Program-made: the position numbers and the translations under genes
The notes under the pieces: model-generated
Database searches by the model: none
What the model was told of the DNA's origin: nothing
The model's input: only the letters and a program-made list of their open reading frames with translations
In this document: positions 1-45,727 of the stretch, in pieces
Position numbering within the stretch: the stretch's first letter is position 1
Layout of the letters: each line of letters starts with the position of its first letter
Virus record (IMG/VR): IMGVR_UViG_3300045988_065855
Coordinates: 1-45,727 of that record
Reading direction: 5' to 3' (one strand)
From: a virus
DNA: 45,727 nucleotides

Positions 1-99
1 CGAAAACTCGTGTGACCCGGATTACATCCTTAACGGCGTTGAACTCCGGTACGACGATCTCGACCTCGTACCGGATAATTACGGCGAGGAAAGCGAATC
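1..99 (+). repeat. Terminal direct repeat, copy 1 (identical to 45629..45727)
   Basis: Base-by-base comparison: cgaaaactcgtgtgacccgg...ggaaagcgaatc occurs at both ends. Confidence 0.95.
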
Positions 100-122
100 A
101 GTTTAACTAAGGAGGCAATCGC

Positions 123-476
123 ATGGCCAGAAGAAAATATTCATCGGATGCTGAACTCGCCGAGTTCGATGCCGAAATGGATGCGGTATGGAACCGCAAG
201 CCGGTCTATTCCCCGACGCCGGAAACCCTGCCGGAAGGCGTGGTACATTTTGCACCAGCCGCTTTGCCGACCGGCGTGCAGTTCGACCGGCCAACCGGCT
301 GGTTTTACACCAGCTACAACCCCGAGACCCACGAGGGCGAAGGCTGGTTCGGAACTGAAGACCGTCAGAGCTACGACTTCGAGGATGAGCTCCGCGAAGA
401 CGAGTACGGCGACCTTGTCCTCATGAGCCGCAACTGTGGCTATGGGGAGGGCTGCTTCTGGTCGGAATGGCGCTAA
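123..476 (+). CDS. Hypothetical acidic protein (117 aa)
   Basis: ATG preceded by SD AAGGAGG (109-115). Protein-like composition. Member of the +-strand accessory cluster. Confidence 0.75.
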   Translation: MARRKYSSDAELAEFDAEMDAVWNRKPVYSPTPETLPEGVVHFAPAALPTGVQFDRPTGWFYTSYNPETHEGEGWFGTEDRQSYDFEDELREDEYGDLVLMSRNCGYGEGCFWSEWR

Positions 477-500
477 ACACAGCAAGGAGGTAAAATAAAA

Positions 501-767
501 ATGACAAACATCCAGTTCTACAAATTCTGGGGCAAAGCCCTTGAGTACACCGACCGTGACGCATTCGTATCCGACGCCGCCCTCTCGTCCCTCTGGGGCG
601 AGGACGACGCCGACCCCCATGGTGCATGTCCCGGAACTTGGGAAGCTCTGGGACGCAGCGCACACAGGCGTAAAGGCAATCCGCGAACTTACCTGCATGA
701 CGCAGGCCGAGTTCGCCGCCCGTCACCTCGTCCCGCTGCGCACCTTGCAGCGCTGGGAAAAGGGTGA
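501..767 (+). CDS. Hypothetical ORF; only the first ~39 codons look coding, and it may be fused by a frameshift to the downstream HTH frame
   Basis: ATG 501 with SD AAGGAGG. GC3 is high for 501-617, then falls to ~50% while the overlapping +1 frame shows high GC3. A C5 run sits at 614-618. Confidence 0.4.
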   Translation: MTNIQFYKFWGKALEYTDRDAFVSDAALSSLWGEDDADPHGACPGTWEALGRSAHRRKGNPRTYLHDAGRVRRPSPRPAAHLAALGKG

Positions 768-825
768 GTGCCCCGAGCACATCCGCCTGTTTCTTCTCGA
801 GTCAGAAGGGATGTACAAGCGTTGA
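619..825 (+). CDS. XRE/antitoxin-like helix-turn-helix protein (68 aa as a stand-alone ORF)
   Basis: Motif IRELTCMTQAEFAARHLVPLRTLQRWEKGE is a typical HTH_XRE signature. High GC3 in this frame. ATG 619 has only a weak SD. Confidence 0.65.
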   Translation: MVHVPELGKLWDAAHTGVKAIRELTCMTQAEFAARHLVPLRTLQRWEKGECPEHIRLFLLESEGMYKR

Positions 826-839
826 GCCGCAAAGTTGTA

Positions 840-1511
840 ATGCTTCAACGGACATGCGTCGATTGCGGGAAAACCTTCATCGGCACCCCGAGCTCGCAAC
901 GCTGCCCCGCTTGTCGCGCGGTGCGCGAGCAGGAGTACAGAAGGGCGCACAAGGAGAAAAAGGAGCAGGGCACGGTGCGGCGTTTCGGATCCACGGACGT
1001 CTGCCCGATTTGTGGCAAATCATACACGGTCGTAGGAGGGCTGCAAAAATACTGTTCCGCCGACTGCCGACGCAAAGCGAAGGCTTTCCCGATGGTCAAA
1101 AAAACAAGCGTATCCGGGCACGTTATTCCGCCACTCCTACAGCAAGGCGGACCTTTCGAGATTGTCGAACGTTACAGCGGAGATGGGAAAGTTCGTTTCC
1201 GCGCACGCTGCAAGCACTGCGGCCGTGTTATATACCGCGCCGACTCGTTTTTCTACGAACCGACCGTGAAATCCTGCGGCTGTTTGCGTAACGCCCCGCG
1301 TCCCGGCGCACGGGAAGCAGTCCGCGAAGGAGCCGCAAAGATACCGCACACCTGCCCGGTCTGTGGGAAAGCCTTCACTGGAGGGGCGCATTCAAAATAC
1401 TGCCCCGACTGTCGGGATGATGTCCACCGTACTTACGTCAAAAACGCCGCCCGCCGCCGCGCCGGTTGGACCGAAGAAGAAATCGCCCTCGGCCACCGCA
1501 TCAAGAAATAA
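840..1511 (+). CDS. Multi-zinc-ribbon protein (223 aa, four CxxC...CxxC pairs)
   Basis: First ATG of ORF 768..1511 (the track start is GTG). Repeated CxxC pairs: CVDCG..CPAC, CPICG..CSADC, CKHCG..CGC, CPVCG..CPDC. Confidence 0.7.
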   Translation: MLQRTCVDCGKTFIGTPSSQRCPACRAVREQEYRRAHKEKKEQGTVRRFGSTDVCPICGKSYTVVGGLQKYCSADCRRKAKAFPMVKKTSVSGHVIPPLLQQGGPFEIVERYSGDGKVRFRARCKHCGRVIYRADSFFYEPTVKSCGCLRNAPRPGAREAVREGAAKIPHTCPVCGKAFTGGAHSKYCPDCRDDVHRTYVKNAARRRAGWTEEEIALGHRIKK

Positions 1512-1513
1512 AC

Positions 1514-1566
1514 CACAACCCCCACCGCAGACCATCGTTTCCGCGTGTGGGGGCTGTGTCTTTTGG
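1514..1566 (+). terminator. Putative intrinsic terminator of the +-strand accessory cluster
   Basis: CACAACCCCCAC (1514-1525) pairs with GTGGGGGCTGTG (1547-1558) with one mismatch, followed by TCTTTTGG. The loop is large (21 nt). Confidence 0.5.
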
Positions 1567-2125
1567 AAATGTAACCCCCTCGCCGGGCTTGCACCGGCTA
1601 ACGACTGCATGGGGGGAATGTATACCCCTTTCGGGGTATGTGCGCTTTTCGCCGCGCGAACGTCGGGCTTTTACCGATGGTCTCCCAGCTTATTTTCATG
1701 CAGGGCGTGCAAACAGAACACAAAATGCCACAAAATAGTACGAGAGAAGGAGTTTCACCTCGCTTTCGTAATCTTTTTTGATTTTTGCCCTGCACGTATG
1801 CAGCTTTTCGGCTCTCGCGGTCCGTTGGCGTGCATCTCGCCGCCCCCTTGTGGTTAGGGCTGTGCGCCGTCGCTATCCGGCGTGTCACAATGCTATCGGT
1901 TTGGTTTTCCGGCTGACTGGTTACAGCGGGGCGCGACCCCGGCGGCATCGCCTGCAAGCGTACCGCGCCCGCCGAGCTGTTGCAGCAGCCCCGGCAGGAG
2001 TTCGGGAACAGATGCCCGTCTTTCCAGGCTGTCAGAATAGGTGTCGGCGTGCCGTTCCGTAAGCTGCGCCTTGCTCGTCTTTCCGAGCCGTCAGATTATG
2101 GGCAGCCGTTCGGCTGTCTTTTTTT
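1567..2125 (+). ncRNA. Candidate untranslated structured transcript (no credible ORF), bounded by two +-strand terminators
   Basis: No ORF with SD or protein-like composition. Hairpins at 1582-1598, 1622-1639, 1790-1803 and 1927-1941. Ends at the terminator 2101-2125. Confidence 0.3.
2101..2125 (+). terminator. Intrinsic terminator (+ strand)
   Basis: GGCAGCC-gttc-GGCTGTC forms a 7-bp stem with one G.U pair that is valid only on the + strand, followed by T7 (2119-2125). Confidence 0.7.
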
Positions 2126-2442
2126 GTGCTCACTCGCCCTCATGCAGGCTTTGCGAGCATATGCGGCATCTCTGCCGCGTTTCCTTGAACTGTATTCCCG
2201 GAAGTCAAAGGGCCCGCGCGCCCTCGTGCAGACGCGGCGGACAGGCTGAGACGGTTTCCCGCCTCATTCGGGAATGCCTTGGGCGAAAGGAAGTGTGAGC
2301 CCCTCCGGCCTCGTGCAGCCTTTGGAGCGTGTCCCCCGCCGAAGCAGGGGAGAGAATTAGGAGGACATAACCGGAATTTATCAACCCGCGAATGCCGTGG
2401 TTTTGCTCCCTTGGAGCTCTTCCACGATACTATTGTATCACA

Positions 2443-2856
2443 TTATTGCGTATTGTGGGGTATTAACTTATCCACAGCATTCAGTGCCATTCTGTGCATG
2501 TAACCCTTTACGTGCGCCTCGCTGTATTGCAGTCGCCGCGCCGTCTGTGCCCATGTTGCGCCGTTCACGTACCGTTCAAGCAGGAGCGTTTGCAGCTCGT
2601 TATCCCGCATTTCGCCCAGCACGCGCACGATCTCGCCGTATATCTTCGCAAGTTCGTTTTCCTTCTCTGCGATCTTCTCGCCCAGTTCGATGTATGGGTC
2701 TGCCTTGTTCCCCGTGCTCCCTTTTCCGCCCGGCGTATCCCTTACCGGCGCGGTTGCGCCCGTTGCCCGTGCATAGGCGCGTTTCCGCGCCTCCTGCAAG
2801 GCTGTAATCGTCTTTTCCAGTGCGCGCCCGCGCATCAGCCATTCTTTCGCTGTCAT
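2443..2856 (-). CDS. Sigma-70 region-4-like HTH regulator (ArpU/RinA/DUF1492-like putative late activator, 137 aa)
   Basis: ATG 2856 with SD AAGGAG and an ATGA overlap with the upstream gene. C-terminal ERYVNGATWAQTARRLQYSEAHVKGYMHRMALNAV resembles a sigma r4 HTH. Confidence 0.6.
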   Translation of the reverse strand: MTAKEWLMRGRALEKTITALQEARKRAYARATGATAPVRDTPGGKGSTGNKADPYIELGEKIAEKENELAKIYGEIVRVLGEMRDNELQTLLLERYVNGATWAQTARRLQYSEAHVKGYMHRMALNAVDKLIPHNTQ

Positions 2857-3098
2857 CGACTTGTAATCTCCTTGGTGCTTCCATCGTGCTTGAAAGCTAT
2901 CCGTCTGCGGTAGCTTTCTGTTCTTTTTGTGCACCCTTCGCCCGGCTCGCATCCCCTCGAATGCCGGTTAACCAATGCGTAGTGGCACGCCCACAGCTTC
3001 AGATTTTTATAGTTGCCGAGCGTCCGCCAGTAAGCGCAGTTCCGGCACGGCATATCGCCATAATAAATAACGCCGGATTTCCTCGCAGTATCGATCAT
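2853..3098 (-). CDS. Cys-rich hypothetical protein (81 aa)
   Basis: ATG with SD GGAGAGGAG. Translationally coupled (ATGA) to the downstream regulator. Confidence 0.65.
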   Translation of the reverse strand: MIDTARKSGVIYYGDMPCRNCAYWRTLGNYKNLKLWACHYALVNRHSRGCEPGEGCTKRTESYRRRIAFKHDGSTKEITSR

Positions 3099-3247
3099 TC
3101 ATTTTCTCCTCTCCGAGTTCTTTTCTGATTGCCCTTACCACCGCCTCCCACTTGTTCAATGTTTCCCCTCCCTATCCGCAATGCCGTAGCGCCACACGAG
3201 GTAGCGCTTGATTTCTTTCAGATACTCTCTCATTTCAGGACTATACA

Positions 3248-3973
3248 TTATCCGTCCAGCCACCTGTTTTCCAGTGCACAGAAACCATATACCGCGCCAC
3301 CGGTCAGAGTAATCCATAATACACCGAACAAGATGATAGCAATATTACCTTGTCTTATAGCAAGGTTTACAATCGCCTGTGGTTCTGCGTCCGTATAAAA
3401 CCTGTTGTTGTCTGCAATCATATGATCTTTGATTTGCGTATGTATACTGCCAACCATATTTGCGTCCACAGCTTCGTAATAATGCCGCACAAGTCTGCTG
3501 TCATAGATTGTATCGCCCTGTTGGTGCGCTGTAACGGAAAACTTATCCGCCGGGAATGATGCACCCATGAACATGTATGTTTCTGTGCTGTCTTTCTCCC
3601 GGTCAATCTCGTCCCACGTCCAATATATCTCGGTGCGGGTGTGCGTATGTCCCTTGCTATCGGTATAGGTCACTTCGCGCGTGTGCATGGTATATTGCTC
3701 CGTGATTTTGGTCAGCTGCGCATATTCGCCATCTAAATCATCAGCCGAAACGGGTTGTTCGGCAACCAGATTGCCGTAAGCGATGACATTCCCGAAATCG
3801 GTAGCCAGCGCGTACTGAAACTGCTCATCGTCTGTGATCTGCGCTGCCGTGGTAAATTTCTCGTTTGTCTCAGCGATATGGTCACTGATTTTGCTACCGA
3901 GCAGAAATCCCAGTGCCACCATAACAAACACGATTGCAACGCTGAACGCAATCTCACGAGGCTTAATCTCCAT
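3248..3973 (-). CDS. Membrane protein with N- and C-terminal TM helices (241 aa), partner of LemA
   Basis: ATG 3973 overlaps the lemA stop. Hydrophobic segments IAFSVAIVFVMVALGFLLG and IAIILFGVLWITLTGGAVYGF. The region is AT-richer than its flanks. Confidence 0.7.
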   Translation of the reverse strand: MEIKPREIAFSVAIVFVMVALGFLLGSKISDHIAETNEKFTTAAQITDDEQFQYALATDFGNVIAYGNLVAEQPVSADDLDGEYAQLTKITEQYTMHTREVTYTDSKGHTHTRTEIYWTWDEIDREKDSTETYMFMGASFPADKFSVTAHQQGDTIYDSRLVRHYYEAVDANMVGSIHTQIKDHMIADNNRFYTDAEPQAIVNLAIRQGNIAIILFGVLWITLTGGAVYGFCALENRWLDG

Positions 3974-4517
3974 CGCTGTCACCGAACAGGTTCTGCGGAG
4001 CATCTTCCGGTGCGTCGTAGTCCGTGTAGGTCGTGTCGATTGTCTGGTAGTTCATTACCCTCAGCAGAAAACCGGTCGGGAAAGACCGTACCAGCTTGTT
4101 GTATGCCCGTACCTGCTGATTGTAGTTGTTGCGGTACTGCGCGATCTGGTTCTCGGTCAGCGCAAGTTCGGTCATGAGTTGCTTGTAATTTTCGTTTGCC
4201 TTGAGTTCCGGGTACTGCTCCGCAACAGCATTTAACGTAACCTGTGCTTCTTCTACCTTGCCCGATGCGGCAGCAGTGCGAGCCTGCGTAATCCTGGTCA
4301 GCGTATCGCCCTCGTAATTCTGGTAGGACTTCACCACGTCTGCCAGATTGTACACGAGGTCAACACGGCGTTTCTCGGCTACCTGTACGTCGGCCGCCGC
4401 CGAACTGACCTGTTCCTCTGCCGATACCGCACGGTTATTGGCAGATATGAATGCAGCGGCGATCATAAGTACCAGCGCTGCCACGATGGCCAGCACGATT
4501 AAAGCAATTTTCTTCAT
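3963..4517 (-). CDS. lemA: LemA family membrane protein (184 aa)
   Basis: N-terminal TM helix plus AEKRRVDLVYNLADVVKSYQNYEGDTLTRITQAR, typical of LemA. ATG 4517 with SD GAGAGGA. Confidence 0.8.
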   Translation of the reverse strand: MKKIALIVLAIVAALVLMIAAAFISANNRAVSAEEQVSSAAADVQVAEKRRVDLVYNLADVVKSYQNYEGDTLTRITQARTAAASGKVEEAQVTLNAVAEQYPELKANENYKQLMTELALTENQIAQYRNNYNQQVRAYNKLVRSFPTGFLLRVMNYQTIDTTYTDYDAPEDAPQNLFGDSDGD

Positions 4518-4518
4518 T

Positions 4519-4830
4519 TCATTCCTCTCTTTCCAACATGTCAAGGTACTTTCTCGCCATCGCCGCCACCTGTATAGCCTCGCAGGCGGCGGCGATGGCA
4601 CGCAGTCTAATTGCTTCCACATTGTCAGCAGTTGTATTGCGTTTCACGCTTCCCCACAAATAGCAGTTGATCTCGCCGTCGAGCTGATGCACTTCTTCTT
4701 CCAGTTCGTCGTATTTCTCACGCAGCACCGCCCACCCCTCATGCGGGCTATGGAACTGCGGGAACCGCTCATTTGCGCTTGCAAGCTCCTTTCCCACGAG
4801 CTTTTCAACATCTTCACATACTGCGTTCAT
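4519..4830 (-). CDS. Hypothetical protein (103 aa)
   Basis: ATG 4830 with SD GGAGGA. Lies in the - strand early operon. Confidence 0.6.
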   Translation of the reverse strand: MNAVCEDVEKLVGKELASANERFPQFHSPHEGWAVLREKYDELEEEVHQLDGEINCYLWGSVKRNTTADNVEAIRLRAIAAACEAIQVAAMARKYLDMLEREE

Positions 4831-4999
4831 CGTTTTCCTCCAGATACTTCCGCATGGTGCTGACCGCAATGCGGCAGGCTTCCTCGCAGGCAGCGGCCAT
4901 CTTCTCTCGACCGTGCAGACCGCCGTAGTATTCGATCGTTGCCAGCTCCTCGGCTGTCGTTTCCGGGTCGAGGATGCGGATTGCCTGGTTAATCGTCAC
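4814..4999 (-). CDS. Hypothetical protein (61 aa)
   Basis: GTG start overlapping the upstream stop (GTGA). Protein-like composition. Confidence 0.5.
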   Translation of the reverse strand: MTINQAIRILDPETTAEELATIEYYGGLHGREKMAAACEEACRIAVSTMRKYLEENDERSM

Positions 5000-5367
5000 A
5001 GTTCTACCCCCTCAATCTCCGCGCGGATTTCCAGATCGTGCAGATACTCGCCCATGTGTCGCTTCTGCTGGCATAGCAGTTCGAGCGAACAGTTCGGCGT
5101 AAAGCCAAGCGTTCCCGCTTCGTACTTCGTCACCATCCGGTGCAGCTTTTCATAGCGTTCCTTGGTCTCGCGGTACTCGCACTGCATGTGCTCCTGCCAT
5201 GTCGGTTCGCTTTTATTCTGGATTACTGACGCTTCACGCACCATTGCTGCTTCAATTAAATGTGCATTCATAGCGCAATACTCCTTCAATTCTTTGCTTT
5301 TCATTGGATAACCAAACCCGTATCTTGCAACCATGCGTGAAAAATGCAACATTTCTTCCAAATTCAT
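4996..5367 (-). CDS. Hypothetical phage protein (123 aa)
   Basis: ATGA overlap with the upstream gene. The C-terminal YEAGTLGFTPNCSLELLCQQKRHMGEYLHDLEIRA motif recurs in uncharacterised phage proteins (from memory, unverified). Confidence 0.6.
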   Translation of the reverse strand: MNLEEMLHFSRMVARYGFGYPMKSKELKEYCAMNAHLIEAAMVREASVIQNKSEPTWQEHMQCEYRETKERYEKLHRMVTKYEAGTLGFTPNCSLELLCQQKRHMGEYLHDLEIRAEIEGVEL

Positions 5368-5639
5368 TCTTCCACCCTCTCATACGTCTTTTCGAAAATA
5401 TCCGGCTTGCAGGGATAAAACTCGCCGTTTACACCCTTGATGATGTAGTCGCCAACAGATGCGTAAAGCATGCCCTCAAGAGTGCTTATCATCAAGTCGT
5501 AGGCAATAACCAATCCGTCCGCGCGCTGCTTTTGAGCAGTAAAAATCGCACTGTGAGTGCAGAAAGCACGGATTTCCTCTCGGTTCTTGCCCGTCCACCG
5601 GACAGCTTCAATCACAACAGGTTTCTTGCGGTACTTCAT
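5364..5639 (-). CDS. Hypothetical phage protein (91 aa)
   Basis: ATG 5639 with SD AAAGGAGAG. The KKPVVIEAV...GEFYPCKPDIFEKTYE pattern is common in small phage proteins. Confidence 0.6.
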   Translation of the reverse strand: MKYRKKPVVIEAVRWTGKNREEIRAFCTHSAIFTAQKQRADGLVIAYDLMISTLEGMLYASVGDYIIKGVNGEFYPCKPDIFEKTYERVEE

Positions 5640-5653
5640 TCTTTGCTCTCCTT

Positions 5654-5878
5654 TCATTCTTTCGGATAAGCGTCTTTCTTACTCTTTGTGCGGATTCGCT
5701 CAAAGGCAGCTTCGACAAGTGCACGCCAGAATTTGCAATGTGCCGCAATTTCAAAAATTGTTTTGCTGCCGATAAACAACAGACACCAGAGCAATCCAAA
5801 CAGAAGAATCAAACCGCCAAAAATTACGGTAGCGCAAACATATGCGTTGACAATCGGGGCAGGGATGTTAAATATCAT
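5654..5878 (-). CDS. Small membrane protein (74 aa)
   Basis: ATG 5878 with SD GGAGG. TM stretch VCATVIFGGLILLFGLLWCLLFIG. Confidence 0.55.
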   Translation of the reverse strand: MIFNIPAPIVNAYVCATVIFGGLILLFGLLWCLLFIGSKTIFEIAAHCKFWRALVEAAFERIRTKSKKDAYPKE

Positions 5879-6269
5879 CGTCCGTAACCTCCACCTCCCC
5901 AATCAGCCGGTTCAGATACCACCGGCACTTCTTCAAATCCTCCACACCGTTCTTGTTCCGGTGCCTCCACAGGTACTTGAACGCACTGCACAGGCAAAAG
6001 TCCTTTACCGCCTCTACGCCAAACGCCGCCTGCATCGCGTCGATGCACTCGATACCGCCGGACGTGTAGTGCGCCGGGCGGTCGTCCTCGATAATCTCAA
6101 ATCCTGCCAAACGAGCAACTTCTTCGGGATTTTTAATTGTATACTCTCTACAACTGCAATCCATCTCTATTTTTCTGAATACGCAAGCGATGCATGCCGA
6201 GTGCGCACAAATATTGTTGTAAATTTCGGTTGGCGTATCGTACACTTTCCCGTCTTTCTTAAACTTCAT
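5868..6269 (-). CDS. DUF3310-like phage protein (133 aa)
   Basis: HYTSGGIECIDAM...FCLCSAFKYLWRHRNKNGVEDLKKCRWYL matches the DUF3310 pattern (HY..IE.ID...KY..R...K..DL.KA..Y). Confidence 0.65.
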   Translation of the reverse strand: MKFKKDGKVYDTPTEIYNNICAHSACIACVFRKIEMDCSCREYTIKNPEEVARLAGFEIIEDDRPAHYTSGGIECIDAMQAAFGVEAVKDFCLCSAFKYLWRHRNKNGVEDLKKCRWYLNRLIGEVEVTDDDI

Positions 6270-6396
6270 CGTTTGCCCTCCTGTTCCATGCTCTGACAGC
6301 TTCTTCTGAAGTCCTCGTCACATACGCCACACAGTTCTCAGGGTCATTCCCGCAGAGACATGGTGCATATACGCACGAATCACACATTGTAAACAT
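6259..6396 (-). CDS. Small Cys-rich Lar-like protein (45 aa)
   Basis: Not in the ORF track (<60 aa). ATG 6396 lies 1 nt after the upstream stop. Ends ...EEAVRAWNRRANDEV, like its Lar-type neighbour. Overlaps the next start. Confidence 0.45.
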   Translation of the reverse strand: MFTMCDSCVYAPCLCGNDPENCVAYVTRTSEEAVRAWNRRANDEV

Positions 6397-6397
6397 C

Positions 6398-6589
6398 TCA
6401 GTTAGTGTCATTGTCACCCCTCCTGTTCCATGCCTTAATTACGTCCTCAACAGCGCTCGTTCCGACGCGCTCGCTGTCAACCAAAATCCGTGTGGTTACA
6501 CCGCATTTGGTGCAGAGCACTCTCACGCAGTTGCTTACAAGCAGGCGAGCTTTTTCACCGCAGAAGGGACACGGTTTCAGCTCAATCAT
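6398..6589 (-). CDS. Lar-family restriction-alleviation-like protein (63 aa)
   Basis: MIELKPCPFCGEKARLL...CTKCG...VIKAWNRR matches the Lar zinc-ribbon pattern. SD GGAGGTG. Confidence 0.65.
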   Translation of the reverse strand: MIELKPCPFCGEKARLLVSNCVRVLCTKCGVTTRILVDSERVGTSAVEDVIKAWNRRGDNDTN

Positions 6590-6893
6590 TGTCTGCACCT
6601 CCGTCCTTTCTCTCGCCGTAGCTGCAAAAGTCATCCAGCTCAAAATTCAAGCTGTATTCTGCGCCGCCCTCATGGTCGGTCGAAACGGCTTCGTTTTCAC
6701 ATTCCATGTGCTCGTGGTTAAAATGCTTGCAATCGCGACAATGCACCACCGGCTCCCAATCCTTGAGGTTCTCCGCCTGTTGTGCCACCCATTCCTGCGA
6801 CACTTCTGCATTGTGCTCTGCTGTACGTAGCAGTTCGATTAACTCCTTTTTCGTCATGTGGAGTAAGGTGCTGTCTGCCAACGGTTTATACAT
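6582..6893 (-). CDS. Cys-rich phage protein (103 aa), paralog of 6886..7173
   Basis: ATG 6893 with SD GGAGG. Shares the C-terminal motif VVHCRDCKH...DFCSYGERKDGG with the upstream gene. Confidence 0.6.
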   Translation of the reverse strand: MYKPLADSTLLHMTKKELIELLRTAEHNAEVSQEWVAQQAENLKDWEPVVHCRDCKHFNHEHMECENEAVSTDHEGGAEYSLNFELDDFCSYGERKDGGADND

Positions 6894-7173
6894 TGCTTTC
6901 GCCTCCGTCCCTTTTCTCGCCGTAGCTGCAATAGTCAAGTGGATAGGTTGTGAGCAAAATTCCGTGATGTCGAGGATGATAACAGTTCCAACAATCATCT
7001 TGATATTTGCAATCCTTGCATCGCACCACCGGCGCAACGTCGGCGGCAGGCACACTCTCGATAATCTCTCTGAGATAATCCGCTTTACAGTCGTCGGCAT
7101 CGCTTGAGATTGCAGTGTAATCAGCTTTCTCCACCGCCTTAATTGCAGCTTCACGCCAAATATACTCAGCCAT
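6886..7173 (-). CDS. Cys-rich phage protein (95 aa), paralog of 6582..6893
   Basis: ATG 7173 with SD GGGAGGGG. C-terminal VVRCKDCKY...DYCSYGEKRDGG. Confidence 0.6.
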   Translation of the reverse strand: MAEYIWREAAIKAVEKADYTAISSDADDCKADYLREIIESVPAADVAPVVRCKDCKYQDDCWNCYHPRHHGILLTTYPLDYCSYGEKRDGGESNV

Positions 7174-7221
7174 TCCTACCCCTCCCAAATCTCAATAAAG
7201 CTATCGTACATGATTTCCCTC

Positions 7222-7407
7222 CTATCTCGTCGCAATAACCTTAACTGCACACTCTCCGCGTCCTGCTACATACCACGCGCAGCGCTCATGTACGCAACCG
7301 CTGAGAAAACGATTTCCTGCATCCGGCATAAGGAACGGGCAATAAATCTCCAGGTCTTCTTCCTTCCGATCGTCGCTCTTCCAATCATCAATAACCTTAT
7401 TCCACAT
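7222..7407 (-). CDS. Small Cys-containing hypothetical protein (61 aa)
   Basis: ATG 7407 with SD GGGAGGA. Overlaps the upstream stop. Confidence 0.55.
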   Translation of the reverse strand: MWNKVIDDWKSDDRKEEDLEIYCPFLMPDAGNRFLSGCVHERCAWYVAGRGECAVKVIATR

Positions 7408-7939
7408 CGTTTTCCTCCCATTCCTCCACATAGCACCAACTCTGGGGCGCGCGCTTGATGTCATATGGCGCTGCGCCGAATCTCGTATTGCGTAATCCGG
7501 TAAACTCGCTCAGCTCCCGCGGCTGGTCATAGATCAGCAGGTCGGAAATGTGCCAGCCGTAGCCGGTTCCCTTTAGGTAGTTCACAATTTCTTCCCGTGT
7601 CAGGCAGGCTTGCTTTTCTACGTCATCCGGTGCATGGTTGAGGGGCGCAAGCTCATAAATCCGGTCACAGGTGAACTCGCCAATGACCTTGCCGTTTCCT
7701 TTATTTGCACCTTCGGGGTTCTCTAAGTAAGCAGACACCGCCATAAGCGAGTATTCTTCTCTTGTTGGAGCGTCCAGAACCCAGAGCGCATCATACCCAG
7801 CCTTTTCCACTGTGCAGTAAATGTAACACTTAAACGGCGTTTCCAGTTTCGGCTTGGTCTTTCTGACTTCAATGGTCTTTTCACCACTGGCAATCTCCTC
7901 ACACCACGTCGGGCGAATGCTTAACATTACAGATTTCAT
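7397..7939 (-). CDS. ASCH (PUA-like) domain protein (180 aa)
   Basis: MKSVMLSIRPTWCEEIASGEKTIEVRK is a typical ASCH N-terminus. ATG 7939 with SD GGGAGGA. Confidence 0.7.
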   Translation of the reverse strand: MKSVMLSIRPTWCEEIASGEKTIEVRKTKPKLETPFKCYIYCTVEKAGYDALWVLDAPTREEYSLMAVSAYLENPEGANKGNGKVIGEFTCDRIYELAPLNHAPDDVEKQACLTREEIVNYLKGTGYGWHISDLLIYDQPRELSEFTGLRNTRFGAAPYDIKRAPQSWCYVEEWEENDVE

Positions 7940-7965
7940 TTCGTTCCTCCCATTCCTCGCACGTC

Positions 7966-8130
7966 TCATCCTCCAACCGGAAATCTGCCCGGTGTTCGCT
8001 GTTGCCGTTGCAGCTTCATCCTCCCCACTGTTCCGCCATCGCCCGAGAACGTCTTGCTGCGCTCTTTCGCACGGTCTTTTCCGTTCATATCCATCACCCA
8101 ACAGGAGCGGCGAACTGTGCCGTCCTTCAT
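7966..8130 (-). CDS. Small hypothetical protein (54 aa)
   Basis: Not in the track. ATG 8130 overlaps the rusA stop (ATGA). Fills the 187-nt gap before the ASCH gene. Composition is only moderately protein-like. Confidence 0.3.
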   Translation of the reverse strand: MKDGTVRRSCWVMDMNGKDRAKERSKTFSGDGGTVGRMKLQRQQRTPGRFPVGG

Positions 8131-8519
8131 ATGCCGTTTTCATCCGTTTCGTCCCTCTCCCAAATCTCAACCACAACCCGCGGATTTTTCGCGTCCACCT
8201 CAAAGTGATCTTCAAACCCTCGGATATTCTTCCAACCGTCATTACACAGATACCGCGCTTTCACCAGCGCGTCCTGAATAACCTTGCGCCCAAACGCGCA
8301 GATATTGTCCTTGTCCCGCCGCCGGTCCTTTTCATACCAGTGATAAACCATGTACACCGGCTCCTGAATTTCCGCGCCGCCCATCTGCCGCGCTGCATTC
8401 ATCACAACGGTCTCGCACTGCTTTTTCAGCCGTGCCCCCTCCTGACGGTGCCGTCTCTCCGCCTCGATCAGCTCGTTCAGTCCGGGCAGCGTGCCCTTGA
8501 TTGTAAACTTATAATTCAC
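8127..8519 (-). CDS. rusA: RusA-family Holliday junction resolvase (130 aa)
   Basis: RRDKDNICAFGRKVIQDALVKARYLCNDGW matches the RusA catalytic-region pattern. GTG start with GAGG SD. Confidence 0.75.
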   Translation of the reverse strand: MNYKFTIKGTLPGLNELIEAERRHRQEGARLKKQCETVVMNAARQMGGAEIQEPVYMVYHWYEKDRRRDKDNICAFGRKVIQDALVKARYLCNDGWKNIRGFEDHFEVDAKNPRVVVEIWERDETDENGI

Positions 8520-8862
8520 CCGCTCGCCTCATTTTCCTGATCTTGTTCGTTACCGCAGTCAAACTCCTGCCGAGCCGCCACGCGATCATGCTCACGCTTT
8601 CGCCGTCCTCAATACTGTTTCGGATGACGCAGAGGTCGTGCTCTGTGTAAGCGTCCTTGCGTTTCGGCTGTGCCGGCCGCCTGTCCGGCTCGAACTCCGG
8701 GCAGCTGATAACGTGGAACGTCTCGCCGCCCTTGAGGTCGAGCCGCTGCACTCGTTCGGCCTTCCAGCCTTTCACCGGCTCGAACCGCCCAGACCACGCG
8801 CAGCCCTTCGCAGCGGCTTTCGTGCAGTCCCAACAGAGAGTGTCTTTCTTTCTACCTCTCAT
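8509..8862 (-). CDS. Putative DNA-binding protein (Cys-rich N-terminus plus C-terminal HTH-like segment, 117 aa)
   Basis: CWDCTK...GCAW at the N-terminus and SVSMIAWRLGRSLTAVTNKIRKMRR at the C-terminus. Confidence 0.55.
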   Translation of the reverse strand: MRGRKKDTLCWDCTKAAAKGCAWSGRFEPVKGWKAERVQRLDLKGGETFHVISCPEFEPDRRPAQPKRKDAYTEHDLCVIRNSIEDGESVSMIAWRLGRSLTAVTNKIRKMRRAGEL

Positions 8863-9592
8863 AACCTTCCTCTCTCATTTGCCGTCTGGTTTCTTCCTTC
8901 TGTGCTCGCCATGCAATCTCCCAGTCCGGCGTTTCATCCGGTTCCGTCTGCTTTGGCGCGTCCTTGATACGATCCCAGATAATGCCCTTCCAGTTGTTCG
9001 CCATGCTCAGCCGGATAACCTCGGCAACCGCCGCCGCTCCGTGGCGCTTTACTCGGTTTTCTATCTCGGTCAGCAGGCTTTTCAGCCCGACAGCCTTGTA
9101 CGCCTCGCGCCGCTCCTGCTTGTATGCGAGCCAGTCGCGCACCGCAGAAAGCACAGGCTCAGAAAACCGCTCTGCAAGTTCAGGCTCTTTCGGATTTGGA
9201 CTCTGCGTCTTTTTCGGCATCTCCGGTTTCGGCGGCTGCTTTGCAGGCGCTTCCTCCCGCTCGCCGCCCTGATACTCGTCATACCGGCATACCGCGATTA
9301 CCGTATAATGCCGGTTGCTTTCCACCGTGATTTCTCCGGTTTTCTTTAGCTTTCCGAGTGCCGTGCGCACCTGCTTTACCGTTAGCCCGCTCTCGTCTGC
9401 AATCCCCTGTAAGCTCGTCACAAACGCGCCTCGGGGAATCTCGCTCCCCATGAACTGGCTTTCCTTGTAGTTTGCCCTCAGCAGGATATGCAGCCACAGC
9501 TTGCATGTTGGTACATCCTTGTACCACCCCCATTCTGTGAGCTGTCGGTAAATCTGTATATGCCCGTTCGTCAGCATCCCCTGCCGCCTCAT
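8852..9592 (-). CDS. Phage replisome organizer / DnaD-like replication protein (246 aa)
   Basis: Winged-helix-like N-terminus (KLWLHILLRANY...LTVKQVRTALGKLKKTGEI). C-terminus RDWLAYKQERR...MANNWKGIIWD resembles the conserved phage C-terminus of replisome organizers. Confidence 0.7.
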   Translation of the reverse strand: MRRQGMLTNGHIQIYRQLTEWGWYKDVPTCKLWLHILLRANYKESQFMGSEIPRGAFVTSLQGIADESGLTVKQVRTALGKLKKTGEITVESNRHYTVIAVCRYDEYQGGEREEAPAKQPPKPEMPKKTQSPNPKEPELAERFSEPVLSAVRDWLAYKQERREAYKAVGLKSLLTEIENRVKRHGAAAVAEVIRLSMANNWKGIIWDRIKDAPKQTEPDETPDWEIAWRAQKEETRRQMREEGYER

Positions 9593-9987
9593 AAGAACGG
9601 GCAGTCGTCCGGGTCGCTTTCGTCCGACATGATAAAGTCGCTTTCCTCTTCCTTCGGCTTGCCCTCGCTCTTGCCGCCGCAGAAGTCAATACTTTCGCAC
9701 TGTACCTCCCACGAACGGCGCTTGTTTCCGTTCTTGTCCACCCATTCGCGGCTTTCGAACCTGCCGGACACAATGCACATATCGCCCTTGTGGAACCACG
9801 TATGCGCGTGCTCTGCCATCTTACCCCAGATGCAGATGTCAATGAAATCCGACGGGTACTTTCCGCCCGCGTCCTTGCGGCTTCTCTGCACCGCCAGCGT
9901 GCCGCCCGTAACCGCCGTGTTGTTCTGCGTGTATCTCATCTCCAGATCCTTGGTAATCCGTCCCTGTAAGATGATCTTATTCAACAT
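9589..9987 (-). CDS. ssb: Single-stranded DNA-binding protein (132 aa)
   Basis: OB-fold pattern LNKIILQGRITKDLEMRYT...CIWGKMAE...VSGRFESREW and acidic tail DESDPDDCPFL. SD AGGAGG. Confidence 0.85.
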   Translation of the reverse strand: MLNKIILQGRITKDLEMRYTQNNTAVTGGTLAVQRSRKDAGGKYPSDFIDICIWGKMAEHAHTWFHKGDMCIVSGRFESREWVDKNGNKRRSWEVQCESIDFCGGKSEGKPKEEESDFIMSDESDPDDCPFL

Positions 9988-10004
9988 AATATTTCCTCCT
10001 GTAT

Positions 10005-10586
10005 TTACAGCCTTCCGTAAATCATTAAAATATCTCGCGCCATATCGCGTCCCACTCCACATTTCTTTGCAGTTGCCGTAACGGAAAGTCCTGCGTCATA
10101 TGCACGCAAAACGCAATCTTTATTCTCCAAAATAAATTGCAGGGATTTATTGATGAGTGTTCGTTGTTTTCTCGCTTTACTGCGTTGCATTCTGCTGCTC
10201 TGCGTGAAATGTAAATGGTTTTCTGCTGCCGTCACCCACTCTAAGTTTTCGACGCAGTTATTCCCTTTGTCAAAATCTTTGTGGTTGACTTGTGGCAAGT
10301 TGTCTGGATTGGGGATAAATGCTTCTGCGACCAACCTGTGAATATATGCGTGTTTTTCGCGCTTAGTTCTTCCGCATAAAGTAATTTGAACATAACCATT
10401 TTCTTTGCGGTGTGGTTTTAGAATTCTCCCCGGTTTGTTATAATTCCAAACTTTACGAGCGTTGCTGCGCACTCTTCCTCGATTACTTACTTCATAAACC
10501 CCATCGTATCCGGGAATTGCTCTCCACTTTTCGTCACAGATAGTTCTTTCCAAACTCTGCGATGAATCGTTCTGTGCTCCATCCAT
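10005..10586 (-). CDS. Free-standing HNH homing endonuclease with NUMOD4 domain (193 aa)
   Basis: WRAIPGYDGVYEVSNRGRVRS (NUMOD4) and HRLVAEAFIPNPDNLPQVNHKDFDKGNNCVENLEWVTAAEN (HNH_3). The segment is locally AT-rich. The start overlaps the upstream gene by 52 nt. Confidence 0.8.
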   Translation of the reverse strand: MDGAQNDSSQSLERTICDEKWRAIPGYDGVYEVSNRGRVRSNARKVWNYNKPGRILKPHRKENGYVQITLCGRTKREKHAYIHRLVAEAFIPNPDNLPQVNHKDFDKGNNCVENLEWVTAAENHLHFTQSSRMQRSKARKQRTLINKSLQFILENKDCVLRAYDAGLSVTATAKKCGVGRDMARDILMIYGRL

Positions 10587-10815
10587 TTTCTTTCATCGCC
10601 TTTCTTTGCCCGTATTGCTTGAGCTTCAGCATCGTTTCTGCGTTGTTATGCGCAGCTTCTGCCCCGAAAATATGGCATTCTCTGTGGCATAAGTACACAA
10701 CCAGACCATATTTTTCGGATTTTTTCCGGAATGGGCCTCCAAAAATATGATGTCTGTCTAAATGGTCTGCACTTCCATTTTTCCCACACAACCAGCACAT
10801 TCTGTATTCACTCAT
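10534..10815 (-). CDS. HNH/zinc-finger-like small protein (93 aa)
   Basis: CWLCGK...LDRHHIFGG...LCHRECHIFG pattern. ATGA overlap with the upstream gene. Confidence 0.6.
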   Translation of the reverse strand: MSEYRMCWLCGKNGSADHLDRHHIFGGPFRKKSEKYGLVVYLCHRECHIFGAEAAHNNAETMLKLKQYGQRKAMKENGWSTERFIAEFGKNYL

Positions 10816-11348
10816 ACCCCGCGCTCCTCCGGCTTCCATTTGCTCAGCCATCCGAGCACCGTGCTTTCCGGTTCGGTTTCAATGCCCTGTTCCTTGCAGT
10901 CCTGCACTACCATGTCAATCAGCCGCCCCATTTGCAGCGTGTTGTAAGTGCTTGACCCGTAGTAGCACAGCAGATAACCGCCGCTGCAGTCCTGCGTCAC
11001 CCATCCGAGACCCTGCTTTTCCCACAGGTTCGAGATCAAATCGCGCTGCTGCTCGTTGGCGTAGGGGACAAGCCTGTAATTGTCCCCTACATCGGGAATG
11101 TACGAGCGGTACACCTCGTCGCGCTTCATGCCGAGCACCGCCGCCAGCTTTCCGAGCATCTGCCAGAGATAGGCGTTACAACGCCCTGAACGCTTGTCAT
11201 ACTTGCGCTTCACCTCTGCGCAGTATAACTTTCCCTCCTTCATCTGCTCGCACTCTACGCGCGCCATAGGCGCGTTCTTGACGTGCAGGCAAAGCCAGTT
11301 GCCGCCCTCGTTACGCACGACTCGCGCCTTGTCGAACTCATGCGTCAT
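10812..11348 (-). CDS. NinB/Orf-like recombination mediator (178 aa)
   Basis: KRSGRCNAYLWQMLGKLAAVLGMKRDEVY resembles the NinB-type RS..N.Y.W motif. Adjacent to the annealase gene. Confidence 0.5.
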   Translation of the reverse strand: MTHEFDKARVVRNEGGNWLCLHVKNAPMARVECEQMKEGKLYCAEVKRKYDKRSGRCNAYLWQMLGKLAAVLGMKRDEVYRSYIPDVGDNYRLVPYANEQQRDLISNLWEKQGLGWVTQDCSGGYLLCYYGSSTYNTLQMGRLIDMVVQDCKEQGIETEPESTVLGWLSKWKPEERGV

Positions 11349-12213
11349 CGTTCACCAGCTCCATCGCTTTCTGATGGTCTTTTTCTTCCATCTTCTTGTT
11401 CAGCTCTACCATCAGCACGCCGTAATCGTTCATTTTCAGTTCCGGCAGTTTGTCGATCGGAAAGCCGATGGTTTCCTCGAACTGCTTTTTGGTTTTCGCA
11501 CCGAGCGCCTTTGCAATTTTCTTGATTACATCAGCTTCGTTATCTCCGATCGTGTCCTCCGGCGGCTTTTGCAGTGACAGCTCCCGCTCGATCTTTTGCA
11601 GTGCGAAATGGTATTCGTCATAAGTCACCTCTGACGTGGTGCGGCATCCGGTCAGCCTCATAAGATGTTCCTGCGCCTTGTCATTTCCGTATACCTGTTG
11701 CAGCCGTCGTGCGAACGCCTGACAATCACGCTTAATCAGCTTGTCCGTGCCTGCGCGTTCCGCCTCGCCGGAATACTTCGTCTGATCTTCACGCGCGCTG
11801 TCGTCGTTCCAGTATACGTCTGCGCCGACGCCGAGCATCTTAGCGGCGACCGAAATTGCATCCGTAAATGCCATCTTCCAGCATTCGTCCGAAACCTGCG
11901 GGCCGTTTCGGGTCTGCGCCACAAACTGACTGCCGCCCGTTCCCGGAATTGCGTCCGACCATTCGCCGCCCCACTTGATGAAAAGGGCGATGTTGCAGAA
12001 CGCGCACACAACGCCGTCGTGCGCTTCAAGCCACTGTTTGATAATTTCTGCTTTCCATCCCACGCCGCACGGCCCGAACTGCTCTGTCAGCGCCTTAATG
12101 CGCCACATTGGGTTGATGTCGGTGAAACCTTTCAGCTTGCCTGCCTGAATTTCTTTCTGTGCCGTCTGCGGCACAACGCGCAGCGCGTTATATAGCGCCA
12201 GATTGTCATTCAT
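11338..12213 (-). CDS. Single-strand annealing protein, Rad52/Sak-like (291 aa)
   Basis: ALTEQFGPCGVGWKAEI and FTDAISVAAKMLGVGADVYW resemble Rad52/Sak-family motifs. ATGA coupling to the upstream gene. Confidence 0.6.
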   Translation of the reverse strand: MNDNLALYNALRVVPQTAQKEIQAGKLKGFTDINPMWRIKALTEQFGPCGVGWKAEIIKQWLEAHDGVVCAFCNIALFIKWGGEWSDAIPGTGGSQFVAQTRNGPQVSDECWKMAFTDAISVAAKMLGVGADVYWNDDSAREDQTKYSGEAERAGTDKLIKRDCQAFARRLQQVYGNDKAQEHLMRLTGCRTTSEVTYDEYHFALQKIERELSLQKPPEDTIGDNEADVIKKIAKALGAKTKKQFEETIGFPIDKLPELKMNDYGVLMVELNKKMEEKDHQKAMELVNDDA

Positions 12214-12407
12214 TCTTCGCCCTCCTGTTCTCGTCTCCAAACCGCTGTTCTCAGCTCCTCCAGAAAGTTCTTGATTTCCTGGGGGAACAGCGTCGCATAA
12301 TCTTCCAGATACAACCCGATGTCGATTTCGGCATCCTGCATTTCGAGCAGCTTTTCGTCCGGCTCGTCCTGTTCCGGCGGCTCGAGCGGCGGCTCAATGT
12401 TCAGCAT
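12210..12407 (-). CDS. Small acidic hypothetical protein (65 aa)
   Basis: ATG 12407 with SD GGAGGGG. Its stop overlaps the annealase start. Confidence 0.55.
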   Translation of the reverse strand: MLNIEPPLEPPEQDEPDEKLLEMQDAEIDIGLYLEDYATLFPQEIKNFLEELRTAVWRREQEGEE

Positions 12408-12651
12408 CCTGCAACCCCTCCAGAACCTCCATGATTTCCTCTGTGGTGTACTTCTCGCCGTCATTTCCCCGCCACACATCATCCACCATGTAGTAAATCT
12501 TGCTGCTTACAATGTCGTCGCCGTCCCACTCGTAGATGCAAATTACGCAGGCATAACCTCTGCCGCAGGGCGGACTGAATTCAATGCCCGTTCCCTCGTG
12601 CTTTGCACTCAACACCAGATCAAGCAGCTTGTGCGCTGTCTCTCTGTCCAT
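12394..12651 (-). CDS. Hypothetical protein (85 aa)
   Basis: ATG 12651 with SD GGAGGA. Confidence 0.6.
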   Translation of the reverse strand: MDRETAHKLLDLVLSAKHEGTGIEFSPPCGRGYACVICIYEWDGDDIVSSKIYYMVDDVWRGNDGEKYTTEEIMEVLEGLQDAEH

Positions 12652-12700
12652 TGACTTTTCCTCCAATCCGTGATATACTTGCCTTGAACATTTATCTTTG

Positions 12701-12738
12701 CCGCCGAAACGGGATTGCACTCCCGCTCGGCGGTTTTT
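12701..12738 (+). terminator. Strong hairpin with a T-run on the + strand, inside a - strand operon
   Basis: CCGCCGA/TCGGCGG outer stem plus CGGGA/TCCCG inner stem, followed by TTTTTCTTTT on the + strand only. Confidence 0.45.
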
Positions 12739-12741
12739 CTT

Positions 12742-13371
12742 TTACTTGACTTCCTCCCACTTGAACCGCCCCTTCGAGCTGTTCCTCCACTGTCCGATGC
12801 CGCGCAGCGCGCCGTAGTCCAGCCACTCGCGCACCGCTTTTTCGTGTGCATCGTCCAAGCAGAGGATCGTCATTTCGCACGTCGTGCCCGCCGGGCATTC
12901 CTCGCTGCTGCTGAGTGCGGTTCTCTCGCCCTGCGCGGTCTGCGCACGCAGCGAACGCTGACAGATCGTGATTTCGCCCGGGGCATCGAGGCGAATGCGG
13001 CGCGGCTCGACGAAGATCAAACCGTCGATGACCTTCTTGTACGCCGTCAGCTTGCCGCTCTCGTTTACCGCCTTGCGCTTCTTGCCGGTCTCCGGGTCCT
13101 TGCCGCTGAGACGTGCCAGCATTCCGCAGGCGTCCTTGAAGAAACCCTTTATCTGGTAGTCCCAGAGAAAAGGCGTGCCGTCCTCGTCCTTGGGGAACAC
13201 GGTCGTGCCGCGCTCGATGATTGCATCCTCACCGAGTGCCGCGACTTCCTCCGGCAGTGTTGCCGCGTCCGGGCTCTTCGAGCCGATGAACCGGCTGTAG
13301 ATTTCCGGGTCTGCGGTTGCCGTGCCGAGAATGCCCTCGGTGAATGTCACGTGAATTTTCATCTTTTTCAT
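12742..13371 (-). CDS. Hypothetical early protein (209 aa), first gene of the recombination block
   Basis: ATG 13371 with SD AGGAGG. Protein-like composition. C-terminal GIGQWRNSSKGRF glycine-rich motif. No family recognised. Confidence 0.7.
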   Translation of the reverse strand: MKKMKIHVTFTEGILGTATADPEIYSRFIGSKSPDAATLPEEVAALGEDAIIERGTTVFPKDEDGTPFLWDYQIKGFFKDACGMLARLSGKDPETGKKRKAVNESGKLTAYKKVIDGLIFVEPRRIRLDAPGEITICQRSLRAQTAQGERTALSSSEECPAGTTCEMTILCLDDAHEKAVREWLDYGALRGIGQWRNSSKGRFKWEEVK

Positions 13372-13401
13372 GTTTTTTGTCCTCCTGTTGTTTCGTTCCT
13401 C

Positions 13402-13632
13402 TGCCGTTGCTAAGCTGTTCAGTGCTTCACTCCGCTTTGCCGTTGCTGTGCACATCTGCGCTGTGCCATGCCATCGCTCGGCTGTTCACTGTCTTGCTCT
13501 GCCGTTGCGTGTCTATGCCCTGCATTGCCTTGCAATGCTACGCCCTTGCTATGCTGCGCTTTGCCATGGCTATGCTGTGCACGTCCAAGCTATGCCCTTG
13601 CTCTGCTGCGCATTGCCTTGCCCTTGCGCGGC
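13402..13632. repeat. Array A of phased TGC (+) / GCA (-) triplets, period mostly 5 nt
   Basis: About 30 TGC triplets in ~230 nt, for example TGCCC TGCAT TGCCT TGCAA TGCTA at 13516-13540. The + strand is nearly A-free. Confidence 0.85.
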
Positions 13633-13772
13633 TAATCTCGTTTTGGCAGTACGCCGATTTTCTTAGCGCTTGCGTTCGGCTTCCTGCCGATCTTTTTCGA
13701 GTAAAGCGCCTCGCCGATCGTGCGTTTCTGCATCTCGCGGATTACGTTCCGCCGTTTTATTCCGTCGGTCAT
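13632..13772 (-). CDS. Small basic hypothetical protein (46 aa)
   Basis: Not in the track. ATG 13772 with a GAAAGGGG SD-like element. Product: MTDGIKRRNVIREMQKRTIGEALYSKKIGRKPNASAKKIGVLPKRD. Confidence 0.35.
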   Translation of the reverse strand: MTDGIKRRNVIREMQKRTIGEALYSKKIGRKPNASAKKIGVLPKRD

Positions 13773-13854
13773 TGCGTATCGCCCCTTTCCGCGCCCTCAG
13801 ACGGCGCGTGTCGCGTTTTCGCACCCCTCGGCATGTAATTTCATGCCTGAGTGC

Positions 13855-14016
13855 TTAGTGTCGCTCACAGCGCATCTGAGCGGCTTTCAGCAAAAGCGTC
13901 TTGCGCTTGTTCAGCTCGTCCTTGAGAACGCGGTGGTAGAATCCCCACCCGAACAGCAGCACGAGCTGCGCGAAAATGCAGGCGAGTACGCCGAAAAGTA
14001 CGGGGTTTATAATCAT
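13855..14016 (-). CDS. Small single-pass membrane protein (53 aa)
   Basis: Not in the track. ATG 14016 with SD AGGAGG at 7-nt spacing. TM helix MIINPVLFGVLACIFAQLVLLFGWGFY followed by a basic tail. Confidence 0.6.
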   Translation of the reverse strand: MIINPVLFGVLACIFAQLVLLFGWGFYHRVLKDELNKRKTLLLKAAQMRCERH

Positions 14017-14043
14017 GCTTTTTCCTCCTGTCGTGGTTTTCTT

Positions 14044-14071
14044 ACTAACCCGAACGGTAGTGAGGGTTAGT
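14044..14071. repeat. Perfect 8-bp inverted repeat ACTAACCC / GGGTTAGT with a 12-nt spacer
   Basis: Read directly at 14044-14051 and 14064-14071. Adjacent to the AT-rich block. Confidence 0.8.
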
Positions 14072-14090
14072 TCTTTCTTCTTGCTTTGTT

Positions 14091-14168
14091 AGAAATTAAA
14101 TTAATATATATTCGACCGTAGGGAGAATATATATATACTTCTTTTCTTTCTTTGGTACTTTCTTTCTT
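14091..14168. other. AT-rich block with a (TA)n run and CTTT repeats; candidate DNA unwinding element
   Basis: agaaattaaattaatatatattcg...gaatatatatatacttcttttctttctttggtactttctttctt stands out in a GC-rich genome. Confidence 0.5.
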
Positions 14169-14234
14169 ACGCCTCGGTTTGCCCTTGGACTGCCCTCGGT
14201 TTGCCCTTGGACTGCCCTCGGTTTGCCCTCAGAC
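14169..14234. repeat. Three tandem 22-bp repeats; TGCCC boxes phased every 11 bp (iteron-like)
   Basis: ACGCCTCGGTTTGCCCTTGGAC / TGCCCTCGGTTTGCCCTTGGAC / TGCCCTCGGTTTGCCCTCAGAC. TGCCC at 14180, 14191, 14202, 14213 and 14224. Confidence 0.85.
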
Positions 14235-14465
14235 GTTCCCGACGCGCCGCTTTGCAATGTCGCTTGCAACGTCGCCCAGGTAGTAGACAACCCGTCTTTC
14301 ACCGGGAACCCTCGGTGCACGAATAACCTTCTTTGCAGCCTTTCTGTCGCTCAAACCGTACACTTTCATGCACTGTTCGAGCGTTAAAAGCACCGCACCG
14401 CCGTACATCTGTATCAGGTCGTTTTTCACTTCCTGCCGCAGTTCCTTGTAGCTCCGTTCCTCCAT
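14229..14465 (-). CDS. Small putative DNA-binding protein (78 aa; excisionase-like is only a guess)
   Basis: ATG 14465 with SD AAGGAGGG. LTLEQCMKVYGLSDRKAAKKVI...RVVYYLGDVASDIAKRR is HTH-like. Confidence 0.6.
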   Translation of the reverse strand: MEERSYKELRQEVKNDLIQMYGGAVLLTLEQCMKVYGLSDRKAAKKVIRAPRVPGERRVVYYLGDVASDIAKRRVGNV

Positions 14466-14469
14466 GTTC

Positions 14470-14605
14470 TGCCCTCCTTTCGGTGTGCCCTTGCGCGGCA
14501 TTTCAACGCCTGTCTACGCTTTGCAATTCCGTTGCGTGTCTACGCTGTGCTATGCCGTTGCCGTGCTGCGCTCCGCAGAGCAATTCCATGCAATGCCCTT
14601 GCTGC
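14470..14605. repeat. Array B of phased TGC (+) / GCA (-) triplets
   Basis: 14 TGC triplets in ~136 nt. Shares the 14-mers TGCCCTTGCGCGGC (14486) and CCGTTGCGTGTCTA (14529) with array A. Confidence 0.8.
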
Positions 14606-14628
14606 GTCCTCTCCGCCCGTGGTATACT
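14599..14628 (+). promoter_or_regulatory. Sigma-70-type promoter with extended -10 for gene 14651..14980
   Basis: TTGCTG (14599-14604), 18-nt spacer, TGG-TATACT (14620-14628). Confidence 0.5.
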
Positions 14629-14650
14629 GGTTCGGAAAGGAGGTGGTCTC

Positions 14651-14980
14651 ATGCTTGATTTCGACTCTGTTTTCCTATCGCAGAACGAACTTGAAACGCT
14701 CCGCTCTGCGGACGCAGGAAAGGTTATAGATGCAACTCACGTTCCCGTGCCTGCGCTCCTGTCTTACGGTTTTCTGTCTCAATATCCGCTCAATAAAAAC
14801 CAGTATGTAATTACGCCTCTCGGCTGTGACTACTGCGAATACCTCGACAGGAAAGCCTTGGAGAAAAAGCGCCGCGAACGGAAAGAAAGTTTCCGTTTCT
14901 GGTTGCCCGTCATCCTGTCTAATGTCATGGCCCTTGCCGCGCTGATTATTTCAATAATCGCATTACGGAAAGCACAATAA
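14651..14980 (+). CDS. C-terminally membrane-anchored hypothetical protein (109 aa), convergent with cro
   Basis: ATG 14651 with SD AAGGAGG. C-terminal TM helix FWLPVILSNVMALAALIISIIAL. Confidence 0.7.
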   Translation: MLDFDSVFLSQNELETLRSADAGKVIDATHVPVPALLSYGFLSQYPLNKNQYVITPLGCDYCEYLDRKALEKKRRERKESFRFWLPVILSNVMALAALIISIIALRKAQ

Positions 14981-15038
14981 CGACGATCGACAGAACGATT
15001 GTCGGCGTGCAGACCAGCCACATCTTCCATGGCTTCAC
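14946..15038 (-). CDS. Possible 30-aa hydrophobic peptide downstream of cro
   Basis: GTG 15038 lies 8 nt after AAGGAGG. Product MKPWKMWLVCTPTIVLSIVVIVLSVMRLLK. Overlaps the 3' end of the convergent gene by 35 nt. Confidence 0.25.
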   Translation of the reverse strand: MKPWKMWLVCTPTIVLSIVVIVLSVMRLLK

Positions 15039-15051
15039 GTCCCTCACCTCC

Positions 15052-15264
15052 TTACGCGCCCCTGTCCTCGTGGTCGATACCCAGCAGGTAATCAGCCGAA
15101 CATCCAAGCATCCGCGCCATTAAGATAATCTTCGAACACGGAATATCTGTTTTGCTGTTCTGCCAGTTTCCATAAGTCTTTGCGGTAACTCCGATCGGCT
15201 TTACGAACTCCTCACGGGTTAAGCCTCTGCGGCCGCGTTCCGCCTCAATATTCGGAAATCGCAT
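15052..15264 (-). CDS. Cro-like XRE-family HTH regulator (70 aa)
   Basis: HTH_XRE pattern GLTREEFVKPIGVTAKTYGNWQNSKTDIP...ARMLGCSADYLLG. Divergent from the cI-like gene. Confidence 0.85.
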   Translation of the reverse strand: MRFPNIEAERGRRGLTREEFVKPIGVTAKTYGNWQNSKTDIPCSKIILMARMLGCSADYLLGIDHEDRGA

Positions 15265-15283
15265 TTTTTCATCACCTCCCGGT

Positions 15284-15413
15284 ATTCGTGTTTCACGAAT
15301 ATCATGGTTATAGTATATTCTTGTTTCTCGAATATGTCAAGAGAAAAACGGAAAATAATTTACGTGTTTTTCGAATATTGTTATTGACACCGCGCACGCA
15401 ACGAGCATATAAT
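15284..15413. promoter_or_regulatory. Genetic switch: three 16-bp operators and two divergent near-consensus promoters
   Basis: Operators C(G/T)TGTTT(C/T)(A/T)CGAATAT at 15287, 15320 and 15363. Rightward promoter: TTGACA 15384-89, 18 nt, TATAAT 15408-13. Leftward promoter: TTGACA (15340-35), 17 nt, TATACT (15317-12). Confidence 0.8.
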
Positions 15414-15439
15414 AAAGACAAGCAGGAAGGGGTGAAAAT

Positions 15440-15838
15440 ATGAATTACGACCGTATAAAAAAATTGCGCGAAAGCACGGGCATGAGTGCACGAAAATTTG
15501 CAGAAGCCATAGATATGAAATACACAACATACTATGGGTATGAAAACGGAGTAAGCGAACCGAACTCAGCTGTAATTGTTAAATTGTGCAGTTATTTCGG
15601 CTGTACCGCAGATTACTTGCTCGGTCTTGTCGACGAACCCTCGTCTCTTTACGAGAGCAAAAAAAAATCCCCCGCTCCGGCCGAAGCCGAAACAGGGGAA
15701 GTAACAAGAGAAATGTCTATCCAGTTGTTAAAGGCGCTCGGACTGCTCGATAAGTCCGGCAACCTTTCCGACGATGATCTCGCGTTTCTCGGTTACATTG
15801 TCGGACTGCTCGAATGGCGGTTCGGCGATCATTCTTAG
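15440..15838 (+). CDS. CI-like XRE-family repressor (132 aa)
   Basis: N-terminal HTH_XRE (MSARKFAEAIDMKYTTYYGYENG...CTADYLLG) plus a C-terminal extension. Same orientation as the integrase. Confidence 0.85.
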   Translation: MNYDRIKKLRESTGMSARKFAEAIDMKYTTYYGYENGVSEPNSAVIVKLCSYFGCTADYLLGLVDEPSSLYESKKKSPAPAEAETGEVTREMSIQLLKALGLLDKSGNLSDDDLAFLGYIVGLLEWRFGDHS

Positions 15839-16069
15839 CGCATTGTAAATGCGCAGCGGGTTTGTGCATGAATTGAGCATTGCGGTGAATTTGTCGATAT
15901 TGTCCATGATGTTTAATTCCTGCCTTTCCTGTTGTATGCGATTAGCTTACTCCCTAAATCCGGCGTAAGCTGTCGAAAGCGCCCGTCCGTAAGGTAATAA
16001 TACATCGAACGCTTGTTCGATGCAATACCCTTACACCTCGGGCAACAAAATAAGTCCAATATTTCGGAC

Positions 16070-16099
16070 AAAAAAAGAACCGCTCAATTCGAACGGTTC
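16070..16099 (-). terminator. Intrinsic terminator of the antirepressor gene
   Basis: GAACCG/CGGTTC stem overlapping the stop codon, followed on the - strand by a T7 run. Confidence 0.6.
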
Positions 16100-16797
16100 T
16101 CTTCTCCCAGAAGCCTGTTAATGAAATACTGCTGACCCTTACCGGTCACTTTCGGCGTTTTGTTTACGCTGATATGGCCGTCGGAGTGCGTGACGCTGGT
16201 TTCCTTGACCTCGAACAAACCGAGCTCCATGCTGCGCTGTGTGGGCATGTTGTAATCCGTGCCCTGTCTGCGCACCAGATAGCCGTTGTCGCGCATCCAT
16301 GCAAACAGCCGCTTGCCGCCCATGTCAACGCCGTTCTGCTTGACGATCTTCGCGAGGTCGAAAATCAGAATGGACGTGTGCGACGCCGCGACGCTGTCCG
16401 CGAAAAGCACCTTGGGCGCGTCCTGCTCGATCTTCTCCGAGAGCGTGTGAATGCGCTTGTGTGCGATCTGCAAGGCGCGAGCCATGACTTTTTCCGGGCT
16501 GTTCCAGTCGCGTTCCAGCTGCAAGAAATACTGACGCGCCTGCTTGCCCTTGTCGTTGCGCTGAAGCATGCAAAGCTCCTTCGCCATGTCGATGGTGATC
16601 TCGGCATCCTGCGCCGGACGGCCACCGGAACTTTCGGTCAAAAATGTCCGAAAGTCTTTTCCTTCTTCAAAGCCGTATTCACACATGCGCGGGAACCAGT
16701 GGCGGAAATCCGCGCCGACTTCCAGAAAGTCGTGCAGTTCACGTGCCGATACAGTCGGCTGTTCGTTGTCGTAATTTACAGTAATGAGTTCGTTCAT
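16084..16797 (-). CDS. Phage antirepressor (Ant N-terminal domain plus KilA-C/ANT C-terminal domain, 237 aa)
   Basis: TVSARELHDFLEV..DFRHWFPRMCEYGFEEGKDF and APKVLFADSVAASHTSILIFDLAKIV...LFAWMRDNGYL match antirepressor domain patterns. Confidence 0.8.
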   Translation of the reverse strand: MNELITVNYDNEQPTVSARELHDFLEVGADFRHWFPRMCEYGFEEGKDFRTFLTESSGGRPAQDAEITIDMAKELCMLQRNDKGKQARQYFLQLERDWNSPEKVMARALQIAHKRIHTLSEKIEQDAPKVLFADSVAASHTSILIFDLAKIVKQNGVDMGGKRLFAWMRDNGYLVRRQGTDYNMPTQRSMELGLFEVKETSVTHSDGHISVNKTPKVTGKGQQYFINRLLGEENRSN

Positions 16798-17085
16798 GAT
16801 AACCTCGCTTTCCGTTAAGTGGAAAGGAGCGGCGGGAGCATACCCCGCCATGCATAACTCCAATGCCTGCCCCGTTTCGGGGTGAGCATGCTCTGCTGTA
16901 GCTACAGGAAATATGTTAACAGGCGCATTATGGAAAGTAAATCAGAAACTTGCTGAATTTTTCAGCGCGGTTTTGCGTTTTCAGAACTTTTTCGGCTTTT
17001 AAAACTTCCTAAGAGTGCAAATTTTACCGCCCGAAATCGTAACGCAAAACTGCACAAAACGATGTTCAAAAAGGAGGAAAAAAGA

Positions 17086-17778
17086 ATGAAAAAAAGATTG
17101 GTAGCCGCAGCGGCGATGATGGCTGTCTTTGTTACAAGTACAGCCGCCGCCACCGCTTATAAAAGGTCGATTACCGCCGAATACGGAATTAAAGTGGAGA
17201 TTGACGGTCAGCAGACTGTTTTGACAGACGCAAACGGAAAGACCGTTGAACCATTCACCTATAACGGTACGACTTATGTTCCCATTCGTGCCGTTGCCGA
17301 AAACCTCGGTTGTTACGTCGGCTATGATGCAAGCACGCAGACCGCCATTGTCGATAACGATGCAATGGAAGCTGTCACAGTTGCACACAAAATCACAGTT
17401 GCGAGTGACGCGCTGATGATGGACATTGAACTCCTTTATTCCAAGTGTGATATGTATAGTGGTGGTTATGTTACCGCTCAGGACGCATCGTCGTCGATTG
17501 CAAACCTGTCGAGCAATATCGAAGGGAATTTTAATTACGCAAGCGCCGCATACATAGAAGCGCAGGACAATGAAAACACATATCTTGGAGAGTTAAAAGC
17601 CGCTTATACGAAGTTTCAGAAAGAATATGCCATTGCGGTTGACGCCGTATCGAGTGCAAAAAACTATGTGTCGACCAGAAACTCCCAGTACATCATAGAA
17701 GTAAACGAAGCTATGAGAACTTTTTCTTACTCGTCTGCAAGCATGGCGAATAAATTCATTGACGATATGTGGGCATAA
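17086..17778 (+). CDS. Secreted protein with a copper-amine-oxidase-N-like (stalk) domain (230 aa); lysogeny-module moron
   Basis: Signal peptide MKKRLVAAAAMMAVFVTSTAAATA. GTTYVPIRAVAENLG motif. SD AAGGAGG. Confidence 0.7.
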   Translation: MKKRLVAAAAMMAVFVTSTAAATAYKRSITAEYGIKVEIDGQQTVLTDANGKTVEPFTYNGTTYVPIRAVAENLGCYVGYDASTQTAIVDNDAMEAVTVAHKITVASDALMMDIELLYSKCDMYSGGYVTAQDASSSIANLSSNIEGNFNYASAAYIEAQDNENTYLGELKAAYTKFQKEYAIAVDAVSSAKNYVSTRNSQYIIEVNEAMRTFSYSSASMANKFIDDMWA

Positions 17779-17785
17779 ATAAAGC

Positions 17786-17824
17786 AAAAAAACCGCCCAC
17801 CGGAGGGCAATCCGGCAGGCGGTT
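17786..17824 (-). terminator. Hairpin with a T-run on the - strand (insulates int antisense read-through)
   Basis: AACCGCC...GGCGGTT outer stem with CCGG/CCGG inner stem. The A7 run on the + strand reads as T7 after the stem on the - strand. Confidence 0.5.
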
Positions 17825-17825
17825 C

Positions 17826-17866
17826 GAGGGTAGTACATTTGAGGAACGTTACTACCCTCTTATTAT
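17826..17866 (+). terminator. Hairpin and T-rich tail after the secreted-protein gene
   Basis: Perfect 10-bp stem GAGGGTAGTA / TACTACCCTC (17826-35 / 17850-59) followed by TTATTATA. Confidence 0.45.
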
Positions 17867-17891
17867 ACGACAAAATAGGAGGTTTTGCAAC

Positions 17892-18977
17892 ATGAAAAAA
17901 GCGAACACATCCGACGGATATTTCCGCGAGACGTTCACGTATCAGGGTAAGCGTTATTCTGTCCGCGCCAAGACAGAACGCGAACTCTGGCGGAAAGTTG
18001 ACGAGAAAAAACGCCGTCTTGAAGAAGGTGTAGACGTGGTGAACGAGAACACGAGAGCCGAAAAGTGGTTCACGGACTACATCGAGACTTACAAAAAGCC
18101 GAAGGTGCAGCCGACCACCTATTCCGACCTGTGCGGTTATATCAAGAACTACATCGCGCCGGAGATTGGTTCCATGCGGCTGAAAGAGGTTCGCGCCGTG
18201 CACTTGCAGCGCATTATGAACAGCGTTGCAGGCCGTTCCGCGTCCATGGCGTGCAAGCTGCGCGATCTTATCAAAGGCGCGTTCCGGCAGGCGCGTATTG
18301 ACCGTGTAATCGTTTACGACCCCTCAGAGGCACTGGTTATGCCGGAGACCAAAAACGGCACGCACAGGGCGATTACAGCCGAAGAGCGCCAGCATATTCT
18401 GCACGTTGCCGAGACGCACCGCGCCGGTCTCTGGGTGCTGTTCATGCTGTACACCGGTGCACGCCCGGACGAGACCAGGAAAGCGACATGGGACGATGTT
18501 CGCCGGAACGAACAAAAGATCATCCTGCACTCATCAAAGACGGATTTCGGTGACAGAGCCGTTCCCCTGCATCCGGCGCTTGCTCCTCTGCTGACCGGCG
18601 GCAAAGGTTACATCTTCACGCAGCCGACCACCGGCAAGCCGCACACAAAGCATTCCATGCGCCGCATGTGGGAGAGTTTCAAACGCGCCGTAGACATCGA
18701 CATGGGAGCACGCACTTTCAAAGGCGGTGTTATCCCGGAGACTTCAAAGGTAGCCGTGGACCTCACGCCCTACTGCTTGCGTCACACCTACGCAACCGAC
18801 CTGCAAACGGCAGGCGTGCCGATCAACGTTGCAAAGGACCTGCTGGGGCACAAGGAGATTTCGATGACAGCGCGTGTTTACACCCACCTGTCTGAGGAGG
18901 CGTTCGCCGCAGCGGTAGACAAGGTGGTTGCGCTGGACACCGCACGTCGCAGCGGAAAGATAGCCCAAATCAGGTGA
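17892..18977 (+). CDS. int: Tyrosine recombinase / phage integrase (361 aa)
   Basis: ATG 17892 with SD AGGAGG. C-terminal LRHTYATDLQTAGVPINVAKDLLGHKEISMTARVYTHL carries the H-x-x-R ... H ... Y catalytic pattern. Confidence 0.9.
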   Translation: MKKANTSDGYFRETFTYQGKRYSVRAKTERELWRKVDEKKRRLEEGVDVVNENTRAEKWFTDYIETYKKPKVQPTTYSDLCGYIKNYIAPEIGSMRLKEVRAVHLQRIMNSVAGRSASMACKLRDLIKGAFRQARIDRVIVYDPSEALVMPETKNGTHRAITAEERQHILHVAETHRAGLWVLFMLYTGARPDETRKATWDDVRRNEQKIILHSSKTDFGDRAVPLHPALAPLLTGGKGYIFTQPTTGKPHTKHSMRRMWESFKRAVDIDMGARTFKGGVIPETSKVAVDLTPYCLRHTYATDLQTAGVPINVAKDLLGHKEISMTARVYTHLSEEAFAAAVDKVVALDTARRSGKIAQIR

Positions 18978-18993
18978 CACAGTAGGTGACACA
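18972..18993 (+). repeat. Two direct AGGTGACACA repeats (candidate integrase arm-type sites, P arm)
   Basis: Identical 10-mers at 18972-18981 and 18984-18993, overlapping the int stop codon. Confidence 0.6.
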
Positions 18994-19131
18994 TCTAACA
19001 CCCCCAAAAACCCCTAAAAAACCGCATTCCGGCGAATAAAGTCGAAATCAGCAAAACCGAGTATCGGAACATTCACAGCCGGAATAAAAGAAAAAGTCCC
19101 ACAAACAAAGCTGTTTACGGAACTTTTCGTC

Positions 19132-19180
19132 TGGTCCGAGTGACAGGATTCGAACCTGCGGCATCCTGCTCCCAAAGCAG
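19132..19180 (-). other. attP core candidate: 3' ~49 nt of a tRNA-Pro(UGG) (anticodon arm, variable loop, T arm, acceptor 3' strand, CCA)
   Basis: The - strand reads CTGC-TTTGGGA-GCAGG-ATGCC-GCAGG-TTCGAAT-CCTGT-CACTCGG-A-CCA. There is no D arm upstream. It lies 155 nt from the int stop. Confidence 0.7.
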
Positions 19181-19233
19181 CAGCACATTCCTCAAAAGTC
19201 ACCGTATATCTAACGATTTTGGCACTCGGATTT

Positions 19234-19265
19234 ACAAGTGGCACACCAAGTGACACATCACTTGT
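19234..19265 (+). repeat. AAGTGGCACAC / AAGTGACACA direct repeats inside a 7-bp inverted repeat (candidate P' arm sites)
   Basis: GTG(A/G)CACA boxes at 19238 and 19250 in the same orientation as the P-arm pair. ACAAGTG (19234-40) pairs with CACTTGT (19259-65). Confidence 0.5.
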
Positions 19266-19372
19266 AAATTGCATTTTCCCGCATTTATTTGCCGTCATTA
19301 TACCACAAGGCACATATAATGACAGCCATTACTACTCTATACAAAAATGCTTTTACATATAGAACATGAGAA

Positions 19373-19396
19373 AAGGGAGGGCAAACGCCCTCCCTT
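19373..19396 (-). terminator. Intrinsic terminator ending the late/post-lysis operon
   Basis: Perfect 10-bp stem AAGGGAGGGC / GCCCTCCCTT with a 4-nt loop, followed by TTTCTC on the - strand, 4 nt after the stop of the 2203-aa gene. Confidence 0.75.
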
Positions 19397-19399
19397 CTC

Positions 19400-22300
19400 T
19401 TATCCGCCGTATCCCGGAATAACCGTTCTCGGGTCAATGCTCTGTCCGTTTTTATGCACTCTCAAATGCAGATGCGGACCGGAGCTGTTGCCAGTCGAGC
19501 CGATGACGCCGACCTGCTGACCGGCACTGATCGTGTCTCCCTGCTTAACCGTAGCCTTCTGCAAGTGGCCGTACAGCGAGGTGTAGCCGTTGCCGTGATC
19601 TACTACAACATAGTTGCCGTAGCCGTTCTCATCGTAGCCGACCTCAGTAACCTTGCCGCCGCCGATACTGTCCGCCGCCTGTCCGTTCACACTGCCGCCG
19701 ATGTCGATACCGTCGTGCTGTTTGCTTCCCTTGCCCTTGTTCGTCGTAGGTGCAGTTCTGCTGCCGTAGCCGCTCGTGATAACCGCGTCGGAAACCTTCG
19801 TCGGGTTGCTGAAACCAGTTGCGCGATTGACGGAAATGCCGGTATCGCCCTTCTTGTCCTCCGGCAGCTTGCCGCCGCCGCTATAAAGGTTTTCGAACTT
19901 CTTTCTTCCGAGAGCACTCATGATTGCCGCGAACTGTTCATAGTTATCGACATTCTGAGAAACGATTTTCGCCTGTGCTTCCTTCTTCGCATTGCTTTTG
20001 CCTGCTTCGTAATCTACGCCGCTTTTCAGCGCGTTTGCAAGCATTTTAATCTGCATATACTGAGTAGCAGATATGCCGGAGCTTTCCACAGCGCCGATGG
20101 TATCTTTTTCGGTTGCGCTTCCATCGGTTCGTATCATATCAAACGTGTACTTCTCAGGCTTTGCTCGGTTCATCGAGTAGAAACCGAAGCTGTCTTCAAG
20201 CGCTGCGCGTTTTTCAGCCGAATATCCCTTCATATCGAGCCATTGAGAGAACTCGGTTGCCTCCATGGTCGCTTTATCGCTCCCCTTCTCATCAGCTAAT
20301 GTATCGTCAGCAACGCCCTTGATATACTGCGACTGGATCATCGCATCAACATACTCTTCCGCTGTTACCTTATCACTGATTTCGGTGTAATTTTCCCAGC
20401 GGCTATCCGAAACACCCTTGATAAGCAGCGTGTGATACAGGCTGTTCTTCTCCTGCTCAGAAAGCGACTTGTCGCCCTTGATGGAGTTGAACGTCTGGTC
20501 TCGCGCTTCCCAGCTTTCCATACTGTCGTTATAGCTGTCCTCCATCTCCTTGTAGGCGTAGTAAAGACCCGGCTCGATGCCGCTGTCCTTGACGGTCTGG
20601 ATCGTGCCCTCAAGCTCCTTGCCATACGTCTTGTTCGCCGCGACTGCCTTTGCGTACTTGTACACATCGGATACCGCCTCGATCTTCTCGTCGTTGGTCA
20701 TGCCCTTGTACGCCTCGGATTTGGTCAGCTTGCCGAGCGCATCCAGTGCAATCTTGCCGCCCTCGCTTGTCAGCGCGGAATACTCCTGCGCAGTGAGGAA
20801 CTTCTTCGTGCCTTTCTCAGTCTTGTAATACTTCTGCGGCTTGCTTGGCAATACAGAGCTGTCGCCGGTTGCCTGATACAGCTCCTTGAGCGCCTTTTCG
20901 GTCTGCGTGCTCTTTGCGTCTGCCAGATATCCCGGCGAAAAGAAGTTGTACGCCGCGCGTGCGAACACGTTGTCCGGCCCGTTCTTCTGTTCTCTGCCCC
21001 ATACATCCGTATATGCAGGCTGATACTGCGACAGTCCCGGGATTTTGTTCGCCTGCCGCTGTAAGAACTTCTGCACGCTCGACGGAACAGGACTGTTCTT
21101 GTCCGCATAGGTGGTTCTGCGCGTGTTGTCCACCGTCCGCGCAATCTGACCGAACAGCGTCGGCACGAACTGACCGCCAAAGTTGGTTGCAACGTTGCTT
21201 GCAATGCCAAACAGCGGATTGCTCTTGTTGTATGCCGCGCTCGTAACCGTCGAGCCAATGCCGGACAGCATCGTCATGTTGAGCATCGGGTCGAACATAC
21301 GGCTGACCGTTGCCATTGCCTGATTGAATGCCGTCTCGTCGTCGTCGTACTTCTGGTGCAGTGCTTCATACAGTTCGCCGCCCATCGCAAGCGGCACAAC
21401 AGCCGGAGACGCCCAGTCGATGGTATACGACTTGCCGCCGATGTTGATTGCATACTCCTGCTGACCCATGCCCGCGTCAAGGTTTGCTTCCTTGTCGTCG
21501 TCGCTCGAGCCTGCCGAGAAAACGCCCTGTGCTGCAAGGAACGCGCCGAGCGCTGCAATGCCCGAGCCGGTAAGACCCTGTCCGATGTGGTCGATCATCT
21601 TGGTCGCGTCCATGTTGCCCTTCTTGACCTGCACCGCGTCATAGGTGATTGCTTTCAGCAGACCTACCGGCGACAGCTCAAACGAGCGCTTTGCAACGTT
21701 GATTGGCGTGCGCTTGAACGGCACAAGTGAGCCGATAGCAACGCCCCAACCTTTGTTTCTCTTTTCAAGTTGGCCGAGCGTGTCTGCCAATGCTGACGCA
21801 TCCTGAAACGTTGCAATCTTCGCGTCCTGAATCGCGTGCTGCCGCGCCTCGTTCAGCTGCGCTTCCGTCAGATTGTTCACGTCCCAGCCGCGTGCCGTCA
21901 GGAAGTTGCCCATGCTCTTGATGTAAGATCCCTTTTTGAACCAGCTATCTTCCACATCAAGTGCCCGGGTGTTCTTGTCCATCACCTTTTGCAGCGGCTT
22001 CGGGAACAGCTTCTGCCGCTGCTTAATTTCGCTCATTTCGGTTTTGTAGGCATTGCCGCTGAGTTCCGCCTCGACGTTTGCATAGTCCGCCTTTGCAAAC
22101 TCGTGTGCCGCCTTGTTCGTATGCAGCGCACGGGTCCGCTGACCCTGCGGCAAAAACTTCTGACCGGCCGCGGAAACCTTGTGGCTTGCGTCAAGAGCGA
22201 TAGCAGAGGCAACGTTACCCATGAAGTTGCGCACATGCGTGCGCGGATTGCCGAGCATCGCAAAATAGCGCCATGCGTTCACTATGTCTCCTGCTGTCTT

Positions 22301-25300
22301 GGGAATCTGCTGCGCAACGTCATTGTAAATCTTGTCTACGACTTTCGTTCTTGCTTCGTCCGTCTCCGCGTTCAAGAACTCCTGCACCAGATCCTCGTTC
22401 AGCTTAAGGCCGTACTGGTCCGCAATATCTTCCGCCGGAACACCCTGCTTTTTCGCAGCCTTGCCCGCCTGCTTATCAAACCGCGACTGATACTCCTGCT
22501 GAATCCGCTGTACAGCTTTCTGCAAATAGTAAAGCTGGCCTTCCGGCGTGGTCTTTTTCAGCAGCTTAAACGCATTTACACCGCGTCCGAGTGCCGTACC
22601 CTGTACCGCAAGATCACCCGCGAGCTTCATTGCCGTCTGCGTGTCGCCCGCTTCAACCGCCGCCGTGTACATCATCTGACCGAGTGCAATATCATCGTCC
22701 GTAACGGCTCTGCGGCCGTCCGTCACTTCCTCCCACTGGTCAAACGCGCCCTGCCATCCCTTCTTCTGAATGGTTTTCGTCGCACCGCCGAGTGTTTTTT
22801 TCAGCGACTTCACATCATGCGAAAACAGACCTTCCGCAACATGGTTCTCCAGTGCCGGAATGAGGCTTTCCGGTGTAACGCCGCTCTCCATGATCGTTCT
22901 TGCAACATTGCTTACCCTGTCCGTGCCGTTCGTGCTCTGCGGAACGTCAATCGTGCGCGCCGGGTTCATGCCCGGTTCAATCGCGCCGTAGTCACTCACC
23001 ATCTTGGAATACGGGTCAAAGCCGCCCTTCGCCGCGCCAACCGAGCTTTCCGCATTTACCCCCGCCTTTTTCAGCTCCGGGTTAATGTCGTTCGCCTGTG
23101 CGGTCTGCTGTGTTCCCAGAGCCGCGCCCTGTGCGTTCCCCTGCATCGGCTGTGTAATTTCCGCCGGGGCATTCTGCGCGGTCTCCTGCGCCGCCTGTGC
23201 CGCCGTGCGGAGCTTCGGGTTAATGTCCCGCAGCGGCGGATTGGCCTGCACCGCGCCCTGCTGAACGCCCTGTGCCGCATTGAGGTCGAGCGGCTGTGCC
23301 GTGTTGTTGATTTCCGCCGGGGAGACAATCGCGTTTCGTCCCGCGTTCGTCTCGCGGATGTCCTCTGTGCGCGTGCCGCCGCCCGTTGTTACTTCAAGGC
23401 CGTTCGGGGTCATTTTTGCGCCCGTGTACTTCGTGTCGCCGAGCGCGTCATAGGCCGCCTGAATGCTCTGCGCGATACCGTAATCGCGTGCAAGCTCCGG
23501 CGATACCCACGAGCCGCCACCCTGCATTAAATCGTGCTGAATGAACTGCTGCGCAATGTCCGCCGCTTCCGACTTGCGTGGCTTGCGTCCGTTCTTCTTG
23601 TAAAACTGCGAGTACCAGTCCTCGTTGTTGCTTGCGCGGTAGCCCGTTCCGTCGTCGTTTCGGATGATGGAGACGCCCTGACCCTTGTAATTGCGAACAT
23701 ATTCCTCCGCCGCCTTGCGCACGGTCTCCATTTCCTGCATCGTCGGGTCTACGATTTCGGTAATGTACTGCTTGATGGGAATGCCCGTCTTGTTCGAGTT
23801 ATCAATCAGCAGTTTGGCCCATTCCATGTCGGACTGATACATACCGCCGTTGTCGTTTTCGAGGTCGATAAACGGAATAGTCCGCGTGTTCGCCTCCATG
23901 CTGATCTTGGTCTTGGTGCTGCGTCCCTCTGGCAGATACCCGGTTGGAAGACTCTGTGCTACCTGTCCGTTCGGACCTGCATACAGTACGTTTCCGCTGT
24001 TCTGCGACGCTGTGAAATCGCCGCGCATATTGCCGTACAGCACATCCGGAGTCTGAACATCGTTGAACGCACGCAGATTGTTCGCCACGCCGCCGTTCGC
24101 GTTCGCGTACAGCGTGTTTGCCGTGCGCGTGTTGCCCTCAGGGAGTGCAAGCCGCTGACCGTTCGGCAGTGCATAGACCGGGTCTACCATATCGCGGTTT
24201 GCTTCCTCGGGAGAGGTGTAGACCGTGTTCGTATCCGTGCCGTATCGGTAGTCTGCAAGGCGGTTTGCTGCACCGCTCGCGCCCTGCATGAGCGCCGACA
24301 TGGCGATACCGCCCTTTGCGCTGTCGAGCAGCTCCTTTGCTGTCGCGTTCTGCGCGTTCGGGTTGTAAGTTGCCCGCTTGAGATAGGGATTGATGAACGT
24401 GCTCGCCGCTTCCTCTGCGCCCTCGCCCAGAATATCCGCCGCGCGTCCGAGAATGCCGTTTCCGGTCTTGATAACGCCCTCACCCATGCCCGGAATGCCG
24501 CTGAACATCTTTTCCGTGCCAAGTTCGGTAAGACCTGCGCCCGTGCCGTAAAGCATCGCCTGATCGAGCGTCGCGCCCTCCCTCTGCGCTTCATTCACGC
24601 CGCTTTTCGCGCTGTCGCCGTAGATCATGGCAAGGCTTGCGCCCGGCAGCGCCATGTTTGCTGCAATGCCCGGTGCCATGCGTGCCGCTGAGCCTGCAAA
24701 TTCCTGTCCCTTTTTCGCCATGCCGACAGGCTGAGCCCATTCATTTACCGCCTGCAAGGCCTTGTCTGAGAGACTGCCCTCTAACGTTTTCTGCGCCGTG
24801 TCCTTGAGGAACTGACCTGCTTTATCTTTGCCGATAAAGTCGAGGAAATCGCCTGCCGCCTTGTTCATCGTGCCGGAAACATAGCGTCCCGCATTCTCCA
24901 CCGCGCCCGTTGCATTCAGCAGCGTGTTTGCCACGCTGCTTCCCCACGACTTGGCCGCGCTCATTTTACTGAGTGCGTTGCTTTCGTCGTTCAGCCGCTT
25001 GTACAGCTGATAGATTGCCTGCGCCTGCTTTTTCTCGTCTGCCGACATTTTATCATACTGTGCGCTGCCGTTAATGCCTGCAATCGCAAGTTTCGGATGA
25101 GTTGCGAGGTGAGCGATAGCCGCCGCCTTGTCCGCCGTGTTCCGCCCCTGCACGTCCATGTTAATGAGGTAGGGGTACTGCTTCTGCATGCGCTCGATTT
25201 CGCTGTCGAGCTCGTCTACGCGCTGCTGACGCTGCGCCTGAGAGGTTGCCGCGCGGTTGAGCGCCGCGCCGCGGGCGATCTTGACAACAGGCATGGAAAC

Positions 25301-26011
25301 GTTGGTCGTGCCGCCTGCCTTGGGGAGATAGGTTGCGCCGGTCTTGTCCTGATACGTCATGCCGAAGCTCTTGCGAATCTGGTTGTTCGCCTCGTGCAGG
25401 CGGTTCCGTTCTGCCTCGTCCGTGGTGTTGTGCCACATGAGCGAGTTTGCGTTCAGCTGGTCGATTGCTTTCTGACGTTCTTCCTTCTCGTTCCACGTCT
25501 TGCCCGTCTTGCGTGCCGTGCCGCCGCTCATCGTGCCGCTCGTGCGCTTTGCCGCGTTCGCCCTCGGCAGCGTGTTCGTTTTCGCAGGTGCGCTCATCGT
25601 GCCCGTGCTTTTCAGTGTTCCGTTGTTCTTCGCGGTCTGCAAGGCGTGCCGTGCGTTGTTCTGCCGCGCCGTGTCCTGCCGCTGCTGTCTGCCCTCGCGC
25701 GTAATGCCGACGGTGTTGCCAAGGCCGCGGACGCTCTGCTGATACGGTCTTGCGCCCGTCACCTTGTCCGCCTGTCGGACGTTCCGGTTCGTTACCGTGC
25801 TCTTGCCGCCGGTACTCCGGCTTACTGTATTGTTTCGGCTCTGCGTGCCGCTTGTTTTCTTGGTTGTATTGGTGGTTTTCTTCGTCGAGCCGCCGAGGTA
25901 GTTCGACGCGGGTTTCGACTGCTTCGAAGCATTCTTTGCGTTCCGCCGTGCCTGCTCAAGCTGCTTCTTGCGTCCCTCGCTCAGCTGATACTTTTTATCT
26001 TTGCTTGCCAT
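19400..26011 (-). CDS. Giant virion-associated (polyvalent/ejection-type) protein with C-terminal M23 peptidoglycan peptidase (2203 aa)
   Basis: C-terminus HDGIDIGG...YGNYVVVDHGNGYTSLYGHL...GSTGNSSGPHLHLRVH carries the HxxxD and HxH M23 motifs. Basic low-complexity N-terminus. Internal hydrophobic segments. SD GGAGG. Confidence 0.8.
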   Translation of the reverse strand: MASKDKKYQLSEGRKKQLEQARRNAKNASKQSKPASNYLGGSTKKTTNTTKKTSGTQSRNNTVSRSTGGKSTVTNRNVRQADKVTGARPYQQSVRGLGNTVGITREGRQQRQDTARQNNARHALQTAKNNGTLKSTGTMSAPAKTNTLPRANAAKRTSGTMSGGTARKTGKTWNEKEERQKAIDQLNANSLMWHNTTDEAERNRLHEANNQIRKSFGMTYQDKTGATYLPKAGGTTNVSMPVVKIARGAALNRAATSQAQRQQRVDELDSEIERMQKQYPYLINMDVQGRNTADKAAAIAHLATHPKLAIAGINGSAQYDKMSADEKKQAQAIYQLYKRLNDESNALSKMSAAKSWGSSVANTLLNATGAVENAGRYVSGTMNKAAGDFLDFIGKDKAGQFLKDTAQKTLEGSLSDKALQAVNEWAQPVGMAKKGQEFAGSAARMAPGIAANMALPGASLAMIYGDSAKSGVNEAQREGATLDQAMLYGTGAGLTELGTEKMFSGIPGMGEGVIKTGNGILGRAADILGEGAEEAASTFINPYLKRATYNPNAQNATAKELLDSAKGGIAMSALMQGASGAANRLADYRYGTDTNTVYTSPEEANRDMVDPVYALPNGQRLALPEGNTRTANTLYANANGGVANNLRAFNDVQTPDVLYGNMRGDFTASQNSGNVLYAGPNGQVAQSLPTGYLPEGRSTKTKISMEANTRTIPFIDLENDNGGMYQSDMEWAKLLIDNSNKTGIPIKQYITEIVDPTMQEMETVRKAAEEYVRNYKGQGVSIIRNDDGTGYRASNNEDWYSQFYKKNGRKPRKSEAADIAQQFIQHDLMQGGGSWVSPELARDYGIAQSIQAAYDALGDTKYTGAKMTPNGLEVTTGGGTRTEDIRETNAGRNAIVSPAEINNTAQPLDLNAAQGVQQGAVQANPPLRDINPKLRTAAQAAQETAQNAPAEITQPMQGNAQGAALGTQQTAQANDINPELKKAGVNAESSVGAAKGGFDPYSKMVSDYGAIEPGMNPARTIDVPQSTNGTDRVSNVARTIMESGVTPESLIPALENHVAEGLFSHDVKSLKKTLGGATKTIQKKGWQGAFDQWEEVTDGRRAVTDDDIALGQMMYTAAVEAGDTQTAMKLAGDLAVQGTALGRGVNAFKLLKKTTPEGQLYYLQKAVQRIQQEYQSRFDKQAGKAAKKQGVPAEDIADQYGLKLNEDLVQEFLNAETDEARTKVVDKIYNDVAQQIPKTAGDIVNAWRYFAMLGNPRTHVRNFMGNVASAIALDASHKVSAAGQKFLPQGQRTRALHTNKAAHEFAKADYANVEAELSGNAYKTEMSEIKQRQKLFPKPLQKVMDKNTRALDVEDSWFKKGSYIKSMGNFLTARGWDVNNLTEAQLNEARQHAIQDAKIATFQDASALADTLGQLEKRNKGWGVAIGSLVPFKRTPINVAKRSFELSPVGLLKAITYDAVQVKKGNMDATKMIDHIGQGLTGSGIAALGAFLAAQGVFSAGSSDDDKEANLDAGMGQQEYAINIGGKSYTIDWASPAVVPLAMGGELYEALHQKYDDDETAFNQAMATVSRMFDPMLNMTMLSGIGSTVTSAAYNKSNPLFGIASNVATNFGGQFVPTLFGQIARTVDNTRRTTYADKNSPVPSSVQKFLQRQANKIPGLSQYQPAYTDVWGREQKNGPDNVFARAAYNFFSPGYLADAKSTQTEKALKELYQATGDSSVLPSKPQKYYKTEKGTKKFLTAQEYSALTSEGGKIALDALGKLTKSEAYKGMTNDEKIEAVSDVYKYAKAVAANKTYGKELEGTIQTVKDSGIEPGLYYAYKEMEDSYNDSMESWEARDQTFNSIKGDKSLSEQEKNSLYHTLLIKGVSDSRWENYTEISDKVTAEEYVDAMIQSQYIKGVADDTLADEKGSDKATMEATEFSQWLDMKGYSAEKRAALEDSFGFYSMNRAKPEKYTFDMIRTDGSATEKDTIGAVESSGISATQYMQIKMLANALKSGVDYEAGKSNAKKEAQAKIVSQNVDNYEQFAAIMSALGRKKFENLYSGGGKLPEDKKGDTGISVNRATGFSNPTKVSDAVITSGYGSRTAPTTNKGKGSKQHDGIDIGGSVNGQAADSIGGGKVTEVGYDENGYGNYVVVDHGNGYTSLYGHLQKATVKQGDTISAGQQVGVIGSTGNSSGPHLHLRVHKNGQSIDPRTVIPGYGG

Positions 26012-26037
26012 ATTACGCCTCCGGTAAAAGTAAGGTA

Positions 26038-26056
26038 GGGGCGGTCATGCCGCCCC
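26038..26056 (-). terminator. GC hairpin (attenuator or RNA-stabilising element) before the giant gene
   Basis: GGGGCGG-tcatg-CCGCCCC forms a perfect 7-bp stem. The - strand is T-rich after it (TACCTTACTTTTAC). Confidence 0.4.
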
Positions 26057-26062
26057 GTGCTG

Positions 26063-27571
26063 TTAATACGTCTGTGCCTTCGAGAGCCACTGCTTGTACA
26101 TCGTCAGGTATGTCGGGTCGAGCGTCTGCTGATATGCCTGATAATATGCGTTCGCCTGGTCCATTGCGCGGTTGTAAGCCGTCTCGTTCGCGTTCAGCTT
26201 GGTGCTTTCGTCATACTGCGACTGCTGCATATCCTGTGCACGCTTGTTGTAGGCGATATTTGCAAGCGTCTGCTGTGCGTCGAGCGTCGAGTTCACGCCG
26301 AAATTGCCGGTTGCGTTGCCGTAGTTGTACAGGTTGCTGATGACGTTCTGCTTTGCCGCCTCCTGCTGTGCCAGAATGCTCTGACGCTGCTGGTACAGGC
26401 TGTTTGCAAGGTCTGCCATGCTCTGCGCCGCCTGCGTCGAGTTTCCCGCCAGTGCGCTTGCGCGGTTGTTCTCCACGCTCTGGATTGCGTTTGCACGTGC
26501 AAGCTCGTTCTGGTTGTACGCCGAGTTGTAGGCGTTGTTCTGTGCCACCAGTGCGCTTTCCGACGCGCCCTGACCGGAAATGCCTGCCGCCGCAAGCTGA
26601 CTCGGAAGGTCACGCTGTGCCGTGCGGTAGTTGATGTACGCCTGCCGCGCCGCCTCGTCGTAGCCCTGGTTGAGAGACGGGAGCATCGCGGAATACTGCT
26701 GATTGATCTGGTTTGCCATCTGGTCGTAGTACGCCTGCTGCTGCTGCTTGATTTGCTCCTGCCGGTCAAGCTCTGCCTGATACTGCTGCTCGATTGCTTT
26801 CATGTTGTTGATGTAGGTCTGTGCGTTCTTCGCCGTCGCGTCGTTGGAAAACTGGTCGAGCTTGCCGCCGTTCAGCGCGATCTTGGTTTCGCGGTCATTG
26901 AGCGACTGCTGTACATCCTGCCAGTTTGCACCGCTTGCCATCTGGTCTGCAAGCACGGTCGAATAGTCGACGTTGTTGTATTTGTCCTTTGCCTGCTGCA
27001 TCGCATTCAGTCCCGTGCTCAGTGCGCCGCCGAGCATGCTGCCGACGGTATTTGCCACACCGTTTGCCGCCGTCGGTGCTTTCCACGTGCCGGTCTTGCT
27101 GTCGTAGCTGTAGCCATGCCCCGTATAAAGCGCACGGTTCTTTGCCTCGAGGTCCTTTCTCGTTGCCGCATCCGCAGTATGCCATGCCTGAGAGTTGGCC
27201 TGTGCCTGCTTGAGCCAGTCCGGCGTGCTGACCGCCGAGGACGCGGAAGAACCGCCGGAGTACGAGCCGCCAGAGGACGAGGCTGTCGGCGCACTCCACG
27301 TGCCCGTCTTGCTGTTGTAGGTGTAGCCGTGGTCAGAGTACAGCTTCCGGTTTGCCTGCTCGAGGTTCTTTTTCGTTGCCGCGTCTGCCGTGTGCCATGC
27401 ACTCGAATTTGCCTTTGCCTGATCGAGCCACGACGAGGAAGAACCGGACGAGCTCGACGAAGATCCCCGATTAGACGAGGACGAAGAACTCGAGCTGTTC
27501 TTCTTTTTGGCCGCCGCTGCTGCTGCGGCGGCCGTGGTTGCGGCATGGATAGCCGCGCCCCAGATACTCAT
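26063..27571 (-). CDS. Low-complexity Q/N/A/S-rich protein with two tandem ~50-aa repeats (502 aa)
   Basis: Poly-A and poly-S N-terminus. Repeats WL(D/K)QA.ANS.AWHTADAAT.K.LE..NR.LY..HGY.Y.SKTGTW.APTA at aa 48-97 and 119-168. SD AAGGAGAG. Confidence 0.75.
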   Translation of the reverse strand: MSIWGAAIHAATTAAAAAAAAKKKNSSSSSSSSNRGSSSSSSGSSSSWLDQAKANSSAWHTADAATKKNLEQANRKLYSDHGYTYNSKTGTWSAPTASSSGGSYSGGSSASSAVSTPDWLKQAQANSQAWHTADAATRKDLEAKNRALYTGHGYSYDSKTGTWKAPTAANGVANTVGSMLGGALSTGLNAMQQAKDKYNNVDYSTVLADQMASGANWQDVQQSLNDRETKIALNGGKLDQFSNDATAKNAQTYINNMKAIEQQYQAELDRQEQIKQQQQAYYDQMANQINQQYSAMLPSLNQGYDEAARQAYINYRTAQRDLPSQLAAAGISGQGASESALVAQNNAYNSAYNQNELARANAIQSVENNRASALAGNSTQAAQSMADLANSLYQQRQSILAQQEAAKQNVISNLYNYGNATGNFGVNSTLDAQQTLANIAYNKRAQDMQQSQYDESTKLNANETAYNRAMDQANAYYQAYQQTLDPTYLTMYKQWLSKAQTY

Positions 27572-27630
27572 ACATATCTCTCCTTTTGGGTAAAATAAAA
27601 GCAGGCGTTTCCGCCTGCTTTCCTGTTAAG

Positions 27631-28284
27631 TTAGTGTCTCACGACGTTTTCATAGTACGCGCCGAGCTTGTCCTCTACCGCGTCCCTGTCGCACAGCCAG
27701 AACGACTTTGCCATGTCCGCGTAAAATTCCTCGTTGCCCACGCCGTGCTTTTCTGCGACCTCGCTGAGGTCACTGTACACCGCGTTCATTGCCACCCAGA
27801 ATTTCACCGGATTGCATCGCAGTCCGTGCCGCTCCATGATTGCGCTGGTCTGCTCCATCGTCCAGTGTTCGCCGGTCGAGCCGTCCGCGTTCTTCATGCC
27901 GCGCACCCACTTTTCCGCCATCTGACGGTTGAGCTTTGCGCCGCCGCCGCGTGCATAACCCTGCATTTTCTCTGTTCCGTGCGTCTCGTCTCCCACATAG
28001 GACGTACTGCCGTCACGGAAGCCGATTTGACGCATTTCCGGGTACTCGTCGTACTCCGGCCATTCCGCGCTGCTTCTCGGTGCAAACCGGCCGTTCGAGT
28101 ACCGGCGCATCTCCGGCTCTCTGCCGTGAATGCGCTCGTCGTAGTAGCTGAGCGGGTCGTCATAACCGTAGGGCTCGATATAACGGCTGCGCGGCATATC
28201 ATACCGCACGCCGTAGTGCTCCCGGCCTTCAAAATCGCTCCTTCTGTTCCGCTGCATCAGCAGCATCATCGTTCCTCGTCTCAT
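27631..28284 (-). CDS. Hypothetical protein (217 aa), R/Y/E-rich N-terminus and a globular C-terminal domain
   Basis: ATGA overlap with the upstream gene. No family recognised. Confidence 0.7.
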   Translation of the reverse strand: MRRGTMMLLMQRNRRSDFEGREHYGVRYDMPRSRYIEPYGYDDPLSYYDERIHGREPEMRRYSNGRFAPRSSAEWPEYDEYPEMRQIGFRDGSTSYVGDETHGTEKMQGYARGGGAKLNRQMAEKWVRGMKNADGSTGEHWTMEQTSAIMERHGLRCNPVKFWVAMNAVYSDLSEVAEKHGVGNEEFYADMAKSFWLCDRDAVEDKLGAYYENVVRH

Positions 28285-28667
28285 GCTGTCACCGCCGTTC
28301 CGTTAATCGAGCGCAGCGCGTCCGAGTGCGAGCAGCAGGAATTTCCGAGCATTCGGAAACTGCCGCCGGTTGCCGAAGTGACCACCCGGCAAAGGTACTT
28401 GTGCCGCGTGTCGAGGTTGAACACGGTAGCCGCCGCGCCGTTGCATTTAAGGAGCGGATACGTTACCGTGCCGTCGCCGATCGTGATGACCACCGGCGCA
28501 CCGATGATCGTCGTACTCGGGATGTTCTGCGCGATGACGATACCGTATACGCAGCCGTTCTGATAATCTCCTGCCGGAATATTTACCGTCAGTACGCCGC
28601 TTGCGTAGGTCACGCTCTGTGAGATACGCAGGTTCGGACAAAGTTTCTGTACAGGCTTGCAAGCCAT
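28281..28667 (-). CDS. Beta-rich Cys-containing hypothetical protein (128 aa)
   Basis: ATG with SD GGAGGG. Cys at positions 3, 10, 39, 75 and 93, plus a CC pair near the C-terminus. Confidence 0.7.
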   Translation of the reverse strand: MACKPVQKLCPNLRISQSVTYASGVLTVNIPAGDYQNGCVYGIVIAQNIPSTTIIGAPVVITIGDGTVTYPLLKCNGAAATVFNLDTRHKYLCRVVTSATGGSFRMLGNSCCSHSDALRSINGTAVTA

Positions 28668-28725
28668 AACTGTTCCCTCCTGTCAAAGGCAGGGGGATTG
28701 CTCCCCCCCTCCTGAATATCGTATC

Positions 28726-29484
28726 TCAGCAGCCGCAGGTGTTGCAGCCGCAGCCGGAAAAACGCAGAGCGTTTACAAGGTAATTGTTCTGTGCCTCCTG
28801 CGAAGCCGCGAACTTCAAGGCCTGATTCTCGTTCTGGAGCGCCGCGATCTTCTCCTGCTGACGGGTGTTCTCCATTGCATCCAGTCGTGCAATGATACGG
28901 TCGGTGTCGTTGTGAGCAGACTGGATAATGTCACGCGTATTGGTCGCCGCGTTGTAATTGGCATCGCAGAAACCGCGCTCCATCTGTCTCTGGGTGTCGC
29001 AGCAGCAGCCGGACATCTGCGTGCCGAGTGCCGTCAGACCGGCGGTCACGCCGTTAAAGCCGTTGTTCATGTTCTGAACCGTGTTGTTTGCAAGCTGTGC
29101 CGTCTGGTAGCCGAGCTGACATACCGAATTGTCTACGCCGTGGAAGCCGTTCGAAACCGTGTTTCCGAGCGTGTTGAAGCCGGTCAGCATCCCGTTGTTC
29201 ATGCTGTAAAAGCCGTTGCACAATCCGTCCTGAATACCGAGAACGGAACGGGACAGGTTGTTGAAGTTGAACTCGCTGCACAGGTCGGAGCGAGTAACCG
29301 CGCCCTGATAGCCTGCACCGTTCGAGCCGTTGCCGCCCCAGTTGCCCCAGCCGTTACCGCCGAAGATGAGTGCGATAATCAGAAACGCGAAAATCCAAGA
29401 GCCGTTACCGCCCCACATGCCGTCATTGCCGCCGCCGTTGTTGTCAGAGCCAAGAGCGTAGCCGGTTGCAAAATCGTTATCCAT
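28726..29484 (-). CDS. Gly/Asn-rich membrane protein with Cys clusters (252 aa)
   Basis: GGGNDGMWGGNGSW-IFAFLIIALIF-GGNGWGNWGGNG flanks a TM helix. NGF-type repeats. SGCCCD motif. C-terminal GCGCNTCGC. SD AAGGAG. Confidence 0.75.
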   Translation of the reverse strand: MDNDFATGYALGSDNNGGGNDGMWGGNGSWIFAFLIIALIFGGNGWGNWGGNGSNGAGYQGAVTRSDLCSEFNFNNLSRSVLGIQDGLCNGFYSMNNGMLTGFNTLGNTVSNGFHGVDNSVCQLGYQTAQLANNTVQNMNNGFNGVTAGLTALGTQMSGCCCDTQRQMERGFCDANYNAATNTRDIIQSAHNDTDRIIARLDAMENTRQQEKIAALQNENQALKFAASQEAQNNYLVNALRFSGCGCNTCGC

Positions 29485-29592
29485 TTGAAAATCTCCTTTT
29501 CAGTTTATTTTGATCGGAGCCGCGCGAACTCCGAACATGACAAAATCACGTCGGTTTTTCGTCAAGACCCGTCCAAACTGAAAAGAAGTTAT

Positions 29593-29820
29593 TTACTTGA
29601 TCTTCATGCCGAACTGCTGCGCAAACTGATCGAGGTCAATCCCTCGCTCCTTTGCAACGTTCATTGCCATCTGCCGCAGCGCGTCCGGGCTCTTGCCCTG
29701 CATGCTCTGCATCAGCTGACCGACCATCGGATTATTGCCTGTCATCTGCTGCAAAAGCGCCGTCGGATTCCCGCCGTGCTGCATCAGCTGCAAAACCTGC
29801 ATCATCGGGTTATTCATCAT
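29593..29820 (-). CDS. Met/Gln-rich small protein (75 aa)
   Basis: ATGA coupling to the upstream gene. MMNNPMMQVLQLMQHGGNPTALLQQMTGNNPMVGQLMQSMQG. Confidence 0.65.
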   Translation of the reverse strand: MMNNPMMQVLQLMQHGGNPTALLQQMTGNNPMVGQLMQSMQGKSPDALRQMAMNVAKERGIDLDQFAQQFGMKIK

Positions 29821-30158
29821 GCCTCACTGCCTCCCAGCTTGTCGCATAAGGTGTTGAACCGTGCTTTCAGCTCGTCAAACTCGCCCCTCGGTACATAGTC
29901 CGGTTTTGGCGCGTCCTGCATCTGCACCCGGCTGTATGCCGCGAAATCCGCGCAGCCGGTTTGAAGGTTGAGCTGCTTTGTGTAGATATAGCCGTGCGCC
30001 GTGTCCGGCATGATGGTTAAAGCGCCCGAGAAATCGGTCTGAACCGCTCTTGCCTCCTCAACGCTTGCCACTGGACGCACAATATGTTGTGGGTACTGCG
30101 GTATCTGCACATTCTGTTGTGGATACTGCTGTGGATACTGTGGATAACCGCAAGCCAT
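29817..30158 (-). CDS. Protein with a Q/P/Y-rich N-terminus (113 aa)
   Basis: MACGYPQYPQQYPQQNVQIPQYPQH followed by a globular part. TAATG coupling with the upstream small ORF. Confidence 0.7.
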   Translation of the reverse strand: MACGYPQYPQQYPQQNVQIPQYPQHIVRPVASVEEARAVQTDFSGALTIMPDTAHGYIYTKQLNLQTGCADFAAYSRVQMQDAPKPDYVPRGEFDELKARFNTLCDKLGGSEA

Positions 30159-30313
30159 TATCCGTGCACCTCCGTTTCGTGAAGGGAGCGCTCCTTGTAG
30201 GCAAGGTACTCGTCGAGATACTTTGTGTTCCCCGCCTCGCGGTAGTCCTCAGCAATGCGCCGCGCACACTGCTTGTCGTAGCCGATACGTTCCAGTCTTT
30301 GTTCGTAGCTCAT
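30158..30313 (-). CDS. Small hypothetical protein (51 aa), first gene of the post-lysis operon
   Basis: Not in the track. ATG 30313 with SD GAGAGGGG. The stop overlaps the next ATG (TAATG). A TATAAT box sits 27 nt upstream (30345-30340, - strand). Confidence 0.5.
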   Translation of the reverse strand: MSYEQRLERIGYDKQCARRIAEDYREAGNTKYLDEYLAYKERSLHETEVHG

Positions 30314-30369
30314 GCTTTATCGCCCCTCTCTATGCGTCTATTATAGCGCATCGGGAGCGCGAAAACCTG

Positions 30370-30570
30370 TCACAAAACTTTCAGTATTTTCCGTTTGATG
30401 TTCCGCAGCCGCCGGTAAACCGTTGCCTCGCTCATATGCAGCGTGTCCGCAATCTGAATAACAGAACGCGCCGTAACTCGTAAATCGAATACGGCGCGTT
30501 CCTCGTCTGTAAAGTTGCATTCCTGCCGGAGGTATTCCACCTCCGGTCTTGTAAACTCCGTTAATTTCAT
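30370..30570 (-). CDS. Sigma-70 region-4 / LuxR-type HTH mini-regulator (66 aa)
   Basis: FTDEERAVFDLRVTARSVIQIADTLHMSEATVYRRLRNIKRKI is a sigma r4-like HTH. SD AAGGGGA. Confidence 0.7.
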   Translation of the reverse strand: MKLTEFTRPEVEYLRQECNFTDEERAVFDLRVTARSVIQIADTLHMSEATVYRRLRNIKRKILKVL

Positions 30571-30624
30571 GCGGTTATCCCCTTGTTATGGTGTCACCGC
30601 ATATCTTTTCCCTCTTTTTTTCTC

Positions 30625-31362
30625 TTAGCCGTACAGGTGCGCTCTGTCGTTAATCACCAGAATGCGCATCAGGCTTTCGGTCAGTGCAAGGTTGCCGTTC
30701 TCGTCGCCCTGCAAAAAGCCCTTGTTTACGAGCTTCTGCACGGTCTCCTGTGCCCACTGCGGGCACTCCTTCGGCCTGTTGTAAACCTTCTCCGCCGCGC
30801 TCCTGATCTCCTGCTTTGCAATCGCGCGGGTCTGTGCTTCCGTCATATCTTCAACCCTTTCAGTAAGTCGTTTCTTGAATGCCGTGAATTTGCTTTCGTC
30901 CCTCACCCACGGTTCTGGGCATGCCTTGCCGGTCACGTCGTAGTGCCGTACAACACGGTCAGCAGGAACATTGTACCGCCCCATGAGATACTTCACGAGC
31001 TCGACCGCCCTGTCGACCGTTGCCGCCGTGATGGTGTACCTGCCGCCCACGATGTCCGAGCACATTTCTACGCCGATGCTGTTGCGGTTCATGCAGATGC
31101 CGTGCAGCGGATGATGTCTGCTCTCGAGCGCACCGCCGCAGTGCCACGCCGTGTCGTCGTCGCGGACAGACTGCACAATGCTTTTCTCGTCGACAAAGTA
31201 GTGCGCACTTGCGCTCAGATTGCCGTTCTGAAAGTACCGTCCGTTGTTCGCCGCCGTGTCGCCGTTGTTCGCCGTGTAGTGCATGACGATGTAGCGAATG
31301 CCGTTGCCGCCGCGCCCTGCGCGGTAATTACTCGGGTCACAGGGGATGTAATCAATCTTCAT
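30625..31362 (-). CDS. Endolysin: N-acetylmuramoyl-L-alanine amidase (Amidase_2/PGRP) with a C-terminal putative wall-binding segment (245 aa)
   Basis: IRYIVMHYTANNGDTAANNGRYFQN...ASAHYFVDEKSIVQSVRDDDTAWHCG matches the Amidase_2 pattern. Follows the holin. Confidence 0.85.
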   Translation of the reverse strand: MKIDYIPCDPSNYRAGRGGNGIRYIVMHYTANNGDTAANNGRYFQNGNLSASAHYFVDEKSIVQSVRDDDTAWHCGGALESRHHPLHGICMNRNSIGVEMCSDIVGGRYTITAATVDRAVELVKYLMGRYNVPADRVVRHYDVTGKACPEPWVRDESKFTAFKKRLTERVEDMTEAQTRAIAKQEIRSAAEKVYNRPKECPQWAQETVQKLVNKGFLQGDENGNLALTESLMRILVINDRAHLYG

Positions 31363-31627
31363 GGCTGTCCTTCCTCGGCACCGAGTACGTCAACGCCTTC
31401 TCGCTGTCACTTACGCCGGCCGTCGTCGGGTCAATAAAGACCGACAGCACCGCAAGGCACATCGTGCAAAGCTGCACCGGGTTCGAGAGCACGCCCTTGA
31501 TACCCAGCCAGACCGCGCTCCACGAGGTAAAGGTCTGCGGGTCAACGCCGATGGCCGTGATAGCGACCGACAAAACGCCGACCCAGAACCACGGGTTTTT
31601 CATACGTACCGGAATATTAACCTTCAT
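31352..31627 (-). CDS. Holin (91 aa)
   Basis: ATG 31627 with SD AAGGAGG. Two TM segments (NPWFWVGVLSVAITAIGV, VQLCTMCLAVLSVFI). Immediately upstream of the endolysin. Confidence 0.7.
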   Translation of the reverse strand: MKVNIPVRMKNPWFWVGVLSVAITAIGVDPQTFTSWSAVWLGIKGVLSNPVQLCTMCLAVLSVFIDPTTAGVSDSEKALTYSVPRKDSHED

Positions 31628-31871
31628 GCTGCATTTCCTCCTTTTCCAAGTCCTCAATACGGTGGTTTGCCACGCGAACGCGCTCATCCATCACGGCAAA
31701 GTCCTGTTCGAGCTTATACGTGCGCGTGATGAGGTTGTTGTGCTTCTCCACCTTCTTTTCCAGCTGCTCAATGCGGTAATTCGTGAGATTGCTCGACAGC
31801 GCAATACCGCCGAGCGTTCCCACCAAAGTCCCCACCAGACTGAGCGCCGCTGTAAAAACTTCAGCCGACAT
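31617..31871 (-). CDS. Membrane/coiled-coil lysis-cassette protein (XhlA-like, 84 aa)
   Basis: N-terminal TM helix FTAALSLVGTLVGTLGGIAL followed by a coiled coil (RIEQLEKKVEKHNNLI...RIEDLEKEE). Confidence 0.55.
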   Translation of the reverse strand: MSAEVFTAALSLVGTLVGTLGGIALSSNLTNYRIEQLEKKVEKHNNLITRTYKLEQDFAVMDERVRVANHRIEDLEKEEMQHEG

Positions 31872-32037
31872 ACTCCACCTGCTTTCTGTTGTACTTCTGC
31901 GTGAGATACAGCTCCGTAATCCTGTATTTGCGCACCGCCTCGCGGATTTCTGCAAAGTCCTCACGCTGTCTGATGTGCTTCGGAAAAAACCCATCGACGA
32001 TCATGTTCGGTGCAGCGGTGTTTTCTGCGCCCTTCAT
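31861..32037 (-). CDS. Small hypothetical protein (58 aa)
   Basis: ATG 32037 lies 1 nt after the upstream stop. In-operon position. Confidence 0.45.
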   Translation of the reverse strand: MKGAENTAAPNMIVDGFFPKHIRQREDFAEIREAVRKYRITELYLTQKYNRKQVEYVG

Positions 32038-32038
32038 G

Positions 32039-32230
32039 TTACGCACCCTTGGTGCCGCCGAACTCTGCGGGCACAAGTTCGGGCAAACCAGAATCAATCA
32101 AGATTTCTGCCACCTGCTTTTTGAGTGCCTTGGGCACAGCATCGAACTCCGTCTTTCCGAGGATAACCCTCTGTGCAAAAAACATAGCCATCATAATTAC
32201 CAACCTTTCTAAACGTCTAAAAATGTTCAT
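32039..32230 (-). CDS. XkdX-like small phage protein (63 aa)
   Basis: Size, position after the fibre genes, and the pattern ...ILGKTEFDAVPKALKKQVAEILIDSG resemble XkdX-family proteins. Confidence 0.5.
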   Translation of the reverse strand: MNIFRRLERLVIMMAMFFAQRVILGKTEFDAVPKALKKQVAEILIDSGLPELVPAEFGGTKGA

Positions 32231-32640
32231 TATTCTGCGTAAACCTGCATCGCCATCTCCGCAATGCAGTCCTCAATAAAATCACTGCGTTCGGTCGCGG
32301 CGTTAAGTTGTGCTTTCAGCAGCTTATTTTCCTGCTCCAGTTCTGCGTTGGTTTTCGGGATAACCGGCTTCGGCAGTTTCGCCTTATCCGCCTCGATTTC
32401 CTCGGCAGTGCGCTCTATCACCTTGCCTCCCTCCAGTTTGTACCGCATAACGCCATCCTGTGTGTACAGCGGCTTATCAAGGTAGTGCGTCTGTGCAAGG
32501 TTCAGACGGTCGCAGGGTGCGCCTTCCTCGACCAGTACCCAGTCCGTCAGGTCAGCCGGGAGCGTGTACTCCCCCTCAATGCGGGTAATGCGTCCCTGTG
32601 CGTCTGTCAGCACATAGACGCGCGATTTTGGTATTTGCAT
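32230..32640 (-). CDS. Hypothetical protein downstream of the fibre (possible fibre assembly/accessory protein, 136 aa)
   Basis: Position. C-terminal coiled coil (ELEQENKLLKAQLNAATER). Confidence 0.6.
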   Translation of the reverse strand: MQIPKSRVYVLTDAQGRITRIEGEYTLPADLTDWVLVEEGAPCDRLNLAQTHYLDKPLYTQDGVMRYKLEGGKVIERTAEEIEADKAKLPKPVIPKTNAELEQENKLLKAQLNAATERSDFIEDCIAEMAMQVYAE

Positions 32641-32654
32641 GGTGTGTCACCTCC

Positions 32655-34526
32655 TTAAATGTCGGCGGAAATAAAGGCGTATCCGCCAGTTGTATTATCA
32701 GACCTCTGTAAATAGCCATACCAATCTTGTGATGTAGCACTACTAAAAGTTACAAGCACGGACGCTTTAGTTGTGCCAACGTCAAGAATCGATATGTTTG
32801 ATATACCGAAAGCAGTTGTGTTTCCAGACATGGAGCGGACAATAACTCGATAGTTACTCACATCGTTAAAGCGAATTGACGGATATGTACGTTTTCTTTC
32901 GTATGGCAGAACAAATGTTGCGCTCGTAGCACCAGCTGGAATAAATGTAGCATTCGTAATAACAGGCGTATTTCCATCTTCTATTTTTTCTGCATAGTAC
33001 ATACATCTCCTCAACTGATCCCCGAAATCCGGGATTTCGTTCAATACCCAAACGCCGTTCTCCTTGTGCGCAAGGGTCTGCGTGTCGCCAAGTTCGAGCT
33101 TGGCGGCTTTGATAGAAAAACTTCCGGAACCTGTATTAAGCGACTGAATAACGATCTGATTTGCATCAATAGATGCGTCAGCAGGAATAGTACCTGTTAT
33201 TTCAGCGAGCGCCCAATCATCAGAAATCGGTGCTTGTTCGTTGAAAAAGTATTTACCAGCGCCCCATGAACAAACAAGGCGAATAGGGAGCCCAGTGGCT
33301 TTGTAAAGGCACGACAATGTGTAAATTGCACCCGGAATAAGGACATTATCCAGAAACGTGATCAAATTCCAACCCGCCACAGTGTAGGAAATGTTAAGTG
33401 CGCCGCCTTGAAGAGTTGCCACGACACCATCTGTAATTCTCCACCTATCCACCGTATACCCAACCGCCGTATACTCCGTCTGCCCTCTCTGGTTCACCGG
33501 TCTGCCGAAGTACCAGTTGTCGAGAAGATTCGGGTTTGTGCGGTATTTGAGGGCATCCGCTGCAAGCGCGAATCCATTCATCTGTGCAAGCGCCGCGTTA
33601 AATTGTGTTTCCGTGCCCTGATAGCCGCCGTCGAGCGCCGCTTCATACGCATCTTTGCCGTCGTTGCCAGGCACGCCCTGAATGCCCTGCACGCCCTGAA
33701 TGCCCTGCGGACCGGTGGGGCCCTGAATGCCCTGCACGCCCTGCGGACCCACTGGACCTTCAACCTTGCCGACGCTCACCCAGTCAAGCGCGTTTTCACT
33801 CCAGATGTAGCACTCGCGGTTCTCCTCGACCTGATACATCTTGTCGTTGCCGTTCGGGATAGCGTTTCGCAGTGCGGCGAGGGTGCTGTAAACGTCCTCG
33901 ATGTATAACGCCTTGCCGTCCTTGCCGTCTGCGCCCTTTTCGCCCTGTGCGCCCTGCGGACCCTGTGCGCCCTGTGCGCCGCGAATGCCCTGTGCGCCCT
34001 GCTCACCCTGAATGCCCTGCGGACCTCTCGGACCAATCTCGCCCTGCGGACCGCGTTCACCTCTGAGGCCCTGCTCACCTCTTTCGCCCTGGTCTCCCTT
34101 GTCGCCCTTGTTGCCCTGCGGACCGCGAACGCCGTGAACGACGGTTACGCCGTTTACGTCCTCAACTGAGCCCTCGGCAAACTGCATCCTGCTCCTCTGC
34201 GGCAGCACATTGCCGCCTGCGTCGAGGATAACGTGACCCGAACTTGCCGTTGCAAGCCATGTCGAGCCGTCAAGGCTGTATTCGATTGCCCCGTCGCTGT
34301 TGAGCCGCAGCCAGACGAGTGAGCCGTCATTGCACTTGATGCTGATCTCGTCGTTCGCGCTCAGTTCGTTTACAACGTCGATGGTCTCGTTGAGCTTGTC
34401 TCTCAGCAGCCGCGGCAGCTTGTCGAACACCGCCTTGTTTTCCGCAGCCGTGCCAGTCAGCGTGTCCGCCGCAGAAACAACGCCTGTCGAGCTTACCGCG
34501 CTGTCTGAAATCTTTTCGATTGCCAT
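32655..34526 (-). CDS. Tail fibre / receptor-binding protein with collagen-like Gly-X-Y repeats (623 aa)
   Basis: Two G-X-Y tracts ([19 protein letters not shown]...GADGKDGK and [22 protein letters not shown]...). The C-terminal ~250 codons are AT-rich. Confidence 0.8.
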
Positions 34527-34530
34527 TTCA

Positions 34531-36417
34531 TCACCTCACCATAGTTCCGATGGTGTATCTCTTGATAATGCCGAACACGCCGAACGCCTCGTTCAGTGCG
34601 TTGTTCTGCATGATAAGTTGCAGGGTCTTGTACTTCTTGACCTTGCTGTTGAACGGAAGCACCTGCGGCGCGTCGTTCGTGTTGAACGTGAAGCGGCTGA
34701 AATCAATATCTTCCCAGTTGAAAATATCCGCGATACCCTCGCGTATCTGCCGGCCGAAATCGCGTTCCGTCCGCGCGAACACCTTGACCGAGGAACGGGT
34801 ATAAGGCTTCAGCATAACGCCGCTGCCGCGCTTTACCATGGTCTTATACGTCATGAAGTCGCCGTCATCGTCCGCCTTGGTGTGCCACTCTGCCGAGATT
34901 GCCGTACCGCCGGTAATTCTGCCGTCCTCACCGAGCGTGCCGCCGTCCGAATATGCCTGCATGGTGTCAATATCCATGTTCAGCTTACAGATACGTCCGT
35001 CCGATGTGCCGAAATACAGGTTTCCCCTGCTTTCCATCATGCGCACCGCCGGGAAGTTGTTCCAGTAGTAGCACTCGTAAACGTAATCGCCGTAGGACTG
35101 CGGCTTGTACGCTACGTTCTGGTTGGTGTCGAGCACGTAGGCATGGTTGTTCACAGACAGCACATAGTAGCCGTTCCAGACTACCGCGCAGGCGTTTTCC
35201 AGATGATCTTCCTTGGTCAGCGCCGCGTCCACGTAGTAGGAGCGGTTTCTTGCCACCTGCAAGGCCGTGATGTTGCTGCTCGTCAGCGCGAACACGCCCG
35301 TTCGGCTGAGGAATACCGGCTCTTCCGGCAGATACGCGAATGCGTGCTTTGCCACCGCACCGGCACCGGCTGCGGCTCTGCGTACCGGAAACTGCACCTT
35401 GTTCGTCGTGCTGTCGATGTTATACCCTCGGAAATAGATCGTGGTCTCGCTGCGGTCATCCGACTTGACGATTGCCTGACTGTCCGAGATTGCCGTATAT
35501 CCGACGATTGCCGCGCCGTCCGCGCCCACCTTGGTATAGGAGAGGTCGGAAAAATACAGAGGATTGTTGCTTTCACACCGCCAGTCCTTGTCCTGCTCGT
35601 CGGGATTGCCTGCAAGAAACACCCTGTCCTGAGACTTGCCGCCGTAGATTGCCGCGATGGTGCACTTTTTGATCTTCTCGGCGTATCCGTCCACGTGCTT
35701 CACAAACGTGATCGACACGTTGTCTTTGCCGGTAATATCCGGTTTCGGCGGCGCACTGGTAAACGTGACCTGTCCCTTACTCCCGTTCAGGCTGTAGCGG
35801 CTCGCGTCCCAGACCGCATTATTCACCTTGACCTCTGCAATGCTCTGTACGTCCGTGGTGTCAAGCTGATACACGGTAGCCGAGCCGTCCGCGCAGAACT
35901 CGTTCTTGCGCTTGTCGCTCAGAAGATTGACATCCTCGAAGCTCGTGCCGCCGCCCGTCGGCTTGTTGGCAATGGTGGTAGTCGGAACGTAAGCGTCCGC
36001 TGTCGCGTCCTTTACGGTCTCGCCGTCGAACACAAGGTACTCGCCGCCCGTCAGCACGTACATTTTGTCGTTCAGCGTAAACGACGTGCCCTGCTTGTTC
36101 GTCAGTCCGCTTTTCAGCTCTGTTAATGTGTTCTCCGTCCACTTGTAAAGCCGTGTGCCGCCGTGCACCAGAAAGTATTCCTTGCCCTTGATAATGCCGC
36201 GATACAGTCCGTTTACCGGCTTTTCGACATTCAGCAGTACGCGCCATCCCTTGCGCTTTTCGGGAAAGCCGCCGCTGTCCGAAATCAGGTTTACCGTGCC
36301 GGAAGCGCCGCGCGTTGAGTCAACCTGTGTCGGATTGCTCGACAAATCCACGCCCTTAAACTTGGAATACTCGGTTTTGTACCTTTTCGGGGAATCGGGA
36401 ATCTTGTATGTTGCCAT
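34531..36417 (-). CDS. Large tail structural protein (nozzle/hub-like, beta-rich, 628 aa)
   Basis: Position between the adaptor and the fibre. Repeated beta-strand-like segments. No family confidently recognised. Confidence 0.6.
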   Translation of the reverse strand: MATYKIPDSPKRYKTEYSKFKGVDLSSNPTQVDSTRGASGTVNLISDSGGFPEKRKGWRVLLNVEKPVNGLYRGIIKGKEYFLVHGGTRLYKWTENTLTELKSGLTNKQGTSFTLNDKMYVLTGGEYLVFDGETVKDATADAYVPTTTIANKPTGGGTSFEDVNLLSDKRKNEFCADGSATVYQLDTTDVQSIAEVKVNNAVWDASRYSLNGSKGQVTFTSAPPKPDITGKDNVSITFVKHVDGYAEKIKKCTIAAIYGGKSQDRVFLAGNPDEQDKDWRCESNNPLYFSDLSYTKVGADGAAIVGYTAISDSQAIVKSDDRSETTIYFRGYNIDSTTNKVQFPVRRAAAGAGAVAKHAFAYLPEEPVFLSRTGVFALTSSNITALQVARNRSYYVDAALTKEDHLENACAVVWNGYYVLSVNNHAYVLDTNQNVAYKPQSYGDYVYECYYWNNFPAVRMMESRGNLYFGTSDGRICKLNMDIDTMQAYSDGGTLGEDGRITGGTAISAEWHTKADDDGDFMTYKTMVKRGSGVMLKPYTRSSVKVFARTERDFGRQIREGIADIFNWEDIDFSRFTFNTNDAPQVLPFNSKVKKYKTLQLIMQNNALNEAFGVFGIIKRYTIGTMVR

Positions 36418-37038
36418 TTACACCCACCCCGTAACCGAGCGCCACGCGCCGCCGCTTGCGGTCTGCTGTCTCCTGCTTGCAAGCATCTGCTTGACGTTCT
36501 CGTATTCGTTCAGATACTGCGTCGCCATGGAAATATCATCCTCCTTGAACACCTCTGCCGCGATATACAGCGGAATTGCCCGCTGCGCTTCCTCCGGCAG
36601 AGAAAACGTCGTGTCGCCCGGCGTGCTCTCGTCAATGTTCTCAGGATACGACTCGTACCAGATGACGAGCGTCCCGACGTACTCCGCCGGGACAAACAGC
36701 GTGTCCATGCCGTCAAACTGATAGTCGTTCACGCGCATAAACGTGTTGTTCGCGCCCATGATCGTCAGTCTGTCCGGGCAGAACCGCATGAAATCCGGTG
36801 CAAGCTCGCGGATATGAAACAGCCGATAGCCTTCCGCATCATCGTCCGGAAGCTCGACTTCCACAGATTTGTAAATCGGCATGACCGCGGCAAGGTCTAC
36901 CATTGCAAACCATGCCGCGTGCGGCATCGCCCGCACATAATCCGCCACATCGGGAGAAGTAAGCGAAACCTCCGTGCCGTAGTTCAGGCGTGAGAAAATC
37001 TTATCGAGTGCAGCCTTTTGCATCTGCTCCCACGTCAT
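36418..37038 (-). CDS. Head-tail adaptor/connector protein (206 aa)
   Basis: Immediately follows the capsid gene. C-terminal AIPLYIAAEVFKEDDISMATQYLNEYE resembles gp6-like connector proteins. Confidence 0.55.
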   Translation of the reverse strand: MTWEQMQKAALDKIFSRLNYGTEVSLTSPDVADYVRAMPHAAWFAMVDLAAVMPIYKSVEVELPDDDAEGYRLFHIRELAPDFMRFCPDRLTIMGANNTFMRVNDYQFDGMDTLFVPAEYVGTLVIWYESYPENIDESTPGDTTFSLPEEAQRAIPLYIAAEVFKEDDISMATQYLNEYENVKQMLASRRQQTASGGAWRSVTGWV

Positions 37039-37051
37039 AAAATCACTCCTT

Positions 37052-37080
37052 AAAAGGGAAAGGAGGGGTTGCCCCCTCCC
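37052..37080 (-). terminator. Hairpin/attenuator after the major capsid gene
   Basis: GGAGGGG-ttgc-CCCCTCC stem (37062-68 / 37073-79). On the - strand it is followed by CTTTCCCTTTTAAGG. Confidence 0.45.
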
Positions 37081-37086
37081 CTCTGT

Positions 37087-38103
37087 TTACAGCAGCGCGG
37101 TGCCGTTCGTCATCCCGTCGCCCACGATGGAGATTGCGCGCCAGTCGTTGAAGCCTGCACCGAAACGTGCACGGCCGGACCAATAGTTCGCGTCGCTGTT
37201 ATCATCCACCGTGGAACGAACCTTCAGCGATACGCGGTCAAGCCACGGCATGCACATAGCGTCCTTGTTGTAATCGCTGTCGAGCAGCATGAAATACTCC
37301 TTGCCGCCGATGGTCTTCGGCAGATAGTTCCAAACAAGAACGTTCCACAGACCAATCTGGAAGTTGAAAGCGTTGTTGTTGGTGTTCGGGTCGAGTTCCG
37401 AGCCGATAGCCGCGAACAGCGCACGCTTGAGCTTGCCGGAGTTCGGGATGATGATGGTATCCGGCTTGATATTCAGCAGGTTGCCGTCGTCGTCGCGGAT
37501 GTCCTGCATCTGCTCCTGTGCAGCGTCCAGAATTTCGGTGTACTTGTCCGTGCCGGCCGTGTACTTGAAGCGGTTGGACTGGTTCTTGTAGCCCTTGGTA
37601 GCCGAGCCGTGCGCGTTGGAGAACAGGGAAACGCCGTCTGCGGAGGTGGTGTCGTACTTCTTGCCGCCGAAGGTGACAGAAGTGCCAACGCCGCCTGCAA
37701 TCAGCTCTGCCGCATACTTCTCACGGGTGCGATTGTATGCGCCTGCAAACTTGCGCGCCTTGCTCTCTGCCACATTGAACTTTGCATCCTCCATCATTTC
37801 CATGGTGACCTCGAAGCGGCTCTTCCACGTAGTCGGCTCGATGATCTTGCTGTAGCCTTCCTGCACCGAGGTCAGCGGATACGCGCCGTTCTCGCCAACG
37901 TCCTGAAAATCACCCAGTGCAGTTGCAGAGGTGTACTTCTCCGCGTAGTTGGTGGTGGTATCCATATAGAATACCTTGTCGATCATGCTCTGCTCCTGAA
38001 AGCTCTCTACGCGGTCTGCGATGATTGCCTTGATGGGAGCCTGCGATTTGCCGAAGAAGGAATCCGCAACACCGGAACCCTCAGAAAAAGTAATGCCTGC
38101 CAT
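37087..38103 (-). CDS. Major capsid protein (HK97-fold type, 338 aa)
   Basis: Size and position after the scaffold and small beta-protein genes. SD AGAGGAGA. Followed by a hairpin, as is typical of highly expressed capsid genes. Confidence 0.8.
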   Translation of the reverse strand: MAGITFSEGSGVADSFFGKSQAPIKAIIADRVESFQEQSMIDKVFYMDTTTNYAEKYTSATALGDFQDVGENGAYPLTSVQEGYSKIIEPTTWKSRFEVTMEMMEDAKFNVAESKARKFAGAYNRTREKYAAELIAGGVGTSVTFGGKKYDTTSADGVSLFSNAHGSATKGYKNQSNRFKYTAGTDKYTEILDAAQEQMQDIRDDDGNLLNIKPDTIIIPNSGKLKRALFAAIGSELDPNTNNNAFNFQIGLWNVLVWNYLPKTIGGKEYFMLLDSDYNKDAMCMPWLDRVSLKVRSTVDDNSDANYWSGRARFGAGFNDWRAISIVGDGMTNGTALL

Positions 38104-38127
38104 AGATTATCTTGTCTCCTCTCTTTT

Positions 38128-38526
38128 TTAGGCGGCAACCGCTGCCGGCTCAACAAACACGCCGGTAACGGTCGAGTTGGTGGTAGCGCCGTCGGTGGTC
38201 AGCACCTTGAAAACGCCCTTGGTAGCGGTTGCGGTAACGGTCAGCGCATCAGCCGCCAGAGTGACAGCCGAGCCGACGACGGTCTGCGCAACGGTAGCGG
38301 TCGAGGTGGTCTCAAACACGATGTTGTCATTCACCTCGATAGCCGGGTAATTGCCGTCCTCGCGCTTGGGACCCATGATAATGTGGGTCGGCTTGACGGA
38401 AGCGGTGCCCTTTGCCAGAGCGCCGGAAGTCAGAGTAACCGCCATGCCGAGGGTCAGGCCGTCCGCGCCGGGAAGGTAAACGAACGGGGACACATCAGCA
38501 ACGCGGCGATATGCGATCTTAAACAT
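38128..38526 (-). CDS. Small beta-rich head protein (putative decoration/auxiliary capsid protein, 132 aa)
   Basis: Lies between the scaffold and capsid genes. SD AAGGAG. T/V/A-rich beta-like sequence. Confidence 0.5.
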   Translation of the reverse strand: MFKIAYRRVADVSPFVYLPGADGLTLGMAVTLTSGALAKGTASVKPTHIIMGPKREDGNYPAIEVNDNIVFETTSTATVAQTVVGSAVTLAADALTVTATATKGVFKVLTTDGATTNSTVTGVFVEPAAVAA

Positions 38527-38540
38527 GAAAAAATCTCCTT

Positions 38541-39356
38541 TTACTTGTATTTTTTGAACTTTGCCACAAGCTGGGCGTGGGTAAGATTCGGAAATGCGTG
38601 CTTCATCATCTGCATCTCCTGCGGGTCGATTACGATATCGTCACCGCCCGCATTGCCTGCTGTGGTAGTCAGATGGCTCTTGCCGTTGACGTTGTTCATT
38701 GCCTGCTGCTTTGCCGCCGCGGCTTTCTTGCCGGTGAGCGTATCAAAGTTTGCAAGGCGGAACGCATCAACGAGCGAATAGCCGCGGTTGACGTACTCGT
38801 TAAAAACGGGTGCGTTCGGGTGGTTTGCCAGTGCAGCAACGTCGGTGATGGACGGGTCAAGGCGGGAAATCTCCTTGATTGCCTCGTTCATCTGCCGCTC
38901 GCCCTCCTCCATCTGCACACGGTCAAGCACTTCCTGCGCCTGCCGTACAGTGGGGTTGTTTGCGATCATCTGAGCGAGCATGGACGGGTCAAGCCCTGCC
39001 TGCTGCATCTGGTCGCGCTGATAGGCCTGCTGATACGCCTGCAAATCAGCCTCCGAGGTGATCGGCTTGTTGGTGTACGGGTCGAGCTGACCCTCGTACA
39101 TCTGCCGTACCATCTCGTCCTTTGCCGCCTGCCGCTCCTGCTGAATGCGCTGGTTAAACTGCGCTTCCGCTCTGCGTCGTGCAGCGGCAAATCGTGCGTT
39201 ATCTTCCGCACTCTGTACTCCCTCGGGTGCAGCTTCGGCGGTCTGCTGCTCGTTTTCGCCTGTTTCCTCGGGTCCGATGGACGCAGTTTCGGCGGTTTCC
39301 TGCTCGTTTACGCCTGCCTCGGTGGTTTCCACTTCGGCTTCCATAATTTCTTCCAT
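38541..39356 (-). CDS. Scaffolding protein (271 aa)
   Basis: Acidic N-terminus and Q/E/A-rich helical body. Positioned upstream of the capsid gene. Confidence 0.7.
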   Translation of the reverse strand: MEEIMEAEVETTEAGVNEQETAETASIGPEETGENEQQTAEAAPEGVQSAEDNARFAAARRRAEAQFNQRIQQERQAAKDEMVRQMYEGQLDPYTNKPITSEADLQAYQQAYQRDQMQQAGLDPSMLAQMIANNPTVRQAQEVLDRVQMEEGERQMNEAIKEISRLDPSITDVAALANHPNAPVFNEYVNRGYSLVDAFRLANFDTLTGKKAAAAKQQAMNNVNGKSHLTTTAGNAGGDDIVIDPQEMQMMKHAFPNLTHAQLVAKFKKYK

Positions 39357-39406
39357 TTGGTTGTTCCTTTCTGGATTTTTACGCTGTTCCGTGCGATTTT
39401 GGGCAT

Positions 39407-39429
39407 AAAAAAACCGCCCTTTCGGACGG
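39407..39429 (-). terminator. Intrinsic terminator inside the late operon (after the 45-aa basic protein gene)
   Basis: - strand: CCGTCC-gaaa-GGGCGG followed by T7. Confidence 0.7.
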
Positions 39430-39436
39430 TCTTTCT

Positions 39437-39574
39437 TTACTTGCTGCCCTTGCTGCGAAGATCACCGCCGGTCTTAACGGTCGGCTTCTTGGTCTTGGTC
39501 TGCTGATACAGCGCCTTGACCTCCATGCTGCCGGAGTTCTTCACTTTACCGGCCAGAGTTGCACACTTTGCCAT
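39437..39574 (-). CDS. Small basic protein (45 aa, K-rich)
   Basis: Not in the track. ATG 39574 with a perfect SD AAGGAGGTG. Product MAKCATLAGKVKNSGSMEVKALYQQTKTKKPTVKTGGDLRSKGSK. Followed by a strong terminator. Confidence 0.6.
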   Translation of the reverse strand: MAKCATLAGKVKNSGSMEVKALYQQTKTKKPTVKTGGDLRSKGSK

Positions 39575-39575
39575 G

Positions 39576-39695
39576 CTATTTCACCTCCTTTACTACCTGC
39601 TTATAGTTTGAACACTGCGGATTTTTGCAGATAAGCACGAGCTTACCGTCTACAGTGTCGGTCTTGGTGTCGATTTTACATACCGGACATACCAT
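39576..39695 (-). CDS. Zinc-ribbon mini-protein (39 aa)
   Basis: ATG 39695 with SD GGAGGGAGG inside the portal 3' end. Product MVCPVCKIDTKTDTVDGKLVLICKNPQCSNYKQVVKEVK (CxxC...CxxxxC). Confidence 0.5.
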   Translation of the reverse strand: MVCPVCKIDTKTDTVDGKLVLICKNPQCSNYKQVVKEVK

Positions 39696-41613
39696 AACTG
39701 CCGCCTCCCTCCTGATAACTCGGCATTGTCTCCGGGCTGACGTAGCCGGACTGCGTAATATCGGGAATGCCGTCTGCATTTGTTGCCATCGGCTGCATCA
39801 TTGCCTGCTGCTGTGCCATCATCTGCTGCTGTTCCAGTCGTTCAGAAAGCTGCTGTTTAACCTCGCTTGCCAGCGGGTAGTGCAGCCCCTCCATGATCGT
39901 CCAGAACGTGAGTAGACTCTGCATATCGGACGGGTCGCCGAAACAGCCGTTTTCGAGGTTCATTCTCGCCTCCTGCCAGAGGTTTTCACGGTTGCCTGCA
40001 AGCGGCGCGGTCTGGTCTACGCTGAACAAAAATTCATCGTTCCAGTACGGTTCGCCCGCCTCGTCCACCTTGAGAAAATCCATCTTGTTAAACGTGCCGT
40101 ACATCTGCGTGCCGTTGGTGTCTTTGTAAACCATCGGCCGCGGCTCGTCCGAGTACGCCAGCAGGAACTTGAACATAACCTCGAACAGGTCAGCATATGC
40201 GGCGTTCTTCATCACCTTGCGGCTTTCCAGTCGTCCGGCGGTCTGCGCCGCTGCAAACTGCTTTGCCGTACCGCTCGTTGCCGTGCTGTCCTTACGTCCC
40301 TGAAACGAATCCGTAATACCGATCAGGTTGCGCATTGCCGTGTAGGTGCTGTCCTCAAACGCCATATCGCGCGAGATATCCGGCTGCAAGGTAAGCACAT
40401 CGAGCATTGCCTTTTCTTCCGGGCCCTCGATTTCAAGCACCTTGAAATTCTCATCCGTGCGCCTAATCTGCTTGCCCCTCGGCAGTGTGATGACCGAGCC
40501 GCCGCCCAGCAGCTTTTGCGAAATTGCGCTGTCGAGCTTGTTAATCAGCATCTGCTGGTCTCGTATCATGTCCACGTCCGACGACCCGAGCAGCTTTCCG
40601 ACAACGGACACATTGCGCCGCAGTACTACCGGATACACATCCGGTTTGTAGTACGGAATCATGTCGTTTTCCTCGTGCTGTGTAACGGTTGGGTTGCCCA
40701 TCTCATCGAGCTGCACTTTATCTACGATCTTGGTCATCGGGATGCCGTTTTCATCCGTCCGTGCGAAGTCCTTGACGGTTTTCTGTTCACCGTTCTTACT
40801 GCCGCAGTACGGGCAGGTATCGCCCTGCATATCCGCGCCGCACTTGCTGCAAGTCTTAATGCGCCGCGCCTGATAGTCTTCCATGTATTCAAGCAGTACG
40901 TCATTGCACCACGCCACGCGCCCGATACCGCCGTCAGCGTTGCGGAAATATCCGATGTTCTCGGTAACGAGATCGTCCGCCGTGCCCTGCTCAAAGCCTC
41001 GTGCGTCCGGCTGTTCCTCGTCCTCGTCGGAAACGTCCTTGCCGTACTTCTTCTTGATGTACTCCTTGCTCTGTGCGAGCTGGATGAAGAAGTAATCCAT
41101 TTCCGGGATATTGTAAACGCCCGGCTGCGGGATAAACTGTTTCGGATGCAGCAGTGTAACACTCAGCGCGCCGCGCGTGGTGTGCGTCCGCTTGGTGTTG
41201 TCCCATTCCACAAGGAACAAATCGCCGCCGTGCGTCGGTGTGGTTCTCTCGTCCTGATCGTTCAGCCGTTCAAAGGGCAGCCGGTCAAGCTCATTTCGGA
41301 TATAGTCCTCAATGGTCTTTGCGAGCTGCTCGTCCTCCTCGTGTCGCGGCGTAACCTTGGGCGTGGGAATATCGCTCGATACTTCCGCCTCGATGATTTC
41401 CGCAACCACGTTCCGCGCAACTACTGCGTCTTGCGTTTTCTGGTTCTTGCCGTGCACCTTGTCGATTTTGTGTGTTCCCCGGTAGATTTCTTCCCGCTCG
41501 ACCATCAGATTAAGCTCGTCCTGATACCGGCTCCTCGCCTTGCTCAGCCTGTCCTGCCACTTCTTCAAAATCGCCTCGTCGCTCTTGCCCGTTTTATCAA
41601 ACGGATTTTGCAT
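39676..41613 (-). CDS. Portal protein (645 aa) with an internal CxxC...CxxC zinc-ribbon insertion
   Basis: Size and position directly after terL. SD GAGGTG. Insertion TCSKCGADMQGDTCPYCGS at codons 255-270 (40804-40851). Confidence 0.8.
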   Translation of the reverse strand: MQNPFDKTGKSDEAILKKWQDRLSKARSRYQDELNLMVEREEIYRGTHKIDKVHGKNQKTQDAVVARNVVAEIIEAEVSSDIPTPKVTPRHEEDEQLAKTIEDYIRNELDRLPFERLNDQDERTTPTHGGDLFLVEWDNTKRTHTTRGALSVTLLHPKQFIPQPGVYNIPEMDYFFIQLAQSKEYIKKKYGKDVSDEDEEQPDARGFEQGTADDLVTENIGYFRNADGGIGRVAWCNDVLLEYMEDYQARRIKTCSKCGADMQGDTCPYCGSKNGEQKTVKDFARTDENGIPMTKIVDKVQLDEMGNPTVTQHEENDMIPYYKPDVYPVVLRRNVSVVGKLLGSSDVDMIRDQQMLINKLDSAISQKLLGGGSVITLPRGKQIRRTDENFKVLEIEGPEEKAMLDVLTLQPDISRDMAFEDSTYTAMRNLIGITDSFQGRKDSTATSGTAKQFAAAQTAGRLESRKVMKNAAYADLFEVMFKFLLAYSDEPRPMVYKDTNGTQMYGTFNKMDFLKVDEAGEPYWNDEFLFSVDQTAPLAGNRENLWQEARMNLENGCFGDPSDMQSLLTFWTIMEGLHYPLASEVKQQLSERLEQQQMMAQQQAMMQPMATNADGIPDITQSGYVSPETMPSYQEGGGSYGMSGM

Positions 41614-41628
41614 TTTATCACCTCATTT

Positions 41629-43125
41629 TCAAAACGGGTTGCCCCATTTAGACAATAGATACTCCTGTCCGCTCTTGTCGGCGTTGTAGTAATCCTCGTA
41701 CATATCATCCGTCCACTTCGCCCGCTTGCCTCGTGGCTTGTCCTCGGTGTAGCTCTGCTGTGTGCGTGCATAGTAGGCGATAGCCAGCGCCATAACGCAG
41801 TCATCGTGTGCGCCCTGTTCCGCCTCTGCTCTGCCCTTCTCGTTGCGGACAAACGTCAGCATTTCGCCGAGCGTGTCCGCATCGTTCAGCAGCTCCACAC
41901 TCTCGCGTACCACCTCAACCAGTCCGGCAATAATAACCGGACGGGTGACGCTTGTGGTTTTGAAGCCGTAGCTGTCGCGGGGTCTGTGGGTGTAGTTGTC
42001 CTCGGTCTGCCGGACATACTGCCGCGGATACCGCAGCCGTTGCAGCTCCTTGATGGGGTAGCTGCTGTAATTCGCCTCTATCGCAATCAGTGCGGTATTG
42101 TAGTAGATACCGAGGCAATACATCTGTGCGGCGTAAACGTCCTCGTCGAACTGATGCCGCAGCGTGCAGACCTGCCGCCCGTTGGTGTTGTCGAGCACCT
42201 GCCCAACAAACCAGTCCGAGCCTTCGCCGGACGTATCCCCGCCGATCACATACGGCACGCCCTCGCGCCTGTCCTGATAGATGGATATATAGCCGTCGTC
42301 AGCGTCCACCCACTTAATGCTCTTGTCGTCTATCCTGACTTGATTCGCCAGTGCATCAAACGTTGTGGAGTACACAAAGTAACCGCGCCGCTCTGCCGGT
42401 GGAAGCTCTGATAGCCTGCCGTTGACCTTGGCAGCGTCGAAGATCGTCTTACCGATAACGCCCCACTGCCCCAGACAATACACTTGATAGTAATACGGGT
42501 CGCTATCCTTGTACCCCTCAAGCGTGCGCTTGTAGTCCTCATCAAGCCATGCGTTATCCTTGTATGTGGTCTTGAGCGTCACCGCCCGCTCATCCTTGCG
42601 ATCAAAGAACCGCTTTTTAAGCCAGTGCAGCACGTTGATCGGGTTGAACGAAAGCGTTATCTGTCCGTGTATCCGCTTGCCTCGCAGACGGATATCAAGC
42701 TGATTAAAGTCGGCTTCCGAAATCTCGCTTGCCTCCTCTATCCAGATGTCGGTCAGCTCGCCATTCGGGAAGGTAACAGATTTGATCTTCTCCGAGTCAT
42801 CGAGCCCCTTAAAAATGCAGGCGTTTCCGGTCAGCCGGCACACAATCTTGAGGTCAGTAACATCGAACAGGCTTTGCAAGCCCCAGCTGTTAATTACCTG
42901 CTGCATCAGCGCAAACGTACTCGTTCGGTTGGTATCGCCTACATTGCGCACTACAAGCACATTGCAAAGCGGCTTGCTCATCATGCGCACGGTCAGCCGT
43001 TGCGCAGTGAACACGCTCTTGCCGCTGCCCGCGCCGCCGAACAGCACAATATAACGGTGCTCATCATCCGAAAGGAGCGGCAGGTAAGCCGCATTGAATG
43101 CCCGCTTGGGAATGTTTACTTGCAC
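41629..43125 (-). CDS. terL: Terminase large subunit (498 aa from GTG 43125)
   Basis: Walker A VLFGGAGSGKS. PBSX/terminase_6-like pattern. GTG preceded by SD GGGAGGTG (the track start at 43149 is TTG). Confidence 0.9.
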   Translation of the reverse strand: MQVNIPKRAFNAAYLPLLSDDEHRYIVLFGGAGSGKSVFTAQRLTVRMMSKPLCNVLVVRNVGDTNRTSTFALMQQVINSWGLQSLFDVTDLKIVCRLTGNACIFKGLDDSEKIKSVTFPNGELTDIWIEEASEISEADFNQLDIRLRGKRIHGQITLSFNPINVLHWLKKRFFDRKDERAVTLKTTYKDNAWLDEDYKRTLEGYKDSDPYYYQVYCLGQWGVIGKTIFDAAKVNGRLSELPPAERRGYFVYSTTFDALANQVRIDDKSIKWVDADDGYISIYQDRREGVPYVIGGDTSGEGSDWFVGQVLDNTNGRQVCTLRHQFDEDVYAAQMYCLGIYYNTALIAIEANYSSYPIKELQRLRYPRQYVRQTEDNYTHRPRDSYGFKTTSVTRPVIIAGLVEVVRESVELLNDADTLGEMLTFVRNEKGRAEAEQGAHDDCVMALAIAYYARTQQSYTEDKPRGKRAKWTDDMYEDYYNADKSGQEYLLSKWGNPF

Positions 43126-43242
43126 CTGCTCACCTCCCGAATTGAACAAAAGTTACGTTTTGCATAATTCGCGCCGCTTTCCGTCCCGTTCCGAAGTATA
43201 AACCCCGGAAAAATTGGCATCCATCCGCGCGAAAACGCCCAA

Positions 43243-43274
43243 TTTTGCAAGACATGAAAACCGAACTTGCAAAA
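43243..43274. repeat. Perfect 9-bp inverted repeat TTTTGCAAG / CTTGCAAAA in the terS-terL spacer
   Basis: Arms at 43243-43251 and 43266-43274 with a 14-nt spacer. Confidence 0.8.
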
Positions 43275-43280
43275 CAGGGT

Positions 43281-43319
43281 AAAAAAATAAGCCTGCACCG
43301 CCCGAAAGCGGCTGCAAGC
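43281..43319 (-). terminator. Terminator-like hairpin with a T7 run between terS and terL
   Basis: Imperfect GC-rich stem (43291-43319) followed on the - strand by TTATTTTTTT. Begins 3 nt after the terS stop. Confidence 0.5.
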
Positions 43320-43321
43320 CG

Positions 43322-43702
43322 TCACTCTGTATCTTTCATTTCGTCATCATCCAGCAGCTTTACCGTGATCGTCTGCGCTCCTACGATTTCCCGACGCTCG
43401 ATAAATGCGCCGATACTCCGTGCGCGCAGCTCAGAGGCTTTCAGGCGGTCTTTTATGTCTGCCTTATCATTACGCATGGTATCCGTCCAAAATGCGTTAA
43501 TCTCCGCCATATCCGCCACACGGGCACAATCTAACAGCTCATCCCGCTCTGATACGTATTTGCTTAGTTTTGCTAAGTTTTGCGCGCCTATCGTGTGGTG
43601 ATTATTTCCCTTGTACCCGGCAAGCCGTGCCGCCTCTGTGGCTGTCTTGCCTTGCTTGTAGTAATCAATCCATGCCCGCTGTTTTGCGGTCAGCTTTTCC
43701 AT
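43322..43702 (-). CDS. terS: Terminase small subunit (126 aa)
   Basis: N-terminal HTH LTAKQRAWIDYYKQGKTATEAARLAGY is typical of P27/Terminase_2-type small subunits. Upstream of terL. Confidence 0.8.
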   Translation of the reverse strand: MEKLTAKQRAWIDYYKQGKTATEAARLAGYKGNNHHTIGAQNLAKLSKYVSERDELLDCARVADMAEINAFWTDTMRNDKADIKDRLKASELRARSIGAFIERREIVGAQTITVKLLDDDEMKDTE

Positions 43703-43731
43703 ACTCTCGCCCCCTTTTACTATATAGACAC

Positions 43732-43765
43732 AAAAAAGCCGCCCCGGTTGATTGGAGCGGCTTTT
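43732..43765 (-). terminator. Intrinsic terminator after the RHH gene, upstream of terS
   Basis: AAAAGCCGC / GCGGCTTTT 9-bp stem. The - strand shows T6 after the stem. Confidence 0.6.
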
Positions 43766-43780
43766 GTCTGCCTACATTGT

Positions 43781-43963
43781 TTACTTGTCCATGTCTGCCG
43801 TTATCAGCTTATATACATAGCTGTTCAGGCTTTCGCCCTTGCTGGCTGCATACTCCTTAATGCGTTCGCGTTCTCCCTTGGGTACTACGATATTAAGTCG
43901 ATCGTATGCTTTCGCGTTATACTTATTACTCGCCCGTGTTCGTGCGTTTGGGTCAACTGCCAT
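43781..43963 (-). CDS. Ribbon-helix-helix (Arc/CopG-like) DNA-binding protein (60 aa)
   Basis: YNAKAYDRLNIVVPKGERERIKEYAASKGESLNSYVYKLI matches the RHH beta-alpha-alpha pattern. SD GGGAGGTG. Confidence 0.7.
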   Translation of the reverse strand: MAVDPNARTRASNKYNAKAYDRLNIVVPKGERERIKEYAASKGESLNSYVYKLITADMDK

Positions 43964-43998
43964 GGTATCACCTCCCTGTTATAGTGTACCACAGCCGC

Positions 43999-44089
43999 TA
44001 TCATTGCTCAATTATACAATTCCACCAAATATCATTACTCAATTATGTTCACTTTGCCTATTGTTTATCATTGCTCAATGATATATACT
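43999..44089. promoter_or_regulatory. Three 17-bp palindromic operators plus a promoter for the +-strand accessory cluster
   Basis: TATCATT(G/A)CTCAAT(T/G)AT at 43999, 44030 and 44066. The third (ATCATTG-ct-CAATGAT) fills the 17-nt spacer between TTGTTT (44061-66) and TATACT (44084-89). Confidence 0.65.
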
Positions 44090-44137
44090 GTAATCACAAC
44101 AAAGGAAAACACAAAAAACAATTTGGAGGTACACACC

Positions 44138-44335
44138 AGGACTGACATTCTCACTACTCTCGACAACCGCTTCTGCGGTAAGTACACTAACTGCATCGGC
44201 TGCCCGCTCTATGACGCCTGCTGCCTCTGCAGATGCATTCCGGCCGACGCTTGGAGGAAGCCGGACGAAGAGATCGAACAGCTCTTCCGGAAAGGTCTCA
44301 CGGAAGCCCTCGCCGCTTACGACGCACAGCACTAA
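44138..44335 (+). CDS. Cys-rich small protein (~65 aa) with an uncertain start (AGG where ATG is expected)
   Basis: SD GGAGGT plus a spacer identical to the next gene, but the codon at 44138 is AGG. The in-frame ATGs at 44045 and 44078 lie inside the promoter/operator. CxxC-rich: CGKYTNCIGCPLYDACCLCRC. Confidence 0.4.
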   Translation, partial: RTDILTTLDNRFCGKYTNCIGCPLYDACCLCRCIPADAWRKPDEEIEQLFRKGLTEALAAYDAQH

Positions 44336-44398
44336 CGGTTCTCGCGGGTTCACCCTTAAAGCCCGCACCCATAAATTTTTTATTTGGAGGTACACACC

Positions 44399-44947
44399 AT
44401 GAACACCATCAAGCACACCGAGTACATCTACAACGGCCGCCGCGTTATCCTCGACACTAGCGAACTCGCGCCGGGCAAATACGAGACTATGCTCCTGTAC
44501 CCCACCAACGGCCACGAGATTGCCTGCCGCACGGCACACACCGAGGCGGACGCAATCGCAGACTTTGACGAGCTGCTGACCGCCTACCCGGCAGACACCA
44601 AGCCCGCAGCACCCAAGCCGCTTACCGGCAAGTACGCAAAGCTCCGCGACGACCTGCGCAAGGTGTACGAGATCGGCAAAGCCGCAGCCGCACAAGTTGA
44701 TGACGGCGGCACCTGTAATTTAGATGCGCCCTCTCTCCTGCTCCCGCGCTGGCAGTCCGCCAAGATCGAGCAGGCTTGCAAGGAGGCCGGATGCGGCTGC
44801 TTTGAGTGGACGTGCTTTAACCGGCGTTGGGTTATCTGCTTTCACATTCCCGGTCAGGCGTACAAGCGCGAGACCGCAGCCGAGGCAATGACCAAGGCGC
44901 TTGCTGATATGGGCTATGATGCCCTTACCTACTGCGCTATTGACTAA
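44399..44947 (+). CDS. Hypothetical protein (182 aa)
   Basis: ATG 44399, 8 nt after SD GGAGGT (the track start at 44384 is TTG inside the SD). Protein-like composition. No family recognised. Confidence 0.75.
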   Translation: MNTIKHTEYIYNGRRVILDTSELAPGKYETMLLYPTNGHEIACRTAHTEADAIADFDELLTAYPADTKPAAPKPLTGKYAKLRDDLRKVYEIGKAAAAQVDDGGTCNLDAPSLLLPRWQSAKIEQACKEAGCGCFEWTCFNRRWVICFHIPGQAYKRETAAEAMTKALADMGYDALTYCAID

Positions 44948-45170
44948 CCAGCTTAACCACGCCCCGCCCCGGAGGTCACGAGGGCATTTCCTCCCGCCCG
45001 GCTCATGCACCCGCAGCGTGAGATATGCAACTTGACCAAAAAAATTTTGCCGCTCCTTTGATGGTAGCCCTCTTGACAACGTGCCGTTTTGACGGCACAA
45101 TAGAGACAGCAAAGCAAATAGACAAGGGCGTTGACTTGTCCGCCCATGATATAACCTAAGGAGGTATAAT

Positions 45171-45563
45171 ATGTACACAAGCAGAGAAGGACGCAAAACG
45201 CAAGACCTCCTTGCCGTCGCCCTCGAATCCTCGAACCCCGGATGCGACATCAGCATCAGCCAGTTTGACGGCCGCTATTACTGCGTCGTCACCTCTCCCG
45301 CCGGCGAGCGTGCCGAGTTTGAGGTGCTGGTGCAGGATGTCGAGCTTTTCCCGGACGATCTCCCGCAGTCCCCCGTTTTCGAGGCGCAGCGCCTCTTCCG
45401 GTCCACCGGCTACCGGACCGATACGCTGGTATACAGTCCGAGCGACGGCGCATATGCTACAGATGTCCTCGACAGCGATGGCGAGATTATCGGCTTTCTG
45501 CTTGCACCCAACGGCGCGAGCGGCGTGCAAGACCTCAAGATCATGGTAGACGAGGAGGGTTAA
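45171..45563 (+). CDS. Hypothetical acidic protein (130 aa)
   Basis: ATG with SD TAAGGAGGT. Confidence 0.75.
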   Translation: MYTSREGRKTQDLLAVALESSNPGCDISISQFDGRYYCVVTSPAGERAEFEVLVQDVELFPDDLPQSPVFEAQRLFRSTGYRTDTLVYSPSDGAYATDVLDSDGEIIGFLLAPNGASGVQDLKIMVDEEG

Positions 45564-45578
45564 CATGCCAACCACAGC

Positions 45579-45727
45579 ATGACCCTCGACGAAGCCCTCG
45601 ACCTCGTAGGTGCAGAGCCCCTCGAAGTCGAAAACTCGTGTGACCCGGATTACATCCTTAACGGCGTTGAACTCCGGTACGACGATCTCGACCTCGTACC
45701 GGATAATTACGGCGAGGAAAGCGAATC
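45579..45727 (+). CDS. Small hypothetical protein (51 aa) spanning the circular junction; continues to the stop at 104..106
   Basis: ATG 45579 overlaps the TGA of a 5-codon mini-ORF (45565..45582, SD GAGGAGGG upstream). The frame is continuous through the repeat to TAA 104-106. Product: MTLDEALDLVGAEPLEVENSCDPDYILNGVELRYDDLDLVPDNYGEESESV. Confidence 0.45.
   Translation, partial: MTLDEALDLVGAEPLEVENSCDPDYILNGVELRYDDLDLVPDNYGEESE
45629..45727 (+). repeat. Terminal direct repeat, copy 2 (identical to 1..99)
   Basis: Same 99-nt string as the window start. It lies inside a small ORF, consistent with an assembly overlap of a circular molecule. Confidence 0.95.

Follow-up and report, generated by a model that had tools for sequence, protein, structure and literature searches.

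Why a tightly packed phage genome should keep about 0.9 kb without a recognisable gene is the question raised by positions 1512-2442 of the virus record IMGVR_UViG_3300045988_065855, which was analysed here over its whole length of 45,727 nucleotides (the window). Large structured phage RNAs such as ROOL and GOLLD are, to our knowledge, some of the most poorly understood of all RNAs, with only a few classes described. The original prediction, made from the letters of the window, was that the interval encodes a large structured non-coding RNA of this kind. The core of this idea was upheld by homologues in more than 80 contigs, compensatory changes in stems, a promoter and terminator pair and strand-specific folding, while the strand, the extent and the ROOL/GOLLD assignment had to be revised. 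The interval is very probably, on the evidence of its sequence and that of its homologues, a structured RNA gene of the minus strand.

Coding capacity and genomic setting

The window represents a temperate phage of the human gut, with genes for an integrase, CI and Cro, and its likely hosts belong to the Subdoligranulum/Oscillospiraceae group. No credible ORF is present in the interval, as had been stated: all frames were checked with and without stop-codon recoding, and recoding itself was rejected, all three stop types occurring in every frame. The longest ORFs have no protein-family match, no relative examined carries an intact ORF at this position, and indels of 1 and 2 nt separate close relatives, so that neither the conserved ORF nor the indels in multiples of three characteristic of a protein gene or pseudogene were found.

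The interval is not the only long non-coding stretch of the genome, other ORF-poor stretches lying at 13456-14228 and 18978-19400 (attP). It does adjoin the plus-strand gene cluster, but instead of being simply downstream of that cluster it lies between convergent transcription units. The late regulator gene adjoining it encodes a product that resembles sigma-70 region 4 (PHROG 36), not Q or N. The small terminase gene terS (43702-43322, Terminase_2 type) is located 3.4 kb away around the circle, across an inverted operon, and has its own promoter TGTGGTACACT at 43993-43983. No toxin or nuclease gene was found among the annotated neighbours, and a search for repeats over the whole genome revealed neither another copy of the interval nor a repeat array (retroelement template/variable pair or CRISPR-like).

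Homologues of the interval, with lengths between about 290 nt and about 1.1 kb, are present on more than 80 contigs of related gut phages, and in every case they immediately follow the same regulator gene. The carriers include 23 close IMG/VR relatives, 22 tier-2 relatives, the genomes L037, L231 and L024, and about 20 human-gut metagenome contigs. Blastn with the whole interval gave no match in GenBank phages, and D1, one of the modules described below, has no significant match there outside the family.

Strand and boundaries of the predicted transcript

A plus-strand unit of about 540 nt (1566-2125) had been proposed originally, but no promoter was found for it, and the structured strand is the minus one. 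Folding z-scores are -4.3 and -3.6 for the minus strand versus -0.7 and -1.55 for the plus strand, and for the modules D1 and D2, the UUCG hairpin and the terminator the minus reading is favoured over the plus reading by 5-9 kcal/mol.

The minus-strand RNA is predicted to start at about 2426-2424 and to extend for about 0.92 kb, from about 2426 to about 1510. Transcription would begin at a host-type promoter, TGTGATACAAT, predicted from sequence and devoid of a -35 element, with additional read-through from the late-regulator gene, and would end at the two-way terminator 1558-1514. The pattern TGTGNTAYAVT occurs three times in the window, always on the minus strand, versus 0.21 expected occurrences. 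Of 31 distinct homologous contexts, with regulator identities as low as 41%, 21 have a TGnTAnnnT element at the stop of the regulator gene; in tier 2 the element is about 50 nt further on.

Both terminators of the original prediction were retained. The 1514-1558 hairpin is stable in the minus (-34.6 kcal/mol, z -6.1) and the plus reading (-25.6 kcal/mol, z -4.6), U-rich tails can be read in both directions (GGUUUAUUUCUU on the minus strand), and terminators occupy the equivalent place in tier 1, tier 2 and L024. The second element, at 2100-2125, was rated good on the plus strand by a terminator scan (T7 tail); it is kept in tier 1, L037 and L231 and is absent from more distant homologues, including tier 2. 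On the plus strand, the terminators at 1514-1566 and 2100-2125 may also serve to stop the convergent accessory operon.

Modular structure of the RNA

The minus-strand RNA contains three D1 modules with the loop GCAYGA, two copies of D2 (a 24-base motif of the form UCUGAC-R-stem-GAAAGA-stem-A), two hairpins with T-loop-like loops of 7 nt, and GNRA and UUCG hairpins (Table 1). The D1 units are 84 and 87 nt apart and the D2 units 59 nt apart. Hairpins listed earlier at 1582-1598, 1622-1639, 2163-2178 and 2333-2350 were recovered, the last of them with a UUCG tetraloop on the minus strand only, and the box GTCAGA(A/T)TA noticed at 2030-2040 and 2090-2101 proved to be real and is the reverse complement of the D2 5' flank. 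The stem of D2 copy 2 forms on the minus strand only because it includes a U.G pair. The helix near the 3' end, together with H4, has the geometry of a tRNA minihelix (7+5 bp).

Table 1. Predicted features of the interval and its minus-strand RNA, in the order of transcription
Feature	Position	Strand	Remarks
Promoter TGTGATACAAT	2442-2432	minus	-16 TGTG element and -10 TACAAT, directly after the regulator TAA stop
5'-terminal nested hairpin CGUGG..(GCUCC-AAG-GGAGC)..CCACG	2396-2426	minus	-13.5 kcal/mol, z -4.26
Hairpin CCCCUGC-UUCG-GCGGGGG	2333-2350	minus	-13.1 kcal/mol minus vs -8.2 plus
D1 copy a: outer stem, AAA bulge, GGCU-[GCACGA]-GGCC	2299-2328	minus	-13.6 minus vs -7.5 plus
Small hairpin CCCG-AAUGAGG-CGGG	2258-2272	minus	D1-like AUGAGG loop; read from sequence
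D1 copy b, loop GCACGA	2212-2242	minus	-19.1 minus vs -11.9 plus
Hairpin GCGGC-AGAGAU-GCCGC	2163-2178	minus	in minimum-energy fold
D1 copy c, loop GCAUGA	2128-2158	minus	D1 copy best kept in distant relatives
Dual-use element, plus reading	2100-2125	plus	intrinsic terminator, 8-pair stem including G.U pairs, T7
Dual-use element, minus reading	2100-2125	minus	A7 run, then hairpin CAGCC-GAAC-GGCUG ahead of D2 copy 1
D2 copy 1, UCUGACG-GCUCG-GAAAGA-CGAGC-A	2072-2095	minus	
Hairpin GGCGC..GCGCC	2046-2070	minus	ahead of D2 copy 2; in computed fold
D2 copy 2, UCUGACA-GCCUG-GAAAGA-CGGGC-A	2013-2036	minus	-8.8 kcal/mol minus vs -3.0 plus
D3 hairpin GGGCUG-CUGCAA-CAGCUC	1974-1991	minus	loop invariant
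Central region	1700-1973	minus	partly conserved; 1857-1700 variable or replaced
3' domain	1575-1690	minus	holds Ha, H1, H2, H3, enclosing helix and H4
Ha	1678-1687	minus	GNRA loop
H1	1663-1677	minus	loop UAAAAGC
H2	1642-1657	minus	
H3	1622-1639	minus	GAAA loop
Helix CCCCC../..GGGGG	1575-1616	minus	encloses 12-nt linker and H4
H4, GCCGG-UGCAAGC-CCGGC	1582-1598	minus	likened by eye to the tRNA T-arm hairpin
Two-way intrinsic terminator	1503-1558 (hairpin 1514-1558)	both	ends the minus-strand RNA and, on the plus strand, the accessory operon

Conservation and covariation

In tier 2, patches of the RNA are 75-93% identical versus 64-72% for the DNA of the regulator gene; the patch of D1 copy c reaches 88-91% and the segment 2039-1857 has 72-75% identity. 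Copy numbers vary from one to four for D1 and from none to three for D2 among the relatives, and differ even between near-identical phages; the L024 version of the RNA comprises 290 nt.

Loops of D1, D2, D3 and the two hairpins with T-loop-like loops are invariant while their stems co-vary. The D3 stem, for example, is GGGCUG/CAGCUC in the window, AAGCUG/CGGCUU in L042 and GGACUG/CAGUUC in L055, and the 5' hairpin of L042 keeps its architecture with other bases, GUGAU..(GCUC-GUAA-GAGC)..AUCAC; in L241 the 5' start is ACGUGGAAGAG. A comparison of the homologous intervals gave covariation above that of shuffles in D1, D2 and H4, in agreement with the idea of a structured RNA. In D1, 94.9% of the cells are paired versus 85.4% when shuffled (score 0.349 versus 0.198; 0 of 500 shuffles as high), and in D2 96.3% versus 67.8% (0.762 versus 0.174), with four of the five pairs changed on both sides, shuffle statistics that overstate independence because the D1 and D2 test sets were partly chosen by eye; the covariation is drawn from about four clades. 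D1 is closed by a U.G pair in every one of its 26 variants, and the D2 pair that the search pattern had left free is canonical in all 54 distinct contexts, with four pair types. H4, represented by 11 stem variants, is 100% paired versus 71.3% in shuffles (covariation 0.69 versus 0.17), and compensatory changes between clades were seen in Ha, H1, H3 and the enclosing helix. These tests used per-module alignments in place of MAFFT columns; when the column pairs of the MAFFT alignment were searched for helices without bias, no long-range helices or overall fold could be established, because MAFFT mis-registers stems with indels.

Such a pattern is hardly that of a decayed pseudogene, or of a mere spacer and terminator region without a function of its own. 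Although the interval does lie between convergent units and supplies terminators for both, its patches are better conserved across the tiers than the neighbouring gene, the loops are invariant, stems are compensated, and the homologous phages examined carry no intact protein-coding gene at this place, so that this explanation, which was considered at the outset, appears extremely improbable.

An element acting as DNA was also envisaged originally, in the form of a cos/pac site, to which a replication origin or protein-binding repeats (D1 boxes for an HTH regulator or the terminase) may be added. Three CCTCRTGCAG boxes are spaced by 84 and 87 bp, about eight helical turns, the gene of a DNA-binding regulator adjoins the interval, and in relatives an 11-bp tandem repeat lies beside it. 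Nevertheless, the stems that flank the boxes co-vary and depend on G.U pairs possible on one strand only, neither of which is needed by sites in duplex DNA; the G.U-dependent stems point to selection on the RNA and not on the duplex. We take Terminase_2 to be a pac-type family, with sites usually in or beside terS, which is 3.4 kb distant here and beyond the inverted operon, and D2 is found in sense orientation in the tRNA arrays of unrelated phages. A role at the DNA level is considered very unlikely, and a cos/pac site in particular is disfavoured.

Comparison with known RNA families

No model match supports membership of the ROOL (RF03087) or GOLLD (RF01998) class, which had been regarded as plausible. 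At gathering score, the whole window yielded no match in Rfam 15 to ROOL, GOLLD, riboswitches or ribozymes; for either strand of 1300-2700, neither ROOL nor GOLLD was among the matches listed with E values of up to 10, and the homologues in L042, L024, L037 and L231 gave no Rfam match, these two models included, at gathering score or within that listing. The interval RNA shares with ROOL and GOLLD a phage or prophage origin, a length of several hundred nucleotides, a dense structure, no associated protein and an uncertain function. The ROOL model, of about 580 nt, has six multistem junctions as well as three pseudoknots, and GOLLD has a universally conserved 3' half; in contrast to such a fixed multi-junction fold, module copy number varies here and total length can be anything between about 290 and about 1100 nt. 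Assembly into homo-oligomeric cages is a further characteristic of ROOL and GOLLD as a kind. Both classes are sited where phages keep their tRNA islands (PMC12286853, PMC5737381). The siting is similar in this temperate phage: its relatives L115 and L063, with a regulator identity of 41-45%, carry tRNA genes in the slot between the regulator and the packaging genes. The string GGAAAGAC was not found in the parts covered of the supplement to the cryo-EM paper on ROOL and GOLLD, among them the ROOL env-120 sequence and ROOL alignments.

Smaller classes were considered as well. Twister-sister (RF02681) scored 17.3 bits (E=1.6), below the gathering threshold of 34; positions 31-47 of this model coincide exactly with the minus-strand hairpin GCCGGUGCAAGCCCGGC (1598-1582), but only these 17 nt match and the rest of the ribozyme core, a three- or four-way junction, is absent. 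The string CCCCGCUGUAAC (1931-1920) looks like a B12 box by eye. A cobalamin riboswitch was rejected, as RF00174 and its variants gave no model match, and a pattern scan of genomes returned mostly chance matches in high-G+C genomes and no cobalamin model match. A tRNA or tmRNA was recognised neither by ARAGORN nor by Rfam, the only resemblance being the acceptor/T-arm-like helix of 7+5 bp. A type III toxin-antitoxin RNA of the ToxI kind was likewise discarded: Tandem Repeats Finder detected no array, there is no adjacent toxin gene, and the repeats of the interval are 70-80% identical in their cores only.

CsrB/RsmZ sponges and the pseudo-ToxI of phage PhiTE are long RNAs with repeated hairpins, invariant loops, variable stems and varying copy number. 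The interval RNA resembles CsrB/RsmZ in its repeated hairpins with an invariant loop and in a copy number that varies between close relatives, but its loops are GCAYGA and GAAAGA and not the ANGGA bound by CsrA, and unlike pseudo-ToxI it has no identical tandem repeats and no adjacent toxin gene. Most likely, the RNA belongs to no catalogued family.

Proposed role of the RNA

The RNA lies in what can be termed an "untranslated-RNA slot", with the late regulator on one side and the packaging genes on the other. In L115 the order is regulator, promoter, D2, tRNA-like element, tRNA-Lys, terS and terL; in L063 it is regulator, promoter, D2, tRNA, terminator, inverted module and terS; in the distant L236, L233 and L234 a short hairpin or terminator is all that lies between the promoter and HNH/terS. 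The RNA consists of hairpin modules in variable copy number, the invariant loops of which may be recognition surfaces, and, because these loops are repeated, it might serve during phage growth as a trans-acting scaffold or decoy that binds a conserved partner of the cell in a multivalent manner. This partner could be tRNA itself, or a factor that is associated with tRNA, with the ribosome or with RNA polymerase. The full statement, a structured minus-strand RNA of about 0.92 kb acting in trans as a scaffold or decoy, is modestly favoured, while the scaffold or decoy mechanism taken by itself is proposed tentatively.

A different role, in cis, is suggested by phage lambda, in which the late leader has the layout Q-pR'-6S RNA-tR' and nut sites consist of boxA and boxB. 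Here, too, a promoter directly follows a late regulator gene and precedes a terminated untranslated transcript, and D2, a conserved single-stranded box with a 5-bp G+C hairpin and a purine-rich G...A loop, is reminiscent of boxA-boxB, its hairpin being boxB-like by analogy. The interval might accordingly be a leader or attenuator of late transcription: the promoter beside the regulator stop would be the late promoter, the structured RNA its terminated leader, and the regulator or an RNA element such as D2 would permit read-through to terS. The pairing of regulator and promoter is kept down to about 41% identity, the D2-containing leader of L115 runs straight into terS and terL, only a short hairpin or terminator separates the promoter from late genes (HNH/terS) in L236, L233 and L234, and a variable module number suits a cis-acting leader as well as an array of sites. 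On the other hand, the RNA of the window, of every tier-1 and tier-2 relative, of L024 and of L063 ends at a strong terminator facing genes of the opposite strand, so that read-through in the window would be antisense for 2.7 kb, and terS is provided with a promoter. The multi-module structure of 0.9 kb far exceeds what an attenuator needs; in contrast to lambda 6S RNA, the transcript is five times longer and faces convergent genes. Nut sites are phage-specific, whereas D2 is conserved across phyla and is present in phages without such a regulator in the flanks examined. A cis-acting leader is therefore considered unlikely.

The modules might also be the functional products themselves, if the transcript were cut into D1 and D2 units, whether by RNase P acting on the tRNA-like 3' helix or by other RNases, and these units then countered a host defence or toxin in the way that pseudo-ToxI repeats counter ToxN. 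This would agree with the spacing of D1 (84-87 nt) and D2 (59 nt), with copy numbers that differ between near-identical phages, with the minihelix geometry of the 3' helix and H4 (7+5 bp) and with the occurrence of D2 as a separate unit of about 60 nt between tRNAs, from which RNase P and RNase Z would release it. The repeats, however, are not identical tandem units and their spacers differ, no cognate toxin or nuclease gene is nearby, and neither ARAGORN nor Rfam calls a tRNA in the interval, which makes an array of small RNAs or decoys quite improbable. A scaffold or decoy acting in trans is the preferred reading.

Occurrence of D2 in unrelated phages

D2 recurs in unrelated phages of Vibrio, Stenotrophomonas, Iodobacter and Bacillus and in many gut contigs. 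It is often situated 5-7 nt upstream of tRNA genes, has the sense orientation in tRNA arrays, and can also form a separate unit of about 60 nt with tRNAs on either side. When 14 unrelated D2 loci were compared with Rfam, the matches listed (E up to 10) were confined to tRNAs and, next to D2 in L047, a single DUF805b, and the k-mers shared among D2-bearing non-coding regions of unrelated phages were restricted to D2 and the tRNA T-loop string GGTTCGA. Nothing else being shared, there is no evidence for a single super-family fold.

Theta ribozymes, which are minimal HDV-like ribozymes, are small conserved gut-phage elements found beside tRNA genes and also alone in long non-coding regions (PMC10879173). 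They are located 3' of tRNAs, while D2 is located 5' of them, and their fixed core, P3-U-CC-NCGU-P3'...GG...C(U/C)AA, has features that D2 does not possess. Nor were the elements that define HDV-like ribozymes recognised (nested double pseudoknot, L3 U-CC-NCGU, GG as P1.1 partner, catalytic C in J4/2 and cleavage at the tRNA 3' end). HDV models did not match the interval or the D2 loci, and GGAAAGAC was not found in the published tables of theta ribozyme sequences; with these differences in core features, D2 was rejected as a theta or HDV-like ribozyme. A promoter was excluded as well, as the spacing would place the transcript start inside the downstream tRNA.

D2 was also compared by eye with the hammerhead core, K-turn, box C/D, CsrA site and RNase P CR-I, and no match was seen. 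String searches of the literature for the D2 sequence retrieved nothing relevant. By eye, the 9-mer CGGAAAGAC matches positions 2055-2063 of 23S rRNA, a match that chance alone could give.

A broader proposal, which we regard as speculative and rather doubtful in its entirety, is that D2 is a pan-phage module marking untranslated transcripts and that the window RNA founds a new class of modular phage RNAs. D2, in the form UCUGAC-R-GCNNG-GAAAGA-CNNGC-A, would then mark tRNA arrays and large RNAs in phages from Vibrio, Stenotrophomonas and Iodobacter to Bacillus and Clostridia. It would act through a universal partner, by showing a codon-like triplet (G-AAA-GA, and G-CAY-GA in D1) to the tRNA anticodon loop; alternatively, it would recruit a tRNA-processing factor, or would render RNA polymerase resistant to termination on untranslated RNA. 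The window RNA, with two D2, three D1 and the T-loop hairpins, would represent a class that occupies the tRNA-island slot and binds tRNAs or tRNA-associated machinery.

The locus adds an uncatalogued RNA family from abundant temperate phages of the human gut. The family is tractable: its predicted promoter and terminator are defined, its members form a natural size series (about 290 to about 1100 nt), and its modules are discrete, with invariant loops open to mutation one by one. D2 ties it to the tRNA arrays of unrelated phages across bacterial phyla, a link that points to a shared, so far unrecognised step in the expression or use of untranslated RNAs by phages, and should tRNA or a defence nuclease turn out to be bound by the loops, the RNA would be relevant to the ways in which phages withstand attacks of the host on tRNA. 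Finally, a scan of the genome collection with CGGGGTNGCNCCCYGCNGTRA produced mostly chance matches in high-G+C genomes and one true homologue, in a Subdoligranulum variabile MAG.

Genome organisation around the interval

Bases 1-99 of the window recur exactly at 45629-45727, a 99-nt terminal repeat that is an assembly overlap; the window is thus one full phage genome, circular and 45,628 bp long, in which the accessory operon on the plus strand spans the origin. The phage is temperate, encoding an integrase (17769-18977), a CI-like repressor, a Cro-like protein and an antirepressor, with attP at about 19190-19140 carrying a tRNA 3' half. This half (GCAGGTTCGAATCCTGTCACTCGGACCA) is part of an attP-like region (19140-19310, minus strand) adjoining the integrase gene. 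The minus strand holds most genes; since the early operon lies on it and the accessory operon on the plus strand, the interval 1512-2442 sits between convergent units. The true N-terminus of the late regulator is probably MTAKEWL.

Features of the phage genome, of the predicted RNA and of D2-carrying cultured phages
Feature	Position	Strand	Remark
Late operon	down to 19400	minus	Arc-like gene, then terS, terL etc.
terS	43702-43322	minus	Terminase_2
Early operon		minus	Cro down to late regulator
Late regulator	2952-2443	minus	PHROG 36 match; resembles sigma-70 region 4
Accessory operon	~44147 across origin to 1511	plus	
5' hairpin	2426-2396	minus	
UUCG hairpin	2350-2333	minus	
Three D1 hairpins	2328-2299, 2242-2212, 2158-2128	minus	
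A7 run and hairpin	2125-2101	minus	
Two D2 motifs	2095-2072, 2036-2013	minus	
D3	1991-1974	minus	loop CUGCAA
3' domain	1690-1575	minus	
Vibrio phage 1.285.O (L122)	1125-2240		carries D2
Iodobacter phage PhiPLPE (L125)	1-811		carries D2
Bacillus phage 055SW001 (L123)	915-1773		carries D2
Stenotrophomonas phage Piffle (L124)	663-1260		carries D2

An A+T-rich divergent control region (43964-44120) with three ATCATTGCTCAAT-like boxes separates the accessory operon from an Arc-like ribbon-helix-helix gene (43963-43784), which is followed by a terminator and then terS; the predicted promoter on the Arc/terS side is TGTGGTACACT at 43993-43983. The plus-strand ORF 44123-44335 encodes a Cys-rich 62-aa protein and has a ribosome-binding sequence (TTTGGAGGTACACACC) identical to that of the next gene; none of ATG, GTG and TTG occurs where a start codon would be expected, and ATT at 44147 is in frame. 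Collagen-like 9-nt periodic repeats (GCCCTG...) were found at 33666-34146 within a 623-aa minus-strand ORF (32655-34526), probably a tail fibre.

Coding status

No frame of 1512-2442 is open, recoding of any single stop type opens none, and the longest ORFs gave no protein-family match. Among the 23 close IMG/VR relatives (tier 1), indels of 1 and 2 nt occur inside 2177-2442. The interval is non-coding, in agreement with the original prediction, which saw no credible ORF here, and a pseudogene is an unlikely explanation. It is not, however, the only long non-coding stretch, as had been stated, since 13456-14228 (and 14570-14603), which separates the Cro/CI switch from the early genes, is also ORF-poor. 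Repeats found there, four imperfect ones of 34 nt and others of 28 nt, could be iterons or operators.

Strand, putative promoter and terminators

Against shuffled sequence, the folding z-score of 2100-2445 was -4.3 on the minus strand versus -0.7 on the plus strand, and that of 1512-2130 was -3.6 versus -1.55. Single modules fold 5-9 kcal/mol more stably on the minus strand because G.U pairs are used. Directly past the regulator stop codon begins TGTGATACAAT (2442-2432), promoter-like in carrying a TGTG element and a -10 box. The genome has three motifs of this class, all on the minus strand, versus 0.21 expected, and of 31 distinct homologous contexts 21 show an equivalent promoter-like element at the stop codon of the regulator. 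The third member, TGTGGTATAAT (19307-19297), lies within the attP-like region, just upstream of the tRNA half. The predicted RNA 5' end folds as a nested hairpin, an architecture retained with other bases in tier 2 (22 more distant contigs). At the 3' end of the unit, a hairpin of -34.6 kcal/mol is followed by a U-rich tail, and terminators are found at the equivalent position in every tier; that at 1514-1566 is predicted to work in both directions.

By its sequence, 2100-2125 is a good plus-strand terminator, and a terminator scan confirmed the earlier remark that the G.U pairs lengthening its stem are valid on the plus strand only. It is absent in tier 2, and its proposed role as the end of a plus-strand RNA was not borne out; we read it as a putative back-up terminator of the accessory operon that lies inside the RNA gene. 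Thus, of the large structured non-coding RNA originally proposed, the structured, conserved non-coding unit stands, while the strand, which is minus, and the plus-strand unit were wrong. Its promoter-like and terminator elements are likewise conserved, and the product is very probably a structured minus-strand RNA.

Hairpin modules and covariation

Each D1 hairpin has GNCU-[GCAYGA]-GGNC at its tip, set off by an AAA/GA internal loop from an outer stem of 5-6 bp. D2 is a UCUGAC flank with a GAAAGA-looped stem. The D1 and D2 loops (2013-2328) share the format G-NNN-GA (G-CAY-GA and G-AAA-GA), the Y being the sole variable loop base among 26 D1 variants; such loops could adopt a GNRA-like fold in which two bases are flipped out, or could display a codon-like triplet. 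Between D3 and the 3' domain the centre of the RNA is partly variable. The 3' domain contains a GNRA hairpin, a GAAA hairpin and two hairpins whose 7-nt loops, UAAAAGC and UGCAAGC, resemble T-loops; a 5-7-bp helix encloses a 12-nt linker and the second of these two, resulting in tRNA acceptor/T-arm geometry. A weak DUF805b-like hairpin (1818-1803, minus strand, 12.5 bits) has a loop, GGAAGCCGAAAA, resembling those of D2 and H2.

In test sets covering about four clades and partly assembled by eye, paired cells made up 94.9% for D1 (26 variants; shuffled mean 85.4%; covariation score 0.349 vs 0.198 for shuffles), 96.3% for D2 (16 variants; 67.8%; 0.762 vs 0.174) and 100% for hairpin H4 at 1582-1598 (11 variants; 71.3%; 0.691 vs 0.172). 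For D1, none of 500 shuffles scored as high, slid controls reached at most 60%, and the U.G closing pair was present in 26/26 variants. Both sides had changed in four of the five D2 stem pairs and three of the five H4 pairs, and a D2 pair left free by the search pattern was canonical in 54/54 distinct contexts, with four pair types. D3 and the remaining 3' hairpins show compensatory changes between clades. The hairpins are thus modular and under structural selection, the support being module by module; a DNA-level role of the interval is unlikely.

Relatives and known RNA families

With the regulator protein as query, 25 IMG/VR loci were retrieved. Identity across all close relatives is ~94% over 1991-2442 and ~80% over 1618-1691, while the plus-strand genes beyond the interval are replaced by others. 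Motif and metagenome scans added the tier-2 contigs, the loci L037 and L231 and ~20 human-gut contigs. In tier 2, RNA patches are 75-93% identical versus only 64-72% for regulator DNA; one copy was found in a MAG labelled Subdoligranulum variabile. In locus L024, where regulator identity is 41%, a miniature of the RNA comes after the regulator; its 290 nt comprise a single D1 hairpin, one H3-like and one T-loop-like hairpin, and a terminator. An 11-nt tandem repeat, CTAAGCAACAT, absent from the window, lies just past the RNA terminator in L005, L011, L017, L018, L021, L023 and others, in 1 to ~6 copies, the number differing among near-identical phages. A GP20-b cis-regulatory RNA (RF03003, 57.6 bits) occurs at L037 1357-1417; none was detected in the window.

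Rfam 15 gave no match to the RNA at gathering score, nor any to its homologues, and the two matches listed up to E=10 were trivial hairpin matches. In one of the two, a T-loop hairpin equals 17 twister-sister positions exactly (17.3 bits; threshold 34). The RNA is therefore not a ROOL, GOLLD, riboswitch or known ribozyme, although membership of the first two had been considered plausible. Its likeness to ROOL and GOLLD is limited to the general kind, all being phage-encoded, large, protein-free and found in tRNA-island context (PMC12286853, PMC5737381).

The D2 module in other phages

While D1 is specific to this RNA and its relatives, the D2 pattern TCTGACNGCNNGGAAAGACGNGC matched 94 IMG/VR stretches (about one expected by chance, as an estimate), ~53 of them in unrelated contigs of 30% to 62% G+C. 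GenBank phages with D2 infect Vibrio (60 records), Stenotrophomonas, Erwinia, Iodobacter and Bacillus. Its orientation is nearly always that of the flanking genes. In four phage arrays (L032, L048, L090, L100) ARAGORN puts a tRNA 5-7 nt downstream of D2. Rfam tRNA matches and inspection show D2 upstream of a tRNA in L059, L074 and L115 too, and L063 and L104 look alike; other copies occur within terminator-ended ORF-free regions of ~0.8-1.4 kb. The D2-bearing regions have nothing in common beyond D2 except tRNA T-loops, so D2 is an independent module. A theta/HDV-like ribozyme was rejected for D2, and its string was not found in the searched portion of the ROOL/GOLLD cryo-EM paper's supplementary material.

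The four cultured phages tabulated, from other phyla, carry D2 in such ORF-free regions or in tRNA arrays, none annotated as RNA; that of L122, the one run against Rfam, matched no family. In the Vibrio and Iodobacter phages, a 17-18-bp long-range helix directly follows D2, with a tRNA or canonical T-arm downstream. In the unrelated contig L047, a DUF805b RNA (RF02914, 37.3 bits; 4988-5020, minus strand) is directly downstream of D2.

Possible role and genomic position

The interval is probably an RNA gene whose invariant loops would serve as recognition surfaces. As a multivalent scaffold or decoy, the RNA might act in trans on a conserved partner, a mechanism that we propose tentatively and with some doubt. 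The chief alternative is a late leader or attenuator that acts in cis, with the layout of lambda pR'-6S-tR'. The distant relatives agree with it, but not the genomes in which convergent genes oppose the RNA and terS has a predicted promoter to itself. L115 has, all pointing the same way, a 41%-identical regulator, the same promoter type, D2, a tRNA-like element, tRNA-Lys, terS and terL; L063 has regulator, promoter, D2, tRNA and terminator, then an inverted module and terS. The window RNA occupies the position where these two loci keep their tRNAs.

What the first reader, a model, noticed from the sequence alone, without database searches (positions are those of the whole stretch)
13402..14605. 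Two arrays of phased TGC/GCA triplets (about 5-nt period) in the leaders of early genes
Two tracts (13402-13632 and 14470-14605) are built from TGC triplets on the + strand, which read as GCA on the - strand, the sense strand of the flanking genes. The spacing is mostly 5 nt, with some 6, 10, 11 and 15. I count about 30 TGC in ~230 nt and 14 in ~136 nt, against roughly 3-4 and 2 expected for a random triplet. The cleanest run is TGCCC TGCAT TGCCT TGCAA TGCTA at 13516-13540. The + strand is almost free of A. The tracts share two identical 14-mers: TGCCCTTGCGCGGC at 13619 and 14486, and CCGTTGCGTGTCTA at 13502 and 14529. The 8-mer TGCCCTTG occurs at least six times between 13593 and 14601. Each tract sits just upstream, in the - sense, of a gene with a strong SD (starts 13371 and 14465). 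Triplets separated by 2-3 nt are laid out like the target of a ring-shaped or filament-forming RNA/ssDNA-binding protein; the TRAP protein binding 11 (G/U)AG triplets is the known analogy. The tracts could instead be dsDNA or ssDNA sites for a replication or recombination protein. I know of no described phage element of this form.
Basis: partly seen in the sequence, partly recalled or inferred. Interest (0 to 1): 0.75.

Follow-up and report, generated by a model that had tools for sequence, protein, structure and literature searches.

The report
Phage guide-RNA repeat arrays (VIPR-type)
The two TGC/GCA tracts are arrays of five-base repeats that belong with the adjacent small Cas7-like gene; together they match the VIPR phage system described in 2026 preprints, in which the repeat RNA guides a protein filament to silence rival phages.

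Summary
Both tracts are the only places in the 45.7-kb window with strong periodicity, at 5.15 nt rather than 5. Neither signal is reached by any of 1000 dinucleotide shuffles.

On the sense (-) strand the unit is GCA+NN. G and C are conserved among related phages (3-4% substitutions), while the NN positions are hypervariable (28-33%). A 6-nt unit (GCAaNg) recurs every 5-7 units, which gives the 5.15 average.

The gene just downstream (12742..13371, 209 aa) is predicted to be a Cas7-like RAMP protein with a glycine-rich loop, GIGQWRNSSKG (SGKG in the family consensus). In 117 of 128 related loci a tract of this kind lies within the 3-4 kb flank held, on the gene's strand, in nearly all cases directly next to the gene. 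Twelve related phages that lack the gene have no tract.

This matches VIPR systems (bioRxiv 10.64898/2026.04.26.720920 and .720927): a phage Vipr RAMP protein plus pentanucleotide-repeat vrRNAs. A blind GCANN scan also found GCA-type arrays next to clear homologues of the tested SUSP1 Vipr.

The TRAP-style leader regulation is not supported. No targets were found, and RNA expression was not tested.

The parts
13395..13640 (-). Repeat array 1 (vrRNA-like). It has 46 units of GCA+NN on the - strand, with a 6-nt unit (GCAaNg) every 4-8 units. It runs straight into the SD and ATG of the RAMP gene.
   Evidence: Segmentation. Spectral power 12.6 at 5.15 nt, reached by 0 of 1000 shuffles. NN positions are hypervariable among relatives. 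The same kind of tract lies upstream of the gene in L001-L032.
14466..14612 (-). Repeat array 2 (vrRNA-like). It has 28 units of the same type and orientation, 1.1 kb upstream of array 1, and runs into the SD of the 78-aa gene. It shares two 14-mers with array 1.
   Evidence: Segmentation. Power 6.3 at 5.15 nt, reached by 0 of 1000 shuffles. It is the second and only other periodic outlier in the window. Phages with a homologue of the 78-aa gene but no RAMP gene have no such tract.
12742..13371 (-). Vipr-like gene: a 209-aa single-domain RAMP (Cas7-like) protein. The C-terminal glycine-rich loop reads R-G-I-G-Q-W-R-N-S-S-K-G-R-F in the window protein (RNSGKGRF in the family consensus).
   Evidence: AlphaFold2 model, pLDDT 70. 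The top 50 Foldseek matches to the PDB listed are all CRISPR type III / type VII effector-complex chains or Cas7-11, with E down to 5e-8 and 146 hits at E<=1e-3. Family profile against PDB sequences: type VII Cas7 E 2.4e-4, Csm4 E 2.6e-3. hhalign against the SUSP1 Vipr family: E 5.9e-4 over 105 columns. No Pfam, PHROG or NCBIfam hit.
15312..15340 (-). Probable early (cro-side) promoter, TTGACA-17-TATACT. Its transcript would read through both arrays and the RAMP gene. This is inferred.
   Evidence: Consensus scan, 11 of 12 matches. It lies between the HTH cI-like gene (15440..15838 +) and the cro-like gene (15264..15052 -). No terminator-like site was found on the - strand between it and 12742.

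Best explanation
The two tracts are arrays of guide-RNA repeats (vrRNA-like) of a VIPR-type system. Their protein partner is the adjacent 209-aa Cas7-like RAMP gene (12742..13371).

Proposed mechanism:
1. The arrays are transcribed on the - strand as part of the early operon. This is inferred.
2. The RAMP protein polymerises along the RNA, one protomer per 5-nt unit. It holds the conserved G-C-(A) bases and displays the two variable bases. This is inferred from the SUSP1 and P. fulva structures.
3. The displayed dinucleotides together read a double-stranded DNA target in a gapped register. Binding blocks transcription of a competing phage or prophage. This is inferred from the papers; no target was found here.

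Shown here:
- The periodic architecture.
- Conserved-triplet and hypervariable-NN evolution.
- The RAMP fold prediction.
- Strict co-occurrence and shared orientation of array and gene across distant prophages.
- GCA-type arrays next to clear SUSP1-Vipr homologues.

Particular to this clade: long continuous arrays without hairpin tails, punctuated every 5-7 units by a 6-nt unit (junction consensus GCAANGGCA). This gives blocks of 26, 31 or 36 nt and the 5.15-nt mean period.
For: Periodicity:
- Both tracts exceed all 1000 dinucleotide shuffles and are the only outliers in the window.

Conserved triplet and variable NN:
- Across 179 aligned pairs of tracts from 26 relatives, substitution rates are G 3.3%, C 4.2%, A 9.4%, N1 32.7% and N2 28.4%.

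Protein partner:
- The top 50 Foldseek hits listed for the protein model are all CRISPR type III / type VII effector-complex chains or Cas7-11.
- The family profile hits type VII Cas7 and Csm4 sequences in the PDB.
- The G-loop core G-Q-W-R aligns with SUSP1 Vipr G-D-W-R. In SUSP1, D177, W178 and R179 contact the conserved repeat bases.

Co-occurrence:
- 117 of 128 loci with a homologue (43-70% identity) carry a T-poor tract with a 5.15-nt period within the 3-4 kb flank held, on the gene's strand, in nearly all cases directly 3' or 5' of the gene.
- 70 non-redundant tracts peak at 5.155+-0.025 nt.
- None of the window's other neighbouring genes is conserved with the RAMP gene.
- 12 phages with the 78-aa gene but no RAMP gene have no tract; 2 that have the RAMP gene also have the tract.

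Link to described VIPR systems:
- A blind GCANNx5 scan of IMG/VR returned 120 loci. Eight encode this family and 22 encode homologues of SUSP1 Vipr (E 7e-55 to 1e-6). In the five loci whose sequence was read, the arrays lie next to the gene. L118 and L146 have discrete GCANN vrRNAs with conserved hairpin tails; L158 has discrete GCANN arrays without such a hairpin tail.
- The VIPR papers describe phage RAMP plus YNNGG repeat vrRNAs. They report variant consensus forms (NNNGG, YNNNG, NNNNG) and staggered arrays without spacers.
Against: - No expression or processing data exist for these arrays.
- No DNA target was found. NN-coded searches with 0-3-nt skip rules against 1.8 Mb of held phage DNA gave nothing above permuted controls. 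Two exact IMG/VR scans gave 0 hits and one chance hit.
- Sequence homology to the tested SUSP1 Vipr is weak (hhalign probability 29%).
- The structure model has only moderate confidence (pLDDT 70).
- The array lacks the discrete 9-16-repeat units with a 3' tail that define the tested type II vrRNAs. The 6-nt units have no counterpart in the text of the papers that I could read.
- No conserved accessory (vap) gene was found.
Confidence: 0.85

Rival explanations
1. The tracts are regulatory leaders. An oligomeric RNA-binding protein (TRAP-like, or the RAMP protein itself) coats the phased triplets in the 5' leaders of the early genes and controls their translation or termination. There is no guide function.
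For: In this window both arrays run directly into the SD of the next gene, at 13371 and 14465. A bound filament would therefore occlude the ribosome-binding site. Autoregulation could coexist with a guide role.
Against: In most of the 117 loci with a tract the array lies 3' of the RAMP gene, not in a leader. The variable dinucleotides evolve about 8 times faster than the triplet, which a pure binding site does not need. No TRAP-family protein was found among the 20 ORFs between 5868 and 18977 that were scanned. The triplet is GCA, not (G/U)AG.
Confidence: 0.07
2. The tracts are double-stranded DNA sites. The motifs are phased at half a helical turn (2 x 5.15 = 10.3 bp) for a replication, partition or nucleoid protein, as part of an origin together with the iterons and AT-rich element at 14027-14229.
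For: The period is non-integer and close to half of 10.3-10.5 bp. The tracts flank a conserved non-coding element with 11-bp iterons and an AT-rich palindrome.
Against: The 5.15 average is fully explained by 5-nt units plus a specific 6-nt unit every 5-7 units. Observed counts are 145, 167 and 93, against 49, 40 and 34 under a geometric model. There is no power at 10.3 nt. Strand asymmetry always follows the RAMP gene. The tracts track the RAMP gene, not the conserved element or the replication genes. The iteron sequence changes between lineages while the tract motif does not.
Confidence: 0.04
3. The tracts are non-functional low-complexity DNA, a pentanucleotide satellite made by slippage and duplication in intergenic spacers.
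For: Internal duplications occur, for example about 100 nt in L012. Primary sequence turns over fast.
Against: Position-specific conservation of G and C against free NN. Regular 6-nt punctuation. Presence in 117 of 128 loci across 43-70% protein identity, and absence in RAMP-less relatives.
Confidence: 0.02

Closest known systems
VIPR (Viral Interference Programmable Repeat) systems: Vipr RAMP protein plus vrRNA. Sources: bioRxiv 10.64898/2026.04.26.720920 (PMC13142463) and 10.64898/2026.04.26.720927. Tested examples are Escherichia phage SUSP1 and a Pseudomonas fulva prophage (type II).
   Same: - Phage or prophage location and a minimal locus.
- A small (about 20 kDa) single-RRM RAMP with a G-loop containing W-R.
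- Flanking intergenic arrays of pentanucleotide repeats with a conserved triplet and a hypervariable dinucleotide.
- Arrays upstream and/or downstream of the gene, on its strand.
- No CRISPR array and no Cas1/Cas2.
   Different: - The conserved triplet is G-C-(A) rather than G-G-Y. This fits the paper's 'YNNNG' variant, and GCA arrays also occur next to close SUSP1-Vipr homologues (L118, L146, L158).
- The arrays are long and continuous (28 and 46 units here, up to 900 nt in relatives). They lack the 3' hairpin or pseudoknot tail and are punctuated by a 6-nt unit every 5-7 units.
- No conserved vap gene.
- No target identified.
- Protein sequence similarity to SUSP1 Vipr is marginal.
Class 1 CRISPR-Cas backbone proteins (Cas7 family: Csm3, Cmr4, type VII Cas7) on crRNA
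   Same: Predicted fold, glycine-rich loop and thumb. The protein polymerises along a guide RNA at a fixed nucleotide step.
   Different: No repeat-spacer CRISPR array and no other cas genes. The step is 5 nt (sometimes 6) with sequence-specific triplets, instead of 6 nt with a sequence-independent backbone grip. The setting is a prophage early operon.
TRAP (MtrB) binding to 11 (G/U)AG triplets in the Bacillus trp leader
   Same: Phased triplets separated by 2-3 nt and bound by a homo-oligomer, one subunit per triplet.
   Different: TRAP is a closed 11-12-mer ring of about 75-aa subunits that acts on one leader for attenuation. Here the partner is a RAMP filament. The array has 28-46 or more units, its spacers are the fast-evolving part, and its position relative to genes is not fixed.

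Membership tests
VIPR system | Vipr protein: a small single-RRM RAMP homologue with a glycine-rich loop and a thumb | tested here: met
   209 aa. AF2 model gives Cas7/Csm3/Cmr4/type VII Cas7 matches (E 5e-8, TM about 0.5, 146 hits at E<=1e-3). Profile hits to type VII Cas7 and Csm4 sequences. In the G-loop, G191, G193, Q194, W195, R196 and G201 are invariant. The model is only of moderate confidence (pLDDT 70).
VIPR system | Detectable homology to an experimentally characterised Vipr (SUSP1, KT454805.2 28474..29061) | tested here: inconclusive
   hhalign of family profiles gives E 5.9e-4, probability 29%, over 105 collinear columns of the C-terminal half. The G-loop GIGQWR..GRF aligns with GVGDWR..GRF. 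The papers themselves say RAMPs lack usable sequence similarity.
VIPR system | Tandem pentanucleotide repeats in intergenic DNA flanking the gene, with a conserved triplet alternating with hypervariable NN | tested here: met
   Unit consensus is G 92%, C 67%, A 50%, then N N. Substitution rates are 3-4% at G and C against 28-33% at NN. The triplet is GCA, not GGY. This variant is also seen beside strong SUSP1-Vipr homologues and fits the 'YNNNG' class named in the paper.
VIPR system | Array and vipr gene form one unit (co-occurrence, same strand) | tested here: met
   117 of 128 homologous loci have an adjacent tract that is T-poor on the gene's strand. 12 related phages without the gene have no tract. 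No other neighbouring gene is conserved with it.
VIPR system | Phage or prophage context without a CRISPR array or adaptation genes | tested here: met
   Integrase, cI/cro pair, recombination and replication genes, and what are presumed to be structural genes from ORF size and order on the - strand (not scanned). No CRISPR-like repeat-spacer array in the tandem-repeat output. No Rfam hit in 12500-15600.
VIPR system | Discrete vrRNAs of 9-16 repeats capped by a conserved structured 3' tail (type II definition) | tested here: not met
   The arrays are continuous (46 and 28 units) and end at the next gene's SD. No conserved hairpin tail and no hammerhead were found. They are punctuated by 6-nt units every 5-7 units instead. 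The paper mentions 'staggered arrays' without spacers for other types, but I could not see that figure.
VIPR system | vrRNA is expressed and co-purifies with Vipr | not testable with these tools
   Needs small-RNA sequencing and pull-down.
VIPR system | The NN dinucleotides specify a dsDNA target with a 1-nt skip; natural targets lie in competing phages | tested here: inconclusive
   No enrichment for any skip rule over permuted guides in 1.8 Mb of held phage DNA. Two exact 20-base IMG/VR scans gave 0 hits and one chance hit whose flanks do not match. vrRNA boundaries and the handling of 6-nt units are unknown, and the database was small.
VIPR system | Accessory vap gene next to vipr | tested here: not met
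   None of the window's neighbours (108-aa ORF, exonuclease, NinB-like, 78-aa, 53-aa and 46-aa ORFs) is conserved with the gene in distant loci. The paper says loci 'typically' have a vap gene, so this is not strictly required.
TRAP / trp-leader type attenuation | MtrB-family ring protein and 9-11 (G/U)AG triplets in one leader | tested here: not met
   No TRAP-family Pfam hit in any of the 20 ORFs scanned between 5868 and 18977. The triplet is GCA. The arrays have 28-46 units and lie 3' of the gene in most relatives.
CRISPR-Cas | Repeat-spacer array (23-47-nt direct repeats with unique spacers) plus cas operon | tested here: not met
   No such array in the window. There is a single RAMP gene only.
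Iteron-type replication origin | Directly repeated 17-22-bp dsDNA sites for an initiator next to an AT-rich region | tested here: not met
   This is not met for the two tracts: there is no repeat at that length and no 10-11-nt power. A separate feature at 14172-14229 (five 11-nt repeats beside an AT-rich palindrome) does look like this. It is not part of the arrays.

The most novel reading that the evidence does not exclude
This very large clade from gut Clostridia prophages (more than 7,700 proteins in the search; hosts include Faecalibacterium, Oscillospiraceae and Lachnospiraceae) may be a VIPR variant not covered by the seven published types. Its features are GCA/NN units, no tail and no vap gene, and long arrays built from blocks of about 31 nt (5-7 units) joined by a conserved GCAANGGCA junction. 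The extra nucleotide roughly once per six protomers coincides with the six-subunit helical turn reported for the free Vipr-vrRNA filament. It could therefore mark processing sites or a once-per-turn register shift, which would imply a modified reading code.
Probability: 0.3. Interest if true: 0.65.

Novelty: new member of a known kind. Interest (0 to 1): 0.55.

Why it matters
VIPR was described only in 2026 preprints, as a phage-borne, pre-CRISPR way of reading DNA with a gapped RNA code. This locus shows that the same logic is very common in prophages of human-gut Clostridia. Its repeat consensus is different, GCA instead of GGY. Its arrays also have a regular 6-nt punctuation that I did not find in the parts of the two papers I read. 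That gives a concrete, abundant clade in which to test how array RNAs are processed, whether the code tolerates 6-nt units, and which gut phages fight each other. In practice, a simple 5.15-nt periodicity scan found the arrays in 117 of 128 loci and could be used for annotation.

Tried and rejected
- RNA structure. Folding of both leaders gave z-scores of -2.2 and -1.6, neither strikingly structured nor unstructured, so it was uninformative.
- Rfam at E<=1 on 12500-15600 gave nothing, so there is no hammerhead and no known leader.
- Pfam, PHROG and NCBIfam scans and a PDB sequence search with the single 209-aa protein gave nothing. Only the fold search and a diverse profile revealed the RAMP relationship.
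- Ideas considered and dropped: sigma-54 promoter arrays (TGGCAC-N5-TTGCA has GCA at 11-nt spacing), primase recognition sites (SP6 GCA), Chi-like clusters, Rho or Hfq or CsrA sponges, DnaA-trios, and R-loop origins. None explains the gene linkage, the strand rule or the hypervariable NN.
- Half-helical-turn dsDNA phasing looked attractive from the 5.15 period. It was dropped once the 6-nt punctuation explained the non-integer value.
- Neighbouring genes as accessory partners: not conserved with the RAMP gene.
- Target prediction with 0-3-nt skip rules and three ways of treating 6-nt units: no signal. Exact IMG/VR scans: no target.
- Variable-gap patterns could not be used, because the tool needs four plain leading bases.
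- The held supplement text has no accession lists, so I could not check whether this family is among the paper's 667 systems.
Full report
**1. Context**

The window is a temperate phage or prophage.
- Integrase lies at 17769..18977 (+).
- A cI-like HTH repressor lies at 15440..15838 (+) and a cro-like HTH gene at 15264..15052 (-). Near-consensus divergent promoters sit between them.
- The - strand then carries an early operon with an exonuclease, a NinB/Orf-like protein, an HNH endonuclease, SSB and a DnaD/O-like loader.
- Homologues of the gene next to tract 1 come from Faecalibacterium, Oscillospiraceae, Lachnospiraceae and other Clostridia.

**2. The observation**

Every stated fact holds. 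This covers the TGC counts, the A-poor + strand, the shared 14-mers, the TGCCCTTG copies and the SD sites.

Two refinements are needed:
- TGC is twice as common in this window as 1/64, so the expected counts are 7.7 and 4.5. The TGC count is also reproduced by dinucleotide shuffles.
- The phasing is the exceptional feature. There are 16 and 6 adjacent 5/6-nt spacings, against 5.6+-2.1 and 1.8+-1.3 expected. Spectral power is 12.6 and 6.3 at 5.15 nt, and 0 of 1000 shuffles reach either value.

A sliding scan shows these as the only periodic regions in 45.7 kb.

**3. Conservation**

The gene downstream of tract 1 (12742..13371, 209 aa) has 556 relatives in IMG/VR.
- In L001-L032 the same T-poor GCA tract precedes the gene, although its DNA barely aligns.
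- In 128 loci with homologues of 43-70% identity, 117 carry a 5.15-nt periodic tract on the gene's strand. In nearly all of them it directly adjoins the gene, most often starting at its stop codon.
- 70 non-redundant tracts peak at 5.155+-0.025 nt, with no sub-harmonics.
- None of the window's other neighbouring genes is conserved with this gene.
- Twelve phages that share the 78-aa gene but lack the 209-aa gene have no periodic tract anywhere in 8 kb. Two that have the gene also have the tract.

Both tracts therefore belong to the 209-aa gene, not to 'early leaders' as such.

**4. Anatomy of the arrays**

On the - strand, tract 1 parses into 46 units and tract 2 into 28 units.
- The unit is G(92%) C(67%) A(50%) N N.
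- Among 179 aligned pairs of related tracts, G and C change in 3-4% of cells, A in 9%, and the two N positions in 33% and 28%.
- A 6-nt unit (GCA-A-N-G, with its last G conserved) recurs every 5, 6 or 7 units. Counts are 145, 167 and 93, against 49, 40 and 34 under a geometric model.
- This gives blocks of 26, 31 or 36 nt, a junction consensus GCAANGGCA, and the non-integer mean of 5.16 nt.

**5. The protein**

Single-sequence searches find nothing.
- An AlphaFold2 model (pLDDT 70) matches CRISPR backbone RAMPs: type VII Cas7, Csm3, Cmr4 and Cas7-11. E values go down to 5e-8, with 146 hits at E<=1e-3.
- A diverse family profile hits type VII Cas7 (E 2.4e-4) and Csm4 (E 2.6e-3) sequences in the PDB.
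- The C-terminus carries a G-loop whose glycines and Q-W-R core are invariant. It reads GIGQWRNSSKG in the window protein and GQWRNSGKG in the family consensus.

**6. What is known**

A literature search led to two 2026 preprints on VIPR systems. They report:
- a phage-encoded minimal RAMP called Vipr (about 20 kDa), flanked by intergenic arrays;
- vrRNAs of 9-16 YNNGG repeats (GGY conserved, NN hypervariable) with a 3' tail;
- one protomer per repeat, with G-loop residues D177, W178 and R179 and the thumb holding the triplet;
- NN dinucleotides that read dsDNA with a 1-nt skip and repress competing phages;
- seven types, with variant consensus forms (NNNGG, YNNNG, NNNNG), staggered arrays and ribozyme-interspersed arrays.

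I located SUSP1 vipr at KT454805.2 28474..29061. Its G-loop is CGVGDWRPRFGRF and its arrays are strict GGTnn repeats. Profile-profile alignment to our family is weak but collinear: E 5.9e-4 over 105 columns, aligning GQWR with GDWR.

There is an independent bridge. A blind scan for GCANNx5 in IMG/VR returned 120 loci.
- Eight encode our family.
- 22 encode homologues of SUSP1 Vipr, with E from 7e-55 to 1e-6.
- In L118 and L146 the arrays are discrete GCANN vrRNAs with conserved hairpin tails. L158 has discrete GCANN arrays but no such hairpin tail.

GCA/NN is therefore a repeat type used next to clear Vipr homologues.

**7. Mechanism**

The papers support the RNP and DNA-targeting steps.

Shown here:
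- gene-array coupling;
- the RAMP fold;
- the conserved/variable repeat code.

Inferred:
- transcription from the cro-side promoter;
- filament assembly;
- gapped DNA recognition;
- silencing of rival phages.

Unknown:
- how the long arrays are processed;
- what the 6-nt units do;
- what the targets are.

My target searches were negative or at chance, with a small database and unknown guide boundaries.

**8. Rivals**

- A pure leader-regulation model fails because the array is usually 3' of the gene.
- A dsDNA phasing or origin model fails on the punctuation, the strand rule and the linkage.
- A slippage satellite fails on position-specific conservation.

Autoregulation by occlusion of the SD at 13371 remains possible as a side effect in this particular phage.

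**9. Verdict**

The TRAP-style function is not supported. The element is a VIPR-type locus, a kind described only months ago. Its clade-specific features (GCA triplet, tail-less punctuated arrays, no vap gene) may or may not fall within the published types.

Noticed in passing
window 14027-14229: A non-coding element that stays 87-93% identical in relatives where the surrounding DNA no longer aligns. It contains AAGAAAG purine runs, an AT-rich palindrome (GTATATATATATTC-11 nt-GAATATATAT) and a GC hairpin (CTAACCC..GGGTTAG). It is preceded by five 11-nt repeats whose sequence differs between lineages: GGGCAnnCCnA here, (A/T)AACAnnCCnnn in L021-L029. It looks like an origin or a regulated promoter with lineage-specific binding sites. 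It is not part of the repeat arrays.
   Followed up: partly
L029:3160-3200 versus L021, L022, L024, L028: The loop of the GC hairpin in that conserved element is inverted in L029 (GAACGTAGTGAG instead of TCACTACGTTCG) while the stem is kept. The whole palindrome has flipped.
   Followed up: no
window 14600-14980 (+): A 109-aa protein with a C-terminal transmembrane segment (14651..14980) is encoded on the opposite strand between cro and array 2. It has its own extended -10 promoter (TTGCTG-18-TGgTATACT) whose -35 overlaps the end of array 2. It looks like a lysogen-expressed moron, convergent with early transcription.
   Followed up: no
window 13632-13772 (-): A 46-aa basic ORF (MTDGIKRRNVIREMQKRTIGEALYSKKIGRKPNASAKKIGVLPKRD) lies directly upstream of array 1. 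It is conserved in 22 of 31 close relatives but not in distant loci. It may be a small DNA-binding protein and is the only candidate for a local accessory factor.
   Followed up: partly
L118 (- strand 560-1100), L146 (- strand 400-1100), L158 (1150-1950): IMG/VR contigs with close homologues of SUSP1 Vipr (E 1e-38 to 1e-55). Their vrRNA units use GCA+NN repeats (about 8-12 per unit) rather than GGY+NN. In L118 and L146 each unit is followed by a conserved hairpin tail.
   Followed up: partly
L182:815-2853: An array of about 1.2 kb with 185 GCA triplets, at a period of about 4.95 nt. It lies directly after an ORF with weak similarity to the SUSP1 Vipr profile (E 5e-7). It is the longest array seen.
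   Followed up: no
L273, L251, L270, L314 (upstream of the RAMP gene): In some distant members the dominant phased triplet is not GCA but GAA, GGA, GGT or AGC, while the 5.15-nt period is kept. The conserved bases of the unit drift between lineages.
   Followed up: partly
window 33671-34158 (-, inside ORF 32655..34526): Runs of 9-nt and 27-nt tandem repeats (GCCCTGNNN on the + strand) inside a 623-aa ORF. They are likely a collagen-like Gly-X-Y region of a tail fibre.
   Followed up: no
L204:1083-1500: A T-free array (cagcgaaGCAagGCA...) next to a sequence that looks like a contig end. No RAMP gene was detected within the stretch held.
   Followed up: no

Follow-up and report, generated by a model that had tools for sequence, protein, structure and literature searches.

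A core homologous to marine internal virion protein D, a C-terminal M23 domain and an independently distributed five-gene cassette in the post-lysis region of a gut podovirus genome

The closest described counterparts of the locus analyzed here are the internal virion proteins D (IVP-D) of marine podoviruses, for example, Syn5 gp45, P60 gp34, HTVC011P IVP-D and CRP-118 gp34. These proteins are named by gene position, and virion proteomics of Syn5 is said to provide the experimental tie of marine IVP proteins to virions. In phi29, the small tail-knob protein gp13 combines a lysozyme domain at its N-terminus with an M23 (LytM-type) endopeptidase and serves to open the Gram-positive wall at entry. 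For the T7 gp14/15/16 ejectosome, the working model is that a large, helical, head-packaged muralytic protein extends the short tail (PMC4819975; PMC10172136). Internal virion proteins host muralytic and cytoplasm-destined domains (PMC4819975), and the concept that they carry muralytic or effector domains has been put forward before (Hardies 2016; Iyer 2017); polyvalent proteins are predicted to be packaged and injected with the DNA (Iyer et al. 2017, PMC5512222). In the cargo region of crAss-like phages (crAss001 gp45/gp46 and the virion RNA polymerase; cr125_1 gp021-gp032), lysis genes alternate with genes for virion and cargo proteins, and giant ejected proteins come after a series of small genes; the block described below has a similar layout.

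The window, a whole viral record of 45,727 nucleotides (IMG/VR IMGVR_UViG_3300045988_065855), contains a complete circular genome of 45.6 kb with a 99-bp terminal repeat. The capsid gene is followed only by genes for a 206-aa SU10-adaptor-like protein, a 628-aa "virion structural" protein (g628) and a collagen-like fibre, and no genes for a tape measure, tail tube, sheath, chaperone, terminator or baseplate were found in the complete genome. The virion module is of the podovirus type, and the phage is a temperate gut phage with a Gram-positive Oscillospirales host. One scan of genome contigs yielded four Agathobaculum/Butyricicoccus prophages and another yielded none; Agathobaculum sp. Marseille-P7918 and A. 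ammoniilyticum carry related prophages. No cultured relatives were found by megablast of the structural region, a tblastn search with the portal returned two uncultured contigs only, and searches of g628 and the portal against solved structures gave nothing useful.

Nine open reading frames, all of which had been located in an earlier sequence-only reading, occupy the minus strand between 30570 and 19400; a strong terminator closes the series, with a probable attP next to it. The nine genes lie downstream of a holin gene (31352-31687, phrog_297) and an endolysin gene (Amidase_2, 30625-31362), as that reading had also placed them. Its description of the operon as tightly coupled fits three overlapping junctions (-1, -4 and -4) but not the other five, which are gaps of 51-108 nt. 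Of 20 IMG/VR contigs that are related to this genome, 19 keep the order of the block, with protein identities of 54-100%, and a chance pattern of reading frames is thus excluded. However, the block does not appear to be the single functional unit of 11 kb that had been supposed, because part of it occurs independently of the rest. We consider it probable that three separable units have been juxtaposed here: a regulator pair (HTH66 and g51), five genes from g113 to g217 that we call cassette B, and an internal-virion set formed by g502 and a giant protein of 2203 aa. In order of transcription, the features are as follows.

30370-30570, minus strand: HTH66, 66 aa, a sigma-70 region-4 / LuxR-type HTH protein according to profile matches
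30340-30345, minus strand: TATAAT hexamer in the interval between HTH66 and g51, read from the sequence
30158-30313, minus strand: g51, 51 aa, acidic and Tyr-rich, travelling with HTH66
29817-30158, minus strand: g113, cassette B gene 1, with a Q/P/Y-rich N-terminus and a conserved C-terminal domain
29593-29820, minus strand: g75, cassette B gene 2, 75 aa, Met/Gln-rich
28726-29484, minus strand: g252, cassette B gene 3, Gly/Asn-rich, with 11 Cys including a C-terminal cluster
28281-28667, minus strand: g128, cassette B gene 4, a beta-sandwich protein with 7 Cys
27631-28284, minus strand: g217, cassette B gene 5, with an R/E/Y-rich N-terminus and a DUF7841 domain
26063-27571, minus strand: g502, Ala/Ser/Gln/Asn-rich
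19400-26011, minus strand: the giant protein, 2203 aa, IVP-D-like with a C-terminal M23 domain

Within the giant gene and beyond its 3' end, the following parts can be distinguished.

25502-26011, minus strand: N-terminal low-complexity stretch of the giant protein, residues 1-170, basic with a net charge of +30
20582-23074, minus strand: all-alpha core of about 830 aa (residues 980-1810)
19430-19720, minus strand: M23 metallopeptidase domain (residues 2098-2194), PF01551, E = 5e-27
19369-19400, minus strand: intrinsic terminator with a stem of 14 pairs, overlapping the giant stop codon
19132-19175, minus strand: tRNA-like sequence (3' half), with a GGTTCGAATCC T-loop and ending in ...ACCA, read from the sequence

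The canonical C-terminal M23 peptidase that had been noticed from the letters of the giant protein is borne out by the Pfam match, which spans positions 2-96 of 96, and by the two zinc-binding motifs, HxxxD as HDGID at residue 2099 and HxH as HLH at residue 2180. M23 is the only catalytic domain found in this protein; Pfam, PHROG and NCBIfam searches recognized no SLT or lysozyme domain. A sequence search of the PDB returned M23 chains only (1e-13 to 1e-14), and tblastn with the whole giant protein likewise gave only M23 matches. Residues 1767-2191 match phrog_1067, a "minor head protein", and the family of the giant protein is named murein endopeptidase in the sources. The N-terminal half is Gly/Ala-rich, and the extreme N-terminus, which is as basic as had been read, is the least conserved stretch of the protein; no signal peptide is apparent there, nor any hydrophobic segment. 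Of the internal hydrophobic segments that had been reported, only one is a strong helix (residues 1480-1498, at 21518-21574), and it lies within the core, which is conserved at 83-98% among relatives. A scan for LPD-type domains found no LPD or effector Pfam domain in the giant protein itself, but LPD3 does stand beside the core in homologues.

The core is absent from Pfam and PHROGs, and its family comprises 7965 clusters at 50% identity in the representative library. A tblastn search found a core match in gp34 of Roseobacter phage CRP-118, a protein at the T7 gp16 position, and the two also align in hhalign (Prob 97.3, E = 2e-11); hmmsearch of the core against the marine IVP-D type gave 9e-16. 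Proteins annotated as "internal virion protein (D)" in 58 cultured marine T7-like phages, Syn5 gp45 and P60 gp34 among them, are homologues of CRP-118 gp34, and when 150 gut cores were aligned with eight marine IVP-D sequences in hhalign, the match extended over 485 columns (Prob 99.7, E = 1e-26). A PF(K/V)(K/R)TPxN motif and a hydrophobic GLTG...LG..LA..G helix are common to the core and the marine proteins. The AF2 model of the core is all-alpha (pLDDT 76.8), and a Foldseek search of BFVD, which compares predicted with predicted models, returned internal virion proteins of S-RIP1, S-CBP3, S-CBP2 and Eyrgjafa at E values of 1e-11 to 1e-12 and TM of 0.45-0.50 (TMq 0.33-0.50). The core profile had no significant match among solved structures, and the best Foldseek hits in the PDB (E = 0.06; membrane transporters and HEAT-like repeats) were judged to be noise. 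With T7 gp16 and N4 gp50 as single sequences, hhalign detected no similarity to the core, and the gut core family and the marine IVP-D set each gave a Prob below 1% against the single T7 gp16 sequence, a comparison of low sensitivity without a gp16 profile. The core is thus tied only indirectly, through the marine proteins, to the ejectosomes that have been studied by experiment.

The genomic surroundings of the core in other phages point in the same direction. In five more distant relatives, the core gene is located between adaptor/g628-type tail genes and fibre genes, and some gut relatives have it at the marine gene position after a nozzle-type gene. The core is also fused in other phages to LPD1/3/23, MuF_C, ART-PolyVal, PBECR3/5, ddrB-ParB and SNF2/methylase domains, in polyvalent-type proteins of 3000-4300 aa, and it is nearly absent from plasmids (one weak match). 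Because the core is a homologue of IVP-D, is fused elsewhere to effector domains and lies in the tail module of some relatives, we read the giant protein as an ejection protein, most likely a head-packaged internal virion protein with a C-terminal M23 muralytic domain. This agrees with the earlier proposal of an ejection or polyvalent-type protein of a phage without a tail tube, and from it we infer the packaging, ejection and muralytic action of the giant protein. The core also occurs in polyvalent-type proteins and is not itself a Pfam LPD family. Such core homologues carry several effector or LPD domains, whereas the giant protein has only Peptidase_M23, and it would therefore be a relative of the polyvalent proteins rather than polyvalent itself.

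In gene order, g502 always goes with the giant protein; it lies directly upstream of the core protein in eight relatives, L020 among them. A 48-aa motif is common to g502 and the N-terminus of the giant protein, and neither protein contains Cys. Homology between g502 and IVP-C proteins was not detectable; g502 is a candidate for a second internal virion protein with an IVP-C-like role.

Several differences set the giant protein apart from the described systems. Compared with the marine IVP-D phages, which also have podovirus genomes, this phage is temperate and has a Gram-positive Oscillospirales host, and its giant protein is about twice as long, with the basic N-terminus, the Gly/Ala-rich half and the M23 domain as additions to the homologous alpha-helical core. 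In contrast to the marine gene order, the giant gene follows the fibre gene, the lysis cassette and cassette B and adjoins attP, that is, it does not stand at the IVP-D-type position. T7 gp16 bears a lytic transglycosylase at its N-terminus, whereas the giant protein has an M23 endopeptidase at its C-terminus, and no sequence similarity between the two is detectable. If packaged, the giant protein would share a virion-borne M23 domain with phi29 gp13-type proteins; unlike in gp13, no lysozyme domain was found and M23, the sole recognized catalytic domain, terminates an IVP-D-like protein of 2203 aa.

Cassette B shows a quite different distribution. IMG/VR contains at least 560 loci with the cassette, many of them lacking the giant protein, and in at least 20 loci an integrase follows it directly. 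Phages that have the cassette but lack the core protein include those of two further loci and the cultured Clostridium perfringens siphovirus CPD1, and TMP-bearing siphoviruses are among the carriers. Conversely, L020, a close relative with the same head, tail and giant-protein genes as this phage, has its lysin gene followed by g502 and the giant gene, and cassette B is absent. Because the cassette is found without the giant protein and is absent from L020, it is independent of it, and the idea that the small low-complexity proteins g113 to g217 belong to an ejection module is not supported. By this distribution, cassette B is a portable accessory cassette of Clostridia-type phages of several morphotypes and probably lies outside the ejection machinery. 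In most loci it follows holin and endolysin genes, and the hosts of its carriers are monoderm Oscillospirales and Clostridia; in CPD1, it is located in a non-structural region among early-type genes, 3.4 kb from the lysis genes.

The products of the cassette have few recognizable relatives. The first, g113, matches phrog_21718 (1.6e-6) and has the homologue CPD1_036 in CPD1 (7e-21), and g75 (16% Met, 16% Gln) corresponds to CPD1_037 (4.5e-16). g252 matches phrog_16490 (3.5e-36) and has homologues in crAss-like phages and in CPD1 (CPD1_039); a hydropathy scan shows one N-terminal hydrophobic helix at about residues 29-42, and its C-terminal half is coiled-coil-like. g128 is the best conserved product of the block, with 94-100% identity where the giant protein has only 68%, and its AF2 model is all-beta (pLDDT 78); a marginal Foldseek match in the PDB to a Pa193 baseplate/fibre chain (E = 0.018) was too weak to assign a role. 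g217 contains DUF7841 (PF25223, 1.4e-33), on which a literature search returned no papers. Homologues of g252 and g217 are adjacent in the crAss-like phages cr125_1, cr52_1, cr53_1 and cr115_1, right after the holin gene, but only these two of the five cassette genes are shared. Searches did not detect the core around these genes in cr125_1, where reading frames are broken under code 11, and the first 50 kb of crAss001 contained no homologues, the core included. NCBIfam searches of the block proteins gave M23 and HTH matches only. PADLOC found no matches to defence-system models from g51 through g502, and HTH66 matched only the HTH region of CARF-protein models. The literature on C. perfringens phages held no proteomic information on cassette B homologues. 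Spore-coat-like, bacteriocin-like or condensate-forming functions were set aside with nothing supporting them. Our best guess, from sequence features, is a non-structural role directed at the membrane or envelope and built around the bitopic, Cys-rich g252.

At the head of the block, HTH66 matches GerE (6e-6), Sigma70_r4_2 (1e-4), TIGR02937 (8e-6) and sigma70-ECF region 4, in agreement with the sigma-r4-type HTH that had been placed first. The TATAAT box, however, had been thought to start the operon and actually falls in the HTH66-g51 interval, past the HTH66 gene rather than ahead of it; in a promoter scan the hexamer at 30345-30340 was not part of any full -35/-10 site. In relatives, HTH66 stands ahead of either the giant-protein module or cassette B, and g51, which had no family match in Pfam, PHROGs and NCBIfam profile searches, accompanies it in three relatives and in most cassette B loci. 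HTH66 is thus likely to be a transcription regulator heading the post-lysis genes, and HTH66 and g51 together may form a small DNA-binding pair of the sigma-region-4 type that heads whatever follows the lysis cassette. At the other end, the terminator stem contains GGGAGGGC/GCCCTCCC, with a T-run behind it, so the operon does end where it had been said to end. The neighbouring attP is only probable: the tRNA-like sequence at 19132-19175 adjoins an integrase gene (17769-18977, plus strand; phrog_1, 8e-57) and is probably the attP core. ARAGORN found no complete tRNA, and Rfam had no match between 17 and 32 kb.

The three units share the late direction of transcription. Taken as a mechanism, module A (g502 and the 2203-aa protein) would be the phage's set of internal virion proteins, moved away from the site behind the nozzle gene where such a set usually stands. 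Both proteins would be packaged in the head and, on adsorption, would pass in a largely unfolded state through the portal and the short tail. The M23 domain would then cut peptidoglycan cross-links of the Gram-positive wall of Oscillospirales, while the IVP-D-type core with its hydrophobic helix could extend the short tail into a conduit that reaches and crosses the membrane and lets the DNA in; DNA binding is a possible role of the basic N-terminus.

Two other readings concern the place of cassette B. The entire nine-gene block might be one ejection module, with the small proteins as ejected analogues of T7 gp13/gp14. Its nine co-directional genes with short gaps or overlaps, kept in order in 19 of 20 close relatives, would fit such a module, as would the membrane helix of g252, likewise present in T7 gp14 and crAss001 gp45 (PMC10172136), and the location of g252 and g217 homologues near virion genes in crAss-like phages. 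However, the cassette's occurrence without the core in many phages, TMP-bearing siphoviruses included, its absence from L020 and its non-structural location in CPD1 make this very unlikely. Moreover, cassette B, g502 and the N-terminal half of the giant protein show no profile similarity to the IVP-A/B/C proteins of T7 (gp13-15), Syn5 (gp42-44) and CRP-118 (gp31-33), and profile comparison recognized no homologue of gp13, gp14 or gp15 in the block. Somewhat less improbable, and still unlikely, is that cassette B is a lysis- or release-associated set in which g252 acts as a spanin-like or holin-accessory protein and the others as its partners. It follows holin and endolysin in most loci, in cr125_1 the homologues of g252 and g217 come directly after the holin and a LysB-like gene, and the N-terminal helix, coiled coil and Cys of g252 recall i-spanins. 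On the other hand, monoderm hosts need no spanin, the CPD1 cassette lies apart from the lysis genes, L020 lyses without the cassette, and no cassette B protein matched a lysis family in Pfam, PHROGs and NCBIfam profile searches.

For the giant protein itself, a position next to attP and the integrase, the classic one for cargo, together with a strong terminator of its own, a murein endopeptidase family name and fusions of the core to toxin-like domains elsewhere, could speak for an M23 bacteriolysin or toxin that is expressed in the lysogen and secreted or wall-associated. The lack of an apparent signal peptide, the homology of the core to internal virion proteins and the location of the relatives' homologues inside structural modules all argue against this; in addition, strand and composition match those of the late genes, and a promoter scan found no separate promoter upstream. 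Such a cargo role is therefore about as improbable as the single ejection module. Still less credible, to the point of being extremely unlikely, is a long-tailed phage with the giant protein as its tape measure or tail-tip lysin. Size and helical content are tape-measure-like, M23 motifs are frequent in tape measure proteins, and the "tape measure" phrog_23188 and several endolysin PHROGs do match. Those matches, however, are confined to the M23 domain, the core aligns with podoviral IVP-D and not with tape measure proteins, and the genome is without tail tube, chaperone, terminator and baseplate genes. The reading as an internal virion protein with a muralytic domain is the one that we retain.

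The core joins three groups kept apart in the annotation resources searched, namely a large unannotated gut-phage family, the marine T7-like internal virion proteins and the "polyvalent protein" effectors, and it offers a concrete, testable model of wall penetration and of the delivery of DNA and effectors by temperate podoviruses that infect Gram-positive gut anaerobes. The five-gene cassette is now set apart; otherwise it would be mis-filed as ejection apparatus or random morons. It reaches hundreds of gut Clostridia phages of differing morphotypes and, in part, crAss-like phages. We regard it as a possible but doubtful extension that cassette B is a self-contained, undescribed phage system; were this true, its five co-inherited proteins, usually headed by a sigma-r4 HTH, may act in a new way at the host envelope or in takeover of the host. 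Separately, the IVP-D-type core may be a general chassis for effector delivery in thousands of uncultured gut podoviruses.

It had also been remarked that the lysis cassette splits the virion genes in an atypical way. The arrangement is indeed unusual, but it is a lineage-specific rearrangement: more distant relatives have the core gene in the structural module. Virion and lysis genes are likewise interleaved in crAss-like phages.

The nine minus-strand ORFs that follow the lysis genes (30570 to 19400) form a real and conserved arrangement, and 19 of 20 related IMG/VR contigs have this gene set, in this order, from the endolysin to the integrase. In order, the products are HTH66, g51, g113, g75, g252, g128, g217, g502 and the giant protein (2203 aa; 19400-26011). 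Their existence, sizes and compositional peculiarities are as the sequence-only reading described them, and so are the sigma-r4-type HTH of HTH66, which matches GerE and sigma-70 region 4, the basic N-terminus of the giant protein (net charge +30 over the first 170 residues) and its C-terminal M23 peptidase, a full-length domain (E = 5e-27) whose motifs HDGID and HLH lie at 2099 and 2180. In the giant protein, one helix (1480-1498) is clearly hydrophobic. The tight coupling of the genes holds at three overlapping junctions, but five junctions have gaps of 51-108 nt, and the TATAAT hexamer is present (30345-30340), but is found in the space separating HTH66 from g51, and no -35 partner could be recognised for it.

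Features at the end of the nine-gene block
19400-19369, minus strand: strong terminator, the end of the block
19132-19175, minus strand: tRNA-3'-half-like sequence, GGTTCGAATCC ... ACCA, the probable attP core, adjoining the integrase
17769-18977, plus strand: tyrosine integrase, beside the block's end

The best promoter-like site of this region (19297-19325, minus strand; CTGTCA-17-TATAAT with an extended TG) lies just downstream of the terminator.

An exact direct repeat of 99 bp (1-99 = 45629-45727) marks the window as a circular assembly and hence as a complete circular phage genome of 45,628 bp. Nearly all genes, including those of the late region, are read from the minus strand.

Late region, in order of transcription
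first, minus strand: terminase large subunit (Terminase_3)
39676-41613, after the terminase, minus strand: portal (phrog_156, weak P22_portal match)
between portal and major capsid protein, minus strand: 271-aa and 132-aa proteins
after the 132-aa protein, minus strand: major capsid protein (Phage_capsid_4)
after the capsid, minus strand: 206-aa protein (weak SU10-adaptor match)
after the 206-aa protein, minus strand: g628, a 628-aa 'virion structural protein' (phrog_3287)
after g628, minus strand: 623-aa collagen-like fibre, then a 136-aa protein
after the 136-aa protein, minus strand: lysis region with an XhlA-like protein, holin (phrog_297) and Amidase_2 endolysin

Since the complete genome contains no gene for a tape measure, tail tube, sheath or baseplate, the virion module is, as judged from gene content, of podovirus type. 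The portal bears a short insertion at residues ~236-291 with weak zinc-ribbon matches (DZR, DUF6980; Nop10 zinc ribbon in PDB), and nine-base periodic repeats in the fibre gene (33666-34146) correspond to its Gly-X-Y tracts of collagen type (Pfam Collagen, 3.7e-17). In the early/replication region, imperfect direct repeats occur as two pairs (6587-6633 / 6891-6937, 47 nt, 85% identity; 13494-13529 / 14521-14556, 36 nt, 78% identity).

The giant protein has hundreds of close homologues in a large protein database. Among relatives its conservation is uneven, with 83-98% at residues ~1000-1900, whereas the N-terminal 150 residues, 700-950 and 1900-2100 are variable. One close relative, L020, encodes a giant protein of 2584 aa (10001-17755) with a replaced N-terminal half (only 30% identity over residues 1-554, and 555-928 unalignable) and a ~345-aa insertion after residue ~1190, inside which no Pfam domain was found; these differences point to modular recombination inside the giant protein. 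A search with residues 960-1960 against a representative library of 1.84 billion proteins recovered a core family of 7965 clusters, 3398 of them below 1e-30, and this ~800-aa core sits near the C-terminus in proteins of 850-4300 aa. In a set of 13 long and 22 viral homologues, fusion partners of the core comprise LPD3, MuF_C, ART-PolyVal, PBECR3/5, ddrB-ParB, LPD1, LPD23, DUF6782 metallopeptidase, MutS_I and SNF2/Eco57I-methylase domains. Such fusions are polyvalent proteins as described by Iyer et al. (PMC5512222), and within this set the M23 domain is confined to the window's own clade.

The sequence-only reading took the giant protein as a possible ejection protein. Fold and profile comparison of its all-alpha core (~830 aa, residues ~980-1810) gave homology to internal virion protein D (IVP-D), but no match in Pfam, and none in PHROGs or NCBIfam; a 1006-aa homologue consisting of the core only likewise has no PHROGs match. 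A sequence search against solved structures found nothing for the core, and an AF2 model of the core (all-alpha, pLDDT 76.8) reached a best E of only 0.06 against PDB by Foldseek. Against cultured phages, tblastn gave only two weak matches, one being gp34 (1211 aa) of Roseobacter phage CRP-118, a member of Autographiviridae. In CRP-118, the genes run from tail tubular proteins A and B through two small proteins and one of 697 aa to gp34 and then the fibre region, which places gp34 where T7 has gp16. The core profile aligns with gp34 over 359 columns (hhalign Prob 97.3, E = 2e-11; hmmsearch 9e-16), including the hallmark motif PF(K/V)(K/R)TPxN and the hydrophobic helix GLTG...LG..LA..G. In turn, gp34 is homologous to proteins named 'internal virion protein (D)', largely positional annotations, in 58 marine T7-like phages available in culture, among them Syn5 (gp45), P60 (gp34), S-CBP2, SS120-1 and many pelagiphages. 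Syn5 gp45 was reportedly verified as a virion component by Pope et al. in 2007. Compared family against family, 150 gut cores and 8 marine IVP-D sequences align over 485 columns (Prob 99.7, E = 1e-26). In a Foldseek search of the core model against BFVD, a comparison of predicted with predicted structures, the matches were uncultured polyvalent proteins (E down to 3e-52) and, at E = 1e-11 to 1e-12, the internal virion proteins from Synechococcus phages S-RIP1, S-CBP3 and S-CBP2 and from Pelagibacter phage Eyrgjafa. Single-sequence comparisons of the core with T7 gp16 and N4 gp50 showed no similarity; links among internal virion proteins are notoriously hard to detect (Hardies et al., PMC4819975). 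These profile and fold matches indicate that the very large 'polyvalent' core family of the gut belongs to the IVP-D type found in marine T7-like phages. This link appears, as far as we searched, to be new. Within the same searches, the C-terminal M23 fusion in a Gram-positive, temperate lineage related to Agathobaculum and Butyricicoccus prophages also seems new.

It is also evident that more distant gut relatives (33-46% identity) have the core gene within the structural module. At locus L102, a major capsid (phrog_267), an adaptor-like (phrog_13046) and a g628-like protein are followed by proteins of 128, 536, 355 and 654 aa, and then by the 1006-aa core protein, fibre-like genes and an integrase; four other loci (L096, L098, L103 and L092) are arranged similarly. 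The placement after the lysis cassette, noted earlier as a split of the virion genes, does exist in the window; in view of these relatives it represents a rearrangement within one lineage, and the displacement of the module to the attP-proximal genome end has, so far as our searches extend, apparently not been described before. The synteny of the relatives supports a structural role for the core protein, at which a match of phrog_1067 ('minor head protein') to residues 1767-2191 of the giant protein and the lack of cysteines in both the giant protein and g502 (2203 and 502 aa; together 19400-27571), versus 11 in g252 and 7 in g128 (28281-29484), also hint. Across divergent loci, the gene next upstream of the core protein is always g502 (26063-27571 in the window), for which no homology to IVP-C proteins was detectable. 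Two copies of a ~48-aa motif (ANSxxWH...D...L...N...G.TY..KTG; BLASTP 1e-7 and 9e-7) are present in g502 (residues 49-96 and 120-167) and one in the N-terminus of the giant protein (183-231; about 25319-25465); the motif may serve both proteins for docking or wall binding. With T7 gp16 as the template of a working model, the giant protein would be a large helical protein that is packaged in the head and then ejected, and by analogy it would carry a muralytic domain and extend the short tail. The cargo-ejection model of crAss001 (PMC10172136) is comparable.

The block does not hold together as the single module first proposed. L020 has the genes for capsid, adaptor and lysis, g628, g502 and the giant protein in common with the window, and its endolysin is directly followed by g502, all seven small genes being absent. 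Conversely, another prophage (L105-L107) has the order holin, 72-aa gene, sigma-r4 HTH, g113, g75, g252, g128, 102-aa gene and integrase, and g502 and the core protein are not present in the 10-kb flank examined. In Agathobaculum prophages, HTH66 and g51 are followed by other small genes and then the giant protein. Because these parts occur separately, the block consists of a regulator pair, a portable cassette (g113, g75, g252, g128 and g217; cassette B) and module A (g502 and the giant protein). Where cassette B meets module A, in the 59-nt gap from g217 to g502, there is a weak terminator-like hairpin (27599-27616, minus strand; 6-bp stem and T-run). Just beyond the integrase in L105/L106 (13158-14800, minus strand) is an anti-CRISPR-like locus with AcrVA2-like and AcrIC5 Pfam matches.

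There are hundreds of g128 homologues, and an IMG/VR scan with the g128 family confirmed at least 560 cassette B loci. Among 80 loci examined, the g113>g75>g252>g128>g217 string is almost invariant and is directly followed by an integrase in at least 20. In several crAss-like phages, the holin and a LysB-like gene are immediately followed by g252 and g217 homologues, which adjoin each other. In one crAss-like phage, cr125_1 (L021/L022, NC_055900), annotated long genes, including that of a 4500-aa protein, fragment into many short ORFs under code 11, which suggests stop-codon recoding and limits homology tests, including that for the core, in this phage. Library matches of cassette B are confined to phrog_16490 and phrog_21718 (both 'unknown') and DUF7841, with none in PADLOC or NCBIfam. 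The sequence of g252, Gly/Asn-rich at the N-terminus and coiled-coil-like in the C-terminal half, predicts a bitopic membrane protein. The g128 model is a beta-sandwich (pLDDT 78) that matches a phage baseplate/fibre chain no more than marginally. Clostridium perfringens phage CPD1, a cultured siphovirus with a tape measure gene, has homologues of g113 (E = 7e-21), g75 (4.5e-16), g252 (2e-31) and g128 (4e-15) in a non-structural region 3.4 kb beyond the holin. Because cassette B is found in both sipho- and podo-type phages and its position relative to the structural genes varies, we treat it as a non-structural accessory cassette, and our guess is that its probable site of action is the membrane or envelope of the host. 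As far as searched, its recognition as a separate, widespread and uncharacterised unit appears to be new.
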